A stretch of 64,000 bases of DNA. Source: Desulfosporosinus sp. (GTDB lineage Bacteria > Bacillota > Desulfitobacteriia > Desulfitobacteriales > Desulfitobacteriaceae). The notes beneath the pieces were generated by a model. The model was not told where the DNA came from. It ran no database searches and was given only the letters and a program-made list of their open reading frames with translations. The translations under genes were made by a program, and so were the position numbers. Within the stretch, counting starts at the first letter, position 1. Each line of letters starts with the position of its first letter. Location of the stretch: NCBI GenBank assembly GCA_049302315.1, contig JBAQLX010000677.1, positions 11,425 through 75,424 of the forward strand, given 5' to 3'. Positions 1 to 64,000 of the stretch are shown here, one piece after another.

Positions 1-53
1 TTTAAGTAACCTCCACCTCTCTGCAAGCTCGTTCACATCCGCACACCAGCGGT

Positions 54-215
54 TTAAGTGATCTTCCCCGTATGAGTAAATATTTCTGCAACAGCCGGCC
101 TCAGTGGGCATTCGCCGCATTTCTTGGCATAGAATTTCTTGCAGGCATCACGGGCGGTTTGGGTTAGGTCCACTCTCTGCGTATCGCTCTGTATATCACT
201 CTGCTTATCACTCAT
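54..215 (-). CDS. hypothetical small protein (53 aa, below ORF-track cutoff)
   Basis: ATG 215-213, TAA 56-54; its ATG overlaps the upstream stop (ATGA); GAGGTG upstream; no motif recognised. Confidence 0.3.
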   Translation of the reverse strand: MSDKQSDIQSDTQRVDLTQTARDACKKFYAKKCGECPLRPAVAEIFTHTGKIT

Positions 216-391
216 CCCTGCACCTCATTCCGCTTTCTGATCAGCAATAACGCTAACCCATTCAACACTCTGGCATTACGGACGACGCGACCAGTTCGAG
301 TTTTCCGTGCGTCACAGATATATTTTCCGTTTCCGGTGTACTGAGGCGCACAGGCCCGGTAGTATTCGCCTTCGAATTTTAGGAGTTTCAT
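212..391 (-). CDS. hypothetical small protein (59 aa, below ORF-track cutoff)
   Basis: ATG 391-389 overlaps TGA of the upstream ORF (ATGA) and its TGA overlaps the next ATG; chain of translational coupling. Confidence 0.3.
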   Translation of the reverse strand: MKLLKFEGEYYRACAPQYTGNGKYICDARKTRTGRVVRNARVLNGLALLLIRKRNEVQG

Positions 392-747
392 TTATAAGAT
401 TCCAATATATTTTCGCTTTTGATAGCCATTATCTCGTTTATACTTATACCACTTATCCCCGCTGACCCTTTTGAATCCGTAGCCTCAAAATGCGCCTTCT
501 TATGTGTCGGATACATAAATTCGAACATAAGATAGTTTTTCGCGTCGACCAAGTATTCCGTGTTTCCGGTTTCCTGATATTTGTTAATGCATAAATTGCA
601 GGATTTTATTGCATTTACTAATTTTTTACCAAAATTATCTTCAATGGGGCCGTACTTAAAGAAACTGGTACATACTCTGTTTTTGCTTAACTGGTCGAAT
701 TCTTCTGAGTACTGCGTTTTTAGAATTTCTTCCATATTCAAACTCAT
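388..747 (-). CDS. hypothetical protein (possibly all-alpha NTP-pyrophosphohydrolase-like)
   Basis: ORF track 388..804; I prefer the internal ATG at 747, which does not overlap thyX; 'TEYLVDAKNYLMFEF' weakly resembles the MazG/dNTP-PPase helix; weak. Confidence 0.45.
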   Translation of the reverse strand: MSLNMEEILKTQYSEEFDQLSKNRVCTSFFKYGPIEDNFGKKLVNAIKSCNLCINKYQETGNTEYLVDAKNYLMFEFMYPTHKKAHFEATDSKGSAGISGISINEIMAIKSENILESYK

Positions 748-754
748 TTCCCCC

Positions 755-1411
755 TTAAACAGCTGATACTTCGGCATAATGTTCCGAAGGGAAATCCTCA
801 TCATACCCCACGTTACCGAATATCGGTGGCAATAGCTCCTGCAATTTCAGCAGTAACGGTATCGCAACCTGTCTCATTTGCGGATGGGCTGGTTTTGCGG
901 CTCTCAAGCTGAAGAAGTGCAGCCATTCGCGAATGTTGGCGGTCATCCATATTTCGGTTTTTAAGGAGTTAGGTAAGACGGAACGGGCTTCTTGGGGTGA
1001 TGCGCCTTTCTTTAGTAATGCTAAGTAGTACGCTTGTGCATCTAATAACGCTGACGTCCATATTGCGTACTCTACTGAATTACTCTGCCAAAAAAATGGT
1101 TCAATAACCGTTATCTCGCCTTCATGTCCATAATTGCAATACCTAGTGCTTTCCTGACTATAGCTCGCCAGCCTGTGCCTCACGATCTCATGTGACACCC
1201 CACGGTCAACAACAAACTTTACGGATATTTTTTCATGTTCCAAAACGGACAAGTGCCCCAATTTGACCAGCATCCCAATAAATTTCTCTGCGGAATCTTC
1301 TGTGATCCGGTCCTCGCTCTTGTAGCAAACGCGACCTTTTTTCTCGATTCTCCTGAGTAGTTCCGGCCAGTCTTGGTTTTCAATTTCTACTGACGGTTGA
1401 ATGATTTTCAT
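755..1411 (-). CDS. thyX: FAD-dependent thymidylate synthase ThyX
   Basis: ThyX signature 'RHRLASYSQESTRY' (RHRxxSxxxxSxRY), typical length of 218 aa. Confidence 0.9.
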   Translation of the reverse strand: MKIIQPSVEIENQDWPELLRRIEKKGRVCYKSEDRITEDSAEKFIGMLVKLGHLSVLEHEKISVKFVVDRGVSHEIVRHRLASYSQESTRYCNYGHEGEITVIEPFFWQSNSVEYAIWTSALLDAQAYYLALLKKGASPQEARSVLPNSLKTEIWMTANIREWLHFFSLRAAKPAHPQMRQVAIPLLLKLQELLPPIFGNVGYDEDFPSEHYAEVSAV

Positions 1412-1596
1412 CCCTGTACCCCTCTCTTTCTCTTACAATTATGATTTTGGTCATTCTTTGCGTCGCCATTCCGTAACCCGATCCTTTTCTCTTTATTCCC
1501 CTTTTTCTGCTCGTCGATGGGCGGCATTGCGGTATACAGGTCCCATAGGGTTTTGAGGCGTTGGCGGATTTCTTCCGGCGTCATGCCCGTTATCAT
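1408..1596 (-). CDS. hypothetical protein
   Basis: ORF in operon context with 4-nt overlaps on both sides. Confidence 0.5.
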   Translation of the reverse strand: MITGMTPEEIRQRLKTLWDLYTAMPPIDEQKKGNKEKRIGLRNGDAKNDQNHNCKRKRGVQG

Positions 1597-1940
1597 GGCT
1601 TGTCCTGCTGTTGCATTTGCTTTAGCGCTTCTTCGGCGGCTTCGCGAGAAGTATAGTAATGAATCCCTTCTGCGTAAAAATAAAATTCAAATTTTCTCTT
1701 AACAATAGAACGTTCAACCTCTCGCGCCATAGAACTCCAAATCTCTTTAATGCACCACACTTCTGTGCCCAATGCTATCGGAAGCACCAATAATCTGCCT
1801 TCCGCTTTAGCCTTAGCAAGTTCGGCAATATCCGAATATTTAACCCATAATCCATCTTTCGACTCATAAGCGTTAACTTGTTCTTCGCTACAGTATTTGT
1901 TAAATTCGGTCCTCATGTCATACCGTTTATACTTGCTCAT
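1593..1940 (-). CDS. hypothetical protein
   Basis: ORF coupled to neighbours by 4-nt overlaps. Confidence 0.55.
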   Translation of the reverse strand: MSKYKRYDMRTEFNKYCSEEQVNAYESKDGLWVKYSDIAELAKAKAEGRLLVLPIALGTEVWCIKEIWSSMAREVERSIVKRKFEFYFYAEGIHYYTSREAAEEALKQMQQQDKP

Positions 1941-2800
1941 TTACTCATCCTCTCCGGCTTTTCATCCCATGTCCGTCCGTCTAGTTCGCGGCCAGCTTTC
2001 TTTTTACCGACGCGCTTAAGGCAATAGTTTAGGCCTGGGAAAAATAATTCTCCTGGAGTTGGGTTGCCTTTTGCTTCGGCTAGAGTTCCAGTCGGCAGCC
2101 ACTCTCCCCACTGCTTGAAGAAAAACGGTACGCCTGCCGCCTGACACTGATCTCTCAAGCTTCGTACCCAATCCGGATGAACTGGCCGCGCCCCTGGCCC
2201 GGATTCTCCGCCGACTATTACCCAATCAAGTTTGGCTAATTCACTACCTCCTCCTAACCAATAAACGAATCCCCCGAGAGAGTCTATGAAGGCATTCTTA
2301 TTTGGCTCTATACGAGTTAAATTTAAGCTACCTAGTAACGGCTCCGCACTAATAAACCTCACTACTGCCGGTGTCTGCAGGAGTAGCGGAATCCGTTCGT
2401 CTACTGCGGCCTGGTTTTCAACGGAGACGCCGAGCCATGCATTTTTCGGCCACTCGAATTCCTTGTATCTCTTTGGATTCTTAGTCAAGAAAAGATAAAT
2501 ATGTCGCAAACTCATGCGAACCGTATCAAGTACCTCGTTAATCCATTCAGCTGGTACCCAATCTCCAAATAGATCTCCCATATCACTTACGAATATTCTC
2601 GACGGCTTACTTTGTTTTCTCGGTTCAATTAATCTGTCACCGTGAAACATTGGTTCAAACCCGTTAGGGAACGCCTTGCTCCCATTAAACCGTTCTGCAA
2701 TTCTTCGAGCAAAACAATAGGTACAACCATGTAGGCAACCTGTTACTGGATTCCATGTATAGTCGCAATAAGGGATTCCGTTTTTGCCCTGCTTATTCAC
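1937..2800 (-). CDS. phage Gp37/Gp68 family protein (DUF5131, Cys-cluster enzyme)
   Basis: N-terminus 'IPYCDYTWNPVTGCLHGCTYCFARR' is the characteristic Gp37Gp68 family start; GTG start. Confidence 0.8.
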   Translation of the reverse strand: MNKQGKNGIPYCDYTWNPVTGCLHGCTYCFARRIAERFNGSKAFPNGFEPMFHGDRLIEPRKQSKPSRIFVSDMGDLFGDWVPAEWINEVLDTVRMSLRHIYLFLTKNPKRYKEFEWPKNAWLGVSVENQAAVDERIPLLLQTPAVVRFISAEPLLGSLNLTRIEPNKNAFIDSLGGFVYWLGGGSELAKLDWVIVGGESGPGARPVHPDWVRSLRDQCQAAGVPFFFKQWGEWLPTGTLAEAKGNPTPGELFFPGLNYCLKRVGKKKAGRELDGRTWDEKPERMSK

Positions 2801-2921
2801 GCCTTACTCCCCCAATTCGTATCCAACGACAATCATCAATCTTGGAATAACCGCATTGATCCTTTTCTCCGCAGGCCTGACATTGGCAGGCTCCAGCTTT
2901 ACATTTTCGGCATTTGCACAT
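2793..2921 (-). CDS. Cys-rich mini-protein (42 aa, 8 Cys; below ORF-track cutoff)
   Basis: GGAGGT-N9-ATG at 2921; translation MCKCRKCKAGACQCQACGEKDQCGYSKIDDCRWIRIGGVRRE; stop overlaps the GTG start of the Gp37/Gp68 gene by 8 nt. Confidence 0.3.
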   Translation of the reverse strand: MCKCRKCKAGACQCQACGEKDQCGYSKIDDCRWIRIGGVRRE

Positions 2922-2922
2922 C

Positions 2923-3453
2923 TTAGCTCGACCTCCTGTCCGGATTTACGTAAGGAACTGCATTCCCTTTTTTCTCGATACCTAATTTCAAAAGCCTATC
3001 TTGAACCCATGTGTACCAAACCTTGTTAGATGCACTTAGGGGTATAAAGTCTGCTGCAACCTGTCGATATTCCTTTAACTCACCACTTGCCCACGCTCTA
3101 GGAAGATACAGCCACCAAGGCTCATACTTGATAGAAAGCTTGTCCGCCCAACAAAGTTTAGAAGGTTCGACTCCGACATTTCTTGCGTAGTGCCTACTGT
3201 GATAAAGGCACAAGTCAAGGTATTCGGGTCCTAACCATTTACCGGCTAATTTAGCCGCCAACTCTGGGTGATATTCTCCTTCTGGTCCATCCATATTCGA
3301 TGCGAACCAATAACCCCAATCGTGGATAATGATGCAAACTATCTCTTTCCACGATGGTCTGCCGTATAAGTACCACCAAGCGGCTAGAACCGTGATCGGA
3401 TGCCATAGAAATTGATGTACTCCGAACAATAGGCTTTTACGTCCGACTTTCAT
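2923..3453 (-). CDS. hypothetical protein (hydrophobic N-terminal half, 'IIHDWGYW' motif)
   Basis: ORF in operon; no confident family. Confidence 0.55.
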   Translation of the reverse strand: MKVGRKSLLFGVHQFLWHPITVLAAWWYLYGRPSWKEIVCIIIHDWGYWFASNMDGPEGEYHPELAAKLAGKWLGPEYLDLCLYHSRHYARNVGVEPSKLCWADKLSIKYEPWWLYLPRAWASGELKEYRQVAADFIPLSASNKVWYTWVQDRLLKLGIEKKGNAVPYVNPDRRSS

Positions 3454-4040
3454 GATTCGTCCTCCTTCGGTTTCCGGTTACAACAATCAACTCCGCAAGT
3501 TTCGCAAGGATCTTCACCGATCTTGTCGATTTCCTCTCTCGTCATTGCATGGAATAGGCACCGTTGGCACTTTTCCTCAAGCTTGCGGAGGTCTTCTTTG
3601 TTTCCCTGCATAAGTTGTTTGATTACCCGCTTAACATCTGTCTTAGCGCTTTGTTCCTGGCTAATCCTCTCACTCAATCTCTCCAACTTGCTCTGTCGAA
3701 TCATTCCTGTATCTAACCCTAGCATGATCTCGACCTGGTCCAACATAATCCTCACATCAGCGACCTCCTCCGCGATGTTGGGTAAGTCACTCTTTGCGAT
3801 GGCAATGATGAGTTCGCCGCATTCTTCGATTGCCTTAGTAAACTGGGCCTGCTCTCCGTAGTGCTGGATTGCTTCGTGTAGGATGTGTTCCTTTACGCCT
3901 GTGTATTTTTCCATGTTCCAACGTTGTTTTGATTCTCTGCATTCAGTTGTTTGCCTAGGTGTCCAAAGAGAATAATCGTTGCATCCTGAGTTCGTACATA
4001 GTTTCTTACCGCATGTATCGCACGAGAATATGGTGTTCAT
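3450..4040 (-). CDS. MazG-like nucleotide pyrophosphohydrolase with flanking Cys clusters
   Basis: 'AIEECGELIIAIAK...IAEEVADVRIMLDQV' matches the MazG EExxE/ExxD helix pattern; CxxC pairs at both termini. Confidence 0.7.
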   Translation of the reverse strand: MNTIFSCDTCGKKLCTNSGCNDYSLWTPRQTTECRESKQRWNMEKYTGVKEHILHEAIQHYGEQAQFTKAIEECGELIIAIAKSDLPNIAEEVADVRIMLDQVEIMLGLDTGMIRQSKLERLSERISQEQSAKTDVKRVIKQLMQGNKEDLRKLEEKCQRCLFHAMTREEIDKIGEDPCETCGVDCCNRKPKEDES

Positions 4041-4162
4041 CTATCAACGTCCTCCCAATCGCTTCCCTTTTTACATAATTCATATACAAATACAAATTCA
4101 TAAGCTTCATAATTTCAACGGCAGTCGATAGTTGCCATCTGGCTAAGTAAATCAAGTATGTT

Positions 4163-4354
4163 TCAATCATGTCCTTCCCGCCAATCAAAAGACTCTGCCT
4201 TCTTTTTGTATTCGTTCGACACTCTTTCGATTGCGCGCCCCAGCCTTAAATCCCCATTCTCAACGGCCTTTGTCGCGTTTTTTATAGCTTTTATGGCTTT
4301 GCGGTAATAATGTCCCATTTTTATCAACGCGATCAGTTTTTGGAAGTTAGTCAA
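4163..4354 (-). CDS. hypothetical protein
   Basis: ORF only. Confidence 0.45.
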   Translation of the reverse strand: MTNFQKLIALIKMGHYYRKAIKAIKNATKAVENGDLRLGRAIERVSNEYKKKAESFDWREGHD

Positions 4355-4377
4355 TTAGATTGCACCTTCTTTCTTAA

Positions 4378-4722
4378 TCACACATTCCCCAACTGCTTCC
4401 TAGCCACTTGAATACACCTCTCGAACTGTCTCTGATCCCTGGCCTGAAAACTCTCGTCCACTTCCGGTATCATCGCCGCGCACATCCATTCGACGTAAGG
4501 TTTTTTGTGCTCGTATTTCTGGCCCATATCCCAAAGCGTTATCGATAATATGAGTGAGTTTACTTCCTCGTCCCAATTTGGTAGTTGGTGATCGATGGCG
4601 TATTTCGCAAGCTCTGCGACGACTTCGTTGTATTCCTCAGCGTATTTCTGCCGGATTTCTGGAGCGAGGGCGTCGGCTTTGGATTTGCGGGTTAGTAGGG
4701 TTTGGATTTCGGGTGGAATCAT
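4378..4722 (-). CDS. hypothetical protein
   Basis: ORF only. Confidence 0.55.
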   Translation of the reverse strand: MIPPEIQTLLTRKSKADALAPEIRQKYAEEYNEVVAELAKYAIDHQLPNWDEEVNSLILSITLWDMGQKYEHKKPYVEWMCAAMIPEVDESFQARDQRQFERCIQVARKQLGNV

Positions 4723-4752
4723 ACGAAAGACCTCCTAAGTGGTATAAATTGT

Positions 4753-4965
4753 CTATTTCCATTTAAAACACTTAAAGCATTCCGCCGCTCTAGCCTCTTC
4801 GATGTATCCGATATCATCATCCATAACCATTTCTAATATTTCTCCCTCATTTGTCAGCGCAAGGCATATAATTTTTGCCTCTTCTTCCTCAAAATTTAAT
4901 CCCATATTATAAACTGCAAATAAATTACTCGGTGCAGGTATAATCTGGATTATTTTACCTTTCAC
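4753..4965 (-). CDS. hypothetical protein
   Basis: ORF only; first gene downstream of the iteron region. Confidence 0.5.
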   Translation of the reverse strand: MKGKIIQIIPAPSNLFAVYNMGLNFEEEEAKIICLALTNEGEILEMVMDDDIGYIEEARAAECFKCFKWK

Positions 4966-4993
4966 GATTTATCCTCCTTCGAAATTTTAGATT

Positions 4994-5270
4994 GTGGCGA
5001 CAGTGGCGACAGAGTGGCGACATTTTGAAAATCTATATCCTTACTCTCCCAAGGGTTTCAGGGTTTTGTCGCCACTGTCGCCATGTCTCAATGAAAAATA
5101 GGGTGTATATATATCTGACATAAGACACGGAAAAGAAAAGTATATAAAGAGCCTTTCTTTAGGAAATAGTATTGGGACAGTGGAGACAATGGAGACACAT
5201 ATCTATATCCTTACTCTCCCAAGGGTTTCAGGGTTTTGTCTTGTCGCCACTCTTGTCGCCACGTCGCCAC
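4994..5270. repeat. iteron-rich, origin-of-replication-like region
   Basis: GTGGCGACA x3 (4994-5022); perfect 40-bp direct repeat at 5031-5070 and 5201-5240; inverted iterons TGTCGCCAC/T (5067-5084, 5242-5270); degenerate GTGGAGACA x2 (5179-5196); A/T-rich spacer 5100-5160; abuts the 3' end of the primase-helicase gene. Confidence 0.6.
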
Positions 5271-5275
5271 TCTTG

Positions 5276-8191
5276 CTAGTCACCTTGTTCTTCTGGGAAC
5301 ACAATACATCTTGGTTTAGTTCCGCCAATTCTTTTCTCTGCTTCAAACCTCACTACTCCCTTTGAGTCAGTGAACGTTTTTATTTTCTTTGTGTTTGCCC
5401 AATCCTTAATAATTTTCTGGGCTGAAGAATGTTTTTCTAAAAATTTATTAACCAAACTTCGGATAACGTAAATATTTGTGCCATCTTTTATGCCAATCTT
5501 CTTAGATGTAAACGTATCTTTAAGGTATTCGCTATTTTCCCCTACCCAGTCCTGAAATTCCAACCATGCACGCTCTGACTCACTAGCCTCTTGTTTGCGT
5601 ATTAATCGATCTGCTATTGCTGCACCCATCGAATAGGTTTCTCCCTTTGCCTCCATCACCTCCGTGCCAAACACCCAAGCCCCAGAAAAATAATCAGCGG
5701 TCATAACACACGCCAGGGCATCAAGATGGCTATCTAATTTTTCTGAATAGTATTGCCTTAGCCATCCTTGAGCTTCGTGGTAAAAGTCAACCAAGTCACT
5801 ACGCCTTGCATCCATAAGTGCCTTAAGGAATACGATTCCAGCATAACCATGGCAATCAGGAAGAAACTCGTAAAGATAGCGAGAGAGAGCTTTATTATTA
5901 ACTAATGGTCCACCATCCAATTCGATTAATCGATTCATGAACCCATCCATAGAACTTGCATTAGTAAGTGGACCCTCACCTGTTGTTAGAACAATTGTTC
6001 TCCATGTGTTTAATTTTTGTAAACCGGTTTTACTGCCGCGCCCCTTGCCCTTGCCTTCGGCCAGCATGTAGACAATAGACGAGATGTCCATTTTTTGCTG
6101 TTGACTTAATACCTCGCGCTCATTTATACCAAATGGTAAATCCGAAAATAAACTCGCTCTGCGCTCAAGAGAGGTTGGTGAATTATTAAAGCTTGCGATA
6201 ACTGGATCTGGATCAGCCCAGATTGACAATGCCGCCCAAAGTGTCGCAGTTTTACCTCCTCCGGATTCACCATGATTATGAACAACAAAGTTTCTCTGGG
6301 AGAGTAACTTAAGAAGCGGGGCCGCAAAACTAGCAGAGAGGATAAATCGGGCATTAGGGGATGAGTTGCGGACCTGATTGGCAACATTTAACCAATTAGA
6401 TAGTTCCCCTAATGGGGAAAAACCTTTCAATGCGTGCTTGCTTTCGATATCGTCAATGTCAATTTCGATATCTGAACAAAGTCCGGGAAAAATAAACGCT
6501 TTCCCTCTCCAGCCAAAACGAGAGACAGCTTTCTGAATTGGGATACCCTGGTTGGCGAATAAACAATCGTCGAAGTATTTAGCTGCATAGCGGGCACTCT
6601 CTGAACTAACAGCAAGACCTCTGTCAGATAAGTTAATAACGAGTCTAGAGTTTACTGCCACTGAGCGCGGTACAACTAGATCACGCCAGTGCCCCATGTG
6701 TCTATAAGCTATTTTTAAGGACTCAGAATCGGTATCTTCGTTGTATAACCTAGTCTTAATATAAGCAGGGCACCCTAACGCCCTAACAAGTATTGGCCCA
6801 CTGTCCATCATTTTGACGTAACTGATTCCATTGTTAGTAATTCTAAATGCCGTGGGAATAATGTAATCTTTAGGCATTTCCGATAGCTCACCACAAGGAA
6901 TATCAAGTACTTTGTCTGGTCCTGGCAGCTCGATTAGGACTTCGGAATTTACTGATTGCGTGGTCTGCTTAATCGCGGCTTCGAGATGTCTGAGGTTGAT
7001 AGCTCCTCTGAGCTTGTCCACCACCTTGGCATACAACGTCGCGTCATTTCGCTTTACAATCGCCAGCGCATTGATCATGTCGGGATTAAAAATTTTCTCC
7101 GCACTCGGTATCCCAATCATGTTTACTTTTGCACGAGCGATATCGATGCGGCTAAGCGAGAAAGAGCAAGGAGACTTCACGCCACATCCACCGGAGGGGC
7201 AAGAGAATCCATGGTTAGCGCGGATATATTCACAAGTGTGTGGGTTCATTTTGAGCGCTTCGGAAATACGAAAATCGGTGCCCTTTGGTGTGTATCTGCC
7301 AGAGTCTGGGGACGACAGCTCATGACACTTATCAATACCGTCCGTACCCCTGATAACATTCGTGAGCATTGACAGCCATTCGCCATAGGTGATTTTCTGA
7401 GCGTTGATCAGGCAATGTTGCAAGAACTGGCAGTTTGCAATCATTAACTCTGAGCTCGCGTCCGTGGATCTGCGTTCGAATGAGCCATGATTTGTTATCT
7501 CTGATCGGAAATCGATATCTGGAATGAGGTCTTCGAGTTCCGATGGGTCGTACCTCACGGAATCATTAAACGACATAATCTGAACCGGTTTACTCATACC
7601 TAACTTATGATTCAGTGTTCCCGGAACCCTTAGAACGCGGGATAGGTCTGGTGTGCTGTCGAGCTTCCATCCGCGCTCTTGGGCAAGAGATTTAATGTAT
7701 GCCTGCAGACGGATCATGAGGTTCGATGCCCTGAGATTCTCCTCCTGGGACTCGAATACCCAGCATTCCTTGAGTAGCCAGTACATGTGCAGGCCGTTCC
7801 CTGAGGATACTGTGATACTGGGTTGCAAGAACTCTGGTAGTATACTCAGTGCATCCTCAATCGTAGGCGGGAGATCTGTTTGTTTATGCGCTGGCCCGAG
7901 TATGTCAACATCCATCCATAAGCAAGAGATAAACGAGACGTTATTGGCAAGTAGTCGTTCGTTATCGGGGATCTTATTAACGGACCCGCCAAGCCCAAAG
8001 TACACGTCTCTCTCGTCCTGGATTGCTTGAGCAGCGCTTGACATCATCTTTAGCTCGTCAACGGAACCGACGGAACCAACGGAGAATGACCACGTTTTAT
8101 GATCGGGCAGCGTCCAAAGGTATACGTGCCCAGATTCGAGATTACCGTATAGTGCGGTTAGGAATTTTAGAGTATCGTTGGTATCGGACAC
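5276..8191 (-). CDS. bifunctional primase-polymerase / DUF927-type helicase (replication initiator)
   Basis: N-terminal prim-pol-like region ('CLWMDVDIL', 'GNGLHMYWLL'), Cys cluster, C-terminal Walker A 'HGESGGGKTATL' as in DUF927/D5-like helicases; 971 aa. Confidence 0.85.
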   Translation of the reverse strand: MSDTNDTLKFLTALYGNLESGHVYLWTLPDHKTWSFSVGSVGSVDELKMMSSAAQAIQDERDVYFGLGGSVNKIPDNERLLANNVSFISCLWMDVDILGPAHKQTDLPPTIEDALSILPEFLQPSITVSSGNGLHMYWLLKECWVFESQEENLRASNLMIRLQAYIKSLAQERGWKLDSTPDLSRVLRVPGTLNHKLGMSKPVQIMSFNDSVRYDPSELEDLIPDIDFRSEITNHGSFERRSTDASSELMIANCQFLQHCLINAQKITYGEWLSMLTNVIRGTDGIDKCHELSSPDSGRYTPKGTDFRISEALKMNPHTCEYIRANHGFSCPSGGCGVKSPCSFSLSRIDIARAKVNMIGIPSAEKIFNPDMINALAIVKRNDATLYAKVVDKLRGAINLRHLEAAIKQTTQSVNSEVLIELPGPDKVLDIPCGELSEMPKDYIIPTAFRITNNGISYVKMMDSGPILVRALGCPAYIKTRLYNEDTDSESLKIAYRHMGHWRDLVVPRSVAVNSRLVINLSDRGLAVSSESARYAAKYFDDCLFANQGIPIQKAVSRFGWRGKAFIFPGLCSDIEIDIDDIESKHALKGFSPLGELSNWLNVANQVRNSSPNARFILSASFAAPLLKLLSQRNFVVHNHGESGGGKTATLWAALSIWADPDPVIASFNNSPTSLERRASLFSDLPFGINEREVLSQQQKMDISSIVYMLAEGKGKGRGSKTGLQKLNTWRTIVLTTGEGPLTNASSMDGFMNRLIELDGGPLVNNKALSRYLYEFLPDCHGYAGIVFLKALMDARRSDLVDFYHEAQGWLRQYYSEKLDSHLDALACVMTADYFSGAWVFGTEVMEAKGETYSMGAAIADRLIRKQEASESERAWLEFQDWVGENSEYLKDTFTSKKIGIKDGTNIYVIRSLVNKFLEKHSSAQKIIKDWANTKKIKTFTDSKGVVRFEAEKRIGGTKPRCIVFPEEQGD

Positions 8192-8222
8192 GAATTATCC
8201 CTTCTCTCGGTACCGCGTATAA

Positions 8223-8966
8223 TCAACTGAATGACGCTTCCGGTTCTTTTTCGACTTTTACCTCGTCTTCTAGAAACTCAGAATCAATTTCGATGTCCGA
8301 CCCGTTCTGCTTTAGCTTAAGGAGATAAATCTTCAGGTCATCAAGATGTCTCAGTGAGTTGATTGAAGTATCTATTTCTACCGATAACGACCATGGATAC
8401 TTCATGAATTTCGAAAGACGAATCTCGAAATTAAGCCCCTCGTCCTTCTCGCACTCAAAAACAACCTTCGCATATTCAAAGCTTGAACTCGACCAAGCTC
8501 GCTTCTCCTCTCGCTCAACCTCCATCGCGACGTTTACATTTTCGTAGGAAACACCATCATCGTAGTCAACTTCTAGCTTGCCAGTATTTACGTTTTTAGA
8601 GACAAACTTCTTAAACTCTTCGAAGATATCTGACAGCTTAACAACTTTAGGAAATTCGGAATCGACCATTAATTCTTTAAAGTTTTTCAGTATTTTTTTG
8701 TTGTCTAAAGAGGTTTTCTTGAGGATTTCGGTCAGCACGGAATCCAGTTTAACGATATATTCCGAGTAGTCGTAAGACTCAAGCTGCTTGACCATGACAT
8801 CTTTAATTTTATTCTCAATAACTTTAGTGGCATCTCCGAAGTGTCCAAGCAAGCTTTTTAATGCTTCATTGATACCTTTTTCAAGGTTTTCAGCCACTAA
8901 ACGCTCAATTATGCCTTCCTCTAATTTTTGGGTTATTACATCTTTGATTGCGTTTTCTATACTCAT
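8223..8966 (-). CDS. hypothetical acidic protein
   Basis: 247-aa ORF, E/D/K-rich, no motif recognised. Confidence 0.6.
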   Translation of the reverse strand: MSIENAIKDVITQKLEEGIIERLVAENLEKGINEALKSLLGHFGDATKVIENKIKDVMVKQLESYDYSEYIVKLDSVLTEILKKTSLDNKKILKNFKELMVDSEFPKVVKLSDIFEEFKKFVSKNVNTGKLEVDYDDGVSYENVNVAMEVEREEKRAWSSSSFEYAKVVFECEKDEGLNFEIRLSKFMKYPWSLSVEIDTSINSLRHLDDLKIYLLKLKQNGSDIEIDSEFLEDEVKVEKEPEASFS

Positions 8967-9019
8967 AAAATCATCCCTTCACTGTTGATAATAATCAAAA
9001 CTCTTACTCATTCGACTTA

Positions 9020-9301
9020 TCACTTGGGCAATAATTCAGGGTTGATATGTTTCCTTGGGATGTTGGCAATATACAATCCTCCGCCATCCATAAGCGCATT
9101 TACTCCGTTCCCGATAAACAAGTCAGGTGAAAAAACGTGCTCTAACTTATGGGAGTAATTAACCTTTCTCTTTGTAGGAGCACTAACGCTTCCTCCAGTC
9201 GTTATGCCAGTTACGAAAACCCTATCAGGATGAGCTTCTTTTATTTGTTGCAAAACGCCGATTAACTTATCGACATCTGTTATGACATAATTTGATTTCA
9301 T
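9020..9301 (-). CDS. hypothetical protein
   Basis: ORF only. Confidence 0.5.
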   Translation of the reverse strand: MKSNYVITDVDKLIGVLQQIKEAHPDRVFVTGITTGGSVSAPTKRKVNYSHKLEHVFSPDLFIGNGVNALMDGGGLYIANIPRKHINPELLPK

Positions 9302-9305
9302 TTCC

Positions 9306-9695
9306 TCACCCTATCCCTTCACTGTTAATAATCTTAAGTACATCCTCAAATGACCTCGCTACGCCTGCCAACGCACCCCTCATTGACACCGTGTTTAGGA
9401 AGTTCTCCTGTGCTGGCGATGGCTTACCCTTCAGTGATTTCACTTCAACGAACAATGCTCTGCCACCGGGTAGAACGCCGAATAGGTCTGAAAAGCCTGT
9501 GGGAATGCCTGAGTTAAACGGACGCGGTTCGAAGATTGTTAGTGAGCCGTCGGGGTTATGGAGAACCCGTGAACCTGTCCACGCTTGACCTACATTAAGA
9601 CGGAAGAGCAGGCCGTGGGGGATTTGGCGGGAGAATTCGATTCTGATGGTATTCTGAATATCCTGCTCCCTCATACCCTCCCCCACTTTCCCCAA
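9306..9695 (-). CDS. VRR-NUC domain nuclease
   Basis: 'GFSDLFGVLPGGRALFVEVKSLKGKPSPAQENFL' matches the PD-(D/E)xK core of VRR-NUC (D...EVK...Q). Confidence 0.8.
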   Translation of the reverse strand: MGKVGEGMREQDIQNTIRIEFSRQIPHGLLFRLNVGQAWTGSRVLHNPDGSLTIFEPRPFNSGIPTGFSDLFGVLPGGRALFVEVKSLKGKPSPAQENFLNTVSMRGALAGVARSFEDVLKIINSEGIG

Positions 9696-9765
9696 ACAAC
9701 CCTTGCCGCTGTCAAAAAGAACGTCCCTATACTGGTCATAACGAATACATACGCAAGCAAGGAAA

Positions 9766-10041
9766 TTATTTCGTACATGTTTTATCCTCCAGATGCTTCG
9801 CTCTATTCAACGCCTTGCAGGACCTGTTAAATAAATCCCGGCCACGATCATTGATCGGCAACGTCCAGCAAATCTCGTTAAGGTCAACCCATTCTTCCAG
9901 TACTTGATATAGATCATTAGTAATCCGTATGGAACCCTTCTTAGGGACAAGTCTCTTGCGCATTATTATGACTCCGATAATGACTCCGATAATGACCCCA
10001 ACCATTACGCCAATAGCTAGACCGCCATAGAATGTCATCAA
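9766..10041 (-). CDS. small membrane protein
   Basis: N-terminal TM segment with a (VIIG)x3 repeat. Confidence 0.5.
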   Translation of the reverse strand: MMTFYGGLAIGVMVGVIIGVIIGVIIMRKRLVPKKGSIRITNDLYQVLEEWVDLNEICWTLPINDRGRDLFNRSCKALNRAKHLEDKTCTK

Positions 10042-10475
10042 GATTCACCGCCTTGAGCTTTAAATATGGCTCGCTCGTAGATGGAGATTGCACTTAAAAC
10101 GTGCTCGCTCAACGGCATTAATTCTAACTGTTCCATGATTTCATTTAATGCCTCATACATCTCAGGCGCCGCCGCCATCAACCCAGCATTGCCTTCCTCC
10201 TCATCCTTTTCGCAAGCTTCATACCCCGCCATTGGTGCGAGTTGGTGATGCGTAATAGCAATAACCTTCTCTTGTATTTCTGTAGGTTCATCAATCAATC
10301 GCCCCATATTATCAGGATTCATTAAGCCCTTAGGGGCAATTAATGCCATGCTCATAAAACTTTCATCGTCACGGTAAACAACTTCCCATGGGCCGGGTGT
10401 GAACTTTGGTTTATTCAATATCTCTCCTCCTAAAACGGCAAATCTTCCGGTTCTATCGTTTCTAGTGGGCACCAT
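10038..10475 (-). CDS. hypothetical protein
   Basis: ORF only. Confidence 0.55.
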   Translation of the reverse strand: MVPTRNDRTGRFAVLGGEILNKPKFTPGPWEVVYRDDESFMSMALIAPKGLMNPDNMGRLIDEPTEIQEKVIAITHHQLAPMAGYEACEKDEEEGNAGLMAAAPEMYEALNEIMEQLELMPLSEHVLSAISIYERAIFKAQGGES

Positions 10476-10636
10476 TTAGGAAATGAAAATCGATCTTCGC
10501 CATGAATCATCCGGTGATTACCCTTTCTGACCGTGACTGCCCTGCATCGATACTCATTAGCTAAACGACCAAAACCTTGTTCGCAGTTTGGGCAATCAAC
10601 GCACGATGTCACGACTTCGGTGTATAGTTTTTCCAT
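10430..10636 (-). CDS. hypothetical Cys-containing protein
   Basis: ORF track 10430..10699; start moved to ATG 10636, which is preceded by GGAGGAG-N7 and does not overlap the upstream gene. Confidence 0.5.
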   Translation of the reverse strand: MEKLYTEVVTSCVDCPNCEQGFGRLANEYRCRAVTVRKGNHRMIHGEDRFSFPKWCPLETIEPEDLPF

Positions 10637-10640
10637 GGCG

Positions 10641-11093
10641 CTACTCCTCCATCGCAAGAAGTGCAGCTTTGCATATTGCTTCGGGAATAGTTGTCGCACG
10701 TACAGTAAACGGTGAATATGTTCCGTCTACCAAGCAAATCTCTACGGTTGCTCCATATTGTGAGTTTCCGTAATCTCCACCTTTATCGACGCAATAGAAG
10801 TCGAATTTTTCAGCCACTTCCAGTGCCGCAGATATGTCCTCTGAGTATCTCCTGTATATCTCCTTGCGGACAATATGCCCGCCATTAGCTACATACCGAG
10901 AGTTAGAATGATTAGTCATCATGTCTCCGTGCCAATTATTAGCCGCATTCTCTCGCTCGAAGTCCATAAAATATGCTGCTTCCTCCTTGTTCATGGCATA
11001 CCACATAATTTTTGGTGTCGCGTCGATGACCTTACCGATTGCTTCATCCAGTTCTCGACCCGGTACCATCGCTATAATCTCATCTCTCGTCAC
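10641..11093 (-). CDS. phage ABA-sandwich-domain-like protein
   Basis: N-terminus 'GRELDEAIGKVI' and central 'YSEDISAALEVAEKF' resemble the family pattern; moderate. Confidence 0.5.
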   Translation of the reverse strand: MTRDEIIAMVPGRELDEAIGKVIDATPKIMWYAMNKEEAAYFMDFERENAANNWHGDMMTNHSNSRYVANGGHIVRKEIYRRYSEDISAALEVAEKFDFYCVDKGGDYGNSQYGATVEICLVDGTYSPFTVRATTIPEAICKAALLAMEE

Positions 11094-11656
11094 GGCTTCT
11101 TCTCCCCCTCCTTCTCAAGCAAATAACACGCCTCCATATCCGCCATGTGCAGGTACACCGCCAACGGATAACTCCTAAACGCCTCTGCCATCGCTTGAGA
11201 CAAACTATAATCTTGTATCCCGGGCGTAAACCCTCCCATATGCCAACGGATCGCCATGAACTCCGAAGTCTTAAGTTTTATAAATCGATTAACGAATAGC
11301 GCGGATTTTTCCCCATGTCCATAAGCGAATTGGTCCTTAACAACATAAACCGGGTACTGCTCCCACTTATTGTCCTTATCCTTACGCCATCTCTGCTCCG
11401 TGGTATAAAACCCTATCTTGCAGAAATCGTGAGCCAAAGCCGTTATTGTAGCGGATTCATAATTTAGCCCCTTGTCCTGATTGGTAAGCAGGTCGAAAAC
11501 GTTAAGCGTGTGTTCCAGTAATCCGCCCTCGCGTGATAAGTGGTATTTTGTCGAACATGGAGCCGTGTAGAAGTCGGTAGTTTCTAACCACGCCAAGAGC
11601 TCAGGAACTCCTTCGCGTTGGACGGTTTGCCAGAGTTCGATGTAGCGGGTTTTCAT
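11090..11656 (-). CDS. HD-domain phosphohydrolase
   Basis: 'KYHLSREGGLLEHTLNV' ... 'ALAHDFCK' (H...HD...D pattern). Confidence 0.7.
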   Translation of the reverse strand: MKTRYIELWQTVQREGVPELLAWLETTDFYTAPCSTKYHLSREGGLLEHTLNVFDLLTNQDKGLNYESATITALAHDFCKIGFYTTEQRWRKDKDNKWEQYPVYVVKDQFAYGHGEKSALFVNRFIKLKTSEFMAIRWHMGGFTPGIQDYSLSQAMAEAFRSYPLAVYLHMADMEACYLLEKEGEKKP

Positions 11657-12537
11657 TACCCAATCCCCCTGTCTTTAAATAAATAATCAGCCCATGCTAC
11701 AGTTTCGTATACGTGACCATTTACATATCTTGCGAAGTCCCTTTGATACTCACTTGTTCTGTCATAAGGCATTACGAACGATCTAATTCCTAAACTTTTT
11801 AGCATTTCAACTCTGTATAAATCTTCATCCGCAATTGTGTCATATCCAATCAAAACGTAGAACATTAACTTCCAAGGCTTCATGTATCTCGTTAATGTGC
11901 TAATTCCTTTCATGACATCTCGTTCAAGATCCATAGAATCCCAAGCGAAGCGAAGCCTGTAGCCCTTCCATAATTGGACCTTGGATAGTAGCCTTGCTTT
12001 CTCGTCATCAATCAGGCGAATGTCTAGCCCTTGGTTAAAGTCAGTTTGGATTTTATGTTTGATGACTTGCTTGCAGATTAGGTTAAAATGTTCTGTATCT
12101 CCTGTGAGATTGTTATCCATGATTATCAAGCGTTCTTGTCCACGCCAGAACTGATGAATGTCAGCTACAGTGTGCAGTTTTCCTTCTTTACGTGGTACGA
12201 TGCAGAAACCGCATGATCTATTGCATCCTCGTGTTGTAAATCCCATGGCAGAGTTGATTCCGTAGAGTGAATAATCGGGACACATGGTTTCGATGTAATC
12301 AGGGAGTTTAATATCAATGTCATAACCACTTCCACCCTGGAACACTTCGCAATTAGGATGAAAATAACCATATTTATCAGTATCCTTAAAAACTTTAGAC
12401 GAATAGATACGGTCCGGCCGATCAAATAAGGGATCAAATACTTTTACTTCATCTCCTTGTGCTTTGTGCCATGCAGAGAGTTTCATAAGCGCAAGGTTAG
12501 GTATTTTTGAATCCACATTAACTAATCCTATCCTCAC
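11656..12537 (-). CDS. radical SAM protein (paralog 1)
   Basis: CxxxCxxC 'TTRGCNRSCGFCIVPRKEGKL'; GTG start at 12537 after GGAGGTAAGGAG; paralog of 28536..29438. Confidence 0.7.
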   Translation of the reverse strand: MRIGLVNVDSKIPNLALMKLSAWHKAQGDEVKVFDPLFDRPDRIYSSKVFKDTDKYGYFHPNCEVFQGGSGYDIDIKLPDYIETMCPDYSLYGINSAMGFTTRGCNRSCGFCIVPRKEGKLHTVADIHQFWRGQERLIIMDNNLTGDTEHFNLICKQVIKHKIQTDFNQGLDIRLIDDEKARLLSKVQLWKGYRLRFAWDSMDLERDVMKGISTLTRYMKPWKLMFYVLIGYDTIADEDLYRVEMLKSLGIRSFVMPYDRTSEYQRDFARYVNGHVYETVAWADYLFKDRGIG

Positions 12538-12544
12538 TGTCTCC

Positions 12545-13912
12545 TTACCTCCATGCCTGCTTACTCCGAACGTCCAGCATCTTATCAACCCATCTCAACG
12601 AATACCCGCGCTTAATCGCGATCTGCTCCAATTCGCTCCGCGTCCTCGCCGCACCAATCTCGCGCTTTTGGGCTTTCCTCTCCAGGTCCTTAATCTGCAG
12701 CAGCTCGCCCTTCGTCTGCTTAATCGGTTCCTGTGCCTGTACTGCATACACAAACCCACAGTTCGGGCAGCTCGGCCTCGGCAAGTGAGCGTAATAACAC
12801 TCAGGACATTGACGAATCTTAATCTCTGATGGTTCGCGCTTTTTCATCTTTCCTTCCAGTGACCATTCCCTGTCCTCATCCGGCAACCCGTGTCGATAAA
12901 CGTTTCCGACGTGGTCGATGATTACGGCGCGCTTATCCGGGTTCTCTGGATCCGCCCTCATCGCCCTCATGGCTTGCTGGATAAACAACACAACGGACTG
13001 CGTTGGTCTCAGCAGAATAACTGCCTCCATATTCGGCACGTCGAACCCCTCTGAAACGAGATCCACGTTGGTCAGTATCCTTACGACACCTGTCCTGAAC
13101 TGCTCAATTGCTAACTTACGCACCGTGTCAGGAGTCTTTCCGTCGATATACGCCGCTGGTATCCCTGCCAGATTAAACTCCCGCGCTACATGTTCAGCGT
13201 GCTCACAGCTTGCGCAGTAACAAATCGCCCGTTTTCCATCTGCCAACTTGCGATACGTCGCGATGACATCCCCGATGATCTCCGACTTGTCCATCCTCAG
13301 CGCGACTTCCGATGTCTGATAGTCTCCGTACTTAACTTTGATATCTGTAAAATCTGCCACAACCGGTGGGGAGTAGTAATCGAAGGGGGATAGGTTACCC
13401 ATCTCGATTAATTCCTGCACACTCGGACCTAGTGCCAAGGCTTGAAATATAACCCCTAGTCCATCGCCTGATAATCTAGCTGGTGTAGCTGTAAATCCGA
13501 TGATTAACGCGTTAGGGAAGTGTTCTATAACTTTACGCCAGGTGTTCGCTACCGCGTGGTGAGCTTCGTCGAATATGATTAGATCCGGCGACTTCTCGAA
13601 CTTATCAAGCTGTCGAACCAAGGTGTAAACACTCGCAATGTGCATATCGCATGTATTTATATTCCTAGAATTAAGTACCTCATATGGGAGATAAAATTCA
13701 TCCAACGTCCTCGACGTCTGCTCAATTAACTCCTGCCGATGCACAACAATAAGTATCTTTTGTTTTTTCGCCCTCGACTGGGCCGTAATCCACGAAAACA
13801 GTACGGTTTTTCCACTTCCACAGGGTGCCACCGTGCAAATCCGGGAGCGCCCGGCAAGGATTAGGTGCCGGAGCTCCTCTATTAATTCGGTTTGGTAATC
13901 TCGTAGTTGCAT
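12545..13912 (-). CDS. SF2 DEAD/DEAH-box helicase (Res-subunit/UvsW-like) with C-terminal zinc ribbon
   Basis: Walker A 'APCGSGKT', 'FDEAHH', 'TATP', motif VI 'QQAMRAMR', 'CPECYY...CPNCG'. Confidence 0.85.
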   Translation of the reverse strand: MQLRDYQTELIEELRHLILAGRSRICTVAPCGSGKTVLFSWITAQSRAKKQKILIVVHRQELIEQTSRTLDEFYLPYEVLNSRNINTCDMHIASVYTLVRQLDKFEKSPDLIIFDEAHHAVANTWRKVIEHFPNALIIGFTATPARLSGDGLGVIFQALALGPSVQELIEMGNLSPFDYYSPPVVADFTDIKVKYGDYQTSEVALRMDKSEIIGDVIATYRKLADGKRAICYCASCEHAEHVAREFNLAGIPAAYIDGKTPDTVRKLAIEQFRTGVVRILTNVDLVSEGFDVPNMEAVILLRPTQSVVLFIQQAMRAMRADPENPDKRAVIIDHVGNVYRHGLPDEDREWSLEGKMKKREPSEIKIRQCPECYYAHLPRPSCPNCGFVYAVQAQEPIKQTKGELLQIKDLERKAQKREIGAARTRSELEQIAIKRGYSLRWVDKMLDVRSKQAWR

Positions 13913-13943
13913 TTAGATTCCCACTAACTTATTTAGAATTATC

Positions 13944-14630
13944 TCAAAAAGGTATGTCGTCATCGAGGCTTACTTCATGCCCGTATTGGCGCGCTGGACC
14001 CTGACCGGGCGGCTGTCCCTGTGCTTGCCCGAACTGCAGTTGTCCCGGTGGCTGCCCCTGATATGACGAAGGCGGCGGCATATTCGGATTAGGCATGTTC
14101 GGATGGCCGGTGCCCTGTGGTGGCACATATCCTGGAGGAGGAGCGTATTGACCGGAATAAGGACCCGGTTGCTGCTGTTGATATGCAGGTTGCCCAGGTT
14201 GTTGCGGGTAAGGTTGTTGGTATGGTTGCTGATATGTTGGTTGCTGATATGTTGGTGTATTTTGTGCCTGGGGTTGTTGTGCAGGTGCTCCGACGTTCTC
14301 ATCTTTTGGGCTCAAAAATCTGACATCCTCGCCAATAACCTCAGTTACCCAATGTTTTTGGCTGTTATTATCATTGTATGTCCTAACTTGAATGCGGCCA
14401 TCGACTGCGGCGATCTTACCCTTGGCAAGGTAGTTACTGCATAACTCAGCAAGTTTAGCCTTGTACGGCGGAATACTACATGGTATAAAATCCGTTTCCT
14501 TTTCACCTTGTGCGTTTTTCATTGAACGATCACAGGCTAAGGTAAAATTACATGTGGCGTTTCCGTTAGGCGTGTAGCGCAATTCGGGATCTTTCGTTAA
14601 TCTGCCAATCAGTACGACTCGGTTTAACAA
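13944..14630 (-). CDS. ssb: single-stranded DNA-binding protein
   Basis: 'MLNRVVLIGRLTKDPELRYTPNG' OB-fold start, P/Q/Y-rich linker, acidic tip 'DDDIPF'. Confidence 0.92.
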   Translation of the reverse strand: MLNRVVLIGRLTKDPELRYTPNGNATCNFTLACDRSMKNAQGEKETDFIPCSIPPYKAKLAELCSNYLAKGKIAAVDGRIQVRTYNDNNSQKHWVTEVIGEDVRFLSPKDENVGAPAQQPQAQNTPTYQQPTYQQPYQQPYPQQPGQPAYQQQQPGPYSGQYAPPPGYVPPQGTGHPNMPNPNMPPPSSYQGQPPGQLQFGQAQGQPPGQGPARQYGHEVSLDDDIPF

Positions 14631-14635
14631 TTTTA

Positions 14636-15205
14636 TTACCTCCCGTAATTCTCGAGTTCGGTCTTTAATACACTTAGTTCAGTTATGTTTAGCTGCTCAA
14701 TCGGCTTACTGAATCGTTTTAAAACGTAATCAGGGAACAGTGCATGATCCCATTTCCATAACGCAGTAATATGCGCGATAAGCTTAGATTCTGGCGTTTC
14801 TGTGACGAATTCTGGAATAGCTTGCTCCTGAATTTTTACTCCAGTGGGAAGTTCAGCCAACTCATTAACCGCGATATTTAAGGCGCCTAACCACGCATAT
14901 CTCCATGCCATTGTTCCGGCTTTAGCAACTGCCTTGTCCCCTTGATCCACTCCTGACCCGAACGCGATATTTACTATCGTTTCGTCGGATTCAACGTCTA
15001 GAATAGTCAATTTGCAAGACATTGTAACGAGCTGCCACACAACCCCCTGAGCCGTTGTTCTCTCTTTGGATTCAGCGAGTTCGTACTGAATCTGTGTTAT
15101 GAGTTTTTGATCAAGAAGAGCTTCGTTGATTTTTGCGAAGGCTTGCTCGTTTGGGATTTGGCGGATGACCCCAAGGAGTTTTATTGCGATTTTCATATGG
15201 CTCAC
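14636..15205 (-). CDS. ERF-family single-strand annealing protein
   Basis: 'GDKAVAKAGTMAWRYAWLGALNI' resembles the ERF conserved block; sits between ssb and the nuclease gene. Confidence 0.65.
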   Translation of the reverse strand: MSHMKIAIKLLGVIRQIPNEQAFAKINEALLDQKLITQIQYELAESKERTTAQGVVWQLVTMSCKLTILDVESDETIVNIAFGSGVDQGDKAVAKAGTMAWRYAWLGALNIAVNELAELPTGVKIQEQAIPEFVTETPESKLIAHITALWKWDHALFPDYVLKRFSKPIEQLNITELSVLKTELENYGR

Positions 15206-18200
15206 GCAATCCTCACCTTGCTTCCTTCGTCCCCCATGTCCACCACTTCGATCTGCTGTGGAAACCTAGCTTTCATGGCTGGGTCGTGGGAGATTGCAAT
15301 AACCCGCATATTAGGATACCTATGGTTAAGCCCCTCCAATGCGTCACAGTAAGCCTCTACACCTTCAGAATCCAGGAATGGCGGCTCGTCCACAAACATC
15401 ATCCCCAACTGAATTCCGACTCTCCGTGCCTTCAAGTCCGCTAATGCAAACGCATTCGCTAGGGCAGCTTTAACCTTTTGCCCACCGGACCGATCTTTAT
15501 AAGGGATGTTTCCACGCCAGTCGATGATCCACACCTCAAGGGCATTAACCTCTTTCTTGTTGCTCTTTTGGACTCGCTCGGTTTTCATTTCTAAAGCCAT
15601 TTTTCCTCCGGTCATTTGTCCGAGGATTTCATTAGAAGTTGCTGATAATTCCGGTACCACTGAGCGCACGATAGAGAACGGGATTCCGTCAATACCGAAT
15701 GCCTTTGTGAGAGTTTGGTATCTCGTTAGTGATTTCGCTGCCGGTTCCATTTCGTCCGCGACCTGTTTACGCTCTGCTTCGTCCTTAGCTAGCGCTTCGA
15801 GTTGTGATGTTATGGCTCCGATTTTGACAGAGCAGTCGAGCTGCCGGTTATGAAGAAGCTTGAGATCATCGTAAAATTTATTAACATTTTGTTCAGCAGT
15901 AGGGAGTCCGATGGTTTCGGAACTAATAACTAATTGCTCCTCTTCCATCGTCTTAATCTGGCTTTCCTTAGTTGCAATGTCTGCCTCGATACCCTTAATA
16001 ATGTCAGCGGTCGAGAGAACGACCTGTCGTGCTGCCGGGAGCTCATCCTTGGCGAAAACCCACTGCAGGAGCTTGGGGAGGCGTTCATTTAGCGATGGTA
16101 AAACGGCAAGCTCAGTTCTCAATGCGGTATCGGATTCATTTATCTCCTTAAGTTGCGCCTGCAGTTCAGTTCTTCGTTTCTCGCAATCGGCCAATTGTTC
16201 CCTAATCCCCTTTAATAGCTCAGACTTGGAGTATAGTTGCCCTGCGAGTTCAGCCTTAGGCCTGAGCGCATTCACCGATTCCTTGAGGTAATAATGATCA
16301 GCACTGACATATCCCAATGCCTTACGCTTGACTTCCAGTTCCTCAACTAACTTCACGAGTGGAATTCGTTCCATTTGCATGACTCTGATTTTTTCCTCAA
16401 GAAAAGGAATTTGGGAATTTGCGAACTGGGCGTCAGCGAGGAAGGCACATTTCGCGTTAACAGGGTCGACGCAATTAGATTTAGCGAGCATAGAGGACTT
16501 CTGCGTAAACTCATTCAGTTTTAGTTGCTTCAGGTTTATTAAATCCGTAACTTCGTCGACATCTTTCTCTGCGCTTAAAATAAGCATGTCAATCTCTGTG
16601 TCTTTAGTCCCCAACGCATCCATTATTTCAAGTGTTATCAATTCTTCTTGGTACCGATTCGCCGCCAAATCCAGCCCGGGCTTACTTGCTAAAACGTTCT
16701 CAAGCTCGGTTATCTGTGGTGCTAAGGTATTAATTTTGGTATTCAGCACGGCTATATCATTAGTAACCCGAGAGTGATCATTCATAAGTTCCAGCACCTT
16801 GGGTTGTTTGGTTTCAAGCACAAGAACCTGGTCCTTCACCCTTTGGTATTCGTCTGCTTTAGCTATGATAGTGGCCTCATTCGCTAGTATCTGTTGGGCT
16901 CGCTCGGTCTGCTTTTGGTTCTGAATAATATCTGAGTTCTTAGCGAGGAGCTCACTTTTCAGCGTATCAATCTGCTTTCTAATTTCCTCTGCTTTTTCGG
17001 CCTTACTCTTAAGCGCGTGGACTAATTCTTCGGCAGCTTTAAGCTCAGCTTCCTTTATCTCCATATCTCGCTTAACCAGATCAATGTCCGTCTCTGCTTC
17101 AGATAGCTCAATTACCAACCGAGTTTTATCCTTCAACTTCTCATCCAGATCAGCCAGCTTCGCCTTCGATATCGCCAACGACTTATTCAGCTCGCTAACC
17201 TTCGCCTTCGCCAAGTCGGTTAATTCTTCGTATAAACTCAGCCCCAAGATATTTGCCAGCACACTCATCCGCGCTTCCTTGTCGGCCTCCATAAATAACC
17301 CATAAGCATCCTGCATAATCAAGGCCGTGCAGCGGAACGTAGCGCAATCCATGCCTAGTAAGGCCTCAATTTTCTCCTGCGTTGCCTTGGCCGTGGTACC
17401 GGATCGATTAACCCATTCGCCGTTGATAAATTCATCAAGCGCGAGGACGATTTTTCCAGATCCCTTAATACTCCTAGCCCGAACCACGCGCCAAATGCTC
17501 GATCCCATACTAAACTCAAACCACATTGACCCTTCCGTCTGTCCGTTTGTAATCCAGCTCCCGGTAACCCCAGTACGAGTTTCTTCATAAATACAATCAC
17601 TCAGTGAGTCCATGAAGAATGCTGACTTGCCAATTCCATTGGGGCCGTTAACTGTAGCGAAGTAGATGTCCTGGAAATTGAAAGTTTCTTCGAGATAGGA
17701 CCTGTAATTTTTAACCGTCAGCGATCGAGGTTCAAATACCCCTGATAGTGTGCCGGTTGGCATTTTAGCCGAGATAGTGGCTATGAGTGGTTTCGATAAT
17801 TCGAGGATAAGAGTAGTATCCTCCGCGCTGAATCCCTCCGTGGTTAGCCATGTGTGCAGGTTTTCGAGGGGTCCTGATGTTTCAGTTAATTCCTGCTTGG
17901 TAAGTGCCGTGACAATCCGCTTCGTTTTAATTTCTGCCACATGGAAGGCCCCGCCGGACTTAATCAGCGATTCCATTTCTTTGTGATTTAATAGGGGGCG
18001 CTGTTCTTCAGTGCACTCGTACTCAACGCGGACGATCGCCCCGACTGTGGGGTACATAAATGGGGGATCATCTGGCTTTTCTCCAGCCAGTGCCCATTTC
18101 ATTCGTGCTTGCAAATCAACGCAATCCGTGAAGTCAACCTTTAGCGTGTGGAATTCTCTATATGGTGTCTTAATGAATTCCGAACCGATATAATGAGGTC

Positions 18201-19005
18201 CGAAGGGCGCTCCTTGATCAATCTCATGCATCCAAAACCCCTTATCCTGCCCCTCCTCATTGAAGGTAATCCCATTCACAGGACCGGAGTAAAACACTGG
18301 TTTTCCTGCACACTCAACCTGTTGTGCCCGGTGAATGTGTCCCAATGCCACTAAGTCGAACGCGGATCCCACTAGTGCCTCCTTCGGCAAAACAACCTCC
18401 GACTGAGTGAATACATGCTGGCCATTGTCTAACTCGCAACCCACAACCGTATAGTGAGCCATTAATACACTTGGGATAGTCGGTTCAAGTTGTGCGCTCA
18501 GACCATTAACTATGTCGCCGAGTAACTTCGAGCACATCACGGATTCTTCAGCTGGTACCATGCCCGGGTTTTTGGCGCGGAAGTAGCCCTTGTCGAAGCC
18601 GGGGAGACAGGCGACTTCGAGGGGGCCCGAAATGGTATCTATAAAAAGTAGCTCGGGTTTCGTTATAACGCGAAGCCCATGAATATTCATGTTTCTGATA
18701 TTTTCAAAGGCCTTCATGCTATCATGATTATCGGTCCCGAACATTAGTACGGTGGGCGCAACCTCAGCGAGTAACCGTAACCGCTGGGTTGCCGCGTCGA
18801 TCAGCGAGAGCATATTGTCGCCCCAAAGTTTTGACTTGTCGAAGAGATCGCCGGAGATCAAAATGGCATCCGGTTGCTCTCTTTGTGCGTAGTCAACGAG
18901 GAAATCGAAACATCGAAGCGTATCAAGCAAGCGAGCATTTTGGCCGTTTACGACAGGCCCGGGTAAATCACCTAGGTGGATATCCGCGCTGTGTAAAATC
19001 CTCAC
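15202..19005 (-). CDS. fused SbcD(Mre11)-SbcC(Rad50)-like nuclease/ATPase
   Basis: Phosphoesterase motifs 'ADIHLGD','SGDLFD','GTDNHD','LGHIH', then Walker A 'GPNGIGKS', about 600 aa of coiled coil, signature 'SGGQKV', Walker B 'MMFVDEP', 'ISHD'. Start set to GTG 19005 (AGGGAG-N7, GTGA overlap with upstream stop) instead of the track start 19113. Confidence 0.8.
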   Translation of the reverse strand: MRILHSADIHLGDLPGPVVNGQNARLLDTLRCFDFLVDYAQREQPDAILISGDLFDKSKLWGDNMLSLIDAATQRLRLLAEVAPTVLMFGTDNHDSMKAFENIRNMNIHGLRVITKPELLFIDTISGPLEVACLPGFDKGYFRAKNPGMVPAEESVMCSKLLGDIVNGLSAQLEPTIPSVLMAHYTVVGCELDNGQHVFTQSEVVLPKEALVGSAFDLVALGHIHRAQQVECAGKPVFYSGPVNGITFNEEGQDKGFWMHEIDQGAPFGPHYIGSEFIKTPYREFHTLKVDFTDCVDLQARMKWALAGEKPDDPPFMYPTVGAIVRVEYECTEEQRPLLNHKEMESLIKSGGAFHVAEIKTKRIVTALTKQELTETSGPLENLHTWLTTEGFSAEDTTLILELSKPLIATISAKMPTGTLSGVFEPRSLTVKNYRSYLEETFNFQDIYFATVNGPNGIGKSAFFMDSLSDCIYEETRTGVTGSWITNGQTEGSMWFEFSMGSSIWRVVRARSIKGSGKIVLALDEFINGEWVNRSGTTAKATQEKIEALLGMDCATFRCTALIMQDAYGLFMEADKEARMSVLANILGLSLYEELTDLAKAKVSELNKSLAISKAKLADLDEKLKDKTRLVIELSEAETDIDLVKRDMEIKEAELKAAEELVHALKSKAEKAEEIRKQIDTLKSELLAKNSDIIQNQKQTERAQQILANEATIIAKADEYQRVKDQVLVLETKQPKVLELMNDHSRVTNDIAVLNTKINTLAPQITELENVLASKPGLDLAANRYQEELITLEIMDALGTKDTEIDMLILSAEKDVDEVTDLINLKQLKLNEFTQKSSMLAKSNCVDPVNAKCAFLADAQFANSQIPFLEEKIRVMQMERIPLVKLVEELEVKRKALGYVSADHYYLKESVNALRPKAELAGQLYSKSELLKGIREQLADCEKRRTELQAQLKEINESDTALRTELAVLPSLNERLPKLLQWVFAKDELPAARQVVLSTADIIKGIEADIATKESQIKTMEEEQLVISSETIGLPTAEQNVNKFYDDLKLLHNRQLDCSVKIGAITSQLEALAKDEAERKQVADEMEPAAKSLTRYQTLTKAFGIDGIPFSIVRSVVPELSATSNEILGQMTGGKMALEMKTERVQKSNKKEVNALEVWIIDWRGNIPYKDRSGGQKVKAALANAFALADLKARRVGIQLGMMFVDEPPFLDSEGVEAYCDALEGLNHRYPNMRVIAISHDPAMKARFPQQIEVVDMGDEGSKVRIA

Positions 19006-19958
19006 ACTTGCCCACTCCCTTGCTGTCCACTCCCTTGCTGTCCGTTTCCTTGCTGTCCTTGCGCAACCTGGTGTGGTCCCGTCGCAACCTGACATGTCGA
19101 ACAAATCACACACCCAAACTTTTTCATTAATTGTTCAGTGATCATCTCTACCGTCCAGTCGCCAACGGGTTCAATCTGTTTGCCGCATTCGCAACAACTA
19201 GAATTATTCGGCTCGTCATCAGGGCCAATAACTACAACTTCACTGGTTACACCACTGGATAACTGCAGGCAATCTTCTCCGATTAATTGGTGATTTGTCG
19301 ATACTCCTCCCCCAAACAACGCGTCCTGACCAGCGGCATATCGCTTAATCAGCGCCGCCTTGAGCTCCGGATCCGTTGTATTAAGAACGACCAGTGCGAC
19401 CGCAAATGGTTTCTCAAGTTCTTTAGCTGTGTAGGACCCCTTAAGCCCTAGTCCGGCACGCAGCGCCCTAAGCAGTGCCTTTGTCTCGCAATTAGCCCCC
19501 ATATGTTCTAATGGATTCTTCTTGGCGAGCGTATCCTGCTTAGTAACTTCCTTCGTGGCAGTATACTTTCTATATCCACCACTTGGCTCAGGGACAAGAA
19601 TGGACACCTGATAGGCTTCGTCATCCCTAGTTGGACATCCGTTGCATTGAGGAGCTAAACGAGTTGATTTTGATATATCAACACATCTTCGACAGTTTTT
19701 AGGAAGTATCGGCTTAGACTCCTCCATAATTACGTTTGCGGCTGTCATGAGCTTAAGGCATGCTATTTTAGTCAGGGAAAGCTCAACGGTTTGCTTCTGC
19801 TTATAAACATCCTTGGCAACGGGATCGGTGTCTATTTTGACGATGTTTACCATGACTTTATGCAAAGGAGATATTTCGGTCATCGTCGCGGGGAAAAGTC
19901 GGTTAAATTGATCGACAGGGTAATTATTGATTGATGCAATCGTTAAAGCGTTATTCAT
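19002..19958 (-). CDS. hypothetical protein with Cys4 cluster and G/Q-repeat tail
   Basis: 318-aa ORF; 'CRRC...CNGC'; 'ETKALLRALRAGLGL' is vaguely Rad52/SSAP-like; function not assignable. Confidence 0.6.
   Translation of the reverse strand: MNNALTIASINNYPVDQFNRLFPATMTEISPLHKVMVNIVKIDTDPVAKDVYKQKQTVELSLTKIACLKLMTAANVIMEESKPILPKNCRRCVDISKSTRLAPQCNGCPTRDDEAYQVSILVPEPSGGYRKYTATKEVTKQDTLAKKNPLEHMGANCETKALLRALRAGLGLKGSYTAKELEKPFAVALVVLNTTDPELKAALIKRYAAGQDALFGGGVSTNHQLIGEDCLQLSSGVTSEVVVIGPDDEPNNSSCCECGKQIEPVGDWTVEMITEQLMKKFGCVICSTCQVATGPHQVAQGQQGNGQQGSGQQGSGQV
19014..19058. repeat. 15-bp tandem repeat x3 (ACTCCCTTGCTGTCC)
   Basis: Copies at 19014-19028 and 19029-19043 are identical; the third, 19044-19058, matches 12/15; encodes the (QQGxG)n tail of the 318-aa protein. 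Confidence 0.7.
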
Positions 19959-20284
19959 TACGCCACCCCCTTAACGAGTTCGACGAGGGCTAGGTTAATG
20001 CGAAGATCCGTATTAAGGTTCGAAAGCGTGGTTCTAGATCCATCAAGCGTACTCTCTGCAACATATACATTTGCACGCTCATCTGACGTGAGCTCCCTTA
20101 TCTGCGCAGCCCGAATTTCGGCGTTTTTGCCATCTATTAATCCTCCAGTTAGGGGTGAGTCCTCTTTATCTTGTAGAACACTTTTTGCCACTAGTAGGTC
20201 TTTAGATGCATTAAAAACTTCAGTATTAACCTCCACTATGGCTCCTCTTAGATATTCAAGCCGCTCAATTAATTTTTCGCGCAT
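19958..20284 (-). CDS. hypothetical protein
   Basis: ORF abutting neighbours. Confidence 0.55.
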   Translation of the reverse strand: MREKLIERLEYLRGAIVEVNTEVFNASKDLLVAKSVLQDKEDSPLTGGLIDGKNAEIRAAQIRELTSDERANVYVAESTLDGSRTTLSNLNTDLRINLALVELVKGVA

Positions 20285-20336
20285 ACAATTCTCCTCCCCT
20301 AAAATTCACTTAATACTTTACAGATCAACTCGTTTT

Positions 20337-21425
20337 CTATCTCGACTCGCCCACCCAATCGGCAAGCTCATCGCGCAAACGACCGCGGAATAACTTCTGT
20401 GCATCAGCTATAGCATTGTTTACGTAAACACCTTCCAGCTTAAATAGCACAGCGTTCAGGTCTCGAAAAATATCGTTAATCGTTTCGTCGGAAGTGCGCG
20501 GAGTAGGATCTGTTAGCTTGCTACTTAGGTTTTCATCACGCAATTTCTGGGCGTATTCTTTGGTTAAGATCGGGAATTCATCAGACCAATCCTTATCCGT
20601 TTTAGGCGTGATCGGTGTCACCGGTTCCATAGTAATCGCCAGTGGTTTATCTGGTTGCGGTTCGGAAAGCTCGGGCGACGCATCCAATATCACGGAATCC
20701 ATCTCCACCACTGGCAACTCCTGCGCCTCAGTGTCGGTGTGAAATTGCTCGATCTCGGTTAAAGTAGGTGATGCTTGCGTCGTATCAATGTTGCCCTCCA
20801 TCGTGACCGCCAAAGCCTCATCCTTTACGACCTGAGCTACAGCACGTAAGCTATTATCAATTGCCGTTTTAAGAAATGGTGTGGCACGAGCTATATCTTG
20901 TGCAAATGAATCCGGCATTGCCACACCTACACCAGAAGTCATAGGCGGCCTTGACCGTCCTGCGGGCGGTGCAGTTGTTAACTCTGTTGGTTGTTCTACG
21001 TGCAACCCCATTGTCGGACTAGGCTTATCCACAGCGGTATTCTCCTTCGCCTTACTCTTGATTCCCTGTAATCCATAATCACGTTTCCATTTTTCAACCG
21101 TAGACTTGCCAGCATTATACTTAACCGCGATATCGTTAACCGTCATTCCTTGTAAAAGGTCTTTCTCTAATTCATCTTTCGTGGGTTTATTTGGGTTCAA
21201 CTCTTCCCTCCTCCCCTTCGAGCCTTTCAATTCCTTAAGCTTCCTCTCTCCAGCCCGCATACAATTCCATCTACAAAACCAGTGCGTCTTGCCCTTGATG
21301 ACAATCTTGTATGCCCATAAATCCAATCTAGGGATAATAAATGGTCGCTTGCACTCTTCACATGTTCGTTCCTGCTGCGAGAGGATGCCGCCAATGGTAG
21401 CGTTGTCATGCCCATCGTGTTTCAT
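20337..21425 (-). CDS. putative DNA-binding protein (zinc finger + HTH)
   Basis: Start moved to ATG 21425 (GAGGTGA-N7), downstream of the methyltransferase stop; 'CEECKRPF...CRWNC' and HTH-like 'MTVNDIAVKYNAGKSTVEKWKRDYGL'. Confidence 0.55.
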   Translation of the reverse strand: MKHDGHDNATIGGILSQQERTCEECKRPFIIPRLDLWAYKIVIKGKTHWFCRWNCMRAGERKLKELKGSKGRREELNPNKPTKDELEKDLLQGMTVNDIAVKYNAGKSTVEKWKRDYGLQGIKSKAKENTAVDKPSPTMGLHVEQPTELTTAPPAGRSRPPMTSGVGVAMPDSFAQDIARATPFLKTAIDNSLRAVAQVVKDEALAVTMEGNIDTTQASPTLTEIEQFHTDTEAQELPVVEMDSVILDASPELSEPQPDKPLAITMEPVTPITPKTDKDWSDEFPILTKEYAQKLRDENLSSKLTDPTPRTSDETINDIFRDLNAVLFKLEGVYVNNAIADAQKLFRGRLRDELADWVGESR

Positions 21426-21445
21426 TTGGTTATCACCTCGGTCAT

Positions 21446-24400
21446 TTATGAGACTAGGCTCCGTATTTCTTCCCATGATTTCTTTGGGCTGACCCAAATA
21501 TCGTTTGAACTCATTTCCCAAGCGTTTTTCGATGCAACCAGAAGAGCATGTAAAACGACTTCCGCCATGGCTCTTCCCGCTGGAGGTGGTACCATATTCC
21601 CTATGGCCTCACGCCATCTTTGGTCTGAGTTCCCTGAGAGTATGAGAGGTTTGCCGTTTATGATCACTGGTAATCCCTGAAGTGCTGCCAGCTCCAACGT
21701 GGTCAAGGGTCTGTGCCATGTACCGTCCAAAGAGATAATCACGGGAGGTGGATCTAAGGTTTCGTTGTCTTTCGGGATGCGTGGATCCGAAACAGCAGCT
21801 ACGGCGTTCGAACTGGTGACGCTTGCCGAACCAGTGACTGTTGATATCGGTTCATCCCAATTCGCTACGCCATATAGATTTGGACGGGAATTACAGGTGA
21901 TTCGCGGGTCTGCTATTGCTGAAGCTCCAGCATGTATATCTCCAGCGCCTATCACTGTTTTCCCGGGTTCATTCCAACTCTGTACCCCCATCATCCCGGA
22001 ACGTGGTTTGCATCCGAGCCGTGGATCTGCGACCGATTGCGCGCCCGATTGAATGTCAGGTGTTCCGGTCACAGTTGATGCTGGCTCTTCCCAATCTAGG
22101 ACTTTTCGCTTATTGGAATATCCTCCGCCCACTCTCGGATCTGCTACGCAAATTGCCCCATTATTAGGTCGATGGGCTCCCGTGACTGTGCTCGCTTCCT
22201 TGTCCCATTTATTTACTTGATAGATTGCCGTATGGGTGCTGTCCTTAAATCCTGTTCTTGGGTCAGCTATCGCAATGGCCCCACTACCAAACCTCGTCCC
22301 TGTCACGCATGGCGCAGGTTCATCAAACTTTACTACTCGATATACGCCCGGGTGTCTGCTTTTTCTTTCGGTCAATCTGGGATCCGCTATACACGTTGCA
22401 CCGTTCGAAGTTCCCACTTTTGCGCTCCCAGTTATTGTTGTGCTTGGTTCATTAAACTTCTGAACCCGGTAAACTCCTTCTCTAGGTTTATGTCCTAATC
22501 TTGGGTCTGCGATATTAGTCGCATTTGAACCATTTACCTTTGCGTTCGCGGTGACTGTATTACTGGGCTTGTCCCAGTCCTGAATTCCAAAAGATCCACC
22601 ACCTCGAGGTATATGCTCCAATCGATATTCTTCGGGAGCAATCTTCTCCAAGTCTCGCCAATCTCCACCAGCTGGGATTAACGCCAACCTTACCCACGTT
22701 TTCCACTGAAGCTTCGGTAGCCTGTGTAATGGTCCCATTTTTTCGGTACCCGGAAGAGGTAATGGCCCAATAACCTCGCCGATGGATTTCACCCTTTGCT
22801 TTGTTGGCTCATAGATAAACGATTCCATTTTGGCCTTGTTTCTTGCGATAAGTAGGTATCTTTTCCGATGCTGTGCCAGACCTCCGATCTCCCCGCAATC
22901 ATGGTCCCTGTCGTCAACGACATATCCATAACTTTGAAGCATACCCTTGATTGTATTGAGGAGCTTTTGCCCCCTAGTTCGTATGCGTGGCACATTCTCA
23001 AGAAGAATCACTGAGGGTAAGTCATCCCTGAATGCCTCAAGTACTAGGAATATGCCCCGTGTTACTAATCTATTAAGTGCTTGGTATTTATCTGTCGCCG
23101 CCGATGCTTGGGGCAAGAGTCCACTGAAGCCTTTACAGTTGTGAGTTGCTATCATCCATGTACAGAAAGTATTATCTTCATCAACTTCGAGATTCCAAAC
23201 TCGTTCTATCTCTGACCTTTTTGTTATCTTTCTCACCCTGACCCAGATAGCACCATCAATAATTTCAAAAATAGTTCTCTTTTTAGGGTCCATGCGAACA
23301 GTTAATTCCCAGCGGGGTTTAGTCTGTACTTTTCTACCTTCTATCACTTGCTCACCACCTGGCCAACATTTGTTTATCCCTCCATATTGACCTGTTCGTA
23401 ATAATAATCTTTGTAAATTTCGGAGTAGTGGCAATGAGACCGATGCGATTTTCCATCTAGCTTGAAGTTCATTCTTGGCCATTCTGCGTCCTTGTTCGCT
23501 TCCATCAGTAGCTCGATACCCATCAATTAGAGCAACTAATAACGGTTTTTCTAGGTTCATAAGCCTTACGGGAATATCCTTGTTCTCTGCACCATCCCCG
23601 AAGGCTCCAACCAATTGCCATAGGTGTTTTGAATCAACTCTAATTTTGATATTACTTTTACCACCACTATTGTCTTCGTTTGAGTTTATCCCCAATTCTT
23701 TTAGTGATAACCGAACTTGATCGGCTAGAGGTCCATCTTTTGCTCCAACACAGAAACAAACCTCATATCGGTCGTGTCGCCGATATCCATCCCCAATATA
23801 GGCACCTAGTAGAAACCAAAGGTATTGACTTTCAGTAAATTCACTAAGATCTATAATTCTACTAACTTTAGCCACGTGACTTCGGTTATGGGTTCCTTCT
23901 TTTGTTACGAACTGAGGGTCTCCAAATGATTTTACAAATTCCTTAGCACATCCCTCAATTTCTGGCTCAATAGGAAACCCAATGCGGTCTCCGATTCGTA
24001 TGTCGTTTGCCTTAACAAACTCAGGTTCGCTTAGCGTTCGCCTTTTTTCGTTTGAGACTGGCCTAATTACTCTCCGTCGCCAAATTGGATGTTCCGCTGT
24101 AAATCTACGGGTATCCACAGTTCCATTTAGACGTATGCCGACCATATCCCCCTCATAGTTATGGGTACCTACTTTAAGCACTTGTCGATATCTTCCACGA
24201 TGCGTTAATACGAATTCACCTGCTCGTATTTCCTCAATTCTTTTCGGACCGTCAATAGTTAAAATCTCTTCACTTCCAGGTAAACATGGTGGCGAAAGGA
24301 ATATTACGTCTGGATACTCCCCTCCTGCAGCTGTCATGATGTCATCCGGGGTTACTTCTTTCCAGTTAGGAGAAGGTTCTTGACCATGGAATGCAATATA

Positions 24401-24604
24401 ATCACGTCTTTCAAATAGGTCCATACAGACCGCTTTGCCTCCGGTTATATACTCGTAGTCAGCACAGGCTTTCGGGTCCACATCGATACCCACTAACGTT
24501 CGAAACTTGCCTTGCAGGCCTTTCCATTCTCCGATAGCCTGCTGGAAGCCCAAGGAACCTCCGCCAATTCCGGCGAACAGGTGTAATATTTTGAATTCTT
24601 TCAA
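21446..24604 (-). CDS. DNA (cytosine-5)-methyltransferase, intein-interrupted, with 7 tandem repeat modules
   Basis: Motif I 'LFAGIGGG'; motif IV reconstituted as 'SPP|CKGFSG' across the intein; 'LLENVPR' (VI); 'QHRKRYLLIA' (VIII); 'GNMVPPP' (X). Confidence 0.9.
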   Translation of the reverse strand: MKEFKILHLFAGIGGGSLGFQQAIGEWKGLQGKFRTLVGIDVDPKACADYEYITGGKAVCMDLFERRDYIAFHGQEPSPNWKEVTPDDIMTAAGGEYPDVIFLSPPCLPGSEEILTIDGPKRIEEIRAGEFVLTHRGRYRQVLKVGTHNYEGDMVGIRLNGTVDTRRFTAEHPIWRRRVIRPVSNEKRRTLSEPEFVKANDIRIGDRIGFPIEPEIEGCAKEFVKSFGDPQFVTKEGTHNRSHVAKVSRIIDLSEFTESQYLWFLLGAYIGDGYRRHDRYEVCFCVGAKDGPLADQVRLSLKELGINSNEDNSGGKSNIKIRVDSKHLWQLVGAFGDGAENKDIPVRLMNLEKPLLVALIDGYRATDGSEQGRRMAKNELQARWKIASVSLPLLRNLQRLLLRTGQYGGINKCWPGGEQVIEGRKVQTKPRWELTVRMDPKKRTIFEIIDGAIWVRVRKITKRSEIERVWNLEVDEDNTFCTWMIATHNCKGFSGLLPQASAATDKYQALNRLVTRGIFLVLEAFRDDLPSVILLENVPRIRTRGQKLLNTIKGMLQSYGYVVDDRDHDCGEIGGLAQHRKRYLLIARNKAKMESFIYEPTKQRVKSIGEVIGPLPLPGTEKMGPLHRLPKLQWKTWVRLALIPAGGDWRDLEKIAPEEYRLEHIPRGGGSFGIQDWDKPSNTVTANAKVNGSNATNIADPRLGHKPREGVYRVQKFNEPSTTITGSAKVGTSNGATCIADPRLTERKSRHPGVYRVVKFDEPAPCVTGTRFGSGAIAIADPRTGFKDSTHTAIYQVNKWDKEASTVTGAHRPNNGAICVADPRVGGGYSNKRKVLDWEEPASTVTGTPDIQSGAQSVADPRLGCKPRSGMMGVQSWNEPGKTVIGAGDIHAGASAIADPRITCNSRPNLYGVANWDEPISTVTGSASVTSSNAVAAVSDPRIPKDNETLDPPPVIISLDGTWHRPLTTLELAALQGLPVIINGKPLILSGNSDQRWREAIGNMVPPPAGRAMAEVVLHALLVASKNAWEMSSNDIWVSPKKSWEEIRSLVS
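21770..22603 (-). repeat. seven tandem ~38-42-aa protein repeats inside the methyltransferase (aa ~668-945)
   Basis: Each unit: hydrophobic-x-W/F-(D/N)-(E/K)-P/A-(S/A/G)-x-T-(V/I)-(T/I)-G ... (I/V)-(A/S)-D-P-R. Confidence 0.75.
23138..24286 (-). mobile_element. intein (383 aa) with LAGLIDADG homing endonuclease, inserted at the catalytic Cys of methyltransferase motif IV
   Basis: N-terminal 'CLPGSEEILTIDG', block B 'RFTAEHPIW', LAGLIDADG motifs 'LWFLLGAYIGDGY' and 'LVALIDGYRATDGS', C-terminal 'WMIATHN|C'; coordinates derived by codon counting (aa 107-489). Confidence 0.85.
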
Positions 24605-24625
24605 TGTTTACGCCCCCTTATGTCA

Positions 24626-24934
24626 TCACTCACCCTTTTCATTCCTCAAAACTTCCTCAGCCCATACCCGATCAACTAAGGGTGCAATCATCGAGCTATC
24701 CATGCTACACTTAGTCTGTATATTTTCCTTTGTGGCTCCCGTTGGCGCGGGAGTCGTTTTTATGTCCCAAGCACGATTTAAATCCCGTAGCGTACATGCA
24801 ATCTCAAGAACCTTCTGCGGTATCGTAGTACTTAGGTCACCCATTATTTCCCCGATAATCCCGATGGCAAGGGTGTTCATTTCGGCTTTGGTCTTGAGGT
24901 CGGCGAACCAGCCTCTGCGGTCTGTCGTGTTCAT
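24626..24934 (-). CDS. hypothetical protein
   Basis: ORF, 4-nt overlap with the upstream gene. Confidence 0.5.
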   Translation of the reverse strand: MNTTDRRGWFADLKTKAEMNTLAIGIIGEIMGDLSTTIPQKVLEIACTLRDLNRAWDIKTTPAPTGATKENIQTKCSMDSSMIAPLVDRVWAEEVLRNEKGE

Positions 24935-25317
24935 GCCACGCCTGCCATCTTTATCCGTATTACTTCGCCCATCGTCGCGAGGAATTCCGAATTACACATA
25001 GGCCTTATCGCACCCAATACCTTGCGCCATGTCTCGTCGTCAGCCCTGCTCGCTTCTATTGCGTGTCTAATATTCCTTTCGGCCTGCTCAGGCTCCCTAT
25101 TGTGTATCTCGGCAACTGCTGGATACAATTCCCTAGTCATGGCGTAAATCATATCAGGGTCATCATAGAGTTCGTTCATGGCTGTCTTGATCATCTCGTA
25201 ACCTCTCAAGTGGGCAGGAATACCGAGCTGGTGGATTATACTATAGACTTCAAGTGCGTATTTACGTTGGTCTGCATCTGTGCGCTTGTCCTCGTTTTTG
25301 TTTGTAGTTTTATTCAT
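24931..25317 (-). CDS. Spo0A C-terminal (DNA-binding) domain protein, no receiver domain
   Basis: 'LGIPAHLRGYEMIKTAM', 'ELYPAVAEIH', 'ERNIRHAIEA', 'NSEFLATM' parallel the B. subtilis Spo0A C-domain blocks (GVPAHIKGY / LYPDIAKK / ERAIRHAIE / NSEFIA). Confidence 0.8.
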   Translation of the reverse strand: MNKTTNKNEDKRTDADQRKYALEVYSIIHQLGIPAHLRGYEMIKTAMNELYDDPDMIYAMTRELYPAVAEIHNREPEQAERNIRHAIEASRADDETWRKVLGAIRPMCNSEFLATMGEVIRIKMAGVA

Positions 25318-25337
25318 TTGGCTTGCTCCTTTCTCCC

Positions 25338-26585
25338 TTAAAATAACAACGTCCCATACCGCAGGTCTTCGAGTACATTTTTTCTCGGTGTCAACCTATC
25401 GAATGCACAGGGCCGCATATCAAGTAGCCAGTCACACTCTAAGGCGTTTAGCTTTATGTCGTCACTGATAGCGCAGGCAAACGTTTTCATTTCTCTTGCC
25501 ATACCGTATTTCATCAATGCCGCCCATTTTTGCGGGTAATGTTTCCGCAGGATTTCGATGTTATTTCTCTCGTAAGCAAGCCCTGTGCCACAGGTATAAC
25601 ACCCGTTGCGCTCGAAGAGCTTGTTGCCGTTCTCGTCAGTCAGGTCATAAAGGGGTGCATAAGGCACGTTGAATTTGTGTATATAATCCCAAACATCATT
25701 ATCTGACCAGATTGACAGCGGGTTAGAGTAAAGATAGCCATCAGCAGTTGTGTAAAGAAATCCGTAGTCGAGAAACGTAAATGTCCGACGCCTTGATTCA
25801 CTTGCCATCAAACCGCGAAAGAGGGTAGCGCAGCCAAGCTTTTTTTGAAGCTTTTGCGAAGGCTGCTCCTTAATAAAATTGCAGCAACTGTGCGATATTC
25901 GCAGGTCAGGGAATTTTCGCAGGATAGAGTAATATTTGTCGTTGCCCTTCGATTGCTCCGGGCTATATTTCAAAAACACATTAATGTTGATTCTCGGCGC
26001 GTCAAGCTTCGTAGCGTCTTTACCCAAGATAGGAAAGCCGTATTGCTCCGCGATAAACCAAAAGCTGACGGGTATTCCCGCTTCCCAAACCAATTTACGG
26101 CGGCGGAAATCTTCCCACATTTCGGGCGTGACCGCTAAGTTAAGCTTGTCCGTTGAGAGCAAACGCCCCTTTTTGTTTAGGTACTTTTGAGCATCGCCCC
26201 TTGCCTCAATCAGTGCCCAAACCTCCTTCTGGGCTTCATACTTCAGGCGCGGGACCTTTAATCGTTCGAGTTTTGTCTCATAGAAATTGTCGCCGCCCCA
26301 TTCCCTGCCGAGGTTGCGGGCGAATTTGAGGCTTTCGGGATACTCAACACCCGTATTGCCAAAAATCACAATCATTTTTGATGCTTCATCAGGACAGGTT
26401 TCGCGAATTAAATGCCAAAGCGCAGTTGAGTCTTTGCCGCCGGAAAAGGCAAGGGCAATCTTGTTGCCTCGTTTGAATGTTTCGCGGATTATCTCTTTGG
26501 CCTTCTCAATTTTTTTATCGAGTTCCCATGATTGCATTTCCTGCAACTCTGAGTATTTAAAGATGCTTTGCCTTTTCTTGCTCAT
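25338..26585 (-). CDS. PAPS-reductase-family (PP-loop) protein
   Basis: PP-loop 'ALAFSGGKDSTALWHL'; C-terminal Cys residues 'NGCYTCGTG'. Confidence 0.8.
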   Translation of the reverse strand: MSKKRQSIFKYSELQEMQSWELDKKIEKAKEIIRETFKRGNKIALAFSGGKDSTALWHLIRETCPDEASKMIVIFGNTGVEYPESLKFARNLGREWGGDNFYETKLERLKVPRLKYEAQKEVWALIEARGDAQKYLNKKGRLLSTDKLNLAVTPEMWEDFRRRKLVWEAGIPVSFWFIAEQYGFPILGKDATKLDAPRININVFLKYSPEQSKGNDKYYSILRKFPDLRISHSCCNFIKEQPSQKLQKKLGCATLFRGLMASESRRRTFTFLDYGFLYTTADGYLYSNPLSIWSDNDVWDYIHKFNVPYAPLYDLTDENGNKLFERNGCYTCGTGLAYERNNIEILRKHYPQKWAALMKYGMAREMKTFACAISDDIKLNALECDWLLDMRPCAFDRLTPRKNVLEDLRYGTLLF

Positions 26586-26745
26586 GCTTACCTTCTATCT
26601 TTACTGCGTTCGCTCGGAGCTTGACCTCGAAGCATTCCAGACAATGTTGACAGTCGTAATATTTACTGCCCTCTCCGTACTCTTGGAGATTGATTTCAAT
26701 GCCTTGCCTGCCTTTGCAATATGGGCATTTAATCGTAAATGTCAT
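26557..26745 (-). CDS. zinc-ribbon protein
   Basis: 'CPYCKG...CQHCLEC'; overlaps the downstream gene start by 29 nt. Confidence 0.45.
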   Translation of the reverse strand: MTFTIKCPYCKGRQGIEINLQEYGEGSKYYDCQHCLECFEVKLRANAVKIEGKHEQEKAKHL

Positions 26746-26751
26746 TACACT

Positions 26752-27081
26752 CTATCCCCTTCCCCCTCCCCTCCCCAACCCCATCGGCCTAACCCTAACG
26801 TACATTGGCACAACGCCCCTCTGCCCCATCATCCTGCCATCGTTATAGTCAACCAGCACCGTATTATCTGTTTGTTCATAGTCGCAATCGAAACAATCAT
26901 CACAGGATTTACGGCATTGTGCATCGCCCTCGCGAACCGTGTTGCCACTACTCATCTTCCGCGCCCAATCCTCGCGGTACTGCTTATCATGTTGTTCCTG
27001 CTTGTACGCCTCGACTTCTCGCCGGAGCCAGTTTATTTTGAGGAGTTGGCGGCGGATAAGTTTGGCTAGTTGGTTTGGCAT
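26752..27081 (-). CDS. hypothetical protein
   Basis: ORF only. Confidence 0.5.
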   Translation of the reverse strand: MPNQLAKLIRRQLLKINWLRREVEAYKQEQHDKQYREDWARKMSSGNTVREGDAQCRKSCDDCFDCDYEQTDNTVLVDYNDGRMMGQRGVVPMYVRVRPMGLGRGGGRG

Positions 27082-27488
27082 GGTGGTACCTCCAAAAGAG
27101 AAGGATTATCGTGGATGTTACCGATTACTTCCACCCATTGACCGAGTGGATAATAATTACCTGATCTCCATTTAAACATCCATGAGTAGTCGTGAAATAC
27201 CACTTCTCCAATCATGCCTCCGTCGTTTTTGCAAATATCTTTTTCATACACTTCCTTGCCGTTCTTGTCATGCATCCCTGTGTATTGGCCGACTGTTTCA
27301 GGGATAACCTTAAGCGAAACTATTACTGCACCTACCCTTGATGGGACAATCGCATCAATAATATGTTTCATAACGTCTTTTTGGCCGAAAATCGTGTCGT
27401 AGCGTTGTATATACCATCCATAAACCCATTCCCCATTGTCAACTCGCTTACCACGGAATTTCAGTTCTCTCGGCATCCTGTTATCCAT
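27066..27488 (-). CDS. YopX family protein
   Basis: 'KFRGKRVDNGEWVYG', 'ETVGQYTGMHDKNGKEVYEKDI', 'GNIHDNPSLLE' are typical YopX blocks; start uncertain (27488 or 27476). Confidence 0.7.
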   Translation of the reverse strand: MDNRMPRELKFRGKRVDNGEWVYGWYIQRYDTIFGQKDVMKHIIDAIVPSRVGAVIVSLKVIPETVGQYTGMHDKNGKEVYEKDICKNDGGMIGEVVFHDYSWMFKWRSGNYYPLGQWVEVIGNIHDNPSLLEVPPCQTN

Positions 27489-27756
27489 CCCATTCCCGCC
27501 CCTCTGTAACCTCATGACCATCTTCCATAAAATAACCCTTCCTCATCATCTGTGACCGTGGATATGGCCTGTCCACCCGAGCATTTGTCGGACCATTTTT
27601 TATCACTCGTTTTGGTTGCGGCATCACCCGATGAGTTGGAATTTTCTCTCCGCCCTGCCTAGTGCAGTTTTTACCAAGGAAAGTGATGCATTTGAAAATG
27701 TACGGACACCCAAATTCAACGCATTCGTATTCGCGCTGGTCATCGTGTTTGCTCAT
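27481..27756 (-). CDS. hypothetical protein
   Basis: ORF only. Confidence 0.5.
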   Translation of the reverse strand: MSKHDDQREYECVEFGCPYIFKCITFLGKNCTRQGGEKIPTHRVMPQPKRVIKNGPTNARVDRPYPRSQMMRKGYFMEDGHEVTEGREWDG

Positions 27757-27771
27757 GTAGGTTCCCTCCTT

Positions 27772-28035
27772 CTATGGTGCAATCGCCCCAGCTTCTAACA
27801 ATTTCAACTGTGCTTTCAGATAAACCCGAAACGCCCTGACGCTACCGCTGAACCTATCTATCGCAAATGATTCCGGCGGCTCCTGTGACAGTTCCATTTC
27901 TAGTGTGAGTTGTGGTATAATAGGACTTGAAATAATTCTCGTGTCGCTCGTCTGGTTTGTCGGAACCGGGCGAGCTATTTTAGTTGTTGGCATTGGGGGT
28001 GGCCTCCTTGTTACCATCTTTTTCATAAGTAGCAC
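27772..28035 (-). CDS. hypothetical Pro-rich protein
   Basis: ORF only; overlaps the 3' end of the upstream ORF, so one of the two may be mis-started. Confidence 0.35.
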   Translation of the reverse strand: MLLMKKMVTRRPPPMPTTKIARPVPTNQTSDTRIISSPIIPQLTLEMELSQEPPESFAIDRFSGSVRAFRVYLKAQLKLLEAGAIAP

Positions 28036-28423
28036 CTTTCGCCCACTTCTTCCAAAGATCGATCCTTATACCACTAGTTTGATTAAGATTGCTTGGAGTT
28101 TTGTAGTAAACGAAAAACCCCTCTTGACCAAGACAGATTCTAGTTCGGGTTCCCTTTTTGTAGACACCCCGCCTAATTATCAATTCATTTATTGACTTAT
28201 TTTCTTCGTTAACCTCAATGCTCCACCCGCATTCGCAGGTCCGGCTAAATGTGTTATCTGTGACTTCAAGCGTTCCCTTACCATTTCCAAGTGCATCACT
28301 TCCGCATTTTGGGCATTCGCTGTATTTCCTAAGTAATCCAACCGATTTCATAGCGTTAATAATCTCTCGCCTCCCTCTCAAACCTCTCAAGCCACCTCCC
28401 ACCTCCGCATCACCCCAAGACAA
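27980..28423 (-). CDS. zinc-ribbon protein
   Basis: 'CPKCGSD...CECGW'; start uncertain. Confidence 0.5.
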   Translation of the reverse strand: MSWGDAEVGGGLRGLRGRREIINAMKSVGLLRKYSECPKCGSDALGNGKGTLEVTDNTFSRTCECGWSIEVNEENKSINELIIRRGVYKKGTRTRICLGQEGFFVYYKTPSNLNQTSGIRIDLWKKWAKGATYEKDGNKEATPNANN

Positions 28424-28535
28424 ATCTCTGCCACCCGGACCACATATCGAATGCTTGTCCTACGCTTATGACCGACGCGGTTTATCATTATGTCCGTGGT
28501 TGTTAAGTCCAGCACTTCGGAGAACCCTGCGTCGG

Positions 28536-29438
28536 TTAGTGGGCCGGTTGTGCGTTCGAGGATTGATCGGAGCATTTGGGTTGACCTCCTTTTAAGACTT
28601 TAGACATTTTTGACGCAACAATCATCGGTCTTAGCCATTCCCTCTGGTACCCTGCCCAAGTTTCATCCGTGTTCCCATTCTTATCCTTATAAAGCATTGC
28701 ATAGGGCATGAACCCGGCCCTTATTGTGTCATTAAGCCTTTTCTCGGCCTTGTCAAATGTGTCTCCCTTATAGCCGATCAGCACATAGCAACATGCAGTA
28801 TGGCTTGACACCTTGAACCCTACATCTTTAAGCAATCGTCCCGCATAGACTAAGGGTTCGTAATCATCTGGCGTATCATAGGCAAAATACATTCGCTTAG
28901 TTTTAGCTTCATATAACTTCTCGGCGTGCCAAGGTTTTAATATCTTCGCCTCAAGTCCTCCGGTAAACTCCGGTCTTTCTTTTTGCCGCTTTAACATGCT
29001 AAAAACTTCTTTAATGTGATCGTCTGAGCAAGCAAGGAAATTATCATCGAGAATATTCCAACCGTCTTTAATCTTATATTCCCTCAATTTGCCTTCGCGT
29101 TTTGGGACCATACAGAACCAGCAGTTATTCGGGCATCCGCGACTTGAAATAGTGTAGCCTTCCTTGATGTATCTGCCAGGAATAAACTCTTCACTGCGCT
29201 CATTGAACGCTGGCCCCCCCATCTTTACCGGAACACCTACGCCCCTCCATTGCATTTCAAGCCATTCAGCACGCTTCATATCATAGGTAAAAGCAACCGA
29301 TATATGGACTTCGTCTACCTCCGGCATAAACATTGGTGGGCAATCGGTGAATACAAGATCATCTGCTGGGGTAGCCTTAGTTATTCTTGGAAAAACCCTT
29401 GCTATTTTTACGACGTTTCGCCTCCCCTTCTGCCTCAT
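28536..29438 (-). CDS. radical SAM protein (paralog 2)
   Basis: 'SSRGCPNNCWFCMVPKREGKL', 'YVLIGY', 'MPY' shared with 11656..12537; start moved to ATG 29438 (GAGGTGAGGGGG upstream). Confidence 0.7.
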   Translation of the reverse strand: MRQKGRRNVVKIARVFPRITKATPADDLVFTDCPPMFMPEVDEVHISVAFTYDMKRAEWLEMQWRGVGVPVKMGGPAFNERSEEFIPGRYIKEGYTISSRGCPNNCWFCMVPKREGKLREYKIKDGWNILDDNFLACSDDHIKEVFSMLKRQKERPEFTGGLEAKILKPWHAEKLYEAKTKRMYFAYDTPDDYEPLVYAGRLLKDVGFKVSSHTACCYVLIGYKGDTFDKAEKRLNDTIRAGFMPYAMLYKDKNGNTDETWAGYQREWLRPMIVASKMSKVLKGGQPKCSDQSSNAQPAH

Positions 29439-29715
29439 CCCCCTCACCTCGCGAACCACCACACAACCCCTATAAGTGCAACAAGGTCTAACCCGATTAC
29501 AGCTAACCAAACCAGCTTATCTTTGGTCATCGTGCATCCCTCACTTAACCAACTTTTTAGCAATCTTGGGTCTTATCGTTCTCATACTTTAACTTTGTCG
29601 ATTCGCACTCAGGGCAGGAAAATAGTTCAACTTCCTCAAATTCATTTCCACAATTAAGGCATGTGTAAATATTAATCGCCTCCCTACTCTGCCAACTTCC
29701 TAGCAAGCGCGCGCC

Positions 29716-29958
29716 CTAGTAATGCGAATTTCCAAACATTGAGCCCATTCGTGACAGCATTCTCATTGCTGGATGATTTGAGTTAGCCATAGCTGTATTA
29801 ACCATAGCCATGCCCTCTCGCTTCTGTTTGCGTGTCAATTTCTTTTCTCCCCAAACAAACTCTTTAACAGTACCTGGGAATTTCTTCGCTACATAATCCC
29901 AATAAGATAATCCCGCTTTCTTGGCAGCTTGGCTGATTTGGTTATGTGGGTTTGGCAT
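29716..29958 (-). CDS. hypothetical protein
   Basis: ORF only. Confidence 0.5.
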   Translation of the reverse strand: MPNPHNQISQAAKKAGLSYWDYVAKKFPGTVKEFVWGEKKLTRKQKREGMAMVNTAMANSNHPAMRMLSRMGSMFGNSHY

Positions 29959-29988
29959 TTGGCTTGCTCCTTTCTACTGTGGTTTACG

Positions 29989-30648
29989 CTACCGTCCATA
30001 CACCGAGACTACATTACTCTTTATAAGAGAGTCCTTAATTGCCTCCCATATACTTTGTCTCGACACGCCTGTTTCATCAGCAATTTGCTGATAAGTAAGC
30101 CCTGTAAGCCTTTTCTCAACTACTTCTAATTGCCTTGGTGTTAGTAGGTCTTTGTTTACCCCCTTGAGCATATTGCCTATTCCATTGAGTTTATTGGCTC
30201 GCTTAAGTTTTTGACTATTTGCTCTTTCATTTCTCTCCCTACAATTAGTACAGATAGAGCTTTTTGAACATGTTTTTTCACCGCAAAAAAGACATTCTTT
30301 GCCATCCTTATTAAGGCTGTGCAATCTCCCCGCATCGCGGTCAATGGCTACTCTTTGCCTTGGAGTACACCATTTAAGATTATCGGCGTTGACGTTCAAT
30401 GAATCGCCGTCATCGAATCTTACCATTGGGTAATTATTAGGATTAGGTATAAACGCTTCCGCTATTGCCTTGTGTACATAAATATGTCTTTGTTTCCCAT
30501 TTTCGTAATAAGCAAACTGGCCGTATTTGCGTCCATGTATAACATGGATAGATATTGTTGCCGTGGTTTTGACGCCATTCTTGATTTTATAAACATCGCC
30601 GACATCAGTTACCTCGAATCGCCCGTTTAAAATAACCCTAGTTCGCAA
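29989..30648 (-). CDS. HNH_3/NUMOD-like endonuclease domain fused to sigma-70 region-4/LuxR-type HTH
   Basis: 'YVHKAIAEAFIPNPNNYPMVRFDDGDSLNVNADNLKW' (HNH_3-like), Cys4, C-terminal 'LTPRQLEVVEKRLTGLTYQQIADETGVSRQSI'. Confidence 0.65.
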   Translation of the reverse strand: MRTRVILNGRFEVTDVGDVYKIKNGVKTTATISIHVIHGRKYGQFAYYENGKQRHIYVHKAIAEAFIPNPNNYPMVRFDDGDSLNVNADNLKWCTPRQRVAIDRDAGRLHSLNKDGKECLFCGEKTCSKSSICTNCRERNERANSQKLKRANKLNGIGNMLKGVNKDLLTPRQLEVVEKRLTGLTYQQIADETGVSRQSIWEAIKDSLIKSNVVSVYGR

Positions 30649-30666
30649 TAATACCTCCTCCTACGT

Positions 30667-30795
30667 CTACGCTTCCCCTTGCCCGTAATACCACCGCAAA
30701 TCATCCAGTGTATACAGGTCCCGATCTGCGCGAATGTCTGCATATTTGGCAGCAGCGTCTGCATCGCATAGGTCTGTAATTGTGTTTAGGTTCAT
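30667..30795 (-). CDS. hypothetical small protein (42 aa, below ORF-track cutoff)
   Basis: GAGGTGAG-N4-ATG at 30795; TAG at 30669-30667. Confidence 0.3.
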   Translation of the reverse strand: MNLNTITDLCDADAAAKYADIRADRDLYTLDDLRWYYGQGEA

Positions 30796-30822
30796 GGGGG
30801 CTCACCTCGCTTTCGTTGAATA

Positions 30823-30900
30823 TTTACAGGGTTTTCCTCCCTCGTGTCGAAAAGATAATTGCTTAGGTTATCAATTCAGCTATTAAGGAGGTGAAGAATC
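30823..30900 (+). promoter_or_regulatory. conserved upstream region A: TTTACAGGG-N13-TGTCGAAAAGATAATT ... AGGTTAT ... AAGGAGG
   Basis: Shares ordered blocks and identical 22-nt spacing with 33375-33448; contains the 0A-box heptamer TGTCGAA (30845-30851) abutting the -10-like GATAAT. Confidence 0.4.
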
Positions 30901-31086
30901 TTGGAGAACAAATTTTGTCCTTTTATTCATGGGCCTTGTCGTAGTGACTGTGTATTCAAGACTAATAGCGTCATGACTAATCGCAACGAAGTGCATAATT
31001 GCATAATTGCCATAAAACTCTCAGATATTAATGAAATGCAGCATGATGATTTAACAGATATCTGGAGCTTACTGAAAAAGAATTAA
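30901..31086 (+). CDS. hypothetical protein (TTG start), antisense to the early operon
   Basis: AAGGAGG-N9-TTG; 61 aa with a CPFIHGPCRSDC cluster. Confidence 0.45.
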   Translation: MENKFCPFIHGPCRSDCVFKTNSVMTNRNEVHNCIIAIKLSDINEMQHDDLTDIWSLLKKN

Positions 31087-31277
31087 TCTTCGTGACTTTC
31101 ATAACTCAAGAATAATTCGTTGTCGGCCCCCTGAACCGTTGAAAGAACTTGGATTGCACGATTGACATAGCTTAATATGCTTGATGCTTCGGCCACACTG
31201 TGACCATTTTCAGCAAGGACATTTATGATGGCTCTTGCTGTTTTTCCGTTCTTAGTTGTTGCCTTCATTTCTGGCAT
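31083..31277 (-). CDS. hypothetical protein
   Basis: ORF only. Confidence 0.5.
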   Translation of the reverse strand: MPEMKATTKNGKTARAIINVLAENGHSVAEASSILSYVNRAIQVLSTVQGADNELFLSYESHED

Positions 31278-31316
31278 TCTGTTCTCACGCCCCTCTCTCG
31301 TAGGTTGTTTCGTGCA

Positions 31317-31748
31317 TCATTTTAGGGATGCTAGGTATTGAGCCTCAGAAGTAATGACATTTTTAAATGCATCTTCAAGCATTGCGTAAGCATTAACGAG
31401 GGATTCGTCCTTTGGGTATCCAAGCTTGGTTATTTCATTGACCAGTTCCCCCCTCTTGGCTTCGAGGGTTGCTATTCGCCTTACGAATAACAGAAGTTCT
31501 ATATCTTTTATGTCGCCCTTGATTGGATCACCCATTGGTTCACCTCCCCTTCCCAGCAGATAATCTGCACTCGTGTTCAACTCGTCCGCAATCTTCCCCA
31601 ATGTATCGCTCGGGGGAATCGCTGTATCTCTTTCGTAGTGTGAGAAATTTGCGCGGTCCATCCCCAGTTTTACCGCTATCTGATCTTGAGTTAATCCGCG
31701 TTTGACGCGAAGTTCTTTAATCCTTGTGCCGATGGTCATGTGGTTCAC
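31317..31748 (-). CDS. XRE-family HTH regulator with C-terminal helical domain
   Basis: 'IGTRIKELRVKRGLTQDQIAVKLGMDRANFSHYE' is a canonical XRE HTH. Confidence 0.75.
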   Translation of the reverse strand: MNHMTIGTRIKELRVKRGLTQDQIAVKLGMDRANFSHYERDTAIPPSDTLGKIADELNTSADYLLGRGGEPMGDPIKGDIKDIELLLFVRRIATLEAKRGELVNEITKLGYPKDESLVNAYAMLEDAFKNVITSEAQYLASLK

Positions 31749-31812
31749 CTCCTTATACCCGCTTTTTCAAATTACGCGATTACCCTGACCGACTTCCGCT
31801 GGTGCTGCTCGG

Positions 31813-32022
31813 TCAAAATCCGCTTCGGTCAAGAAGATAGTCAGTCGTAACGCCGAAATAATCTGCTAATTTAATCAAGACCTCATAACTGGGCCTCCGG
31901 ACTCCCATTTCGTACATGCCAATCATCGAAGTGGTGACCCCAATGATTTTCCCGAGTTCTTCTTGAGTTTTTTTCTTTTCTGCCCGGAGTTGCTTAATTT
32001 TTAGTGCTAAAGGACTTTTCAT
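31813..32022 (-). CDS. XRE-family HTH regulator
   Basis: 'IKQLRAEKKKTQEELGKIIGVTTSMIGMYEMG'. Confidence 0.75.
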   Translation of the reverse strand: MKSPLALKIKQLRAEKKKTQEELGKIIGVTTSMIGMYEMGVRRPSYEVLIKLADYFGVTTDYLLDRSGF

Positions 32023-32072
32023 ACCCCCTAACCTCCTTTTGTTAGCTCACTTTTTTCACGATCACCGGCACA

Positions 32073-32912
32073 CTAATTCAAATACTCCCCTTGTACCGTC
32101 TCCACTTCCCGATCACTAAACCCATCAACCCTCACAAATACCGCTCGTACCGTTCGTCCACGGGGCACCCTGAAATGTCTCGTGAAATGCACTCCTCCGC
32201 GCTCCAAAAATCCTGCACTCCATAGGGCCGCCAACGAGTTCTTCCGACTTAATCCACGTGCATCAAGCTCCACGTAAACCTTGTCCCTGTTCAGCGCATA
32301 CGCACCGCCGCCGAAGTTGCGGTAAACACCAGTTGTGCCGGAGACAACTGCCCTGATCGCGTCGAGGATTGGCGAAAGGTCGAGCTGCGCGTTTTTACCA
32401 GTGATCGTCACGGGTTTAAACTCCGAGAGGTCAACGCCAGACTCCATTTCGACGGATGCGAGGGCCTTAGAGTAGGCGAGGGGTTTTGATAAGCCAGAGA
32501 GGAGGAAGAACTCGCGTTTGGTTTTGACTAGGGCTAGGAGTTTTTTGAGGGAGGGTTCAGCGAGGGACTTGTGATTGCTGGAATCAATAATGCGATAATA
32601 TTCATCTACCAACATTTCGTAAGCATCCCAAGCCTTGTCATTATTTAGGGATTTAGCATGGAGCCATGCGCCTTTTTCGGTCCAGAGGTAGAGCTTATTA
32701 ATATTTGGCGGCAAATCAATTTGATTTTTTGCCCTAAAGCCCTTTAGTGCTGTTCCTTCGATGACAAAGTAATGTTTGCCCTCGGCATACCGCTCTTTAT
32801 TGCGGTTGAAATTATTTACGATAAGTTGCGCGTCTGCTTCATATGATTCAGCCAGCTGAGCTGTGGTAAGAATTCTTTGGTTTTGGTACTCGACCGGGAT
32901 TAAATTGCTCAC
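32073..32912 (-). CDS. phage antirepressor (ORF6N N-terminal domain)
   Basis: Start set to GTG 32912 (AAGGAGGT-N6); 'NLIPVEYQNQRILTTAQLAESYEADAQLIVNNFNRNKERYAEGKHYF' fits the ORF6N/KilA-N-like pattern. Confidence 0.7.
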   Translation of the reverse strand: MSNLIPVEYQNQRILTTAQLAESYEADAQLIVNNFNRNKERYAEGKHYFVIEGTALKGFRAKNQIDLPPNINKLYLWTEKGAWLHAKSLNNDKAWDAYEMLVDEYYRIIDSSNHKSLAEPSLKKLLALVKTKREFFLLSGLSKPLAYSKALASVEMESGVDLSEFKPVTITGKNAQLDLSPILDAIRAVVSGTTGVYRNFGGGAYALNRDKVYVELDARGLSRKNSLAALWSAGFLERGGVHFTRHFRVPRGRTVRAVFVRVDGFSDREVETVQGEYLN

Positions 32913-33147
32913 GCCTTTACCTCCTTGGATTACAGGTTTTACTTCCTCTTCCGTCGAAATACTAATTGTCCAGACTAGAGATATCAACCGAGGGGAGGTG
33001 TTGAAATATGATTTGCCCATTGATGAGTTCCGGGAAAGAAAAAGTTGAATGCTCCGAAGAGTGCGCCCTGTATGGTAAATACTCAAATAGTTGCTTAATC
33101 GGGAGGATAGCTATACACATTGAAGCTTTGGTTGAGAAAACCGGAAA

Positions 33148-33360
33148 CTAATCCTTTAAACGTTTTCCGTCAATCTGATAAGTTGAGCTTGTCAGGTTAA
33201 CCAGGGTCCTTAAGGCTTCCAATGTTTCAAACTTGGGGGCTTCTTTGTTGTCTAAAGAAGTATCAACCTGGTCTAATAATTTACCGATAATTGAATTGAG
33301 CTTTTCGGTGTTTGTCATTGTCATGTTTTCACCTCCCATCTCTTGAACTAGGTTGGGCAT
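33148..33360 (-). CDS. hypothetical protein
   Basis: ORF only. Confidence 0.45.
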   Translation of the reverse strand: MPNLVQEMGGENMTMTNTEKLNSIIGKLLDQVDTSLDNKEAPKFETLEALRTLVNLTSSTYQIDGKRLKD

Positions 33361-33374
33361 TAGATCACTTCCTT

Positions 33375-33448
33375 TTTACAGGGATTATCATGTCTTTGTC
33401 GAAAAGATTAATTTCGAGGTTATTGCAACGCGAAAGGAGGCGGATATC
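33375..33448 (+). promoter_or_regulatory. conserved upstream region B: TTTACAGGG-N13-TGTCGAAAAGATTAATT ... AGGTTAT ... AAGGAGG
   Basis: Second copy of the 30823-30900 element; TGTCGAA at 33397-33403. Confidence 0.4.
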
Positions 33449-33658
33449 TTGAAAGATTTTAATGCATTCATTAGAACGATTAAGGATGAACACTACACAA
33501 ATGCTCAAAAGGCCATTAATAAACTTAATATGAAAATCTCATTCCCATTGACTTATGAAAATTCTAGTGAATTGGCTGATGTGATTACAGTAATGAGCAC
33601 TATTTGTGCGGTAGAGCTTCTCGCAAAATACCACGATTGGTTAAATAGTCCAGAATAA
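33449..33658 (+). CDS. hypothetical protein (TTG start), antisense to the early operon
   Basis: ORF track 33353..33658; start moved to TTG 33449 after AAGGAGG-N8, by analogy with 30901. Confidence 0.45.
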   Translation: MKDFNAFIRTIKDEHYTNAQKAINKLNMKISFPLTYENSSELADVITVMSTICAVELLAKYHDWLNSPE

Positions 33659-33827
33659 ATTCATTGGCATGATCTCCATCAAGCCTAATAGCAACTTCCC
33701 TTGGCTGCCCTGAAGCTTGTCCCTTTAGTGCAGCTATTTCTTTTGCTTGTGACACGATGACTTTTTCTAACTCAGCGATACGCTTATCCATATTTCTTAC
33801 CCCACTTTCCTTGAGAACGTTGCCCAA
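33600..33827 (-). CDS. hypothetical protein
   Basis: ORF only. Confidence 0.45.
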   Translation of the reverse strand: MGNVLKESGVRNMDKRIAELEKVIVSQAKEIAALKGQASGQPREVAIRLDGDHANEFILDYLTNRGILREALPHK

Positions 33828-33843
33828 TTAGTCCACCTCCTCG

Positions 33844-34065
33844 TTAACCCGCTTTTTCAAAATCGTCTTCACACTCAAAAAGATAATCAAGTGTCATTCC
33901 CTTGAAAAAGGTATTTCTAATTTTTACCATTTCCTTTCTCTTGAATTCTGAGCGGCCCGACATCTTATCGTAGAAAGCTTGGGCTGTTATCCCAATTGCT
34001 TCGGCGACAACCTTGCCGTTTGTATCGTCAAGCCTTGCCAATTCTGCTCGAAGATTCCTAAACAT
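33844..34065 (-). CDS. Cro-like HTH regulator (first gene of the early operon)
   Basis: Start moved to ATG 34065 (AAGGAGAG-N7); 'GKVVAEAIGITAQAFYDKMSG' HTH; divergent from the cI-like gene. Confidence 0.6.
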   Translation of the reverse strand: MFRNLRAELARLDDTNGKVVAEAIGITAQAFYDKMSGRSEFKRKEMVKIRNTFFKGMTLDYLFECEDDFEKAG

Positions 34066-34090
34066 ATAATCACTCTCCTTTACGAAAAAT

Positions 34091-34212
34091 TTACCATGTG
34101 TGGTAATTTGATAATATACCATGCATGGTAATAATGCAATAGCCAAAAACCTAATATTTTATGCTTTCGGTATAATATTTATGTTGCATGGTAAAAATAT
34201 TTATGTTATGAT
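34091..34212. promoter_or_regulatory. genetic-switch region: operators and divergent promoters
   Basis: TTACCATGTGTGGTAA (34091-34106), TACCATGCATGGTA (34117-34130), half-site TGGTAA (34189-34194). Minus promoter TTGCAT(34139-34134)-17-TATTAT(34116-34111). Plus promoter TTGCAT(34184-34189)-17-TATGAT(34207-34212). Confidence 0.6.
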
Positions 34213-34256
34213 CTGTATAAAAATTACAGTAATATGTAGAAAGAGGTTGCTGTGCC

Positions 34257-34475
34257 ATGAAGTTAACCGATAAGCTAGATATATTAATGGATGAGAGGGG
34301 CATTAATAATCCAAGTGAATTGTCAAGACAATCCGGGATACCCTATATGACAATCGTTAATTTTTATAAGCTCGGAACGGACGATATCAAACTATCAACC
34401 CTAATGAAGCTTAAAAAGTTTTTCAAGGTAACATTGGACTATCTAGCTGACGATGATGTACTAGAAAGGAATTAG
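34257..34475 (+). CDS. cI-like XRE-family repressor
   Basis: 'LDILMDERGINNPSELSRQSGIPYMTIVNFYK' HTH; immediately upstream of the integrase. Confidence 0.75.
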   Translation: MKLTDKLDILMDERGINNPSELSRQSGIPYMTIVNFYKLGTDDIKLSTLMKLKKFFKVTLDYLADDDVLERN

Positions 34476-34479
34476 TACT

Positions 34480-35664
34480 ATGGCAAAGCAGCGTAACCCC
34501 AACGGGATAGGAAGCTACAAGTTGCGGAAAGACGGACGCATCCAATGGACACAAAAGAAGGATGGAAAGCCCAGGGTTCTTTATGGCAAAACATTGGGTG
34601 AATTGCAGGCTAAAGTTAAAAAGGTTTCTGATCTGCCGGTGACATCGACTAAACTAACGGTTTCCGATTGGTTCGAGAAATGGCTAGATATTTATGTCAA
34701 ACAACTTAAAAAGAAAGCCACCTACGACCAATACAAGACCTTATATGAGCAACATATAAAGCCGATTATTGGACATAGAAGGCTATCAGGAGTAAAACCG
34801 CTTGATATACAGACGGTGATTGCCAAGATGAACGACAAGAAAAGGGCATCAAAGACCATGAAGCATGTTAAAAGCATTATGAATATTGCTTTTAACAAAG
34901 CTCTTGATGATAAACTTATATCTTCAACCCCTGTGGTTAAGATCGAAATTCCGGTCAAGCAGGCCAAGACAAGAAAAGTGCTGACCGTCGAGGATTTAAT
35001 TAAGCTCTATAAAGCCATGGAGCGCAGTCGCTGGATTTGGTCAATTAGATTTCTTTTGGTCACTGGCCTTCGTCGCGGTGAAATGCTGGCATTGAAATGG
35101 ACTGACATTGATACCGAAAATAAGCGCATAACTATTGATGAATCAAACAGTAGTAGTGGTATTGGTGATACAAAGTCCGCAAAAGTTCATTATGTCCCCT
35201 TATCGGACAAGGCACTGGGTTATCTCGACGGGCAGAAGTTAATGCTGGAAAAAGAAGCTAACCCGATACTACACAACGAAAAATTAAAAAAGACCGCCCT
35301 TGTTTTTCCAAGCAAGAACGGTACTATGATTAGGCCAGATTCCTATTATACCATGTTAAGAAGGTTTGCTATAAAGGCAGAAATAAAAGCAAGTGCTCAC
35401 TGCATCAGACACACATTTGTCTATTTAAACAGGGAGGCAATGTCCCTGAAGGAATTGCAAGCTATATTAGGTCACGATGAAAGCACGACTACTCTTGATC
35501 TTTATGGTGACATCCTTGAAGAGACCATGACTAAAACGGCGAGCAAAATAGATGACGTATTCGATAAGGTGGATAAGGAAATAAAAAGAATAGAAGAAGA
35601 AAAAGCAGAGAAGGAAAATATGCCAATGGGTAAGTTAATTGAGTTCAAAAGAAAGAGCAGTTAA
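34480..35664 (+). CDS. int: tyrosine integrase
   Basis: SAM-like N-domain; catalytic residues in 'TGLRRGEMLAL', 'HCIRHTF', 'LGHDESTTTLDLY'. Confidence 0.9.
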   Translation: MAKQRNPNGIGSYKLRKDGRIQWTQKKDGKPRVLYGKTLGELQAKVKKVSDLPVTSTKLTVSDWFEKWLDIYVKQLKKKATYDQYKTLYEQHIKPIIGHRRLSGVKPLDIQTVIAKMNDKKRASKTMKHVKSIMNIAFNKALDDKLISSTPVVKIEIPVKQAKTRKVLTVEDLIKLYKAMERSRWIWSIRFLLVTGLRRGEMLALKWTDIDTENKRITIDESNSSSGIGDTKSAKVHYVPLSDKALGYLDGQKLMLEKEANPILHNEKLKKTALVFPSKNGTMIRPDSYYTMLRRFAIKAEIKASAHCIRHTFVYLNREAMSLKELQAILGHDESTTTLDLYGDILEETMTKTASKIDDVFDKVDKEIKRIEEEKAEKENMPMGKLIEFKRKSS

Positions 35665-35678
35665 TTTTTTGCACATTC

Positions 35679-35938
35679 TTGACCCTCTTTTGACCCACTT
35701 ATTTTGGGATAGAATAGTAAAATAGGGTATACACTAAAAATAAAAAAAGTCCTCAAATACCGATGAAATAAGGATTTTTACAGACATCATAAATATAAAA
35801 TTAGTGTGATTTCTTGGTTCGGGACCAAGAGGCCGTGGGTTCGAATCCCGTCGCCCCGACCACTGGTATCAGCGGATCTTCTTAATCGGAGGTCCGTTAT
35901 TTTTATGGGTTTTGACCCTCTTTTGACCCACTTATTTT
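35679..35938 (+). repeat. attP-like site: 27-bp direct repeats flanking a tRNA-derived core
   Basis: TTGACCCTCTTTTGACCCACTTATTTT at 35679-35705 and 35912-35938, each holding two TTGACCC half-sites. Confidence 0.6.
35813..35862 (+). other. 3' portion of tRNA-Pro(CGG): anticodon arm, T-arm, 3' acceptor strand, CCA (att core, not a complete gene)
   Basis: CTTGG-TTCGGGA-CCAAG, GTGGG-TTCGAAT-CCCGT, CGCCCCG-A-CCA. No matching 5' acceptor strand or D-arm upstream. Confidence 0.7.
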
Positions 35939-36150
35939 ATTTCAAGTGATTCTAATAAAATATTATACAGCCTTTTTATTTTGCAGGCTATGGTTTTCGG
36001 AATTTCTCCCGGTTTATTTTCGTATGTTTCCATTTGTGCTATTGACACATCACACCATTTCGCCGCCTCCTCCACCGTATACCCCGCCATTTCCCTCGCT
36101 GCCTTCAATGTAATCTTGTCCATGAAACCACTCTTCTTTCTTTTTTGCAA
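35932..36150 (-). CDS. XRE-family HTH regulator
   Basis: 'LKAAREMAGYTVEEAAKWCDVSIAQMETYE'. Confidence 0.7.
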   Translation of the reverse strand: MQKRKKSGFMDKITLKAAREMAGYTVEEAAKWCDVSIAQMETYENKPGEIPKTIACKIKRLYNILLESLEIK

Positions 36151-36158
36151 TTATGCTA

Positions 36159-36182
36159 AATTTAGGACTAAAGTCCTAAATT
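36159..36182. promoter_or_regulatory. operator-like perfect palindrome AATTTAGGACT-AA-AGTCCTAAATT
   Basis: 11-bp arms with a 2-bp spacer, 9 nt upstream of the XRE gene start, in a divergent intergenic region. Confidence 0.5.
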
Positions 36183-36325
36183 GGAGTATATACCATGCTA
36201 TTAGTCGAAATCGTAAAAACATTGTCGAGTAATAATAAATATAGCCATAAGGCTCTATTTCTCCCTCATCAGGACAAGAAGGATTTTCCATTTTTACGTA
36301 GAAGGACTTCCATGGTGATGGAGAA

Positions 36326-36535
36326 ATGGTCTTAAAGGCTAATAGAATTAAGCAAATTATGAAAAAGCATGGAATCACACAGGTTGATCTTGAAAAAATC
36401 ACAGGAATTGCTCAGCCAGATATTAGCGAAATTGTCTTGGGTAAAAAGGAGAGGCTAACCCTAGTTAACGCGGCGAAAATATCAAAAGCACTTGGCTACT
36501 CCATGGAGTATATCTGGCCCAAATTATTTGAATAG
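36326..36535 (+). CDS. XRE-family HTH regulator
   Basis: 'IKQIMKKHGITQVDLEKITGIAQPDISEIV'; start could be 36326 or 36359. Confidence 0.7.
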   Translation: MVLKANRIKQIMKKHGITQVDLEKITGIAQPDISEIVLGKKERLTLVNAAKISKALGYSMEYIWPKLFE

Positions 36536-36663
36536 GTCAGATATATTTTTTTATTTTTTTAGCATAAATAGAGTGTTAAGGCTATATAGTCTATCATCCA
36601 CCCTACCCCCACCGACACCCTATACCTTACCCACTCCCCCCACCGTCAAACAAAAAGGAGGCG

Positions 36664-36876
36664 ATCACCACGGAAAAGAAAGAGACATTTTGGGCAGATG
36701 AACCGCTCACAGCAAAGCTCGCTACTATCCCGCGAAACGAAAAAAGCACCATCATTAGAATGGCACTCAGGCAGTGGTTCGGGATCTCGGGCAACCAATC
36801 TCTGGCACCAATAACTCAGGACGCAGCGCAGCTCATAGCACGGGAGCTGATTAAGGCTGGAAGGAGGCAGCAATGA
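36664..36876 (+). CDS. possible ribbon-helix-helix-like small protein lacking a canonical start codon
   Basis: Open frame from 36580; AAGGAGG at 36655-36661; 'KKETFWADEPLTAKLATIPRNEKSTIIRMALRQWFG'; stop overlaps the FtsK-like ATG (ATGA). No ATG/GTG/TTG near the RBS (only ATC 36664 / ACG 36670). Confidence 0.3.
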   Translation: MTTEKKETFWADEPLTAKLATIPRNEKSTIIRMALRQWFGISGNQSLAPITQDAAQLIARELIKAGRRQQ

Positions 36877-38249
36877 ACGAAGTAAAACCTGACATCATAG
36901 GCCTATTCTCGTCCACACTAGTCAAAGCCGGCCGCCTTGCCCTCCGGCACATCGGCAGGCAAAGTGACTCACATCCCGGGCGAATAATGCTCTCCTGGAA
37001 GCGGAATGACGTCTGTGTTGAGACGAAGGAACGCGGCAAGGATAATACATCAAAGGAGTACCCGCAGCTCGTCAGTAAGGGCTGGAACGGGCATAATCGA
37101 GTATTTAAGTACCGCATCCCAACCGGTCTAAAACACGACAAACTTATTAAGTCCATCAACGACATTGAATTTGATTTAAAGTCTGAAGTGCTGTTCAAGC
37201 TGCTGGAAAATGACAAAAAAGCTCACTTCTCCTTGACCGTCCTCTCGGGTCACCTTAAAGACCTTATCACGTACACGGACGAAGCGAATCATCTCAAAGA
37301 CAAAGGGTTATGGATACCGTTAGGATGGTCAAGGCGAGGATTGGAGCAATTAGACCTTACCTCCAATAACTCCCCTCACCTCATGATTGGCGGCGGGACA
37401 GGAGCAGGGAAATCCATTCTTGCCCGGTTAATCCTCACAACCCTGCACATCAAATACACCCGGGATGAGGTCAGGTTATGGCTGTGTGATCTCAAGCATG
37501 GCAACGACACCTCTATGCTGGGGGACGATCCTGTGCTGGTTGATAAGGTGATCGTAGGACCTGAAGCTGTGGCAAATACCATGGATGAGTTATCCGCAAT
37601 CATTGGGCAAAGGTATGAAATGTTCAAAACACACAAAGGATGCTCAGATATTAAGTCATTCAACAAGCTCTACCCAACGAAAAGAATGCCGCATATCATA
37701 TGTTTTGTTGACGAATTGACAAAGCTGGAAGGCAAGGAGTTTAGGGAGGCTCGGGAGAAAATGTCTAAGGTAACAGGCGAGGGTCGTGCATCCGGGGTGC
37801 ATATGATCATTAGTTGTCATCGGCCTACGGCTAACCTCGTTTCCGGCACTATGAAAAACAATATCCCTGCGGTCGTCGCGTTCCGGTGTAATCCGGTATC
37901 GGCTCGGGTGCTACTCGGAGAAGATGAATGGGAAAGCTCTATGATGATTGATAAGGACGTTGAGGGCCGGGCGTTATTCAAGTTTAAGGATGAAGTTTTG
38001 ATTCAAGTGCCGTACATTGATGACGAGATGGTAGGGAGTATCATGGCGGCCTATCAAAAGCCACAAAGGGCACAAGCGGAGTTAATAGACAAGATCATCA
38101 AGGCGACAAAAGAGCCTATAGATGAGGGGATAATAAAAAAGAGTAGGAATAGGCAGTTATGCGAACGACCAACCGAAGAAACCCGCTCGCAGCGCGCGAA
38201 ATTACGCCTGGTACAACCACTGGGCACGAAGGGTATCGCGAAGGAGTGA
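36873..38249 (+). CDS. FtsK/SpoIIIE-family DNA translocase
   Basis: Walker A 'GGGTGAGKS', Walker B 'ICFVDELTKL', 'ASGVHMIISCHRP'. Confidence 0.85.
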   Translation: MNEVKPDIIGLFSSTLVKAGRLALRHIGRQSDSHPGRIMLSWKRNDVCVETKERGKDNTSKEYPQLVSKGWNGHNRVFKYRIPTGLKHDKLIKSINDIEFDLKSEVLFKLLENDKKAHFSLTVLSGHLKDLITYTDEANHLKDKGLWIPLGWSRRGLEQLDLTSNNSPHLMIGGGTGAGKSILARLILTTLHIKYTRDEVRLWLCDLKHGNDTSMLGDDPVLVDKVIVGPEAVANTMDELSAIIGQRYEMFKTHKGCSDIKSFNKLYPTKRMPHIICFVDELTKLEGKEFREAREKMSKVTGEGRASGVHMIISCHRPTANLVSGTMKNNIPAVVAFRCNPVSARVLLGEDEWESSMMIDKDVEGRALFKFKDEVLIQVPYIDDEMVGSIMAAYQKPQRAQAELIDKIIKATKEPIDEGIIKKSRNRQLCERPTEETRSQRAKLRLVQPLGTKGIAKE

Positions 38250-38268
38250 GTGAAGGGGTGAACGAAGG

Positions 38269-38937
38269 GTGAACAAGCTACAGGATCAACTAAAAGGCAC
38301 AAACTGTGTCGCCTATGGACAAAGCAGGGATGAGTATATCGTTAAGCTAATCCAGTCCGGAACAGCCTTTACAAGACAACAAATTGAGCAAATCATAATC
38401 CCTAAACGCAAGTCGTCAAAACGCATTGCGCAGCACTCATTGACCAGGCTATGTAAACAGGAACGAATCAAGCAATGGAAACGAGCTCCACAGCTTCCGT
38501 CGATCTATTACGCTCGAAAGCCACGACAACTGGACCACGTTCTGCTGGTAAACGAAATATACTGCGCGTTGCTTGCCCAGAAAAAGTCTTGGCATGTTAT
38601 CGAGTGGAAATGGAATTACTTAATCCTGGGTGGCAAGGTTGTTGCCGACGCTATGGCCACTATTTACGCTGAGCCGGACCGCAAGGGCCGCCGCGTTGTG
38701 TTTATCGAGGTGGAGCGCAATCCCGGGAAGCGATTCGACAAGCCGGAACAGTATCAGAAGGTTTACGACGCCGATTGGGTCAATGAGGAATGGTCTGTCA
38801 TAAAAAACAATACTGCCATATTCCCTGCTATCCTGATAGTGACCGAAGAAAAGCCTACTATTAAAAGTGACCTCAATTTTATTGTTGCATCGATAGGCCA
38901 AGTGCAAAAAGATGTCTATGGATTATTAAGGAGGTAG
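38269..38937 (+). CDS. replication-relaxation (Replic_Relax) family protein
   Basis: N-terminal wHTH-like region, 'LDHVLLVNEIY', 'VVFIEVERN'; classic pairing with an FtsK-like gene. Confidence 0.65.
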   Translation: MNKLQDQLKGTNCVAYGQSRDEYIVKLIQSGTAFTRQQIEQIIIPKRKSSKRIAQHSLTRLCKQERIKQWKRAPQLPSIYYARKPRQLDHVLLVNEIYCALLAQKKSWHVIEWKWNYLILGGKVVADAMATIYAEPDRKGRRVVFIEVERNPGKRFDKPEQYQKVYDADWVNEEWSVIKNNTAIFPAILIVTEEKPTIKSDLNFIVASIGQVQKDVYGLLRR

Positions 38938-38939
38938 TT

Positions 38940-39167
38940 ATGGGGAAATTGGAAAAGACAGTCTCGAAGGCCACATATGGGATTCTCGGCCTCGCGATGA
39001 AACCGGTTTACGACCAAATGCGAAAAGAACGCAATGAGGAAGTACGAAGATGGAATAAGTCACTGAAACAAGCGGACGAGGATGCGATGATCAATGCCAT
39101 GCAGCCAAGAAGGTTTGATGTACACCAACCTTATGATTCAATTATCCACCAACACCACTTTTGGTAA
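38940..39167 (+). CDS. hypothetical protein
   Basis: ORF only. Confidence 0.5.
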   Translation: MGKLEKTVSKATYGILGLAMKPVYDQMRKERNEEVRRWNKSLKQADEDAMINAMQPRRFDVHQPYDSIIHQHHFW

Positions 39168-39245
39168 TTGTCGCAAAACCATTAATCCTGTCGCAAGGCA
39201 GGATTAAGCCATAATTTGTTGAAAACCTGAATGAAGTAAAGAGAG

Positions 39246-41012
39246 GTGGATAGCTTGAGAATCTTAATAAACAACAAATCACGTGTTTTTTTTATCGGCT
39301 TTATTATGATGTTTTTCTTGTTTTGTAATAGTAATCAAGTGCAGGCAGTAGGACAGGAGGGTGATTATACTTTTATAATAATTGATAACGGGACCTACAA
39401 TTCAATTGAAATAACTGAGTATACGGGCGGGGGTGGTAATGTTTCAATCCCAGGTATATTATTCAAACTACTTGTAACCAGCATCGGCGATAGCGCCTTT
39501 TTCTTCAAAACGATAACTAGCGTTAGTCTTCCAGGTACAATAACAAATATCGGAAACGATGCCTTTTCTCTTTGTAGACAATTAACAAGTATTACGCTCC
39601 CGGAAGGGTTAACGCATATCGGTAACTATGCCTTTGATCAATGTATTGGCTTAACCGGTATAAATATCCCAAAGAGTACAATGAGCATCGGCAATAGCGC
39701 ATTTATGGGTTGCAAATTGACCAGCATTACCCTTAGGTCACCAACAACAATAATATATGATAGCGCAAACACAATTCCAGTCACGACAACGATTATAGGA
39801 TATGACCCGTCTACCGCAAAAGATTATGCTACAAAATATAGCAGAACATTCGAAGCCATTAGCAACAACTCAGCCATAACATCGTCTATCTACACTATAA
39901 GTGGAACAGAGATCACAAACATACCATTTGGGACTTCTAAGGAAACCTTTTTAGCGAATCTGTCCAAAGGAGAAGATCATCAAACGTGGAATACGGTCAG
40001 TCTTAACGATCCCGTATTTAGTAACAATAAAATTATAGTTACCGCTCAAGATGGAACAACAACAAAATATACAACAAAGGTAGACACGATAAGCGAAACG
40101 CTGGTCTTAAGCGATCAATCAACTACTGGATTCAATGTGTCGATAAGCCCAGTGCTTGCCGGCCTAACAAAGGGGAATTTTGTTCTGAGGGACGATGAAG
40201 GCAACGTCGTTAAGATCAACTCAGCAGCAACGATAGATAATGGAGCAAATTACACAATCAGTGCCTTGTTAATTGCTGGAAAAACTTATACGGTAACAGC
40301 AATGAAAACAGATTGCGACTTTGGCTCACCTATATATTTAATTGTGCAATTATTAGCCAATCCCGTGATACAAATTGGGGGAAATCCGAATGATAGTAAC
40401 AGTTTAGGTATATTTATCGGACTGGACAACATTAAGGATTCAAGTGGAAATGTAATTGCTAACCAAAACATTGCTGAATATCAAATCGAAGTAGATTATG
40501 ATCCGGCTAAAGTGACAATACCCGATGCCATTAATGAAACAGGTTCAGGTCAATTTGCCAAGACAATTGACCCAACGGGTAAACTAGTAATCACTTATGC
40601 TTCAACAACCGGGGTAACAGGTTTCGCTAAACTATGCTTCCTTCCAATAATCTTAACGGGGTCTGCCCTTGATTTGACAAGCATACAGGTGAAGTATCTT
40701 AGCGTGATCGATACTAATCAAAATCAGATTAGTGTGGTGAGTATTCCTGATCTGGTATTCCAAAGAGGTAAGATCTTAAATGAAGGACCAGGAGCCTTGC
40801 CAAATATTAATGACGCAGTAGCTGGATTACAATACTTAGCTGGTTTAAAAGAGATAGGTTCAGAATCGGGCCAAATAAACGTGATAAACATGGCCTCAAT
40901 ACTTCAGCCCGAAGAGGGAGCTACCGGCATTAAGCCCAGCGTTAAAGATGTAATAGCTTTGATACAGAAGTTAGTTGGACTAAGAGATGATTCATTCCAA
41001 TTGATTCAATAG
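39246..41012 (+). CDS. secreted surface protein: signal peptide + BspA-type leucine-rich repeats + beta-rich (cohesin-like?) C-terminal region
   Basis: Signal peptide 'NNKSRVFFIGFIMMFFLFCNSNQVQA'; LRR units 'ITSVSLPGTITNIGNDAF / LTSITLPEGLTHIGNYAF / LTGINIPKSTMSIGNSAF'. The cohesin-like call is tentative. Confidence 0.75.
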   Translation: MDSLRILINNKSRVFFIGFIMMFFLFCNSNQVQAVGQEGDYTFIIIDNGTYNSIEITEYTGGGGNVSIPGILFKLLVTSIGDSAFFFKTITSVSLPGTITNIGNDAFSLCRQLTSITLPEGLTHIGNYAFDQCIGLTGINIPKSTMSIGNSAFMGCKLTSITLRSPTTIIYDSANTIPVTTTIIGYDPSTAKDYATKYSRTFEAISNNSAITSSIYTISGTEITNIPFGTSKETFLANLSKGEDHQTWNTVSLNDPVFSNNKIIVTAQDGTTTKYTTKVDTISETLVLSDQSTTGFNVSISPVLAGLTKGNFVLRDDEGNVVKINSAATIDNGANYTISALLIAGKTYTVTAMKTDCDFGSPIYLIVQLLANPVIQIGGNPNDSNSLGIFIGLDNIKDSSGNVIANQNIAEYQIEVDYDPAKVTIPDAINETGSGQFAKTIDPTGKLVITYASTTGVTGFAKLCFLPIILTGSALDLTSIQVKYLSVIDTNQNQISVVSIPDLVFQRGKILNEGPGALPNINDAVAGLQYLAGLKEIGSESGQINVINMASILQPEEGATGIKPSVKDVIALIQKLVGLRDDSFQLIQ

Positions 41013-41018
41013 CAACGA

Positions 41019-41055
41019 AGCCCCCCGGCACACCGCCGAGGGGCTATTTATTTTG
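41019..41055 (+). terminator. rho-independent terminator
   Basis: AGCCCCCCGGC-ACACC-GCCGAGGGGCT hairpin (one mismatch) followed by ATTTATTTT. Confidence 0.6.
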
Positions 41056-41127
41056 CATTATTTTGCAAAAATAATGCAAAAATACCTCAAAAAGGTGTTG
41101 ACTTTTTGCACGTTGTCGTGCTATAAT
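41048..41127 (+). promoter_or_regulatory. operator repeat cluster + near-consensus sigma-A promoter of the 41.2-48.1 kb operon
   Basis: TTATTTTGCA x2 (41048-41067), palindrome GCATTATTTT-GCA-AAAATAATGC (41055-41077), TGCAAAAAT x2. -35 TTGACT (41098-41103), 18-nt spacer with TGn, -10 TATAAT (41122-41127). Confidence 0.6.
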
Positions 41128-41165
41128 TAGTCATAAAGTTAAACAAGGAAAGCGAGGAAATAAAG

Positions 41166-41822
41166 ATGGCAAAGGCAACTGCAAGGATGACGGTAGATGA
41201 AATGATTAGAAAGTTCTGGTGCGAGTTAGCGGAAAAAGACGGCCAGCAAGTAATCCGAATTTCAGGGAAGCCGAGCAAAGCCCAAATGGAGCAATTGAAA
41301 GCCAGCAAGAACGAGATTATAGCCGAGCTGAAAAAGCGTGAAGCAGTAAAACAAGCTCGCGAAGCCACCGAAAAAGCAAAACTTGAAACCGAACTCGAAG
41401 GACTGAAAAACGGGACCATCCTTATTAGTCCCAGTTGGCACGATGGCGAATACCTCATGGGTTACGAAGTATACGGTCAGGCGGCCAAACTACTCGAAGA
41501 AATAGGAGCAGCCAAGTACGTAAGCGGCTGGGGAACACACGTATCAGAAAAGGTAATCAAAGCTCTTGGAAAAGAATTCACCTACCAGACAGCGGTCGAG
41601 CATATGAGGCCAGCCAAGGAAGCAGCCGAAGCCAAGAAAGCAGCAAAAGAAGCTGAACGTCAATCCAAATTTGATCAGGCCAGAGAAACAGGTAAAAAAG
41701 TATTGATCAGAAGCTGGGAAAGCGATTGCCACGATCCTGAAGAAGAATGCAATTTTGATATGAATTTCGAATACGCAATGCCGGATGGAAGTACGGCTCG
41801 TACATGGAATCACACTTGGTAG
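41166..41822 (+). CDS. hypothetical protein (coiled-coil rich)
   Basis: First ORF of the operon; no motif recognised. Confidence 0.6.
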   Translation: MAKATARMTVDEMIRKFWCELAEKDGQQVIRISGKPSKAQMEQLKASKNEIIAELKKREAVKQAREATEKAKLETELEGLKNGTILISPSWHDGEYLMGYEVYGQAAKLLEEIGAAKYVSGWGTHVSEKVIKALGKEFTYQTAVEHMRPAKEAAEAKKAAKEAERQSKFDQARETGKKVLIRSWESDCHDPEEECNFDMNFEYAMPDGSTARTWNHTW

Positions 41823-41881
41823 AAAGGTAGGCCAGCCGGGAGCCATGATACCCGGCAATAAATAAGGAGGAGAAATGCGAA

Positions 41882-42112
41882 ATGGCAAAATTAATTAACT
41901 ATACTAAAGGATTGGTCGAAAACTTTGGAGGGGATGACGTAATTATCGTTAATAAACTTCTCAATGATGGATTTTCTGAACAAATATATATCGGTGAAGC
42001 GAAATTAGCGCTTAATGACGAAAACTTTATAAGCCACCAAAATGAAGAGGTATTGACCATCACAGGTGGCGCAGGTGAATGTTTGTCTGTATTAATTGAT
42101 GGTACCCGCTAG
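41882..42112 (+). CDS. hypothetical protein
   Basis: ORF with AGGAGG RBS. Confidence 0.55.
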   Translation: MAKLINYTKGLVENFGGDDVIIVNKLLNDGFSEQIYIGEAKLALNDENFISHQNEEVLTITGGAGECLSVLIDGTR

Positions 42113-42184
42113 GCCAGAACGGAGCAGGCCCGTTCCTCCCTCTTCGGAGGGAGCCGCTCAAGGGTTGTGAAAGGAGGAAACCAC

Positions 42185-43348
42185 ATGGCTAAATACACAG
42201 TCACCCGCTCCTGCGGCCACGAAGAAACCGTGGCCCTTATTGGCAAAAACCGCGAATGGCGGCTGGAGCACGTCGAGACAAACAAGCTCTGCTCAGAGTG
42301 CTATCAGGAAGATTTAAAGCGTCGCCGCGAGGAAGCGAACAGGGAAGCCGCTGAAGCCGCACGAGACAACAACCTCCCTGTTCTCACGGGAACAGAGAAG
42401 CAGATCCCCTGGGCCGAGACGATACGCCAACGCATCATGTCCGACCTCGACGAAGTTATATATGAAACCCGCGGCAACAAGGGCCGCGATGAGCTTGCGA
42501 TCCAAGAAGCCTATCAAGCGATTAAGAACAAAGCAACCGCGCATTGGTGGATTGATCGCCGTTATATTAAGGGTGAATTTGATCTTGAGACGTTGCTTCG
42601 AAAGGAATACGAATCACTGCGCGTCAATGCAGCAGCTGCCCCCACAAACGAAGTCGCCACCGACACACTGGCCGAATCCACTGTCAGACCTGAGTCTCCC
42701 GTAACCGAAACAGTTGCCGAAATCCGTATTCTCGAGGACATACTCGAAATCAGATTCCCTGAACGCAGGGATGACTTCCGCGAACTTGTTAAGTCGGAGC
42801 TAAAAATGGTATGGTCCGATTATGCATGGAAGCGCAGGATTAATTTTAAGAACGGTACCATAGAAGACCGCGCCGCTGAGGCTGGGAATAGGCTCCTGCA
42901 CAATGGGTTCCCTATCCGGATATTTGATGCCGAGCTACGCGAGAAGGCAATCAACGCCAACTACAAGCCCGAATGCACACGCTGGATCATGGCGCGATCA
43001 GAAGGAAAATACGAAGGTTGGTTGATGATCTCGTGGTCGCGTGACGAAGATCTCTATCGCCGCGCTAAAGCGATCACAGGCGCGAAGTATGATAAGCCGA
43101 ACGTGGTAGTATCGCCCGAGCACTTTGCCGAGGTCCTCGACTTTGCAGAGATGTATAAGTTCGAAATATCGGACGGAGCTAGGGGGGTTGTGGCTAATGC
43201 CAAGGAAATCAGGGATAATTCTATTATTACCAGCGTTGCAGAGCCGAAGAAAAAGGATCGTGCCAACGTTACGAGCACACCGTCAGTGCTGGAAATACCC
43301 ACGGCGGTGGATATTGCGGATGAATTTAGAGATGAGGAGTTGGGCTGA
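42185..43348 (+). CDS. hypothetical protein with N-terminal zinc ribbon
   Basis: Start moved to ATG 42185 (AAGGAGG-N7); 'CGHE...CSECY'. Confidence 0.6.
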   Translation: MAKYTVTRSCGHEETVALIGKNREWRLEHVETNKLCSECYQEDLKRRREEANREAAEAARDNNLPVLTGTEKQIPWAETIRQRIMSDLDEVIYETRGNKGRDELAIQEAYQAIKNKATAHWWIDRRYIKGEFDLETLLRKEYESLRVNAAAAPTNEVATDTLAESTVRPESPVTETVAEIRILEDILEIRFPERRDDFRELVKSELKMVWSDYAWKRRINFKNGTIEDRAAEAGNRLLHNGFPIRIFDAELREKAINANYKPECTRWIMARSEGKYEGWLMISWSRDEDLYRRAKAITGAKYDKPNVVVSPEHFAEVLDFAEMYKFEISDGARGVVANAKEIRDNSIITSVAEPKKKDRANVTSTPSVLEIPTAVDIADEFRDEELG

Positions 43349-43663
43349 ATGAGAAAGTCGCTAGAAGACATTAAGCATATGGTCAAGGCCATTAGTTACC
43401 CCGGAGGTATCCCTGCAGATATTATTGCCCATCACGTTTACTTACTGGATGCTGGACATTCAATCCTCTGCGTATTAACTCAACATTGGGATGATGCCAC
43501 AAAAGGTGACCCTAATGGCTACGAGGTCCCGGTACCGGTCAAGTACGTACTTGAAAAGGGCTATAAAATTAGCGGTGACTTTATAGTCGTTGATGCTCCT
43601 TATGATTCGGATTTTGGATTAGATGTTCCCGATGAATATTACGAATATGAATATGGTGCGTAA
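43349..43663 (+). CDS. hypothetical protein
   Basis: ATG abuts the upstream TGA. Confidence 0.55.
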   Translation: MRKSLEDIKHMVKAISYPGGIPADIIAHHVYLLDAGHSILCVLTQHWDDATKGDPNGYEVPVPVKYVLEKGYKISGDFIVVDAPYDSDFGLDVPDEYYEYEYGA

Positions 43664-43665
43664 CA

Positions 43666-45078
43666 ATGAACCTGAAGACTGAGCTTATGCCCCATCAATT
43701 CCCTGCTGTTGAAAAATCAATCAGGTCTACTATTTTCGCGCTTTTTATGTCGATGGGAACCGGCAAGACAAGGACCACATTCGAGCTTGTTTACCGGCGC
43801 CTATCTAAGATTGACAAGGTAGTTTATTTCTGCCCTGTTTCGCTCAAGGAAACAGTCCGTCGGGAAATCTTGAAGCACACCGACTGTGAAGACTCCGACA
43901 TATACGTTTTCGGAGATAAAACCAGCGAACGCAACATTCCTCGCGCCCTCTGGTATATCATCGGCATCGAATCGATGAGCAGCAGCACGCGCATGGTCCT
44001 TGCTACAAACAAGCTCATCGCGGCCAAAACGTTTGTCATCCTTGACGAATCAAGTTATATCAAAGGTCACGACTCAAAACGTACGACACGCATCACGGCC
44101 ATGAGTGCGCGTTCAAGGTATCGCTTAATCTTAACGGGCACTCCACTCTCTCAAGGTGTTGTGGACCTGTACGCGCAAATGAGGTTTTTGTCGCCAAAGA
44201 TCCTTGGATATAACTCATTCTATTCCTTCGCCGCCAATCACCTTGAATACTCAGAGAAGTTCCCCGGTCGAATCGTGCGCAGCCATAATACCAAGTACCT
44301 AGCCGCCAAAACTAAGCCCTACGTCTATCAGATCACCAAGGAAGAATGCCTAGATCTACCCAAGAAGCTCTACGAGACGCGCTATTTTCACATGACAGAC
44401 GAGCAGGCGCATGAGTACCATCTTGCCAAAGAACAATTCCTCGAAGAGTTGGAACGCGATGACTTCAATTCGACATCCATTTTTCGTATGTTTACGGCAT
44501 TACAAGAGATTGTTTGTGGATTCTGGAATTATCGTACAAGAAAAGGATTCAAGCTATTCGAGTTTCGGCACCATCGGATAGAAACTTTTATGGATGTGGT
44601 AGCGGATATTCCTAATGACAAGAAAATTATTGTTTGGGCAAAATTTCAATATGATATACAAGGTATAGTCAGAGAACTAACAGATAAATATGGCGCGGAT
44701 TCTGTCGCGCAATTTCATGGGGAAATTAAGGAGAGAGATAGACCAAGGCAAGTAGCACTTTTCCGTGAGCAAGCTCGTTTCTTTGTCTCAACTCCAAGTT
44801 GTGGCGGCCATGGCTTAACCCTCAACGAGTCCCACTTTGTGATATTTTACAACAACGGATTTAAGTACAGCGAACGCTTACAGGCCGAAGACCGCGATCA
44901 TCGTATTGGACAAGAGCATGACGTAACCTACATCGACATCCACTGCTCGTGCAGTATCGACGATCGGATATCGAAAGCCTTAGCTACCAAGGAGGACGCG
45001 GCAACATCATTTCGCGAGGAAGTCGAAAAAACTCAGGGGGATAAAAACAGACTTAGGGAGTTGATAAAAAACCTATGA
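43666..45078 (+). CDS. SNF2-family helicase/translocase
   Basis: 'MGTGKTRT', 'ILDESSYIKG', 'LILTGTPLSQG', 'GGHGLTLNESHFVIFYN', 'QAEDRDHRIGQ'. Confidence 0.85.
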   Translation: MNLKTELMPHQFPAVEKSIRSTIFALFMSMGTGKTRTTFELVYRRLSKIDKVVYFCPVSLKETVRREILKHTDCEDSDIYVFGDKTSERNIPRALWYIIGIESMSSSTRMVLATNKLIAAKTFVILDESSYIKGHDSKRTTRITAMSARSRYRLILTGTPLSQGVVDLYAQMRFLSPKILGYNSFYSFAANHLEYSEKFPGRIVRSHNTKYLAAKTKPYVYQITKEECLDLPKKLYETRYFHMTDEQAHEYHLAKEQFLEELERDDFNSTSIFRMFTALQEIVCGFWNYRTRKGFKLFEFRHHRIETFMDVVADIPNDKKIIVWAKFQYDIQGIVRELTDKYGADSVAQFHGEIKERDRPRQVALFREQARFFVSTPSCGGHGLTLNESHFVIFYNNGFKYSERLQAEDRDHRIGQEHDVTYIDIHCSCSIDDRISKALATKEDAATSFREEVEKTQGDKNRLRELIKNL

Positions 45079-46370
45079 GCGGCAAAACATATCTCAAGCA
45101 AAACGTCTATGACGCTGCTAATGAACGAATAAAACTCGTTTTCGATGAATTTGAGAAAATCTGTATTTCGTTCTCTGCCGGCAAGGACAGCGGCGTTGTC
45201 CTGAATCTCGTACTAGATTACATGCGTAAAAACGGAATCACTAAAAAGATTGGCGTCCTACTCATCGATTTAGAGGGTCAGTATCAAGAGACTATCCAAC
45301 ACGCGCAAACTATGTACGGGGAAAATTCTGATCTCATTATTCCCTATTGGGTATGTCTACCATTAAACTTACGTAACGCAGTTTCGGTTTATCAGCCGTT
45401 CTGGTGCTGCTGGGAGCCAGGTCTTGAAGATAAATGGATTAGGCCATTTCCTGACTTCCCCGCCATCACTGATCAGGATTATTTCCCATTCTACCGCTAC
45501 CGCATGGAATTTGAAGAATTTGTTCCCGAATTTAGCAAGTGGTTTTCTGAGGGCAAAAAGACGGCGTGTCTAGTGGGGATTAGGTCTAACGAAAGCCTTA
45601 ATCGGTACAGGACCATAGTGAGCGATAGTAAAGAATCTTACAAGGGCAAGGGCTGGACCACTAAAATGTCCGATAATGTTTATAATGCTTACCCAATATA
45701 TGATTGGACCACAGAGGATATCTGGGCCGCAAATGGCAAAAACGGATGGCATTACAACAAGCTCTATGATCTATTTTACAAAGCTGGAATTGGTATCCAT
45801 GACATGCGGATCTGCCAACCCTATGGAGATGACCAGAGAATCAGCCTCGACATGTTCCGCGTCATTGAACCTGAAACGTGGGCAAAAGTTGTTAATCGTG
45901 TTTCGGGTGCAAACTTCGGGAATATTTATTGTGGCACCAAGGCGATCGGATACCGAAAGATCGATCTACCGGAAGGGCACACTTGGAAAAGCTATACTAA
46001 GCTCTTGCTATCTTCGCTTCCACCAGAGACCAGGGAAAACTACACTAGCCGTTTTATCAGGTTTATGAGATATTGGCACAAAAACGGTTGCGGATTACCT
46101 GATGACTATCTCGATCAATTACCCGCATCAGCTGTAATTACAGAGGATATTACGAATCGAGGTAAAAAGAATAAGAAGATCGTCAAGTACAAAAAGATTG
46201 AGGACAGCGTTGAGGGTAATATCGAAAGTAAAAAGTTCGCTCCGACTTGGCGAAGGATGGCTATGTGTATCTTGAAGAATGATCACCTATGTAAGGGTTT
46301 GTCGTTTGCTCAGACTAAACATCAAGCAGAGCGCCAACGTCAACTTATCGAGAAATACCGAAACCTATAA
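45075..46370 (+). CDS. IbrA-like PAPS-reductase-family protein (PP-loop N-domain + DUF3440-type C-region)
   Basis: 'NVYDAANERIKLVFDEFEKICISFSAGKDSGVVLNL', 'LIDLEGQY', 'YWVCLPLNLRNAVS..QPFWCCWEP'. Confidence 0.8.
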   Translation: MSGKTYLKQNVYDAANERIKLVFDEFEKICISFSAGKDSGVVLNLVLDYMRKNGITKKIGVLLIDLEGQYQETIQHAQTMYGENSDLIIPYWVCLPLNLRNAVSVYQPFWCCWEPGLEDKWIRPFPDFPAITDQDYFPFYRYRMEFEEFVPEFSKWFSEGKKTACLVGIRSNESLNRYRTIVSDSKESYKGKGWTTKMSDNVYNAYPIYDWTTEDIWAANGKNGWHYNKLYDLFYKAGIGIHDMRICQPYGDDQRISLDMFRVIEPETWAKVVNRVSGANFGNIYCGTKAIGYRKIDLPEGHTWKSYTKLLLSSLPPETRENYTSRFIRFMRYWHKNGCGLPDDYLDQLPASAVITEDITNRGKKNKKIVKYKKIEDSVEGNIESKKFAPTWRRMAMCILKNDHLCKGLSFAQTKHQAERQRQLIEKYRNL

Positions 46371-46382
46371 GGAGGGGTTGAT

Positions 46383-46790
46383 TTGAAAATTATACGGCGG
46401 ACCAATCAGGATAAAGATTTCTATGTACTACTTGGCCCATTCCTAGCTCGGCGTGATATTGAGCGTGAAATAGGCTACCGAATCTATGACGATGACGGCA
46501 AAATGTGGCTAATTGCTAAGGATGCTGAGCTGATTATTGGATTTTGTTATCTATGGGAAAAGACGGGATCTCGTTATCAGATCGGGAGCTGCTATGTGCT
46601 TGAAAGTTATCGACAACGAGGAGTATTTCGTAATCTACTTGCCAATGCAACAAGGAATATCAATAGTAACGTTACCCTGACTACTAAAAATAAGAATCTG
46701 AAAGAGATGCTCATAAAGGAAGGATTTACCACTAAGCAACAAAAGGGCAGCTTCACGGAATATGTAAAGGGGTACGGAGTTAATGAATAA
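46383..46790 (+). CDS. GNAT-family N-acetyltransferase
   Basis: 'CYVLESYRQRGVFRNLLANA' (R/Q-x-x-G-x-G/A acetyl-CoA loop). Confidence 0.7.
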   Translation: MKIIRRTNQDKDFYVLLGPFLARRDIEREIGYRIYDDDGKMWLIAKDAELIIGFCYLWEKTGSRYQIGSCYVLESYRQRGVFRNLLANATRNINSNVTLTTKNKNLKEMLIKEGFTTKQQKGSFTEYVKGYGVNE

Positions 46791-47418
46791 TCAGATCAGG
46801 GATTATATTGATAATATCGTTCATTCCCTTGCGCAGATGCCAGAAGCCGAAAGAATAACTGTTTTAAACGAAATCAGGTCAAGGCTTCACGAGGTCAGTC
46901 CCTTCAAAAATGAACCGGTTGATTGTGTCCTTTGGGTACCAGGCGATACTGTCCAGGCGAATAATTATAACCCAAATAGCGTCGCTCCCCCGGAAATGAA
47001 ATTACTCGAAATAAGTATTGCGACAGATGGCTTTACTCAGCCAATTGTCGTAGTGAAAGAGAAGTTAGATGATAGGGAACACACCGTGGCCGATGGTTTC
47101 CATAGGAATCGAGTTGGGAAAGAGAGTTCAAGAGTAAAACTGAGGATTAAGGGTTATTTGCCTATAACCGTGATCGGAGACGAACATATGCCCATGGCCG
47201 ACCGCATGGCCTCAACTATCCGGCACAACCGCGCTAGGGGGTCCCACAACATCGACCTAATGAGTAATATTGTAGCCGAACTAGTAGAAATGGGAAAGTC
47301 TGACGGTTGGATTGCTAAGCATCTTGGAATGGATGCTGATGAAGTATTAAGACTGAAGCAAATAACCGGGTTGGCTGCGCTATTTAAAGATCGTAAATAC
47401 TCGCGCTCGTGGGTATAG
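46783..47418 (+). CDS. IbrB-like ParB/sulfiredoxin-domain protein
   Basis: 'ANNYNPNSVAPPEMKLLEISIATDGFTQPIVV', 'VADGFHRNRV', 'TIRHNRARGSH'. Confidence 0.75.
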   Translation: MNNQIRDYIDNIVHSLAQMPEAERITVLNEIRSRLHEVSPFKNEPVDCVLWVPGDTVQANNYNPNSVAPPEMKLLEISIATDGFTQPIVVVKEKLDDREHTVADGFHRNRVGKESSRVKLRIKGYLPITVIGDEHMPMADRMASTIRHNRARGSHNIDLMSNIVAELVEMGKSDGWIAKHLGMDADEVLRLKQITGLAALFKDRKYSRSWV

Positions 47419-47434
47419 AAAGGGGCCCTTAATA

Positions 47435-47935
47435 ATGATCGAGCTAAACTACATCGAAATCCAAGCCTTCCGCAAAATCGGCTATGGCTGTCTTTTCTCC
47501 TTTGCCTCGTTAGACGGCGCAAACTGGCAGACCGATCTCCTGATCCATCTCTCCACTAAAGAGATAAAATCACGCGAAATGAAAACCGCTAAAATCGAGA
47601 TTAGCGTAGAGTTGCGCGAGATAAACGGTTTCCCTCTTGTCCGAATGCCGATCACAATTCACGACTACCCTGGTGATCCGTGCAAGATGGAGGTATTTTT
47701 TAATCTTATCCGCGAAGATCATATAAAATGTGCCGCATCGCTCACGGCGCAGAAAACTGTACGGATTCATTTTTTCGGAGATAACTTGAAGTATTCCCAC
47801 TCAAAGGAGATCAGGTGGTACCTACAAAATGACGTGGCCAACATACTAATTAAGGCCGCACCTATGGCGCAGAGTAAGAAAGATGCCGATTTTGAACTGG
47901 CAAAAGCGAAATTTATGGAGGAAAACGAGCTATGA
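47435..47935 (+). CDS. hypothetical protein
   Basis: ORF only. Confidence 0.55.
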   Translation: MIELNYIEIQAFRKIGYGCLFSFASLDGANWQTDLLIHLSTKEIKSREMKTAKIEISVELREINGFPLVRMPITIHDYPGDPCKMEVFFNLIREDHIKCAASLTAQKTVRIHFFGDNLKYSHSKEIRWYLQNDVANILIKAAPMAQSKKDADFELAKAKFMEENEL

Positions 47936-48132
47936 TAAAGGAAAGCAAAATCCTCTTCTCTGACGTCCTCTCCTGCCCAGAGGCGGCTAAGATGTGGGGC
48001 TTTTCGGAAGACAAAGTGAAGCGATACTGCAGGGAAGGCAAATTTCTCCCGACTGAGGCGCGGCAAACGGGTAAGTATTGGATCTTAACACGGCAAGGAA
48101 TGGGGCGGGTATTTGGGCCCCGACCTGAATAA
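47932..48132 (+). CDS. small HTH (excisionase/MerR-like) DNA-binding protein
   Basis: 'LSCPEAAKMWGFSEDKVKRYCREGKF'; ATGA overlap with the upstream gene. Confidence 0.55.
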   Translation: MIKESKILFSDVLSCPEAAKMWGFSEDKVKRYCREGKFLPTEARQTGKYWILTRQGMGRVFGPRPE

Positions 48133-48144
48133 GTTTATAAACGC

Positions 48145-48180
48145 AAAAAAAGCCTCCCTCCAATTAAGGAGAGAGGCTTT
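48145..48180. terminator. bidirectional rho-independent terminator (module boundary)
   Basis: AAAAAAA-GCCTCCCTCC-AATTAA-GGAGAGAGGC-TTT between convergent genes. Confidence 0.65.
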
Positions 48181-48201
48181 CGCTATGGTGGCTGGTACGG
48201 C

Positions 48202-48657
48202 CTAATTAGTTGTTGTTTGCGTATCTGTATTACTTTCAGAAGATTTGTTGCCAGTAGCCGTAATAATACGAGGACTAACATCCGGCACCTGAGCCTGTCC
48301 AATTCCTGCTATATCCAACTGGGCCTGCTCTGCAGCAATTTGTTTCTGGGCAGCTTTTTCTTTTACCGGCGAAACAATATAATCATGAGCTGCACCGGCA
48401 ATCAAGGCAACCAGGAAGGCGTTTATGATTGCCAAGCCGATTGCTTCTGGCGTGACGATCCCTTGGACAAAAATCATCCAAAGCATGATGGACAATGCTA
48501 CGACAACTGAAAAAGGCCGCACAATCCAATCACCAAGCTTAGTTTTAAGGCCATCCTTGAAGAAGCTGACAATAACATAAACGGCCACTACTAGGCCGCC
48601 TAAGGTTGTGAGATCTGTGAGTGTAAATAAAGTTTGCGGTAATGAAATTGTATCCAT
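48202..48657 (-). CDS. membrane protein at the end of the lysis cassette
   Basis: Start moved to ATG 48657 (GGAAGGAGA-N7); three predicted TM segments. Confidence 0.55.
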   Translation of the reverse strand: MDTISLPQTLFTLTDLTTLGGLVVAVYVIVSFFKDGLKTKLGDWIVRPFSVVVALSIMLWMIFVQGIVTPEAIGLAIINAFLVALIAGAAHDYIVSPVKEKAAQKQIAAEQAQLDIAGIGQAQVPDVSPRIITATGNKSSESNTDTQTTTN

Positions 48658-48745
48658 CTGTTTTTCTCCTTCCAAATAGTTAAATTGGCAAGCGCTTGCC
48701 AATTTGATTGTAAACTAATCTTTGCAGCGTGGAGTTGACAATGGC

Positions 48746-49555
48746 TTACCCCAAATATTTCTTAACCTCGGCTGCAGTGGCATACTTATCCTTACCACTT
48801 AATAGAATTTCCCCCGGATGACCCGTAGGCGGCCCGCCCACAACAATTAATTGTCGAGCATTCCAAGCGTCTCCTGGCACCGTTTTATCAGGATTACGCA
48901 CAAAAATACCGCAGTTATTATTCTTATACGCTACGTCATAACCGGACCAGAAATCGTCCTTCGAATACAACAACACTGCAACGCTTAGCACGTCGTTTCC
49001 TCCCCCATTCTCCGAATAAGCAACCCCAACGGCCCGACTGAATCCTCTGCAGATCGCTGAGGCCACCAACTCATCCCATGCATCCTGCTTCATAAGTGCC
49101 TCTTCTGCTGGGTTAGAGATAAACCCAATCTCTGTCAGCACTGCCGGATAGCCGATTGTCTCTCTCAGTACATGATAGTTGGCAAACTTGACTCCTCTAT
49201 CTACTAGGCCAGTCGCCGAAACTAGTTCCCTTTGGATCTCACGAGCAATCTTTTCACCGAGGCCGCCGGGAGCTAACGCAAAGGTTGAAGCTCCATGGGC
49301 ATCTGGACTGGCGAAGGAATCGGCATGAATAGATAAAAAGGCATCCGGCTTAAAACTGTTCGCCTGATCTGTAATGTCCTCTAAATCTCCGTCCTGAATG
49401 GCGAGTATTTCCCAGCCGTTGGCCCGGAGTTTCCTGACTGCCTTCTCGCCAACTTCGCGATTTTCTGTAGCTTCTTGGTATCCTGTTGGCCCGATCGCTC
49501 CCGGGTCATTGCCACTGTCTTTTTGTCCGTGCCCGTAGTTTATGACCGCTTTCAT
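48746..49555 (-). CDS. N-acetylmuramoyl-L-alanine amidase (Amidase_3) endolysin with C-terminal binding domain
   Basis: 'NYGHGQKDSGNDPGAIG', 'FLSIHADS', 'LTEIGFISN'; C-terminal ~90 aa is CWB2-like (tentative). Confidence 0.85.
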   Translation of the reverse strand: MKAVINYGHGQKDSGNDPGAIGPTGYQEATENREVGEKAVRKLRANGWEILAIQDGDLEDITDQANSFKPDAFLSIHADSFASPDAHGASTFALAPGGLGEKIAREIQRELVSATGLVDRGVKFANYHVLRETIGYPAVLTEIGFISNPAEEALMKQDAWDELVASAICRGFSRAVGVAYSENGGGNDVLSVAVLLYSKDDFWSGYDVAYKNNNCGIFVRNPDKTVPGDAWNARQLIVVGGPPTGHPGEILLSGKDKYATAAEVKKYLG

Positions 49556-49959
49556 TTCCCTTCCCCCTTCCCCATTGGATTTTTATCCTGCAATACTGCT
49601 AATGCTCGATAAAACACCTTTGGAATCTTCACCCCCATGCGGCCACCGTTTTCAAAAATGCTGAAGGTTTCATTTACTATGAGGCCCCAAAGGACGGCAT
49701 TTCTCCAAAAATCTGAGCCCCCGAGCATTAAATCAATTTTGTCAGCCACAACGACCAAGGCTATAATAAACGTTTTTTTCGCAATGCCTTGGAGCCCCTT
49801 GGCGCTGCTAAGCTCCCCTCGGATCCATGCGGCAGCCACCCCGGATGCATAGTCGATCACAGTGAAGATCACTAACGCCTGAAATAGATAGTCAAATCCC
49901 CCCACTAACCAGGCTAAGGTGGCACCCATTGCCACTGAAAAACAACGAACATAATCCAA
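49552..49959 (-). CDS. holin (phi LC3 / phage_holin_4_1 family)
   Basis: 'LVIFTVIDYASGVAAAWIRGELSSAKGLQGIAKK'; start moved to TTG 49959 (AGGAGG-N7); ATGA overlap with the endolysin. Confidence 0.75.
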   Translation of the reverse strand: MDYVRCFSVAMGATLAWLVGGFDYLFQALVIFTVIDYASGVAAAWIRGELSSAKGLQGIAKKTFIIALVVVADKIDLMLGGSDFWRNAVLWGLIVNETFSIFENGGRMGVKIPKVFYRALAVLQDKNPMGKGEGK

Positions 49960-50043
49960 TGGTCCCCCTCCTTTCGTAATAGCGGAACCCCCAGACACCC
50001 TACTCACCGTCACCTCCTGCGGATTTCGGGTTTAGATTTGGGG

Positions 50044-50069
50044 CACAAAAAATACCGCTGGTTAGCGGT
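50044..50069 (-). terminator. possible minus-strand terminator upstream of the holin
   Basis: ACCGCT-GGTT-AGCGGT hairpin, followed by a T-run when read on the minus strand; short stem. Confidence 0.35.
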
Positions 50070-50109
50070 GAAAATAAAGTGAAAATATTTGATTTATCCA
50101 GAATAAGCC

Positions 50110-50138
50110 TTGACGCGTGCGTGCGTATATGGTATACT
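50110..50138 (+). promoter_or_regulatory. sigma-A promoter of the plus-strand moron cassette
   Basis: TTGACG (50110-50115), 17-nt spacer ending in TGG, TATACT (50133-50138). Confidence 0.6.
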
Positions 50139-50175
50139 TAACTCAAGGTTAAGGAATGGAAGGAGGAACGGCAAA

Positions 50176-50358
50176 ATGGTATATTTCGGAGAAAATCCCC
50201 AATCAAAAAAAGAAAAGCACGTGCATTACTGGATAAAAGCTGAAGATGGGAAAACAGAACGATGTAAGTGTGGCGAAGAGCAGGAGATAAAAAGAGATTT
50301 CCCTACCCTGGAAAATATTCCGCACCGCAATGTCGAAGGTAAAAATAATGATGATTAG
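50176..50358 (+). CDS. hypothetical small protein
   Basis: AGGAGG-N9-ATG at 50176 (track start 50110 lies inside the promoter). Confidence 0.45.
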   Translation: MVYFGENPQSKKEKHVHYWIKAEDGKTERCKCGEEQEIKRDFPTLENIPHRNVEGKNNDD

Positions 50359-50412
50359 ACGGACGGTTAAAGGCCGTCCGTGAGATACCCAGCGCACGAA
50401 AGGAGATAAGAC

Positions 50413-50559
50413 ATGCAAGTAGGGCTTAATACGCGCATCGAGCATGACCTCCGGGTCCGGCTCGATACTCAAGTAGAAAAAGAAAAGCGTCCAATCGCTC
50501 AAGTCGTTGCCGAGGCGATAGAAAGGTACCTCGACGAAAAGGAAAAGGAGAAACATTAA
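50413..50559 (+). CDS. ribbon-helix-helix (CopG/Arc-like) protein, 48 aa (below ORF-track cutoff)
   Basis: AAAGGAG RBS; 'MQVGLNTRIEHDLRVRLDTQVEKEKRPIAQVVAEAIERYL' fits a beta-strand + two-helix RHH pattern. Confidence 0.5.
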   Translation: MQVGLNTRIEHDLRVRLDTQVEKEKRPIAQVVAEAIERYLDEKEKEKH

Positions 50560-50579
50560 ACGATGAGGAGGAAAATTAA

Positions 50580-50834
50580 TTGGGTGCATTCATATCACGT
50601 CAACCAAACGGGCTATATTGTAGGTTTTCATCAGTCGTTGATTGCCCAACCCACTACAATATGACCAGCGAGAATTACATTGAGTATTGCATCGAAAAAG
50701 CCAAGGAAGAGGCCATGGATGTCTTAAGTAATCACCTTCGCCCATTTAGTGAAGTTGTGGATCATTTTGCGCCAAATAATATGAGCGAGGAGGAGTTCGC
50801 TGAATTTTTAAAAATAGTAAGCAAGTCCGAATAA
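50580..50834 (+). CDS. hypothetical protein
   Basis: GAGGAGG-N8-TTG. Confidence 0.5.
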   Translation: MGAFISRQPNGLYCRFSSVVDCPTHYNMTSENYIEYCIEKAKEEAMDVLSNHLRPFSEVVDHFAPNNMSEEEFAEFLKIVSKSE

Positions 50835-50882
50835 TCCCACAGCCAGCCGGGGCCAATACCGGCACCGAAGGGAGGTGTAAAG

Positions 50883-51122
50883 ATGAAATTCGAGAACCTA
50901 ACAAAAGCCCAACTCGTAAAATTAGCCTACGACATTGAAGGCAACATTAGGGCAATGCTCTGGACGGCTAATCTGCCGCACCACGACGACTGGTCAAAAG
51001 GCCGGACTGAAGCTTTCGAGCAATCCGCGAGATGGCTAAATGAGACGATAGCTAAATACATCGATCAGACACAGCACAAAGCACCCGCCTCCGCCGCCAC
51101 AGCTAAGAACGAGTGCTTATAG
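50883..51122 (+). CDS. hypothetical protein
   Basis: GGGAGG RBS; ORF only. Confidence 0.5.
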   Translation: MKFENLTKAQLVKLAYDIEGNIRAMLWTANLPHHDDWSKGRTEAFEQSARWLNETIAKYIDQTQHKAPASAATAKNECL

Positions 51123-51198
51123 GCAGAAACACCGGAACGGCGTCTCTATGCCCATTGTAAGGCGTCGCTCCGGTAAAAACAAGAGGAGCGAAAAGAGA

Positions 51199-52026
51199 AT
51201 GAGATATATAGAAGAGTTTTTGACCGCCCGCAAGCTGGACGGCCTTGCTGTTGGGACCATCGACCAGTATGAACGTGAACTAAAAACGCTAGCCAGATAC
51301 TTGGACAAGCCCACCATCGAGGCCACAACTAATGACCTGAGAAACTACTTAATCCAATTCGCGCACCTCGCGCAGAGAACTACTAATCGTAAAATATCAA
51401 CCGCCAAGGCATTTTACACTTGGTTAGTGCAGGAAGAGTATATCGAACGTAATCCAACTAAGAAGATCAGAACGCCGAAGGATCCGGCCTCGCTCCCACG
51501 TAACCTAAACAAGGAGGATGTCGAGCTACTGCGCTGGTATCCTAAGTCACCTCGCAATCAAGCCATAATAGAGCTGTTGGTGTCCAGTGGGATGAGAGTT
51601 GGCGAGCTGTCGCGCCTGAATAGAAATGACTTAAACATGGCAAACAGGCAAATCCGAGTCGTGGGCAAGGGCAACAAAGAAAGGCTTGTGTTTTTCGGGC
51701 ACATCGCGAAGTTCTGCCTGACCAGCTACCTGAGCGAGAGGACCGATAATAACCCAGCTTTGTTTATAAACCGCTATGGGGAGCGCCTGCGGATCCGGAG
51801 CATCGAAGCGCAGCTCAAGGCCCATGCAAAGCAGGCTGGGATCACTAACAAGGTCACGCCGCATATGCTCCGGCACGCGTTCGCTTCGGGCCTGTACGAG
51901 CAGGGCGCAGATATTGATTTTATCGCTCGACTGCTGGGTCACGAATCGACGGATACAACGAGAAAATATACGCACATCAACAGCGTGGCGATGGCCAGAA
52001 TGTTCGATAAGTTTTTGGTTAGCTAA
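51199..52026 (+). CDS. XerC/XerD-like tyrosine recombinase
   Basis: Start moved to ATG 51199; 'SGMRVGELSRLN', 'HMLRHAFAS', 'LLGHESTDTTRKYTH' (R-H-R-H-Y set). Confidence 0.85.
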   Translation: MRYIEEFLTARKLDGLAVGTIDQYERELKTLARYLDKPTIEATTNDLRNYLIQFAHLAQRTTNRKISTAKAFYTWLVQEEYIERNPTKKIRTPKDPASLPRNLNKEDVELLRWYPKSPRNQAIIELLVSSGMRVGELSRLNRNDLNMANRQIRVVGKGNKERLVFFGHIAKFCLTSYLSERTDNNPALFINRYGERLRIRSIEAQLKAHAKQAGITNKVTPHMLRHAFASGLYEQGADIDFIARLLGHESTDTTRKYTHINSVAMARMFDKFLVS

Positions 52027-52029
52027 GTT

Positions 52030-52056
52030 AAGGCACCCTCCCCCGGGTGCCTTTCC
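52030..52056 (+). terminator. terminator hairpin after the recombinase gene
   Basis: AAGGCACCC-TCCCCC-GGGTGCCTT then TCCC; the T-tract is weak. Confidence 0.5.
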
Positions 52057-52103
52057 CATGTTGGAAATCTGTCTTTAGCGAAGGTTATTTTTTATTAATA
52101 GTA

Positions 52104-53360
52104 TTAGGCTAATGTGTTGCCATGACAATACGGACTTAATAAATCTGCTGGTATATTAGCACTTGCAGCTGTGCCTTTAAAAGATGCTGTGTTGCTGACG
52201 AGTATTTCACAATCTGTATCTTCCACTAATTCTGACACAAAAATACCACCGTTTGTACCATCACTTGCCATATTTACCGCGATACAGTTAGCTATTTCTA
52301 ACTTTTGATTTGTAGCTGATTCGGAACTGCTTGTATGCCCAAACAAAGCACCAATATTCTTACTACCGTAGGTTCCATCCCCGCGCTGATAAAATTGGCA
52401 GTTTTCAAAACTCATATCCTTGTCTGTATCTAGCCCGAACCCCATTCCAGGGCCAGAATTAGAATCAAAAATACAATTGCGATAAATAACCTTTGATGCT
52501 CCAAAGTCGTCATGGACAGCATAGGCATACGGATTAGGGCCACCTGGAACATATGTGCCTGCTGTCGCGTTCATTAAAAATCTAATATCCGACACCATGC
52601 CATCTGTCCATATCTCCGCGGCAGGAGTTGAGTAGTTACCAGTATAAGATACAACTGTGACAAGCTGGTTTGATTCGCCCTTCAGACTAATATACCTCTT
52701 TCTTGCCCCGCCAACCCTCATAGAAAATGAATCATAAGTACCACGCTTAATTAATATATCAACTGGGTTTGTCGCAGAATCATTACAATTATCAATAGCG
52801 TCTTGTATACGGTAATAATCCCCATTTCCATTAGCATCAACCACAATCGGAGTACTAATCAATTCAGGCATGGTAAATCTACCTACGTAGGCCCCCGGTA
52901 AAGTAGCACTCGATCCAGTGACTATCCAGTAGTCACTTGCATCATAATTATTGCTAACAGCCCATTTCCCTGTGATATATAGTGTAGTTTCTACCGTTAA
53001 TGTGATGGTGCTTCCGCTGAGAACTTCCGATAAAAACCCAGTTGTTCCATTAGCATATTTTACCCATGAAAATACAGTCGGATAGACTGCCCCACCAGCA
53101 GGAATACCAATAATGTATGTTCCAGCTCTTAATGTCAAAGCAGGATATGCATGATAAGGGCTACCTCCATTAGACATTGTTCCTGCGGCACTCCAATATT
53201 TATTGTCGTACCAACTAGCACTATTAAGATAATAACCAAGTTTATGAATAAACTTACAGTTCATTGGGTCAATATTGTTATACCCTGTATCTATTTTTGA
53301 CGTTATTAATGTAATACTTTGTCTAGTGCCACCGCTTGAGTCTCTATTAGAGCGCGACAT
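52104..53360 (-). CDS. tail fibre / receptor-binding protein with right-handed beta-helix (pectin-lyase-like) features
   Basis: Start moved to ATG 53360 (GGAGGGG RBS); repeated 'NCIFDSNSGPG', 'FENCQFY', 'IANCIAV' turns. Confidence 0.6.
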   Translation of the reverse strand: MSRSNRDSSGGTRQSITLITSKIDTGYNNIDPMNCKFIHKLGYYLNSASWYDNKYWSAAGTMSNGGSPYHAYPALTLRAGTYIIGIPAGGAVYPTVFSWVKYANGTTGFLSEVLSGSTITLTVETTLYITGKWAVSNNYDASDYWIVTGSSATLPGAYVGRFTMPELISTPIVVDANGNGDYYRIQDAIDNCNDSATNPVDILIKRGTYDSFSMRVGGARKRYISLKGESNQLVTVVSYTGNYSTPAAEIWTDGMVSDIRFLMNATAGTYVPGGPNPYAYAVHDDFGASKVIYRNCIFDSNSGPGMGFGLDTDKDMSFENCQFYQRGDGTYGSKNIGALFGHTSSSESATNQKLEIANCIAVNMASDGTNGGIFVSELVEDTDCEILVSNTASFKGTAASANIPADLLSPYCHGNTLA

Positions 53361-54051
53361 AAGAAATCCCCTCCCCACTTACTGAGGCATCAATATAAAT
53401 CTGATTAACATTAGCAACTTCAAGGGTAAAACTCTCCTTTGAGGCTAAATCGTCACCATAAACAGCAGAGGATACATTTGAACCCCCAATATAGATATAT
53501 CCAGTATTAGCCCTTTTAGCTGTTACGGTGACTACGCGACATGGAACATTTGGTAATTGCACCCTAGTTCCTGCTGTAGTTACATTCTGAATCGCTCCTG
53601 TAATATTCGCTAAACTCCCATTTACAGTGACCGGCATGGATGTGCCCGCTGTGCCGGTTCCCTGCATCTGCTTGACTATGCCCTTCAGCTCGGCGATTAC
53701 TGATCCAGCCGCCGTAGGATCTATCACTGCTGCATCTGCCAATGTTCCTATTAAGGTTACAAGCGCGTCCTGTTTTGCTTCTGTGGCTGGGGCTGCGATG
53801 ACCTTGGCTAATAGTGCCGCAAGTGTCGTTTGTGTAGCTGCTCCTGCTGGTAGGGCACCGCCAACTATTGTCGCGGTCTGACTGTACGCCACCCATGTAG
53901 CACCGTTAAAGATAAACTCATTCCCCGTGTCCGTTTCCTTGCACAACGAGCCAGTGTCCACACCGGTGGTAGTTTTTACATCCATGGACAGACAAGCATA
54001 ACGCTGGGTCTTGGTTATAAGTGTAAGGGCCAAGATAATCACTCCTCGCAT
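53347..54051 (-). CDS. tail fibre-associated structural protein
   Basis: Position; A/T/G-rich helical middle and beta-rich C-terminus. Confidence 0.5.
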   Translation of the reverse strand: MRGVIILALTLITKTQRYACLSMDVKTTTGVDTGSLCKETDTGNEFIFNGATWVAYSQTATIVGGALPAGAATQTTLAALLAKVIAAPATEAKQDALVTLIGTLADAAVIDPTAAGSVIAELKGIVKQMQGTGTAGTSMPVTVNGSLANITGAIQNVTTAGTRVQLPNVPCRVVTVTAKRANTGYIYIGGSNVSSAVYGDDLASKESFTLEVANVNQIYIDASVSGEGISYVAL

Positions 54052-54065
54052 AAAAATAACGCCCT

Positions 54066-54377
54066 TTAGGCGTTTACTTTTGTGGATATAGTTTTTAAAT
54101 TTGACTTAATACCTGTAATTTGCTCCTCGAGTGCGGTAATCCTTTGTTTGAGGATTTCTGTTTCAGTTGGTGCTGGAGGTATGTCAATAAGTACCTTCTT
54201 CCTTACCACATCCCCATCAAATTCGTAATTTAAAAAATTATTAATTACATGTTGGCTTTCCACTTCAACGGCTACATAACCCATATTCGGGTACACTTCA
54301 TCGGCTGTTAATTCGCGGTCTGCGGTACAAACACCCTTGATTGAATTGTTTGGATCAACGAATACATATTGTCTCAA
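54066..54377 (-). CDS. hypothetical tail-module protein
   Basis: Position only. Confidence 0.5.
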   Translation of the reverse strand: MRQYVFVDPNNSIKGVCTADRELTADEVYPNMGYVAVEVESQHVINNFLNYEFDGDVVRKKVLIDIPPAPTETEILKQRITALEEQITGIKSNLKTISTKVNA

Positions 54378-54389
54378 ATTATCATCCTC

Positions 54390-54818
54390 CTACCATGCTA
54401 TTTCAATGTAATTTGCAGTTCCGGTGTAAGTGTGGGGTGTACTATAGTCCAAGCCTTCTGAGTAACAAGTTACAACTCTCGTACTCTGATCAACGGAACA
54501 TACTATTGGGTGCGTTGCATAGCCACCACTTACATTGTCTCCATACGTCATTGCATTTGGGCTCACGAAATAGACATAGTTCGTATACCCTGCCGTTTGG
54601 GGTATTGTGCCACCGCCAGAAATAGTTCCCGTTTTGATTGATTTTATTATTCCTGACTCAATATTGTTCATGCGCGCAGCCGTTACTATTGTCCCTGCCT
54701 CAGTTACTGTCCCAGGTGCTGGTACAAGAGCATAAACCCCGCCGCCGATTTCGGTAAGCGTGTAGTATGTTGGGTGTTCAACATTCCGGTCTAACCATGT
54801 TTCCGGCGTATAAGCCAT
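54390..54818 (-). CDS. hypothetical tail-module protein
   Basis: Position only. Confidence 0.5.
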   Translation of the reverse strand: MAYTPETWLDRNVEHPTYYTLTEIGGGVYALVPAPGTVTEAGTIVTAARMNNIESGIIKSIKTGTISGGGTIPQTAGYTNYVYFVSPNAMTYGDNVSGGYATHPIVCSVDQSTRVVTCYSEGLDYSTPHTYTGTANYIEIAW

Positions 54819-55232
54819 TTAAAACTCAGTCCCTTCCCCGCAGATAAAATTACCGCAAAATAGATATGCCGCGACCACATTTTCAGACATGGTTTTTAAC
54901 AGGCTTAAATCTGTTTCCAGCCTGTTTGCGTCGCTATAATCAAACTTATCTAGACTTACCCACGTTATTTTAGGCGCGACCCAGCCCGTAGGATCACCGG
55001 CGAAGCAATTCCTTAACGCCTGAACATTCCCCTCGAGCTTGTTAAAATCGTCCTTGTCAGGGATACCCATATTGTCCCAATCCATCTTAATCCCAGTTGT
55101 GGCGGGTATCGCTCCAATGTTCGTCGTGATGTAGTCGTCTAAATAGTCCGTGTTGCTTTCAACCCTGTTTACATCGCCATAATTATAGTAATCAGTTGCA
55201 TCCCAATCTGTTTTTGCAGCTATCCATGCCAT
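54819..55232 (-). CDS. hypothetical tail-module protein
   Basis: Position only; abuts neighbours. Confidence 0.5.
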   Translation of the reverse strand: MAWIAAKTDWDATDYYNYGDVNRVESNTDYLDDYITTNIGAIPATTGIKMDWDNMGIPDKDDFNKLEGNVQALRNCFAGDPTGWVAPKITWVSLDKFDYSDANRLETDLSLLKTMSENVVAAYLFCGNFICGEGTEF

Positions 55233-56794
55233 TAGGTGCCATCCCCCCTCGCGCTCGTCTTACCCGTGAGGTACCCGGCAAAACTAAACTCATTCTTCGT
55301 CAGTCGTGCTGTTTTATCTGCTGAAAAATCATCCTCAATTGTCACGATATCGCCAACCGCAAGGCTTGGGTCTGTGCGCCAGTTGCACTCGTACAAATAC
55401 CGCTTTTTCAGTTCTACGAGTATCCACGCCCCGACAGCATCCGCCTTTGGTTGACTGTCGATCAGGGCGTTGTCGATCTCCACTGATAAAACTTGCTCAT
55501 CTGCGGGCTTTGTGGGGTCTGTATAGGTATAGGTATTGGCTCCGGACTTGATATAAATGGTATTGACTAAGGCGTCAAGCTTAATCAGTGGCGCGGCATA
55601 CATATTATCAAAGTCGATTGTTTCGGATAGTGCGGTCGTACTAATCTGCTCAAGGATAATCTTTCCGGACCTGTCACAATATAGGACTGCACATCCTGCA
55701 ATCGCAATCTTTTGTAAGGCCTCACGGTAGGTCGTTTTGTCGAGTGTGCCGGATGTTGTTATGGCTTGCAGGGCTGTGTCAACCTCATAATTAACTGAGC
55801 TTACTCCTGCCAGACCAAGCACCTCCACCGCTATGTCATAGAGCGTCTCGGCGGCGTATGTGTCGCCCGCGTAGTTATCTTGACTGATTACCCCTAGCAG
55901 GTCATGTGCTGTGAATGTGGCCGTCAGCGTGCCTTCGTCGCTCTGCCATTCGTCAAGATAAAAAACGCCCATGTTAGCGTATTCTGTGTTGGTGTCTGCC
56001 TTGACTACTCCAAGATAAGGTACAACCTTCTGAAGCTTTTGGAGGGCAGGATATACGCCTGTAGGATTGAGTATGTCAAATCGTTTGTCTGCATTTTCAA
56101 TAGTAAATTTAGACTCGTTTGCTGTGGATTCATTGTTGATCGGGTCGAGTTCTTCCAGTACATCGACCTTAATCAGCGTGTCGCCGTCGTACTCATAAAT
56201 AACGCCCAAGGAGATTTCTGTGATCCTTGCGCGCCTGTTGGCCGCTTTCCATTTTGTGATCGTGACAATGACCTTTCTAAAATCCTCGACCGTATGCTCC
56301 ACTGTATATTTTGTGGAAGCGTTTCCTGTCACTGTCTCTGTGTGGAGGACATTGTTTAAGCTGTCATAAGCAACGATTGTAAAGTCTGTCGCATATTCAT
56401 TTGTTAGCTCGTCGAAGTAAATGCTAAACCCAATAACGGTATGGTCTTTCGTGAATGTCAGCGTTACGGCCTGCGCTACTGCAAACGTGCCGCCCCCGCC
56501 GCTTAGTGCCGCGCTCCACCAGCCCGCTTCATAGCTTGACTCGGTTGTCTCAGGCGGCAATACAAAGGAACCGTCCAGTAGCCAGTAATCATCCTCAAGG
56601 GTTGCCAATTTACCCGCCATATCCGTAAAGGCATTTACAGCCTGATCTTTTCGGCTTATAGCTGCCTCGCCTGTTACTGTTACGGTAGCATCTTCAGCTG
56701 CGTCAACGTCGACGAGATGGAAGAGTACCTTCGCTTTTGTCTGCCGGGTGGCGGCGGCTATCGCTGTCTTAAATTCTGCGCTTACTGGTATCAT
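55232..56794 (-). CDS. tail-associated hub protein (Tal-like)
   Basis: 520 aa, second gene after the tape measure; synteny-based call. Confidence 0.6.
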   Translation of the reverse strand: MIPVSAEFKTAIAAATRQTKAKVLFHLVDVDAAEDATVTVTGEAAISRKDQAVNAFTDMAGKLATLEDDYWLLDGSFVLPPETTESSYEAGWWSAALSGGGGTFAVAQAVTLTFTKDHTVIGFSIYFDELTNEYATDFTIVAYDSLNNVLHTETVTGNASTKYTVEHTVEDFRKVIVTITKWKAANRRARITEISLGVIYEYDGDTLIKVDVLEELDPINNESTANESKFTIENADKRFDILNPTGVYPALQKLQKVVPYLGVVKADTNTEYANMGVFYLDEWQSDEGTLTATFTAHDLLGVISQDNYAGDTYAAETLYDIAVEVLGLAGVSSVNYEVDTALQAITTSGTLDKTTYREALQKIAIAGCAVLYCDRSGKIILEQISTTALSETIDFDNMYAAPLIKLDALVNTIYIKSGANTYTYTDPTKPADEQVLSVEIDNALIDSQPKADAVGAWILVELKKRYLYECNWRTDPSLAVGDIVTIEDDFSADKTARLTKNEFSFAGYLTGKTSARGDGT

Positions 56795-56806
56795 TTAGCC
56801 GCCCCC

Positions 56807-57151
56807 CTAAGTTTCAATTAATGAAAACTTTATATCCTTCCACCGCATTATGCCGCCTTGATAGTCTATTGCTCCAGCTGCTCGATCCCCAGCGTAAAAC
56901 GTCCCGGATCGCGCCGCGCCTGTTTGTGGGTCGGGATAGACGACCGTAAATGTCACGGGAGACACAGTCGTTAGCAGGGTTGCAAGATCGGCCTGGGACA
57001 GATAAGACCAGCCAAGTTCTAACTTGCGCTTTGTCGCTATGCGCTCGATTATCAGCGTTCCGCTTGCGTTCCGTTCGGCCTTACTGAGATCCATGACGCT
57101 GACCTGAAAGCCAGAGGGCGTGGAGATTGCTGTGCCGCCTACTGTAATCAT
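56807..57151 (-). CDS. tail component in the distal-tail-protein position
   Basis: Synteny only; 114 aa is short for a Dit. Confidence 0.45.
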   Translation of the reverse strand: MITVGGTAISTPSGFQVSVMDLSKAERNASGTLIIERIATKRKLELGWSYLSQADLATLLTTVSPVTFTVVYPDPQTGAARSGTFYAGDRAAGAIDYQGGIMRWKDIKFSLIET

Positions 57152-57179
57152 CGTCTATGCCCTCCTTTTTTTTACAAAT

Positions 57180-57204
57180 AGAAAAACACCCCGTTTTTGG
57201 GATG
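57180..57204 (-). terminator. rho-independent terminator after the LITAF-like moron
   Basis: Minus strand: CATCCC-AAAAAC-GGGGTG then TTTTTC. Confidence 0.5.
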
Positions 57205-57212
57205 CCTTTTAA

Positions 57213-57413
57213 TTAGTTGATTGCTTTTTTGGGGGCTGCTTTTAATAATTCTCTGGTATGACATATTGGGCATTGCTTTCTCTTAAACAGGTAAAACATG
57301 ACATAAAATAAGCCGCCAATCCCGGTCAAGCACCAAAATAGGAACCAGCCCCACCTGAATTTTTTAGACGCTTCTACTGGCCTTTTACACAAAGTACAAT
57401 ATCTATATGACAA
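57213..57413 (-). CDS. LITAF-like zinc-ribbon membrane protein (moron)
   Basis: 'CTLC' knuckle + hydrophobic 'WGWFLFWCLTGIGGLFYVMFYLF' + 'CPIC' knuckle; start TTG 57413 (GAGGTGG-N6). Confidence 0.5.
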   Translation of the reverse strand: MSYRYCTLCKRPVEASKKFRWGWFLFWCLTGIGGLFYVMFYLFKRKQCPICHTRELLKAAPKKAIN

Positions 57414-57463
57414 TTTCAACCACCTCAAGGTAAATATATCATAGGCTAGGTTCTCCTTACAAA

Positions 57464-59698
57464 TTAAGTTGCCTGAATAATTGCCGTATTGCCAATACGT
57501 GACTGCTCCTTATTGATGGCCGGCATTATAACCCTGGCTAGTTTTGTGCTGTCGATCTGGACTATTATGTCTCCTTGTTGCCCAGAAGAACTTGAATTTG
57601 AGAATTGCATAACAGATAGCATGGCGGTACTTACAGCCGAAGTTATCATTTCCGTGAGGTCACCCAACGGGGCTATTACTTCCGGCTGCGTTTTATTGTC
57701 GCCTATTTGTGCTAGCATAGGACGATTAGCTCCAACGATTCCGCCATTTGCTAATCTTGGAAGTTGAATTTTCTCAATCGGCATCGTCCATCCAGAAATA
57801 CCAAGAACGGATTTGGTTGTATTCCAAGCAAAAATAAGTTTATTGAAACCACTAATAGCAAAGTTTAAGAAACTTTCTAATGACCCTATGGCTCCGTTTG
57901 CTCCTTCTTTAAATAAGTTTTTAATGTCGCTCCAAAGTTCTGCGAACAAGTTACCTATTGGTGTTGCAACATTTGTTCCAAACCAACCCGCAACCCCTGA
58001 CCATACCTGTTGTATTCCTTCCCATGCGTCTGATGCCACTTGCTTAATTCCGTTCCATGCAGTAGCTGCCGTGGCTTGGATTCCATTCCACGCTGACAAT
58101 GCAAAATTACCAATAGCTTTCCAAGAGGTTTCCCATCCTTCTCTTAGGGCAGATACGAAAGCATTCCAACCGTCCCCAATTGCCTTGAATAAACCAGTAA
58201 ATGTGGCCTGTAACATGACCCATGCGCCCCAAGTAATATCCTTTATACCTTGCCAGAGCATCTTCCAGTTGCCAGTTATAAGCCCCGCGAAAATCTCCAA
58301 GATGCCTTTGATTATTTGCAACGCCCCTCCAATTTGAATTTTCATGCCTTCAAGTGCTATACCTACAATTTCAACAAGCCATTTCCATATAGGGGCAAAG
58401 ACCTTTTCTAAAAAATCAACAATAGGCTTCATAAATGGCTGAATATCATTCCAAAAATTACGGAACATTGCCGCGAGTTCGCTAATGTATTTCTGGATTG
58501 GCTCTATTGCCTTCTTAAATCTTTCAACATTGTCAATTACACTTTGTGGAATAAGAGTATCAGGTACCGGGCTTGTGCCGCCTCCCGAAGCATCTGGCAC
58601 AACCATCCCGCCGCCATTGATTGCTGCATCCGCCGCATCCGTTCCGCTTGCTGCCATGGCCTCCTGTAGTTCGTTAATCTCATCAAATCCTGCTAGCGCA
58701 CCCTTAGCCGCTGCCCCTGCCGCTTTAGTTGCTTTGCCTAGTCCTGTTTGCGCGCTCGCTGCTTTCGCGGCTGTGCCTGTAACGTCAACCTGCTTAGTTT
58801 TAACGCCGAAAAGTGCTTGCATAAACTGACTAAACACTGCAGTAACATATTTCAGACCATTTGCGAAATTTATTAAAGTGGGCATAACCGCATTAATCAA
58901 GGGGAGAAATGCTTGTCCCAGATTGAGTTGAGCGTCTTTTAAGAGTGCAGTAAACTGCATCAATCCGCTTGCGGTGTTATCGTAAACTGAATCGCCAAAC
59001 TTGGTTGTAGCTTGTTCGAGGATTCCGAAGAGCCGTATTTGTTGCTGTGTGCGGAAATCGAGTTGGTCCCAGGACTTACCGTTTGCGAATCGCTTAAAGG
59101 TTTCAGTGGATTCCAAAAGAGCAACATTCACATTGATGCCTAAGTCCTCAATGGATTCCGTATTACCGAGTAAGCCGGATCTAATACGCTCCATCACGTC
59201 GGTCATGTTTCGCCCTGTTGCACTTGCTACGACCGCCGAGGCCTTAAGCAGTTGAGTTGTATATTGCGTCGCTTGGGCCTGATCTGCCGTAATGGTGCTC
59301 ATTAGGTTACCATAGACAGCCCCATACTTTACAGCTTCCAACCTCGACATATTAAAGGCGTTAGCTTGAGTTTCAGCCCAGTTGACAAAGCCCGCTGCGC
59401 TTGCGCCCATGATGCGATTAATCTGCTGCAAGGAGGATTCGTATTCCATGGCCATCTTTGACGCAGGAATTGCAGCCATTGTGACGGCTGCTCCTATGGC
59501 TGCAGCGGCAACCGTTACAACTTTAGCCGCTGTCGCCATTGCCGCCATCATTCCTGATGTCCCATTATTTACCGCCGCCATAGACGCACGGGAACGAGTA
59601 GAAAACTGGCCAACTGCTCGTTGGGCCTGTGTCATACCCTGCTGCAGGGGATTGATATTTGCCCCGACACGCACAAGAATATTACGAATTACACCCAT
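57464..59698 (-). CDS. tail tape measure protein
   Basis: 744 aa, A/G-rich helical with Trp-rich repeats ('AWNGIQ','AWEGIQ'); follows the G/GT chaperones. Confidence 0.85.
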   Translation of the reverse strand: MGVIRNILVRVGANINPLQQGMTQAQRAVGQFSTRSRASMAAVNNGTSGMMAAMATAAKVVTVAAAAIGAAVTMAAIPASKMAMEYESSLQQINRIMGASAAGFVNWAETQANAFNMSRLEAVKYGAVYGNLMSTITADQAQATQYTTQLLKASAVVASATGRNMTDVMERIRSGLLGNTESIEDLGINVNVALLESTETFKRFANGKSWDQLDFRTQQQIRLFGILEQATTKFGDSVYDNTASGLMQFTALLKDAQLNLGQAFLPLINAVMPTLINFANGLKYVTAVFSQFMQALFGVKTKQVDVTGTAAKAASAQTGLGKATKAAGAAAKGALAGFDEINELQEAMAASGTDAADAAINGGGMVVPDASGGGTSPVPDTLIPQSVIDNVERFKKAIEPIQKYISELAAMFRNFWNDIQPFMKPIVDFLEKVFAPIWKWLVEIVGIALEGMKIQIGGALQIIKGILEIFAGLITGNWKMLWQGIKDITWGAWVMLQATFTGLFKAIGDGWNAFVSALREGWETSWKAIGNFALSAWNGIQATAATAWNGIKQVASDAWEGIQQVWSGVAGWFGTNVATPIGNLFAELWSDIKNLFKEGANGAIGSLESFLNFAISGFNKLIFAWNTTKSVLGISGWTMPIEKIQLPRLANGGIVGANRPMLAQIGDNKTQPEVIAPLGDLTEMITSAVSTAMLSVMQFSNSSSSGQQGDIIVQIDSTKLARVIMPAINKEQSRIGNTAIIQAT

Positions 59699-59702
59699 CT
59701 AC

Positions 59703-60029
59703 TCACTCACCCCCAAACTGCGCGTGCAATACCTTGATAGCCTCAAAAAGATCCTCGTCTGTCATTCTGTTGCTGTTCCCGTCAATTGCCTTTAATGCTT
59801 TCTTGAGATCGTTGCCCGAAAGTTCTTTTTTACGATAAAAATAGGCAGAATAAAAAGCGGCTACTATGTCCGCTTTACGTTCGTCTTTGTTCTTTTCCGT
59901 GTAAGCCATAATCATTAGATTTAATTCGTGTATAGTTAAAAGATTAACCTCATACGGCTTAAGACCGATTCGGATAGCGACAGTTAAGGATTCTTCCCAA
60001 TCATATTCGCTATCCGGTTCTAGTTTTTT
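59703..60029 (-). CDS. T-extension of the tail assembly chaperone (expressed by -1 frameshift as a G-T fusion)
   Basis: The -1 frame is open from the slippery site through the track ORF 59703..59915. Confidence 0.7.
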   Translation of the reverse strand, partial: KKLEPDSEYDWEESLTVAIRIGLKPYEVNLLTIHELNLMIMAYTEKNKDERKADIVAAFYSAYFYRKKELSGNDLKKALKAIDGNSNRMTDEDLFEAIKVLHAQFGGE

Positions 60030-60364
60030 GCTTCTTGGATATCTGTAATTTCTTCAAACCTCTCCAGCGCTTTAGGTCCACCCATGGAAACCGCGAAGGC
60101 CTTCATTACGGCTTCGTTCATTTCACCAAAATACATTTCCGAATTATCCATTAGCGCTTCGACTTGTTCCAATGTCAAGCTTTCGTCTTCATGCTGCAAT
60201 GCAAGGTGAATCATTTTTGAAATATCATCAATACCGATATCATTAAAATCAATTTTGGTTATTTTCTTGCCAAGGCTTTTTTCGAGTAGCTTTAATTCTT
60301 TTCTCCTAAATTTTAGGGTTCTTTCCTTGTCAAGGTTAATGGTAAAGACATCATTATTAGCCAT
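60020..60364 (-). CDS. tail assembly chaperone (gpG-like)
   Basis: Position between the major tail and tape measure genes; ends 'QEAKN*' over the slippery heptamer. Confidence 0.7.
   Translation of the reverse strand: MANNDVFTINLDKERTLKFRRKELKLLEKSLGKKITKIDFNDIGIDDISKMIHLALQHEDESLTLEQVEALMDNSEMYFGEMNEAVMKAFAVSMGGPKALERFEEITDIQEAKN
60023..60029 (-). promoter_or_regulatory. -1 programmed ribosomal frameshift slippery heptamer A_AAA_AAC
   Basis: Minus-strand GCA AAA AAC TAG; shifting -1 reads CTA GAA CCG ... in frame with 59703..59915 (108 nt = 36 codons to its ATG). Confidence 0.7.
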
Positions 60365-60522
60365 TGCTTTTATCTCCTTTATAGTGTTCTAAGTTCGCTT
60401 TGCTCCTCTTCGATGTCCTCAACCTGGGTTAATTCCTCAAGCATATCCTCGACGTTTTCCAGTCGCCTGGTCATGCGCTTCATTTCTTTTAGGATCTGCC
60501 TTAATAGTTCTTCCATAAGGCA

Positions 60523-60780
60523 TCACTCGTTCTCAGCTTCGATAAGCTTGTATTCCTTATCTCCATTTTTGATAAGTCTATATCTCTTATCCCCAATTTT
60601 TACAAATACGTCAACTTCGGATTCGATTTCGATAACTTTGGGAATTAAGCCTAGCGTAACTCTCGGTATATTTCCTGCCTCATGTTCGATGGTAATTAAA
60701 TTACTTATCGAGCTAATATTGATACCATCTAAGAAAACCGAACTCCTTATTCTGTCTATTGATTTAACTTTTAATTCCAT
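60523..60780 (-). CDS. hypothetical protein
   Basis: ORF between the major tail and chaperone genes. Confidence 0.45.
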   Translation of the reverse strand: MELKVKSIDRIRSSVFLDGINISSISNLITIEHEAGNIPRVTLGLIPKVIEIESEVDVFVKIGDKRYRLIKNGDKEYKLIEAENE

Positions 60781-60826
60781 AATGATTTAAGGGCCGCCAC
60801 CAAGGCAGCCCTTATCCTCCTTTTGT

Positions 60827-61561
60827 TTAGCTCAGACGGCTAACCATAAAGGTGTAAGTTTTTGGAGTCTTAGCGGCCTCGTAAACTACGACCTTAACTT
60901 CCTTGGTTTCCGCTGCGCCTATCGCTATTGCGCTACCTGCACTGCCGGATGCCACTGTTTCGACGTAAACACCATCAACGTAAATCTTGATTGTGTGCGA
61001 CGCTGCCGTTATTTTTGGCTTGAAGCTTGTTTGAGTTGTATAGGTAACTCCATAAATAAGCGTACCAATCACGAACGTAGGGGTAATGGCGTATGCGGTT
61101 AATGCCGTGGAGCCGTCTGTTTGGACCATTGACGCTGCACTTGCTCCGGTCGTTGCGGTTGTCCCTAGAGTTGTTTTGCCGCTCACTTTGAGCGTAACCT
61201 CAAAGCCGACGACATCGTCAAGGTTAGCTTCGCCCACTTTCCATTTAGTTACAATCGCGTCAAAGATTAACGCAGCCCCAATTGTTGTCGGGGAAGTGAT
61301 TGTGTATGAATCTACTGTACCTGCATCTAGGGCAGTCTTCATGGCCACTTGCCCCGCATCCGTTACATCAAAGTAACCTTGGAGGGTTACTTCACCGCCA
61401 TCCCGCATCCCTTGGATAAAGGTTCGGTACCCGTCGGCAGTGTCCAGCGTAGTGGTGTCAACTGTATCCGCTGAGCCTTCCGGTGGGACTATGTTTGTCA
61501 ATATACCTATATTGGTTACGCCTTGGGTTATTGTGGTTCCTACTCCGCGTTTTCCAGACAT
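60827..61561 (-). CDS. major tail protein (phi13-type) with C-terminal Ig-like extension
   Basis: 'GILTNIVPPEGSADTVDTTTLDTADGYRTFIQGMRDGGEVTLQGYF'. Confidence 0.8.
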   Translation of the reverse strand: MSGKRGVGTTITQGVTNIGILTNIVPPEGSADTVDTTTLDTADGYRTFIQGMRDGGEVTLQGYFDVTDAGQVAMKTALDAGTVDSYTITSPTTIGAALIFDAIVTKWKVGEANLDDVVGFEVTLKVSGKTTLGTTATTGASAASMVQTDGSTALTAYAITPTFVIGTLIYGVTYTTQTSFKPKITAASHTIKIYVDGVYVETVASGSAGSAIAIGAAETKEVKVVVYEAAKTPKTYTFMVSRLS

Positions 61562-61573
61562 AATTTAACACCT

Positions 61574-61963
61574 CTAACTTTCCGTATAGTGCACATTAAA
61601 TTCGACAATGCCTTTATGCAATCTCAGAACATTGTCGTAAGTCTCGAAATCGGTCATAATTTCTACTTGTTGGATATACGGGCCCGTGGCGCCGATGCTC
61701 GATTGACTCCATGTCTTGATTTCCGCTATTACCAGCTTTTTCAAAGCATAGAGCAGCGCATAAGTTGAGTGGTATACGTCAAGCTGATATTGTGACTCAA
61801 CAAGGCCATCATGCGCTATCAAGGTTTTTGCCCTTTCGTTGCCGCCCAAAAAATAAACAAGATAAGGTTCCTTAGTACCTTGTGGTGCCGTTGCTGGGAA
61901 AACTTTATTTGTCAATCCAGTTATCGCCGTTAATTCGACAGTTAGACCCTCATAGAGTTCCAT
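61574..61963 (-). CDS. tail completion / tail terminator-like protein
   Basis: Synteny only. Confidence 0.55.
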   Translation of the reverse strand: MELYEGLTVELTAITGLTNKVFPATAPQGTKEPYLVYFLGGNERAKTLIAHDGLVESQYQLDVYHSTYALLYALKKLVIAEIKTWSQSSIGATGPYIQQVEIMTDFETYDNVLRLHKGIVEFNVHYTES

Positions 61964-61971
61964 ACCACCAC

Positions 61972-62415
61972 CTACCTCAGTCTGTCTAATTCTTGCCCGA
62001 GCGTTTCCAGAATCATGGAGTGTACCATTCGCCCGTCTACATCCGCAGCCTTTCTCAGATATTGGTATCCTGGCGTATAATTGCCGTGCTCATCGGTCCA
62101 GCCATATTCTTGCGAGGCAGGGTAATACGAGCGCTTTCCGCTTTTACTGATCTTAACAAATTCCTCACCGCCGCCCGCGGCACCAAATACGCCGATTTGA
62201 TAAACGCGTTTTCCTTTTTTTCTGCGCTCTGCCTTAATCTTAATACCTTTTTTTAGTGCTCCGGAGTCAGCTGGTGCCCTATTCTTAGCCGCTTTCTGGA
62301 CTAATTTGGCAGCAGGCCTAACTGCTTTTGTTAATGCTTTAGCTGGTGCCTTCCCGACTTGGTCAAGAAGTTGTTGAACCTCCCTGACACCTGTGACGTA
62401 AGCATAAGTCGCCAT
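61972..62415 (-). CDS. HK97 gp10-family head-tail joining protein
   Basis: Start moved to ATG 62415; 'KAAKNRAPADSGALKKGIK...RVYQIGV'. Confidence 0.7.
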   Translation of the reverse strand: MATYAYVTGVREVQQLLDQVGKAPAKALTKAVRPAAKLVQKAAKNRAPADSGALKKGIKIKAERRKKGKRVYQIGVFGAAGGGEEFVKISKSGKRSYYPASQEYGWTDEHGNYTPGYQYLRKAADVDGRMVHSMILETLGQELDRLR

Positions 62416-62416
62416 C

Positions 62417-62833
62417 CTACTCCACCACCTTACAAAGCAAATGGGTTTCTCTGCGGTATCCATCTGGATCGTCAGCGCCAAGAATGTCATAGTATTTGCC
62501 GTCATAAATAACACGCATTTGGGTAGTGATTGTTGAGTTAAACCGGATAATAAAAAGATCCGTAATCTCAGCATTGACTTTCTGCGCAGCATAAAACTCG
62601 CGCGAGGTTTTATGCTGCTTGGATGCCCAGACCGCTAGGTAGTTGAACCAGTTCTCGACCGGTGCGCCGCTCGTATCATAGGTGTCCACTTGGTCGCCTT
62701 CCGTTATGGGCAACGGGTCAAACAAAGGTGCAAATTTATAAAAATCTAAAAAAGATAACGGACTAACAAAATTATTTGAATCGCCTAGTTGCTGTATCAC
62801 GATTCGCCGATTACGCTGCCTCGCATAGATCAT
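62417..62833 (-). CDS. head closure protein
   Basis: Start moved to ATG 62833 (ATGA overlap); 'RIVIQQ' start and synteny. Confidence 0.65.
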   Translation of the reverse strand: MIYARQRNRRIVIQQLGDSNNFVSPLSFLDFYKFAPLFDPLPITEGDQVDTYDTSGAPVENWFNYLAVWASKQHKTSREFYAAQKVNAEITDLFIIRFNSTITTQMRVIYDGKYYDILGADDPDGYRRETHLLCKVVE

Positions 62834-63399
62834 ACGGGAACCACCCGTCTCATACCGAGAAGTGCGTCTCGCGCTCGTGTCAGTTGTTTGCCGCGTTCTG
62901 CATCGCATGGTTCATACAGTAAACTTAAATGTAATAACATAGCCTGTTTTACCGTCTGCGGCACTGCTGCTACGGCACCATATCCCGCTTCAAATTCAAT
63001 AACAACACCATTTGCAGGCCTAAGTGTGGTTGTCGGCCAAGTCATGCCATAAGTCAGAGACACACGTCCGGGATTGCTCTTGGTGTCTACGAAATAGTCT
63101 GTCGCGGTCATTGTAGCAACGGCATTTGCCGTGTCGTAATACTTGATACTATTGGCAGCCCGCAAGGGCGATAGGGGTATTCTGATAAAATCATCATCCG
63201 GCCAATCATCAAGCCAAAGTTCCCAGGTCTGGGTGACGTATGCCCTGTTCTGGTAGTCCTCGCAATACTCGCGGGCTGCTGTGATAAACGCGGTGATAAG
63301 GGTATCCTCGACCGTGCTGTCATCAGCATGCAGATAGAGTTTCGCTTCCGCGAGGGTAATCGGTTCTGTGGCTGGTGCTGTCTTTAATGCTAAGGCCAT
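62830..63399 (-). CDS. gp6-like head-tail connector protein
   Basis: 'ITLAEAKLYLHADDSTVEDTLITAFITAAREYCEDY'. Confidence 0.75.
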   Translation of the reverse strand: MALALKTAPATEPITLAEAKLYLHADDSTVEDTLITAFITAAREYCEDYQNRAYVTQTWELWLDDWPDDDFIRIPLSPLRAANSIKYYDTANAVATMTATDYFVDTKSNPGRVSLTYGMTWPTTTLRPANGVVIEFEAGYGAVAAVPQTVKQAMLLHLSLLYEPCDAERGKQLTRARDALLGMRRVVPV

Positions 63400-63428
63400 A
63401 AAAAAATCCTCCTTTCTGGAGGCTGCTT

Positions 63429-63455
63429 AATGAGAAAGGGGAGCTGTTGCCCCCC
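63429..63455 (-). terminator. terminator hairpin after the upstream structural gene
   Basis: Minus strand: GGGGGGC-AACA-GCTCCCC (one G-U pair) then TTTCT. Confidence 0.45.
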
Positions 63456-63463
63456 CATAATAC

Positions 63464-64000
63464 TTACGCCAAGGATGCTCCCGCTGCTAACCGTTTGTAC
63501 TTAATATAAAAATCAGTAGCCACGGCTCCAGTAGTAGCGGCATCGTCGCCATCAATGTACAGCTTCTTACCGGATTCAAGGATGTAGGGTAACTGTTTAA
63601 CTACTCCATCAACCGACAATATGCTGGTTAGTTGGGCATTGAATTTCGCCAGAATCATACTGCCGAATGGGGCAGTTTTTCCAGTCAGACCATTCACATT
63701 GTCTGTGCTAAACCGATAATTAGTGGGACCTGCTGCATTGACCGCACCACGCTGGACAATGATATCCTCAACCATCACGGCACCGCCAGTTGCGGTTGCA
63801 AGTAACCCGCCAACAGCCTGATTATTATTAGGGATAACCGTGGTGTCTGCCATTGAAGTAGTCTTAATACCGCCCTGCAATCCATCAGCGAGAGCTTCAA
63901 GTGAATCCGTCGCTTTGTCAAATGTATTGCCCCCGGAAGCCTTGCTTAGTATGTCATTGACGCTACCAGCATTTGGAGCCGCTGGAACAATGGTATTTAG
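63464..64000 (-). CDS. structural protein, 5'-truncated by the window edge
   Basis: The frame stays open to position 64000; followed by a terminator, as is often seen after abundant head genes; identity not assignable. Confidence 0.5.
   Translation of the reverse strand, partial: LNTIVPAAPNAGSVNDILSKASGGNTFDKATDSLEALADGLQGGIKTTSMADTTVIPNNNQAVGGLLATATGGAVMVEDIIVQRGAVNAAGPTNYRFSTDNVNGLTGKTAPFGSMILAKFNAQLTSILSVDGVVKQLPYILESGKKLYIDGDDAATTGAVATDFYIKYKRLAAGASLA

Follow-up and report, generated by a model that had tools for sequence, protein, structure and literature searches.

The locus under study lies on the minus strand of a 64,000-nucleotide stretch of a Desulfosporosinus sp. contig (hereafter the window), where a single uninterrupted reading frame of 1052 aa (21446..24604) encodes a C5 DNA methyltransferase precursor in phage-like surroundings that hold a tape measure gene, an endolysin, integrases and a replication module. 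The frame opens with a TTG codon preceded, 8 nt upstream, by a Shine-Dalgarno-like AAGGGGG read directly from the sequence (24613..24619), and closes with a stop at 21446-21448. Alignment divided it into an N-extein of 106 aa (24287..24604), an insert of 383 aa (codons 107-489; 23138..24286) and a C-extein of 563 aa (21449..23137). The N-extein carries motif I (FAGIGGG, 24557-24577) and ends in DVIFLSPP, while the C-extein starts with CKGFSGL (23117..23137), whose leading Cys, at position +1 relative to the insert, is also the catalytic cysteine in motif IV (PC) of the methyltransferase. Motifs I, IV, VI, VIII, IX and X of a C5 methyltransferase were all found, with motif IV reading PP/CKGFS across the insert (slashes mark junctions throughout) and motifs VI (ENV, in ENVPRI; 22982-23005), VIII (QHRKR, in QHRKRY; 22844-22873), IX (RPLTTLELAALQGLP, 21668-21712) and X (GNMVPP, 21584-21601) following in the C-extein. 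Between motifs VIII and IX are seven tandem units of 35-41 aa, each with a terminal [AS]DPR (21767..22588), and these are part of the host enzyme, outside the insert. The boundaries of the insert are exactly those of the original prediction, which had left the strand unstated; on the minus strand its translation runs from CLPGSEEILTIDG to WMIATHN, and the plus strand of the same interval contains many stops.

Profile searches of the precursor gave matches well outside what chance would produce, namely PF00145 (8.2e-17) and LAGLIDADG_3 (1.6e-11, above its cutoff), with the C-extein re-entering PF00145 at profile position 71. Splicing in silico turned the two PF00145 stretches (62.1 bits) into one, in which residues 4-216 covered profile positions 1-171 at 76.2 bits (4.2e-21). 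The precursor has a predicted mass of 116.6 kDa, and splicing would divide it into an enzyme of 72.7 kDa and an insert of 43.9 kDa, close to the approximately 75 and 44 kDa anticipated for the two products. A PDB sequence search with the spliced enzyme found no solved relative, the gene had no match by megablast among 50,697 phage records, and a six-frame motif scan of the whole window found no second intein.

The insert has the layout of a class 1 intein with a LAGLIDADG homing endonuclease domain. Block A (CLPGSEEILTIDG, 24248..24286) starts with Cys1, the first splicing nucleophile (in CLPGSEE), and block B (RRFTAEHPIW, 24080..24109) holds the T63-x-x-H66 pair, TAEHP being intein residues 63-67. 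The first (LLGAYIGDGY, in LWFLLGAYIGDGY, 23783..23821) and second (YRATDG, in LLVALIDGYRATDGS, 23498..23542) LAGLIDADG motifs supply the catalytic residues D166 and D261, and these are followed by block F (RVWNLEVDEDNTFC, 23162..23203) and by block G (WMIATHN, 23138..23158) with its penultimate His and terminal Asn. Blocks A, B, F and G thus bound the insert, and the motifs quoted in the original prediction (TAEHP, LLGAYIGDGY, LVALIDGYRATDGS, and a terminal HN followed by Cys +1) were all present. Across the family, T63, H66, D166, D261 and N365 occurred in 54 of 54 inteins under a selection pattern that did not require them, and the Gly residues flanking both LAGLIDADG acidic residues were also present in 54/54; Cys1, H382, N383 and Cys+1 were likewise universal, but these were demanded by the selection pattern. 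Block F departs from the usual form in that VWNLEVDEDNTF carries Asn365 at the position that is often Asp in inteins (again in 54/54) and Asn or Asp in place of the usual His. Because class-1 inteins often, but not always, have the block F Asp (F:4) and His (F:13), we took this as a deviation rather than an exclusion, and the unusual block F appears to be a family-wide variant. The Pfam models Hint_2 (21 bits) and Intein_splicing (14.4 bits) both scored under their gathering thresholds.

Structure prediction agreed with this anatomy. AlphaFold from the single sequence was of no use (pLDDT 33.9), but a rerun of AlphaFold2 with a 63-sequence alignment gave an intein model with pLDDT 96.3 and pTM 0.92, in which a HINT fold and the alpha-beta-beta-alpha-beta-beta-alpha core of the nuclease are both predicted. 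The top Foldseek matches in the PDB were all inteins, led by the TliVMA intein 7qsu (E 8.6e-20, TM 0.66/0.69) and including PI-SceI, the PhoVMA intein, 2cw7 and PI-PfuI, and the middle domain of the model matched I-DmoI and I-Tsp061I (E 2.9e-7 to 1e-5, target TM 0.56-0.63). A PDB search with the insert at the sequence level gave chance matches only. These solved LAGLIDADG inteins (TliVMA, 7qsu and 7qss; PI-SceI, 1vde, 1ef0 and 1lws; PhoVMA, 7qst; intein homing endonuclease II, 2cw7; PI-PfuI, 1dq3) share with the window intein a two-domain architecture in which a LAGLIDADG nuclease is set within a HINT splicing domain (Foldseek E 8.6e-20 to 2.3e-9, TM 0.54-0.69), as well as Cys1, TxxH, the terminal HN and the +1 Cys. 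Sequence identity is only 12-19%, however, their hosts are V-ATPase, DNA polymerase or RNR rather than a methyltransferase, and the window intein differs from them in its block F Asn for Asp and its -1 Pro.

Comparison with homologues, a check that the original prediction had itself named, placed the insertion point precisely. The junction reads SPP/C...HN/CKGFS, with the insert separating the Pro of motif IV from its Cys, and approximately 55 intein-free homologues, up to 89% identical, carry SPPCKGFS unbroken at exactly this junction, whereas approximately 54 homologues have an insert at the identical position. An alignment of 15 sequences showed the same, with three intein-free alleles (P0004, P0007 and P0008, 86-89% identical to the window exteins) reading FLSPP/CKGFSGLLP and every long allele having CLP...ATHN exactly at that point. 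Empty sites were also found at the DNA level in four contigs (L001, L005, L006 and L007), for example as ...TTCCTTTCGCCACCA/TGCAAAGGCTTCAGCGGA....

Relatives of the intein proved numerous once they were searched for exhaustively. With nothing but the intein as query, a word-indexed homologue search yielded 6 proteins, and an exhaustive HMMER search was required to recover 4106 relatives at E<=1e-3, of which 1225 reached E<=1e-10. Among the matches listed, 91 of the 133 related copies with both junctions resolved lie at the motif IV PC site, which by these sequences appears to be the commonest home of the family among those matches. HN with Cys at +1 was found in 91/91 of these C5-methyltransferase copies, and the -1 residue was Pro in 83/91. 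In engineered intein fusions, a -1 Pro is unfavourable for the first acyl shift.

Taking anatomy, fold and comparisons together, we conclude with a probability of roughly 85% that this is a genuine class-1 LAGLIDADG intein that homed between the Pro and Cys codons of motif IV in the C5 methyltransferase of a temperate phage. The placement, blocks, fold and phage-like context all agree with the original prediction of a LAGLIDADG intein at the motif IV Cys of such an enzyme. Translation would give the 116.6-kDa precursor with its catalytic loop interrupted by 383 residues and, because that loop is split, no methyltransferase activity is expected of the precursor. Cys1 would then attack the Pro106-Cys107 bond, the N-extein would be handed to Cys490 (+1), and cyclisation of Asn489 followed by an S-to-N shift would restore ...SPP-CKGFS..., releasing the 72.7-kDa enzyme, with Cys490 as its nucleophile, and a free 43.9-kDa endonuclease. 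The motif IV Cys of C5 methyltransferases is the catalytic nucleophile, which attacks C6 of cytosine. As the +1 Cys is this same residue, an active enzyme could arise only by splicing, and it would follow from the anatomy, taken with what is established for C5 methyltransferases, that methylation depends strictly on splicing. In an encounter between the phage and an intein-free allele, the endonuclease would cut the conserved DNA of the PC motif, and repair would copy the intein into the empty allele. We infer that splicing takes place; it is presumably constitutive, and the homing nuclease is presumably still active. We recommend annotating the gene as a C5 DNA methyltransferase that contains an intein, with a 669-aa enzyme and a free homing endonuclease as its products.

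Evaluating the intein against its exteins provided evidence on mobility. A neighbour-joining tree of 106 exteins required at least 10 changes in intein presence and placed the window allele within a clade that is otherwise intein-free. Relative to the closest intein-bearing relative, DNA identity was 87.0% in the intein and 80.8% and 77.5% in the exteins, and dS was 0.59 in the intein versus 1.1-2.8 in the exteins, an age contrast that is qualitative because extein dS is near saturation. Purifying selection is strong on exteins and intein alike (dN/dS 0.02-0.10), with the intein at 0.096 overall and 0.118 in its nuclease domain, and the intein is AT-rich (GC 41.3%, GC3 29.8%) compared with the exteins (GC 47.8-49.1%, GC3 43-45%). 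Lengths of 353-421 aa were measured for 51 full-length family inteins, and hence none among them is a mini-intein. The patchy distribution, AT-richness, purifying selection and lower divergence of the intein than of the exteins together read as the signature of homing.

It is nonetheless possible, if rather unlikely, that splicing is retained while the endonuclease is inactive, such that the intein is a vertically inherited passenger late in the homing cycle. The close intein-bearing relatives, limited to L002, L003 and L010, all belong to the methyltransferase lineage of the window and so could share one old insertion with it, and the extein sequence adjacent to the junctions has no obvious co-conversion tract. 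Yet both LAGLIDADG acidic residues and their flanking Gly residues are kept throughout the family, the nuclease domain is itself constrained, mini-inteins are absent from the 51 measured, and both the patchy distribution and the smaller divergence of the intein argue for a nuclease that still works.

The original prediction had further suggested that splicing could act as a post-translational switch on phage self-protection, but the sequence and the comparisons give no sign of conditional over constitutive splicing. Other inteins that sit at functional sites (RadA, DnaB, SufB and MoaA) have been reported to splice conditionally, the anatomy here ties methylation strictly to splicing, and a Cys1-Cys+1 disulfide is possible in principle; splicing that was redox-gated through these residues, or simply slow, would let the phage time, or switch on, its self-methylation. 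We regard this as improbable, since the data fit constitutive splicing equally well, the three close relatives at 86-89% identity do without the intein, and the patchy, horizontal pattern is that of a selfish element rather than of a fixed regulator. Diverse inteins also occupy this site in unrelated C5 methyltransferases, a pattern for which conservation of the target is the simpler explanation. There is little chance that a Cys1-Cys+1 disulfide, or an unfavourable Pro-Cys bond, gates release of the active methyltransferase to a certain time or redox state, although if true this would make phage self-protection depend on the state of the infected cell. A less far-reaching and more practical form of the idea is that the intein family evolved efficient splicing with a -1 Pro, a junction that engineered inteins handle badly.

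Scanned with the one intein sequence, genome contigs gave no confirmed relative and viral contigs gave one (L010), which carries the nearest allele, that of L002 and L003, intact at 1029 aa. In L002 and L003, two metagenome contigs, the gene is split into 139-aa and 867-aa ORFs by the loss of one nucleotide from an A-run that lies 13 codons into the intein; we considered and rejected a natural split intein or pseudogene, as only a single nucleotide of an A-run is missing and L010 is intact, and the deletion is probably a sequencing error. That deletion, with the -1 Pro and the non-canonical block F read as defects, could suggest a dead remnant that does not splice, in what would effectively be a methyltransferase pseudogene, but this is very improbable given that the window ORF is intact across 1052 codons, that L010 carries the nearest allele unbroken, that exteins and intein are under strong purifying selection, and that the -1 Pro and the block F Asn are family-wide rather than private to the window copy.

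The remaining claim of the original prediction, that a methyltransferase is an unusual intein host, is contradicted by published phage DNA methylase inteins and by the 91 of 133 copies at the PC site among the matches listed. As the same layout is common in public sequence data, the window case represents a known arrangement. Our literature searches for an intein at the C5 methyltransferase PC motif nevertheless returned almost nothing, mostly papers with intein purification tags, and C-5 methylases as intein hosts were found in an actinophage survey only. Main-text accounts describe LAGLIDADG inteins in actinobacteriophage DNA methylases as patchy and horizontally transferred (Kelley et al. 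2016, PMC5050341; PMC9957025), and the text of a 2025 survey preprint names C-5 methylase (IPR001525) among intein hosts (10.1101/2025.01.02.630785). The cases characterised in those accounts are N6/N4 (PF01555) enzymes from another phage and host group than the window, the main texts of the actinobacteriophage intein papers do not state a C-5 insertion at the catalytic Cys, and the main text of Novikova et al. 2016 does not mention methylases. By tblastn, the window intein matched mycobacteriophage methylases of this group at 27-28% identity.

Cultured phages also carry inteins at the PC site. In the P1-like phages RCS47 (FO818745) and vB_EcoM-Ro157c2YLVW, an intein splits the C5 domain of Dmt; the annotation says no more than DNA methyltransferase, and our literature search found no description of the intein. 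This class 1 LAGLIDADG intein occupies the same insertion point (GGTP/CFTAGH...VVHN/CQAFSIAG) and is related to the window intein (tblastn E 2e-12, 100% of query), but at only 24.5% identity and in a different host enzyme, a classical PCQxFS enzyme fused to an adenine methylase in phages of a proteobacterial host; intein-free Dmt alleles exist at approximately 99% extein identity (the reference P1 aligning at 69% coverage in two pieces). The modification methylase gp71 of Pseudomonas phage Lana (MK473373) is interrupted at the same motif IV site (FSPD/CFPAST...VVHN/CTHFSVAKGG) and, like the window enzyme, has a long array of repeated target-recognition-like units, although identity is 24.9%, the -1 residue is Asp rather than Pro, and the methyltransferase belongs to a different subfamily. 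A functional Cys also serves as +1 in relatives within a radical-SAM motif (CxxxCxF/C...HN/C; P0109, P0177, P0180, P0203 and P0230) and a thymidylate-synthase-like motif (GP/C...HN/CYGFQW; P0138 and P0226; Aeromonas phage PS1), but these are other host proteins, and in the window enzyme the +1 Cys is the nucleophile that attacks cytosine.

For the window itself, these observations have little significance beyond a corrected annotation. The more useful wider point is that inteins have landed often at the Pro-Cys boundary of motif IV in C5 methyltransferases, in enzymes and phages of very different kinds, including a relative of the model phage P1. This offers an easy experimental system, with the Dmt of P1 versus RCS47 for homing and the window ORF for splicing, as well as a natural collection of inteins with a -1 Pro that are predicted to splice after it. 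It also provides a clean example of an enzyme whose catalytic nucleophile is at the same time the splicing nucleophile.

The C5 DNA methyltransferase of the window is encoded by a single precursor ORF on the minus strand (21446-24604; 1052 codons), which begins at a TTG start codon with an AAGGGGG ribosome-binding site 8 nt before it and encloses an insert of 383 residues bordered by ...DVIFLSPP on the N side and CKGFSGL... on the C side. The coordinates originally predicted for this insert, 23138-24286, proved exact, as minus-strand translation gives the quoted 383 residues (CLPGSEEILTIDG...WMIATHN); the plus strand of the interval has stop codons throughout. The ORF holds a complete set of C5 methyltransferase motifs (I, IV, VI, VIII, IX and X), and Pfam searches of the precursor matched PF00145 (C-5 DNA methylase; 8.2e-17), split in two stretches, and LAGLIDADG_3 (1.6e-11), with Hint_2 and Intein_splicing matches that were weak and under their cutoffs. 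Removal of the insert in silico turned the two PF00145 stretches (62.1 bits) into one contiguous match covering profile positions 1-171 (76.2 bits).

Searching with the whole protein recovered 118 homologous proteins, about half of them 580-730 aa long and the other half ~830-1400 aa, with the longer ones bearing LAGLIDADG or Hint domains. In a 15-sequence alignment, all long proteins hold CLP...ATHN between PP and CKG, and pattern searches found the same insertion point in all long homologues, which bears out the claim that the insert lies exactly at the motif IV catalytic Cys. Intein-free homologues, sought as a check on that claim, restore an uninterrupted SPP/CKGFS (slashes mark junctions) at the same place: the aligned short homologues show an unbroken FLSPP/CKGFSGLLP, three of the short proteins (P0004, P0007 and P0008) share 86-89% identity with the window exteins, and four contigs contain the empty site at the DNA level.

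The insert is a real, well-placed LAGLIDADG intein and probably an active one. A structure model predicted from a 63-sequence intein alignment (pLDDT 96.3, pTM 0.92) had as its best PDB matches exclusively inteins with homing endonucleases, led by TliVMA (7qsu; E 8.6e-20, TM 0.66/0.69) and including PI-SceI, PhoVMA, 2cw7 and PI-PfuI, while its central domain on its own matched I-DmoI and I-Tsp061I. Invariant across 54 family inteins were T63 and H66 (block B), D166 and D261 (the two LAGLIDADG acidic residues) and N365 (block F); Cys1, H382, N383 and Cys+1 were also universal in these 54, but were demanded by the selection pattern. The two deviations from the textbook, a block F Asn in place of the common Asp and a Pro at -1, occur family-wide and are thus family traits and not faults of the window copy.

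Such an insertion had been thought unusual for a methyltransferase, a view that did not hold up. HMMER searches with the intein alone retrieved 4106 cluster representatives at E<=1e-3 (1225 at E<=1e-10), and host sites were classified among the best 150 of the 4106, which included 131 new proteins. A C-extein beginning CxxxS immediately after HN was found in 59 of these 131, and all ten tested proteins of this type were PF00145 proteins in which the match restarts straight after the intein, either at profile position 71, the catalytic Cys, or slightly before it (67 in one). When 133 intein copies were re-mapped at both junctions, 91 fell in C5 methyltransferases at motif IV, and in 83 of these the -1 residue is Pro. 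Related inteins were also seen at other functional Cys residues, namely the third Cys of a radical-SAM CxxxCxxC motif (NCSF/C...HN/C; P0109, P0177, P0180, P0203 and P0230) and a thymidylate-synthase-like site (GP/C...HN/CYGFQW; P0138, P0226 and Aeromonas phage PS1).

Cultured phages share the arrangement. The Dmt of P1-like RCS47 and of phage Ro157c2YLVW has, like the window enzyme, an intein at motif IV (GGTP/CFTAGH...VVHN/CQAFSIAG), whereas the reference P1 Dmt is intein-free with ~99% extein identity to the RCS47-type allele. The dmt of OP279344.1 (Escherichia phage P1) covers 87% of RCS47 dmt in two pieces; as this is less than the full allele (100%) and more than the empty one (69%), an intein with a partial deletion may be present. 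Pseudomonas phage Lana gp71 is likewise interrupted (FSPD/C...VVHN/CTHFS) and, besides its intein, contains D.PL.T[IV] units repeated in a long array (L009, 1725-4868). This array is analogous to the seven tandem 35-41-aa units of the window enzyme (21767-22588, minus strand; consensus ...V..W[DN]EP..TVTG......GA..[IV]ADPR), which lie in the C-extein between motifs VIII and IX and vary in number among homologues, with one 123-nt unit missing in homologous locus L002 and whole-unit indels in the 15-sequence alignment. Multispecific phage methyltransferases contain multiple target-recognition modules, and by analogy the ADPR units may be such modules.

A neighbour-joining tree built from 106 exteins requires the presence of the intein to have changed at least 10 times, and all other members of the window allele's clade on this tree were intein-free. 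Relative to P0001, the closest allele that bears the intein (loci L002, L003 and L010), DNA identity was 87.0% for the intein, 80.8% for the N-extein and 77.5% for the C-extein, and synonymous divergence was 0.59 for the intein versus 1.1-2.8 for the exteins, the latter values being near saturation. The intein had a dN/dS of 0.096 (0.118 in the nuclease domain) and was richer in AT than its host gene (GC 41.3% versus 47.8-49.1%; GC3 29.8% versus 43-45%). Together, these patterns favour an element that moves horizontally and in which the splicing and nuclease functions are preserved. In L002 (~9930-9945) and L003, from two separate JGI samples, a 1-nt deletion within an A-run, 13 codons after the intein begins, breaks the P0001 allele into ORFs of 139 and 867 aa. 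A split intein was rejected as the reading of this break, given the deletion's place in an A-run and the unbroken allele in IMG/VR contig L010; the deletion is probably a homopolymer sequencing error.

By gene content (primase/helicase, helicases, an SbcCD-like nuclease, PAPS-reductase-like and radical SAM proteins, an anti-repressor, two integrases, an FtsK-like protein, tape measure and tail proteins and an endolysin), the window element is a temperate phage or prophage. Genes for a Mu-like portal, Mu F-like and capsid proteins occur on contigs of relatives, one relative resides on an IMG/VR viral contig (L010), and named intein-free relatives come largely from anaerobic Bacillota. Two plus-strand tyrosine-integrase genes ~16 kb apart (34480-35664 and 51148-52026), together with an FtsK/SpoIIIE-like gene (36873-38249), raise the possibility that two or more integrated elements, or a phage and a satellite, lie within the window. 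Near the methyltransferase are two PAPS-reductase-like genes (25338-26585, minus; 45075-46370, plus) and a radical SAM/DUF5131-like gene (28536-29510, minus); relatives combine PAPS_reduct, N6_N4 methylase and C5 methylase genes in a single module, and the window lacks the N6_N4 gene there. In L010, the gene next to the methyltransferase (15-1244, plus) also contains a LAGLIDADG intein (...HV/CLAKGSLVLT...EGCIVKN/CPLQFD...) and appears from its sequence to encode an N6/N4-type methylase, given a DPFAG motif in its C-extein and a PF01555 counterpart in other relatives, so both DNA methylases of that phage would be intein-bearing.

Because the intein stands between the Pro and the catalytic Cys of the PC motif, the precursor would lack an intact catalytic loop, which the ligated product would regain, and the +1 Cys would serve as both splicing residue and methyltransferase catalytic Cys, as expected from the anatomy and from what is established for both families. 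The further proposal, that splicing acts as a regulatory switch on phage self-protection, found no support: close relatives are intein-free, the intein is distributed in the manner of a selfish element, and C5 methyltransferases unrelated to one another hold diverse inteins at this site, all of which strong conservation of the target DNA would explain. Phage N6/N4 methylases with inteins are well described (PMC5050341; PMC9957025), and C-5 methylases appear among the actinophage intein hosts listed in a 2025 preprint, with no note of the catalytic-Cys position in its main text (10.1101/2025.01.02.630785); the literature searched yielded no publication on PC-site insertion as such. Inteins frequently occupy the PC motif of C5 methyltransferases, a site to which published work has paid little attention.

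What the first reader, a model, noticed from the sequence alone, without database searches (positions are those of the whole stretch)
41048..48180. Ten-gene translationally coupled operon: SNF2 helicase + IbrA-like PAPS reductase + GNAT + IbrB-like ParB/Srx + five unknowns (candidate undescribed DNA-modification / anti-defence / regulatory system)
Seen in the sequence. A near-consensus promoter (TTGACT-18-TATAAT with TGn) is preceded and overlapped by a cluster of TTTTGCA/TGCAAAA direct and inverted repeats, including a perfect 10-bp-arm palindrome at 41055-41077. Ten plus-strand ORFs follow with almost no intergenic space: ATGA overlaps at 45075 and 47932, an 8-nt overlap at 46783, and abutting genes at 43348/43349 and 43663/43666. 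The unit ends at a bidirectional terminator.

Established knowledge. PAPS-reductase/PP-loop domains are the core enzymes of DNA backbone-modification systems (DndC, SspD) and occur in BrxP of type 4 BREX. ParB/Srx-like proteins partner DNA-modification enzymes (DndB, DpdB). SNF2 translocases occur in Dpd and other defence loci. The named pair IbrA/IbrB is known only genetically, as activators of prophage eib genes in E. coli, with no mechanism.

Inference. The quartet plus five unknown proteins (218, 76, 387, 104 and 166 aa) and a terminal HTH protein looks like one multi-enzyme nucleic-acid-targeting machine carried as operator-controlled phage cargo. I do not recognise this gene combination as a named system.
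Basis: partly seen in the sequence, partly recalled or inferred. Interest (0 to 1): 0.8.

Follow-up and report, generated by a model that had tools for sequence, protein, structure and literature searches.

The report
Phage IbrAB–SNF2 module with ribozyme

Summary
One strong promoter with a palindromic operator, ten + strand ORFs with the stated overlaps, and a terminal hairpin are all present.

The "ten-gene machine" reading is only partly right. Comparative genomics resolves four modules:
- p1-p2, which carry their own promoter and operator.
- A twister-sister self-cleaving ribozyme (42101-42170, Rfam RF02681) between p2 and p3.
- A strictly co-linear core, p3 - SNF2 - IbrA - IbrB, found in 63 loci from at least ten bacterial phyla and in cultured phages.
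- A p9 - HTH tail, seen in only a handful of relatives.

The GNAT is a recurrent accessory (27/63 loci, twice fused to IbrA). It never co-occurs with an alternative accessory set, an N6/N4 DNA methylase plus a 291-aa protein. IbrA keeps an intact PP-loop and four near-invariant cysteines. IbrB is a ParB/Srx domain plus an HTH.

No known defence or modification system matches (Dnd, Ssp, BREX-4, Dpd, Zorya). The papers I could search gave no mechanism for IbrAB.

My best reading is a DNA-tracking covalent-modification module carried by phages (confidence about 0.4). The rivals are a transcription co-activator and a prophage defence. Related loci carry twister-sister, twister, pistol and hammerhead ribozymes, which places this system among the unexplained "ribozyme-associated phage genes".

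The parts
41019..41045 (+). Terminator hairpin of the upstream BspA-LRR gene; it insulates the unit from upstream transcription
   Evidence: Inverted repeat AGCCCCCCGGC/GCCGAGGGGCT followed by a T-rich run
41048..41121 (+). Operator-like repeat cluster: tandem TTATTTTGCA x2, a perfect palindrome with 14-nt arms (41051-41081), and the GCACGTTGTCGTGC palindrome (41108-41121) inside the promoter spacer
   Evidence: GCACG..CGT-type motifs recur at the p1 promoters of L089 and in the L091 remnant. They are absent from the more distant relatives examined (L003/L007, L004, L012, L093, L095, L101), which have different promoter regions and palindromes
41098..41127 (+). Sigma-70-type promoter TTGACT-18-TGnTATAAT
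   Evidence: 11/12 match with TG, the best site in the region
41166..41822 (+). p1, 218 aa, unknown function. Separable module: it always has its own terminator and promoter
   Evidence: No Pfam match; C-terminus matches phrog_33472. Homologues in 12 loci, upstream of p3 or, in L089/L090, downstream of the HTH gene
41882..42112 (+). p2, 76 aa, unknown function. Found only in this window and its identical Logan contig
   Evidence: Its stop codon lies inside the ribozyme's conserved 5' strand
42101..42170 (+). Twister-sister self-cleaving ribozyme (three-stem form). Predicted cleavage at the C-A step 42159|42160 would leave a 25-nt 5'-OH leader with the RBS in front of the p3 ATG
   Evidence: Rfam RF02681, 36.7 bits (gathering score 34), E 1.9e-6 locally, full model. 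Nine related copies in the eight closest loci show 15/22 pairs with compensatory changes, 0/500 shuffles as high. The cleavage position is by analogy with PMC5660989
42185..43348 (+). p3, 387 aa. Core component: N-terminal Cys/His Zn-ribbon-like motif (C10, H12, C36, C39), long helices with a GTEKQIxWAE motif, and a C-terminal alpha/beta domain. Probable adaptor of the SNF2 motor
   Evidence: 304 homologues, none with a Pfam domain. AF2 model pLDDT 85; no significant PDB match; BFVD matches to viral unknowns, including a 'HepA-related protein'. Every full-length homologue with enough flank is followed by SNF2-IbrA-IbrB
43349..43663 (+). p4, 104 aa, unknown function. Recurrent but positionally mobile accessory
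   Evidence: Nine loci. It lies after p3 here and in L089/L144, and after IbrB in L003/L005/L007/L085
43666..45078 (+). Minimal SNF2-family ATPase/translocase, 470 aa (core component)
   Evidence: PF00176 73.9 bits, PF00271, phrog_62 1.7e-100. Walker A GxGKT, D127-E128 and QxxxRxxRxGQ are conserved
45075..46370 (+). IbrA-like PP-loop enzyme, PAPS_reduct + DUF3440, 431 aa (core component)
   Evidence: Invariant SFSxGKDS (32-39) and near-invariant C94, C112, C247, C406. The AF2 model's N-terminal half matches CysH, CysD, FMN adenylyltransferase, TilS, NcsA and LarE
46383..46790 (+). GNAT acyltransferase, 135 aa, TTG start with AGGAGG RBS. Recurrent accessory
   Evidence: PF00583 29.5 bits. Present in 27/63 systems and fused to IbrA in L102 and L104. 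RBS
46783..47418 (+). IbrB-like ParB/Srx-fold protein with a C-terminal HTH, 211 aa (core component)
   Evidence: phrog_2159 3.8e-72; ParB_N weak. Invariant DGFHR (104-108) and RHNxARG (147-153); HTH at 163-191
47435..47935 (+). p9, 166 aa, unknown function. Fills a variable slot 3' of IbrB
   Evidence: 15 relatives only. Other systems have the unrelated families c13 or c35 in the same slot. Intact in the remnant locus L091/L092
47932..48132 (+). p10, 66 aa, HTH_59 (excisionase/MerR-like) DNA-binding protein, ATGA-coupled to p9. Candidate regulator
   Evidence: PF20038 5.6e-18. Follows p9 in L089/L090 as well
48148..48181 (.). Shared hairpin terminator between the unit and the convergent lysis genes
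   Evidence: 14-bp stem. Strong T-run on the - strand; only TTT on the + strand

Best explanation
The region is a phage accessory transcription unit lying between attP and the lysis cassette. It is assembled from separable modules.

Shown:
- A repressible sigma-70 promoter drives p1-p2.
- A twister-sister ribozyme motif sits between p2 and p3.
- Downstream lies a conserved, co-linear four-gene core, p3 - SNF2 - IbrA - IbrB, which recurs in phages and prophages of many phyla.
- The core carries mutually exclusive accessory enzymes (GNAT, or N6/N4 DNA methylase plus a 291-aa protein) and a variable small protein in the 3' slot.

Inferred mechanism:
- The ribozyme cleaves the primary transcript. 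The p3-to-p10 mRNA then starts with a 5'-OH 25 nt before the p3 start codon, which uncouples its fate from p1-p2.
- IbrB (ParB/Srx NTP-binding fold plus HTH) binds or clamps DNA.
- The minimal SNF2 ATPase, with p3 as its adaptor, translocates along DNA or opens it.
- IbrA uses its PP-loop to adenylate a target group on DNA. Its conserved cysteines may hold an Fe-S cluster or a persulfide, allowing substitution by sulfur or nitrogen.
- The GNAT (or, in other variants, the methylase) adds or completes a group transfer.
- The result is a covalent mark on phage (or host) DNA that changes how nucleases or transcription factors read it. That would make the system phage self-protection (anti-restriction) or epigenetic control.
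For: Anatomy.

Core conservation:
- Starting from IbrA: adjacent IbrB in 77/80 viral loci and SNF2 directly upstream in about 35/80.
- Starting from p3: all 63 loci with p3, SNF2 and IbrA are co-linear. They span Bacillota, Desulfobacterota, Nitrospirae, Chloroflexi, Bacteroidales, CPR, Alpha-, Beta- and Gammaproteobacteria, Synergistales, Lentisphaerota and Streptomyces.

Catalytic competence: PP-loop, four near-invariant Cys, SNF2 motifs and the IbrB DGFHR motif are conserved.

Group-transfer theme:
- GNAT in 27/63 loci, including IbrA-GNAT fusions.
- DNA methylase PF01555 in 13/63 loci, never together with GNAT.
- IbrB also matches phrog_498, annotated DNA methyltransferase.

Fold: IbrA resembles adenylyl-transferring and sulfur-transferring PP-loop enzymes. 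The same two superfamilies (PP-loop DndC and ParB-type DndB) work together in DNA phosphorothioation (PMC10853773).

Phage-borne, including virulent phages:
- S. thermophilus Moineauvirus carries SNF2-IbrA-IbrB.
- The system sits right after the lysis cassette in five separate contexts: this window, L003/L007, S. thermophilus Moineauvirus, the Pelotomaculum prophage and C. scindens phiCs5676-1.
- This is the same prophage-end region where hammerhead ribozymes flank the anti-restriction gene ardA (PMC3088659).

Sub-module shuffling: L086 has SNF2 at 87% identity but IbrA at 32%; L093 has SNF2 at 66% but IbrA at 88%.

Ribozyme.
Against: - No modification has been measured, and no target is known.
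- The only genetic evidence on this family that I know of (Sandt et al. 2002, known to me only through PMC7649339's citation) shows activation of prophage eib gene expression, not DNA modification.
- No cysteine desulfurase, nuclease or nickase domain recurs in the 63 neighbourhoods.
- 21/63 systems have neither GNAT nor methylase, so these accessories are dispensable.
- IbrA's closest structural matches act on small molecules (PAPS, sulfate, FMN) rather than nucleic acids.
- Whether the four cysteines cluster in 3D could not be checked, because no coordinates are returned. The loops around C247 and C406 (248-252, 404-415) have pLDDT below 50.
- Ribozyme cleavage is predicted, not shown, and the Rfam score is only 2.7 bits above the gathering threshold.
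Confidence: 0.4

Rival explanations
1. Transcription or chromatin regulator. IbrB acts as a ParB/KorB-like DNA clamp with an HTH. Together with IbrA and the SNF2 remodeller it activates, or relieves silencing of, phage or host genes, as IbrA/IbrB do genetically for the prophage eib genes in E. coli. No DNA chemistry is involved.
For: - The family name and the only genetic data point to co-activation of prophage genes (cited in PMC7649339; annotations).
- IbrB has an HTH.
- The E. coli K-12 paralogues ybdNM are a regulated operon, and YbdM is predicted to be a transcription factor (PMC9068703).
- The system lies next to late and lysis genes.
- Bacterial SNF2 proteins such as RapA act on RNA polymerase (my own knowledge). 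One structural match of p3 is a viral protein annotated 'HepA-related'.
Against: - IbrA keeps a full PP-loop and four near-invariant cysteines over thousands of homologues, which is unexpected for a purely structural co-activator.
- The recurrent GNAT (including fusions) and DNA-methylase accessories point to group transfer.
- The system is present in strictly virulent phages and inside early replication modules.
Confidence: 0.25
2. Prophage-encoded anti-phage defence or superinfection exclusion. The module is expressed from the lysogen and senses or attacks incoming DNA. The SNF2 motor plays the role it has in Zorya, DISARM and Dpd, and the variable 3' proteins (p9/c13/c35) act as effector or specificity factor.
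For: - Moron-like layout: own promoter and operator, flanked by terminators, antisense to the late genes, at the prophage end.
- The SNF2 protein matches ZorD, DpdE and DrmD profiles in part.
- Cassette shuffling and a hypervariable slot are typical of conflict systems.
- p9 is retained alone, under the same promoter, in a decayed remnant.
Against: - No PADLOC system-level match and no partner genes of any known system.
- No recognisable nuclease or toxin domain.
- The trio is carried by virulent S. thermophilus phages and by many phages inside replication modules.
- In most relatives it is co-directional with late genes and has no promoter of its own.
Confidence: 0.15
3. RNA (tRNA or mRNA) modification module. 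IbrA acts like TilS, TtcA or NcsA on an RNA base, with the GNAT acting like TmcA, to retune translation during infection.
For: Foldseek matches include TilS, NcsA and other tRNA-modifying PP-loop enzymes. GNAT-plus-helicase is the architecture of tRNA acetyltransferase TmcA (my own knowledge).
Against: The partners are typical double-stranded-DNA proteins (ParB/Srx plus HTH, SNF2). The alternative accessory is an N6/N4 DNA methylase. The TilS alignments are long but poor (rmsd about 17 A).
Confidence: 0.07
4. Auxiliary metabolic gene. The 'PAPS reductase' supplies sulfite for host sulfur assimilation, as phage PAPS reductases are usually annotated.
For: The Pfam PAPS_reduct hit and a CysH-like fold. 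The literature routinely files these genes under host metabolism.
Against: Scores against the CysH, PAPS-reductase and CysD equivalog models are far below their cut-offs: 22.8-31.5 bits against 154-254. IbrA has an extra DUF3440 half and obligate ParB/SNF2 partners. No other sulfur-assimilation genes were noticed in the window.
Confidence: 0.03
5. One reading: all ten proteins form one obligatory multi-enzyme machine under one operator.
For: Tight gene packing and a single strong promoter in this window. The identical ten-gene set occurs in one other sample.
Against: - p2 is unique to this phage. p1, p4, p9 and p10 are absent or repositioned in most relatives.
- The operator is not conserved.
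- A ribozyme separates p1-p2 from the rest.
- p9-p10 persists without the enzymes.
Confidence: 0.05

Closest known systems
IbrA/IbrB (E. coli ECOR-9 genetic island; K-12 paralogues YbdN/YbdM; 'co-activators of prophage gene expression')
   Same: Same two families, in the same order and adjacent. IbrA is PAPS_reduct + DUF3440; IbrB is ParB-like. Window IbrA and IbrB are 49% and 58% identical to proteins annotated IbrA and IbrB in S. thermophilus phages.
   Different: The E. coli pair and E. coli phage PhiR5_2 have no SNF2 or p3 partner. Here the pair is embedded in a four-gene core with GNAT. The named function (eib activation) cannot apply in this host.
Dnd / Ssp DNA phosphorothioation systems (DndB + DndC; SspB/C/D) and BREX type 4 (BrxP)
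   Same: They combine a PP-loop/PAPS-reductase-fold enzyme bearing conserved cysteines with a ParB-superfamily protein and a DNA-dependent ATPase (PMC10853773, PMC12839542). Weak local hits to DndC and BrxP.
   Different: IbrA is not a DndC, SspD or BrxP orthologue (24.7 bits against a cut-off of 290). There is no DndA/D/E, SspA/B/C, PglZ or BrxC/L. The ATPase is SNF2 rather than an ABC/SMC-like ATPase (DndD-type). The system is phage-borne and has no restriction partner.
ParB-domain / DNA-methyltransferase fusions of phages and plasmids (phrog_498 type)
   Same: A ParB/Srx DNA-binding module coupled to a DNA-modifying enzyme. IbrB hits phrog_498 (5.5e-8). In 13/63 systems an N6/N4 methylase directly follows IbrB.
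   Different: The proteins are separate, and the window's variant has a GNAT and no methylase. PP-loop and SNF2 partners are not part of the ParB-MTase fusions (my own knowledge).
Ribozyme-associated phage gene neighbourhoods (hammerhead, twister, twister-sister, pistol, hatchet)
   Same: Self-cleaving ribozymes of several classes punctuate short gene blocks in prophage accessory regions. The reason is unknown (PMC6765202, PMC4604425, PMC3088659). Here a twister-sister sits between p2 and p3, and other classes occupy equivalent places in relatives.
   Different: The published descriptions I could read do not name IbrA, IbrB, SNF2 or p3 as the associated genes. I could not obtain the gene lists of Roth 2014 or Weinberg 2015.
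SNF2 helicases of defence systems (ZorD, DrmD, DpdE, BrxH)
   Same: They share the SNF2 ATPase core.
   Different: Only the motor domain aligns. The window protein is a minimal 470-aa SNF2 with no nuclease or other domains and none of the partner genes. Its best match is the general phage helicase family phrog_62.

Membership tests
IbrA family (PAPS_reduct + DUF3440) | PAPS_reduct domain followed by DUF3440, above the Pfam gathering scores | tested here: met
   PF01507 53.4 bits (cut-off 22.5); PF11922 192.5 bits (cut-off 25); phrog_2302 1.7e-103
IbrA family (PAPS_reduct + DUF3440) | Intact PP-loop SxGxDS | tested here: met
   S32-F-S-A-G-K-D-S39; S34, G36, K37, D38 and S39 are at least 95% conserved in 80 homologues
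IbrB family (ParB/Srx-like partner of IbrA) | ParB N-terminal-type domain encoded next to IbrA | tested here: met
   phrog_2159 3.8e-72. Pfam ParB_N scores only 17.7 bits, below its cut-off of 26.3. Adjacent to IbrA in 77/80 viral loci. 58% identical to the annotated IbrB of phage CHPC1148
IbrA/IbrB function | Activation of prophage gene expression (eib) | not testable with these tools
   Genetic phenotype only; the original paper is not held
Dnd DNA phosphorothioation | DndC equivalog | tested here: not met
   TIGR03183 24.7 bits against a cut-off of 290.4, matching only residues 163-229. PADLOC DndC 3.4e-7, local match only
Dnd DNA phosphorothioation | DndA, DndD and DndE partners in the cluster | tested here: not met
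   None of the ten proteins matches them in PADLOC or NCBIfam
BREX type 4 | BrxP with DUF4007, plus PglZ, BrxC and BrxL | tested here: not met
   Only a 29-residue BrxP match at the PP-loop (1.1e-5). No PglZ, BrxC or BrxL
Dpd 7-deazaguanine system | DpdA (TGT-like) plus DpdB, with DpdE and related helicases | tested here: not met
   Only generic SNF2 similarity to DpdE. NCBIfam DpdE 15.1 bits against a cut-off of 500. No DpdA
Zorya | ZorA/ZorB motor plus ZorC and ZorD | tested here: not met
   ZorD profiles align only to the SNF2 core (48.4 bits against a cut-off of 1500). No ZorA, ZorB or ZorC
Assimilatory PAPS/APS reductase (CysH) | Equivalog-level match to CysH models | tested here: not met
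   NF002537 31.5 bits against 154; TIGR02057 22.8 bits against 254
SNF2 family ATPase | SNF2-related N-lobe plus Helicase_C, with Walker A, motif II (DE) and motif VI arginines | tested here: met
   PF00176 73.9 bits; PF00271 38.8 bits. G33, K34, D127, E128, R410, R413 and Q416 are at least 95% conserved
GNAT acyltransferase | Acetyltransf_1 above the gathering score | tested here: met
   29.5 bits against 20.7. The acyl donor and acceptor are unknown
Twister-sister ribozyme (RF02681) | Covariance-model score at or above the Rfam gathering score, over the full model | tested here: met
   36.7 bits against 34, model positions 1-81. Relatives score 54-59 bits
Twister-sister ribozyme (RF02681) | Conserved core nucleotides and stems supported by covariation | tested here: met
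   Nine copies: 90.9% of cells paired against 69% in shuffles; 15/22 pairs have changes on both sides; a clear peak against the slid controls. The alignment was fitted to the model, which favours the structure
Twister-sister ribozyme (RF02681) | Site-specific self-cleavage | not testable with these tools
   Needs in vitro transcription, or mapping of 5'-OH and 2',3'-cyclic-phosphate ends

The most novel reading that the evidence does not exclude
p3 - SNF2 - IbrA - IbrB, with interchangeable GNAT or methylase add-ons, is a new and very widespread phage DNA-modification system, making either a base hypermodification or a backbone/base thiolation by a PP-loop enzyme unrelated to DndC. It is also one of the long-unexplained gene sets that attract twister, twister-sister, pistol and hammerhead ribozymes. 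That would give both IbrAB (unexplained since 2002) and the bacterial self-cleaving ribozymes a testable biological role.
Probability: 0.25. Interest if true: 0.85.

Novelty: new variant of a known kind. Interest (0 to 1): 0.62.

Why it matters
IbrA-like proteins are abundant. They are routinely annotated as sulfur-metabolism genes or 'co-activators', yet the papers I could search gave no mechanism.

This analysis shows that a large subset belongs to a fixed four-gene module with a dedicated SNF2 motor, a conserved unknown partner, and alternative GNAT or methylase add-ons. That turns a vague annotation into a defined system that can be cloned and tested.

The system is present in dairy S. thermophilus phages and in gut Clostridia phages, so a new DNA mark or anti-restriction route would have practical consequences.

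The ribozyme link also offers a concrete model locus for asking why self-cleaving ribozymes cluster in phage accessory regions.

Tried and rejected
- **Known defence or modification systems.** PADLOC and NCBIfam scans of all ten proteins gave only generic SNF2 and weak PP-loop hits.
- **Sequence search of the PDB** with IbrA, IbrB, p3, p9 and p1 found nothing useful. An HTH repeat match confirmed the HTH in IbrB.
- **Foldseek of the p3 model.** No PDB match at E below 0.001; weak XPB/TFIIH N-terminal hits (TM about 0.15) were judged noise. BFVD returned only uncharacterised viral proteins.
- **Foldseek of IbrA.** Only the generic PP-loop half matched; nothing matched DUF3440.
- **Operator conservation.** The TTTTGCA palindrome is absent from more distant relatives, and the window-wide motif count is at chance. 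It is lineage-specific and tied to p1.
- **p9 versus c13 and c35.** Tested by hhalign whether p9 is homologous to the other proteins that occupy the 3' slot. It is not (probability 3% or less).
- **p9-p10 as an independent module.** The 'solo' locus L091/L092 turned out to be a decayed remnant with the p1 promoter fused to p9, so it is only weak evidence.
- **Literature.** Ten searches found no mechanistic paper on IbrAB, DUF3440 or ybdNM. Sandt 2002, Maindola 2014 and Weinberg 2015 are not held.
- **Control for ribozymes.** Seven IbrAB-only viral loci (138 kb) contained none. The control is small.
- **Base composition.** No anomaly over the operon.

Full report
**Observation**

The ten + strand ORFs exist exactly as described: p1 41166-41822, p2 41882-42112, p3 42185-43348, p4 43349-43663, SNF2 43666-45078, IbrA-like 45075-46370, GNAT 46383-46790, IbrB-like 46783-47418, p9 47435-47935 and HTH 47932-48132. 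The stated overlaps and abutments follow from these coordinates.

The promoter TTGACT-18-TATAAT with an upstream TG (41098-41127) matches 11 of 12 positions and is the only site of that quality in the region. It is preceded by the terminator of the upstream BspA-type LRR gene (41019-41045).

The promoter is overlapped by a repeat cluster:
- two tandem copies of TTATTTTGCA;
- a second palindrome, GCACGTTGTCGTGC (41108-41121), in the spacer.

TTTTGCA is not over-represented in the window as a whole (14 copies against 16.9 expected), but five copies lie within 60 bp.

The hairpin at 48148-48181 has a strong T-run only on the - strand.

Domain assignments are confirmed: SNF2-rel_dom plus Helicase_C; PAPS_reduct plus DUF3440; Acetyltransf_1; phrog_2159 'ParB-like' (Pfam ParB_N below its threshold); and HTH_59. 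p1, p2, p3, p4 and p9 have no Pfam family.

**Context**

The window is one phage genome. Its own proteins are recorded on a 77.5-kb contig.
- 1-33 kb (- strand): early and replication genes (primase-helicase, SbcCD-like protein, an intein-containing C5 methylase, a second PAPS-reductase-like protein).
- 34480-35664: a tyrosine integrase.
- 35681-35937: an attP-like site, with two copies of TTGACCCTCTTTTGACCCACTTATTTT around a tRNA 3' fragment.
- 36.9-41 kb: FtsK, Replic_Relax and the LRR protein.
- 41-48.2 kb: the unit under study.
- 48.2-64 kb (- strand): convergent lysis and tail genes.

Sources. The unit therefore lies in the cargo region between attP and the lysis cassette. A 12.3-kb contig from another sample carries the identical FtsK-to-HTH block. 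It starts inside the tRNA core and ends in the terminator hairpin.

**What is conserved**

*Starting from IbrA.* 412 IMG/VR contigs encode relatives. In the best 80:
- IbrB is adjacent in 77;
- an SNF2 gene lies directly upstream in about 35;
- a p3 homologue lies upstream of SNF2 in 13;
- p1 and p4 are present in only a few loci, and GNAT in about ten once a profile search is used;
- p2, p9 and p10 are absent.

Another 37 loci lack SNF2. They place IbrA-IbrB, with a 129-aa unknown, inside early regions containing DnaB, NinG, YopX and PD-(D/E)XK genes.

*Starting from p3, the reciprocal test.* An alignment of 80 p3 homologues recovered 170 genome loci, of which the best 80 were kept. Every locus with a full-length p3 and enough flanking sequence has p3 - SNF2 - IbrA - IbrB in that order on one strand. 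Hits to only the N-terminal 126 residues of p3 have no such neighbours.

With profile searches over all fetched loci, 63 loci carry the co-linear core. They come from Bacillota (Desulfosporosinus, Pelotomaculum, Aneurinibacillus, Paratissierella, Hathewaya, Clostridium, Lachnospiraceae), Desulfobacterota, Nitrospirae, Chloroflexi, Bacteroidales, Paceibacterota, Alpha-, Beta- and Gammaproteobacteria, Synergistales, Lentisphaerota and Streptomyces. Neighbouring genes are integrases, terminase, portal and holin, which indicates prophages.

Cultured phages carry it too:
- C. scindens phiCs5676-1 has p3 - helicase - PAPS reductase - ParB-like directly after its endolysin.
- A Pelotomaculum prophage has the same arrangement after amidase and holin.
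- Virulent S. thermophilus Moineauvirus phages have a 412-aa SNF2 protein annotated 'hypothetical', then IbrA and IbrB, after the lysis genes.

**Accessories**

| Accessory | Loci (of 63) | Notes |
|---|---|---|
| GNAT | 27 | Before or after IbrA; fused to IbrA's C-terminus in Aneurinibacillus (572 aa) and Paratissierella (569 aa; Pfam Acetyltransf_1 above threshold) |
| N6/N4 DNA methylase after IbrB | 13 | Accompanies a shorter IbrA (about 372 aa) |
| 291-aa unknown before IbrA | 14 | Same subtype as the methylase |
| GNAT together with methylase or the 291-aa protein | 0 | Mutually exclusive |
| None of these | 21 | |

In 23 loci the slot after IbrB or the methylase holds a 140-190-aa protein of family p9, c13 or c35. 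p9 is not detectably related to c13 or c35; c13 and c35 show only a weak possible link.

Sub-modules recombine. L086 shares SNF2 at 87% and p9 at 78% identity with the window, but its IbrA is only 32% identical. The Desulfosporosinus locus L093 shares IbrA at 88% but SNF2 at 66%.

p1 always has its own terminator and promoter, and in L089/L090 it lies downstream of the HTH gene. The 'solo' p9 locus L091/L092 is a decayed remnant in which the p1 promoter region is joined to p9, followed by a truncated p10 and an LRR fragment. The window's TTTTGCA operator is absent from more distant relatives, which have other palindromes over their promoters.

**The ribozyme**

An Rfam scan of the window gave a single hit: a full-length twister-sister ribozyme at 42101-42170 (36.7 bits, gathering score 34). 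It fills the gap between p2 and p3. The p2 stop codon lies in the ribozyme's conserved ACCCGCUAGG strand. Its 3' strand, GCUCAAGGGUU, runs directly into the p3 RBS and the ATG at 42185, which argues for the ATG rather than the GTG at 42167 as the start.

By analogy with the solved structures, cleavage occurs at the C-A step (PMC5660989). That places it at 42159|42160, leaving a 25-nt 5'-OH leader.

Ribozymes in relatives at Rfam gathering scores:
- twister-sister in L086 and twice in L089;
- twister-P5 in L003;
- pistol in L012;
- two type II hammerheads in L100 and one in L108;
- three twister-P5 copies just downstream of the system in L105.

A covariance model built from four copies found further twister-sister-like elements in L094, L003, L004, L012 and L005.

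Across nine copies, 15 of 22 pairs show changes on both sides. 90.9% of cells are paired against 69% in shuffles (0/500 shuffles as high), with a sharp maximum against the slid controls. That alignment was fitted to the model, which favours the structure.

Each copy ends 10-25 nt before an RBS. In L003 and L089, ribozymes flank single small genes. Seven IbrAB-only viral loci (138 kb) had no ribozymes.

This matches the published but unexplained association of self-cleaving ribozymes with phage genes (PMC6765202, PMC4604425). It also matches the observation that hammerheads flank short gene blocks, for example the anti-restriction gene ardA between tail and integrase genes (PMC3088659).

**Proteins**

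*IbrA.* The PP-loop SFSxGKDS and four cysteines (C94, C112, C247, C406) are nearly invariant. In the AF2 model (pLDDT 80.5), the N-terminal half matches CysH, CysD, FMN adenylyltransferase, TilS, NcsA and LarE. These enzymes attack the ATP alpha-phosphate and often transfer sulfur. DUF3440 has no structural match. The loops next to C247 and C406 (residues 248-252 and 404-415) are the least confident parts of the model, as might be expected of cofactor-binding or mobile catalytic loops. This is suggestive only, because no coordinates could be inspected.

*IbrB.* The invariant motifs are NYNPN, DGFHR and RHNxARG, followed by an HTH.

*SNF2.* It keeps Walker A, the motif II D-E pair and the motif VI arginines.

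*p3.* The model has pLDDT 85. It shows an N-terminal Cys/His motif, long helices and a very confident C-terminal alpha/beta domain, with no significant PDB match.

**Interpretation**

Shown:
- a conserved four-gene phage system with alternative group-transfer accessories;
- intact catalytic motifs;
- no membership in Dnd, Ssp, BREX-4, Dpd or Zorya;
- a ribozyme motif separating it from p1-p2.

Inferred: a DNA-tracking modification machine, in which IbrB loads on DNA, SNF2 with p3 provides the motor, IbrA adenylates (and possibly thiolates), and GNAT or the methylase acts as an add-on. The closest analogy is the DndB/DndC pairing in phosphorothioation (PMC10853773).

The main rival is the co-activator function suggested by the E. 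coli genetics. Prophage defence, RNA modification and sulfur metabolism are less likely, for the reasons listed under the rival explanations.

In the papers I could search I found no description of this module or of a mechanism for IbrAB. Phage PAPS reductases are generally filed there as metabolic genes.

**Verdict**

The region also contains an overlooked ribozyme.

Novelty is a new variant of a known kind (the IbrAB / PP-loop plus ParB family). Interest is 0.62.

Noticed in passing
window 42101-42170 (+): Twister-sister self-cleaving ribozyme (RF02681, 36.7 bits) in the p2-p3 gap. It was the only Rfam hit in the 64-kb window. It overlaps the p2 stop codon and ends 15 nt before the p3 start.
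   Followed up: yes
L003 2838-2911 and 3191-3244; L012 3632-3697 and 4007-4081; L086 3592-3666; L089 3097-3170 and 3374-3448; L094 6044-6119; L100 5716-5781 and 6134-6204; L105 7519-8509; L108 2148-2220: Four classes of self-cleaving ribozyme (twister-sister, twister-P5, pistol, hammerhead II) occur on the system's strand near the p3-SNF2-IbrA-IbrB core in relatives. They sometimes flank single small genes, and each twister-sister(-like) copy ends just before an RBS.
   Followed up: partly
window 25338-26585 (-): A second PAPS_reduct/PP-loop protein (415 aa, phrog_424, no DUF3440) in the phage early region. The phage therefore carries two different PAPS-reductase-like genes, as C. clostridioforme prophage LM41 phi14 is reported to do.
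   Followed up: partly
window 24931-25317 (-): A phage-encoded protein with a Spo0A C-terminal (DNA-binding) domain (PF08769, 9.5e-22). It may interfere with host sporulation control.
   Followed up: no
window 21446-24604 (-): A C5 cytosine DNA methylase of 1052 aa, interrupted by an intein (Hint_2 plus a LAGLIDADG_3 homing endonuclease).
   Followed up: no
window 35681-35937: An attP-like site next to the integrase: two copies of TTGACCCTCTTTTGACCCACTTATTTT flank a tRNA 3' fragment (35808-35862). There is no complete tRNA in the window. A Logan contig of the same element begins inside this core.
   Followed up: partly
window 36873-41012 (+): FtsK/SpoIIIE, a Replic_Relax protein and a 588-aa BspA-type LRR surface protein lie between attP and the operon. 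A divergent small-HTH switch with the perfect palindrome AATTTAGGACTAAAGTCCTAAATT lies at 36158-36181. This may be a captured mobilisable element.
   Followed up: no
window 51148-52026 (+): A XerC/D-like tyrosine recombinase sits inside the lysis/tail region on the opposite strand. An integrase occupies the same place in relatives L086-L088.
   Followed up: no
L091/L092 9850-11080: A decayed chromosomal remnant in a spore-forming Bacillota genome: the p1-type promoter and operator are fused directly to an intact p9, followed by a truncated HTH_59 gene and an LRR fragment. p9 alone has been kept.
   Followed up: partly
L102 12542-14260; L104 12594-14303: IbrA-GNAT fusion proteins (572 and 569 aa) in Aneurinibacillus aneurinilyticus and Paratissierella segnis.
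   Followed up: yes
window 15202-19113 (-) and 12545-13912 (-): A 1303-aa protein matching both SbcC-like and SbcD-like families, and a second SF2/SWI2-SNF2-type helicase, in the replication module. Both are separate from the SNF2 of the finding.
   Followed up: no
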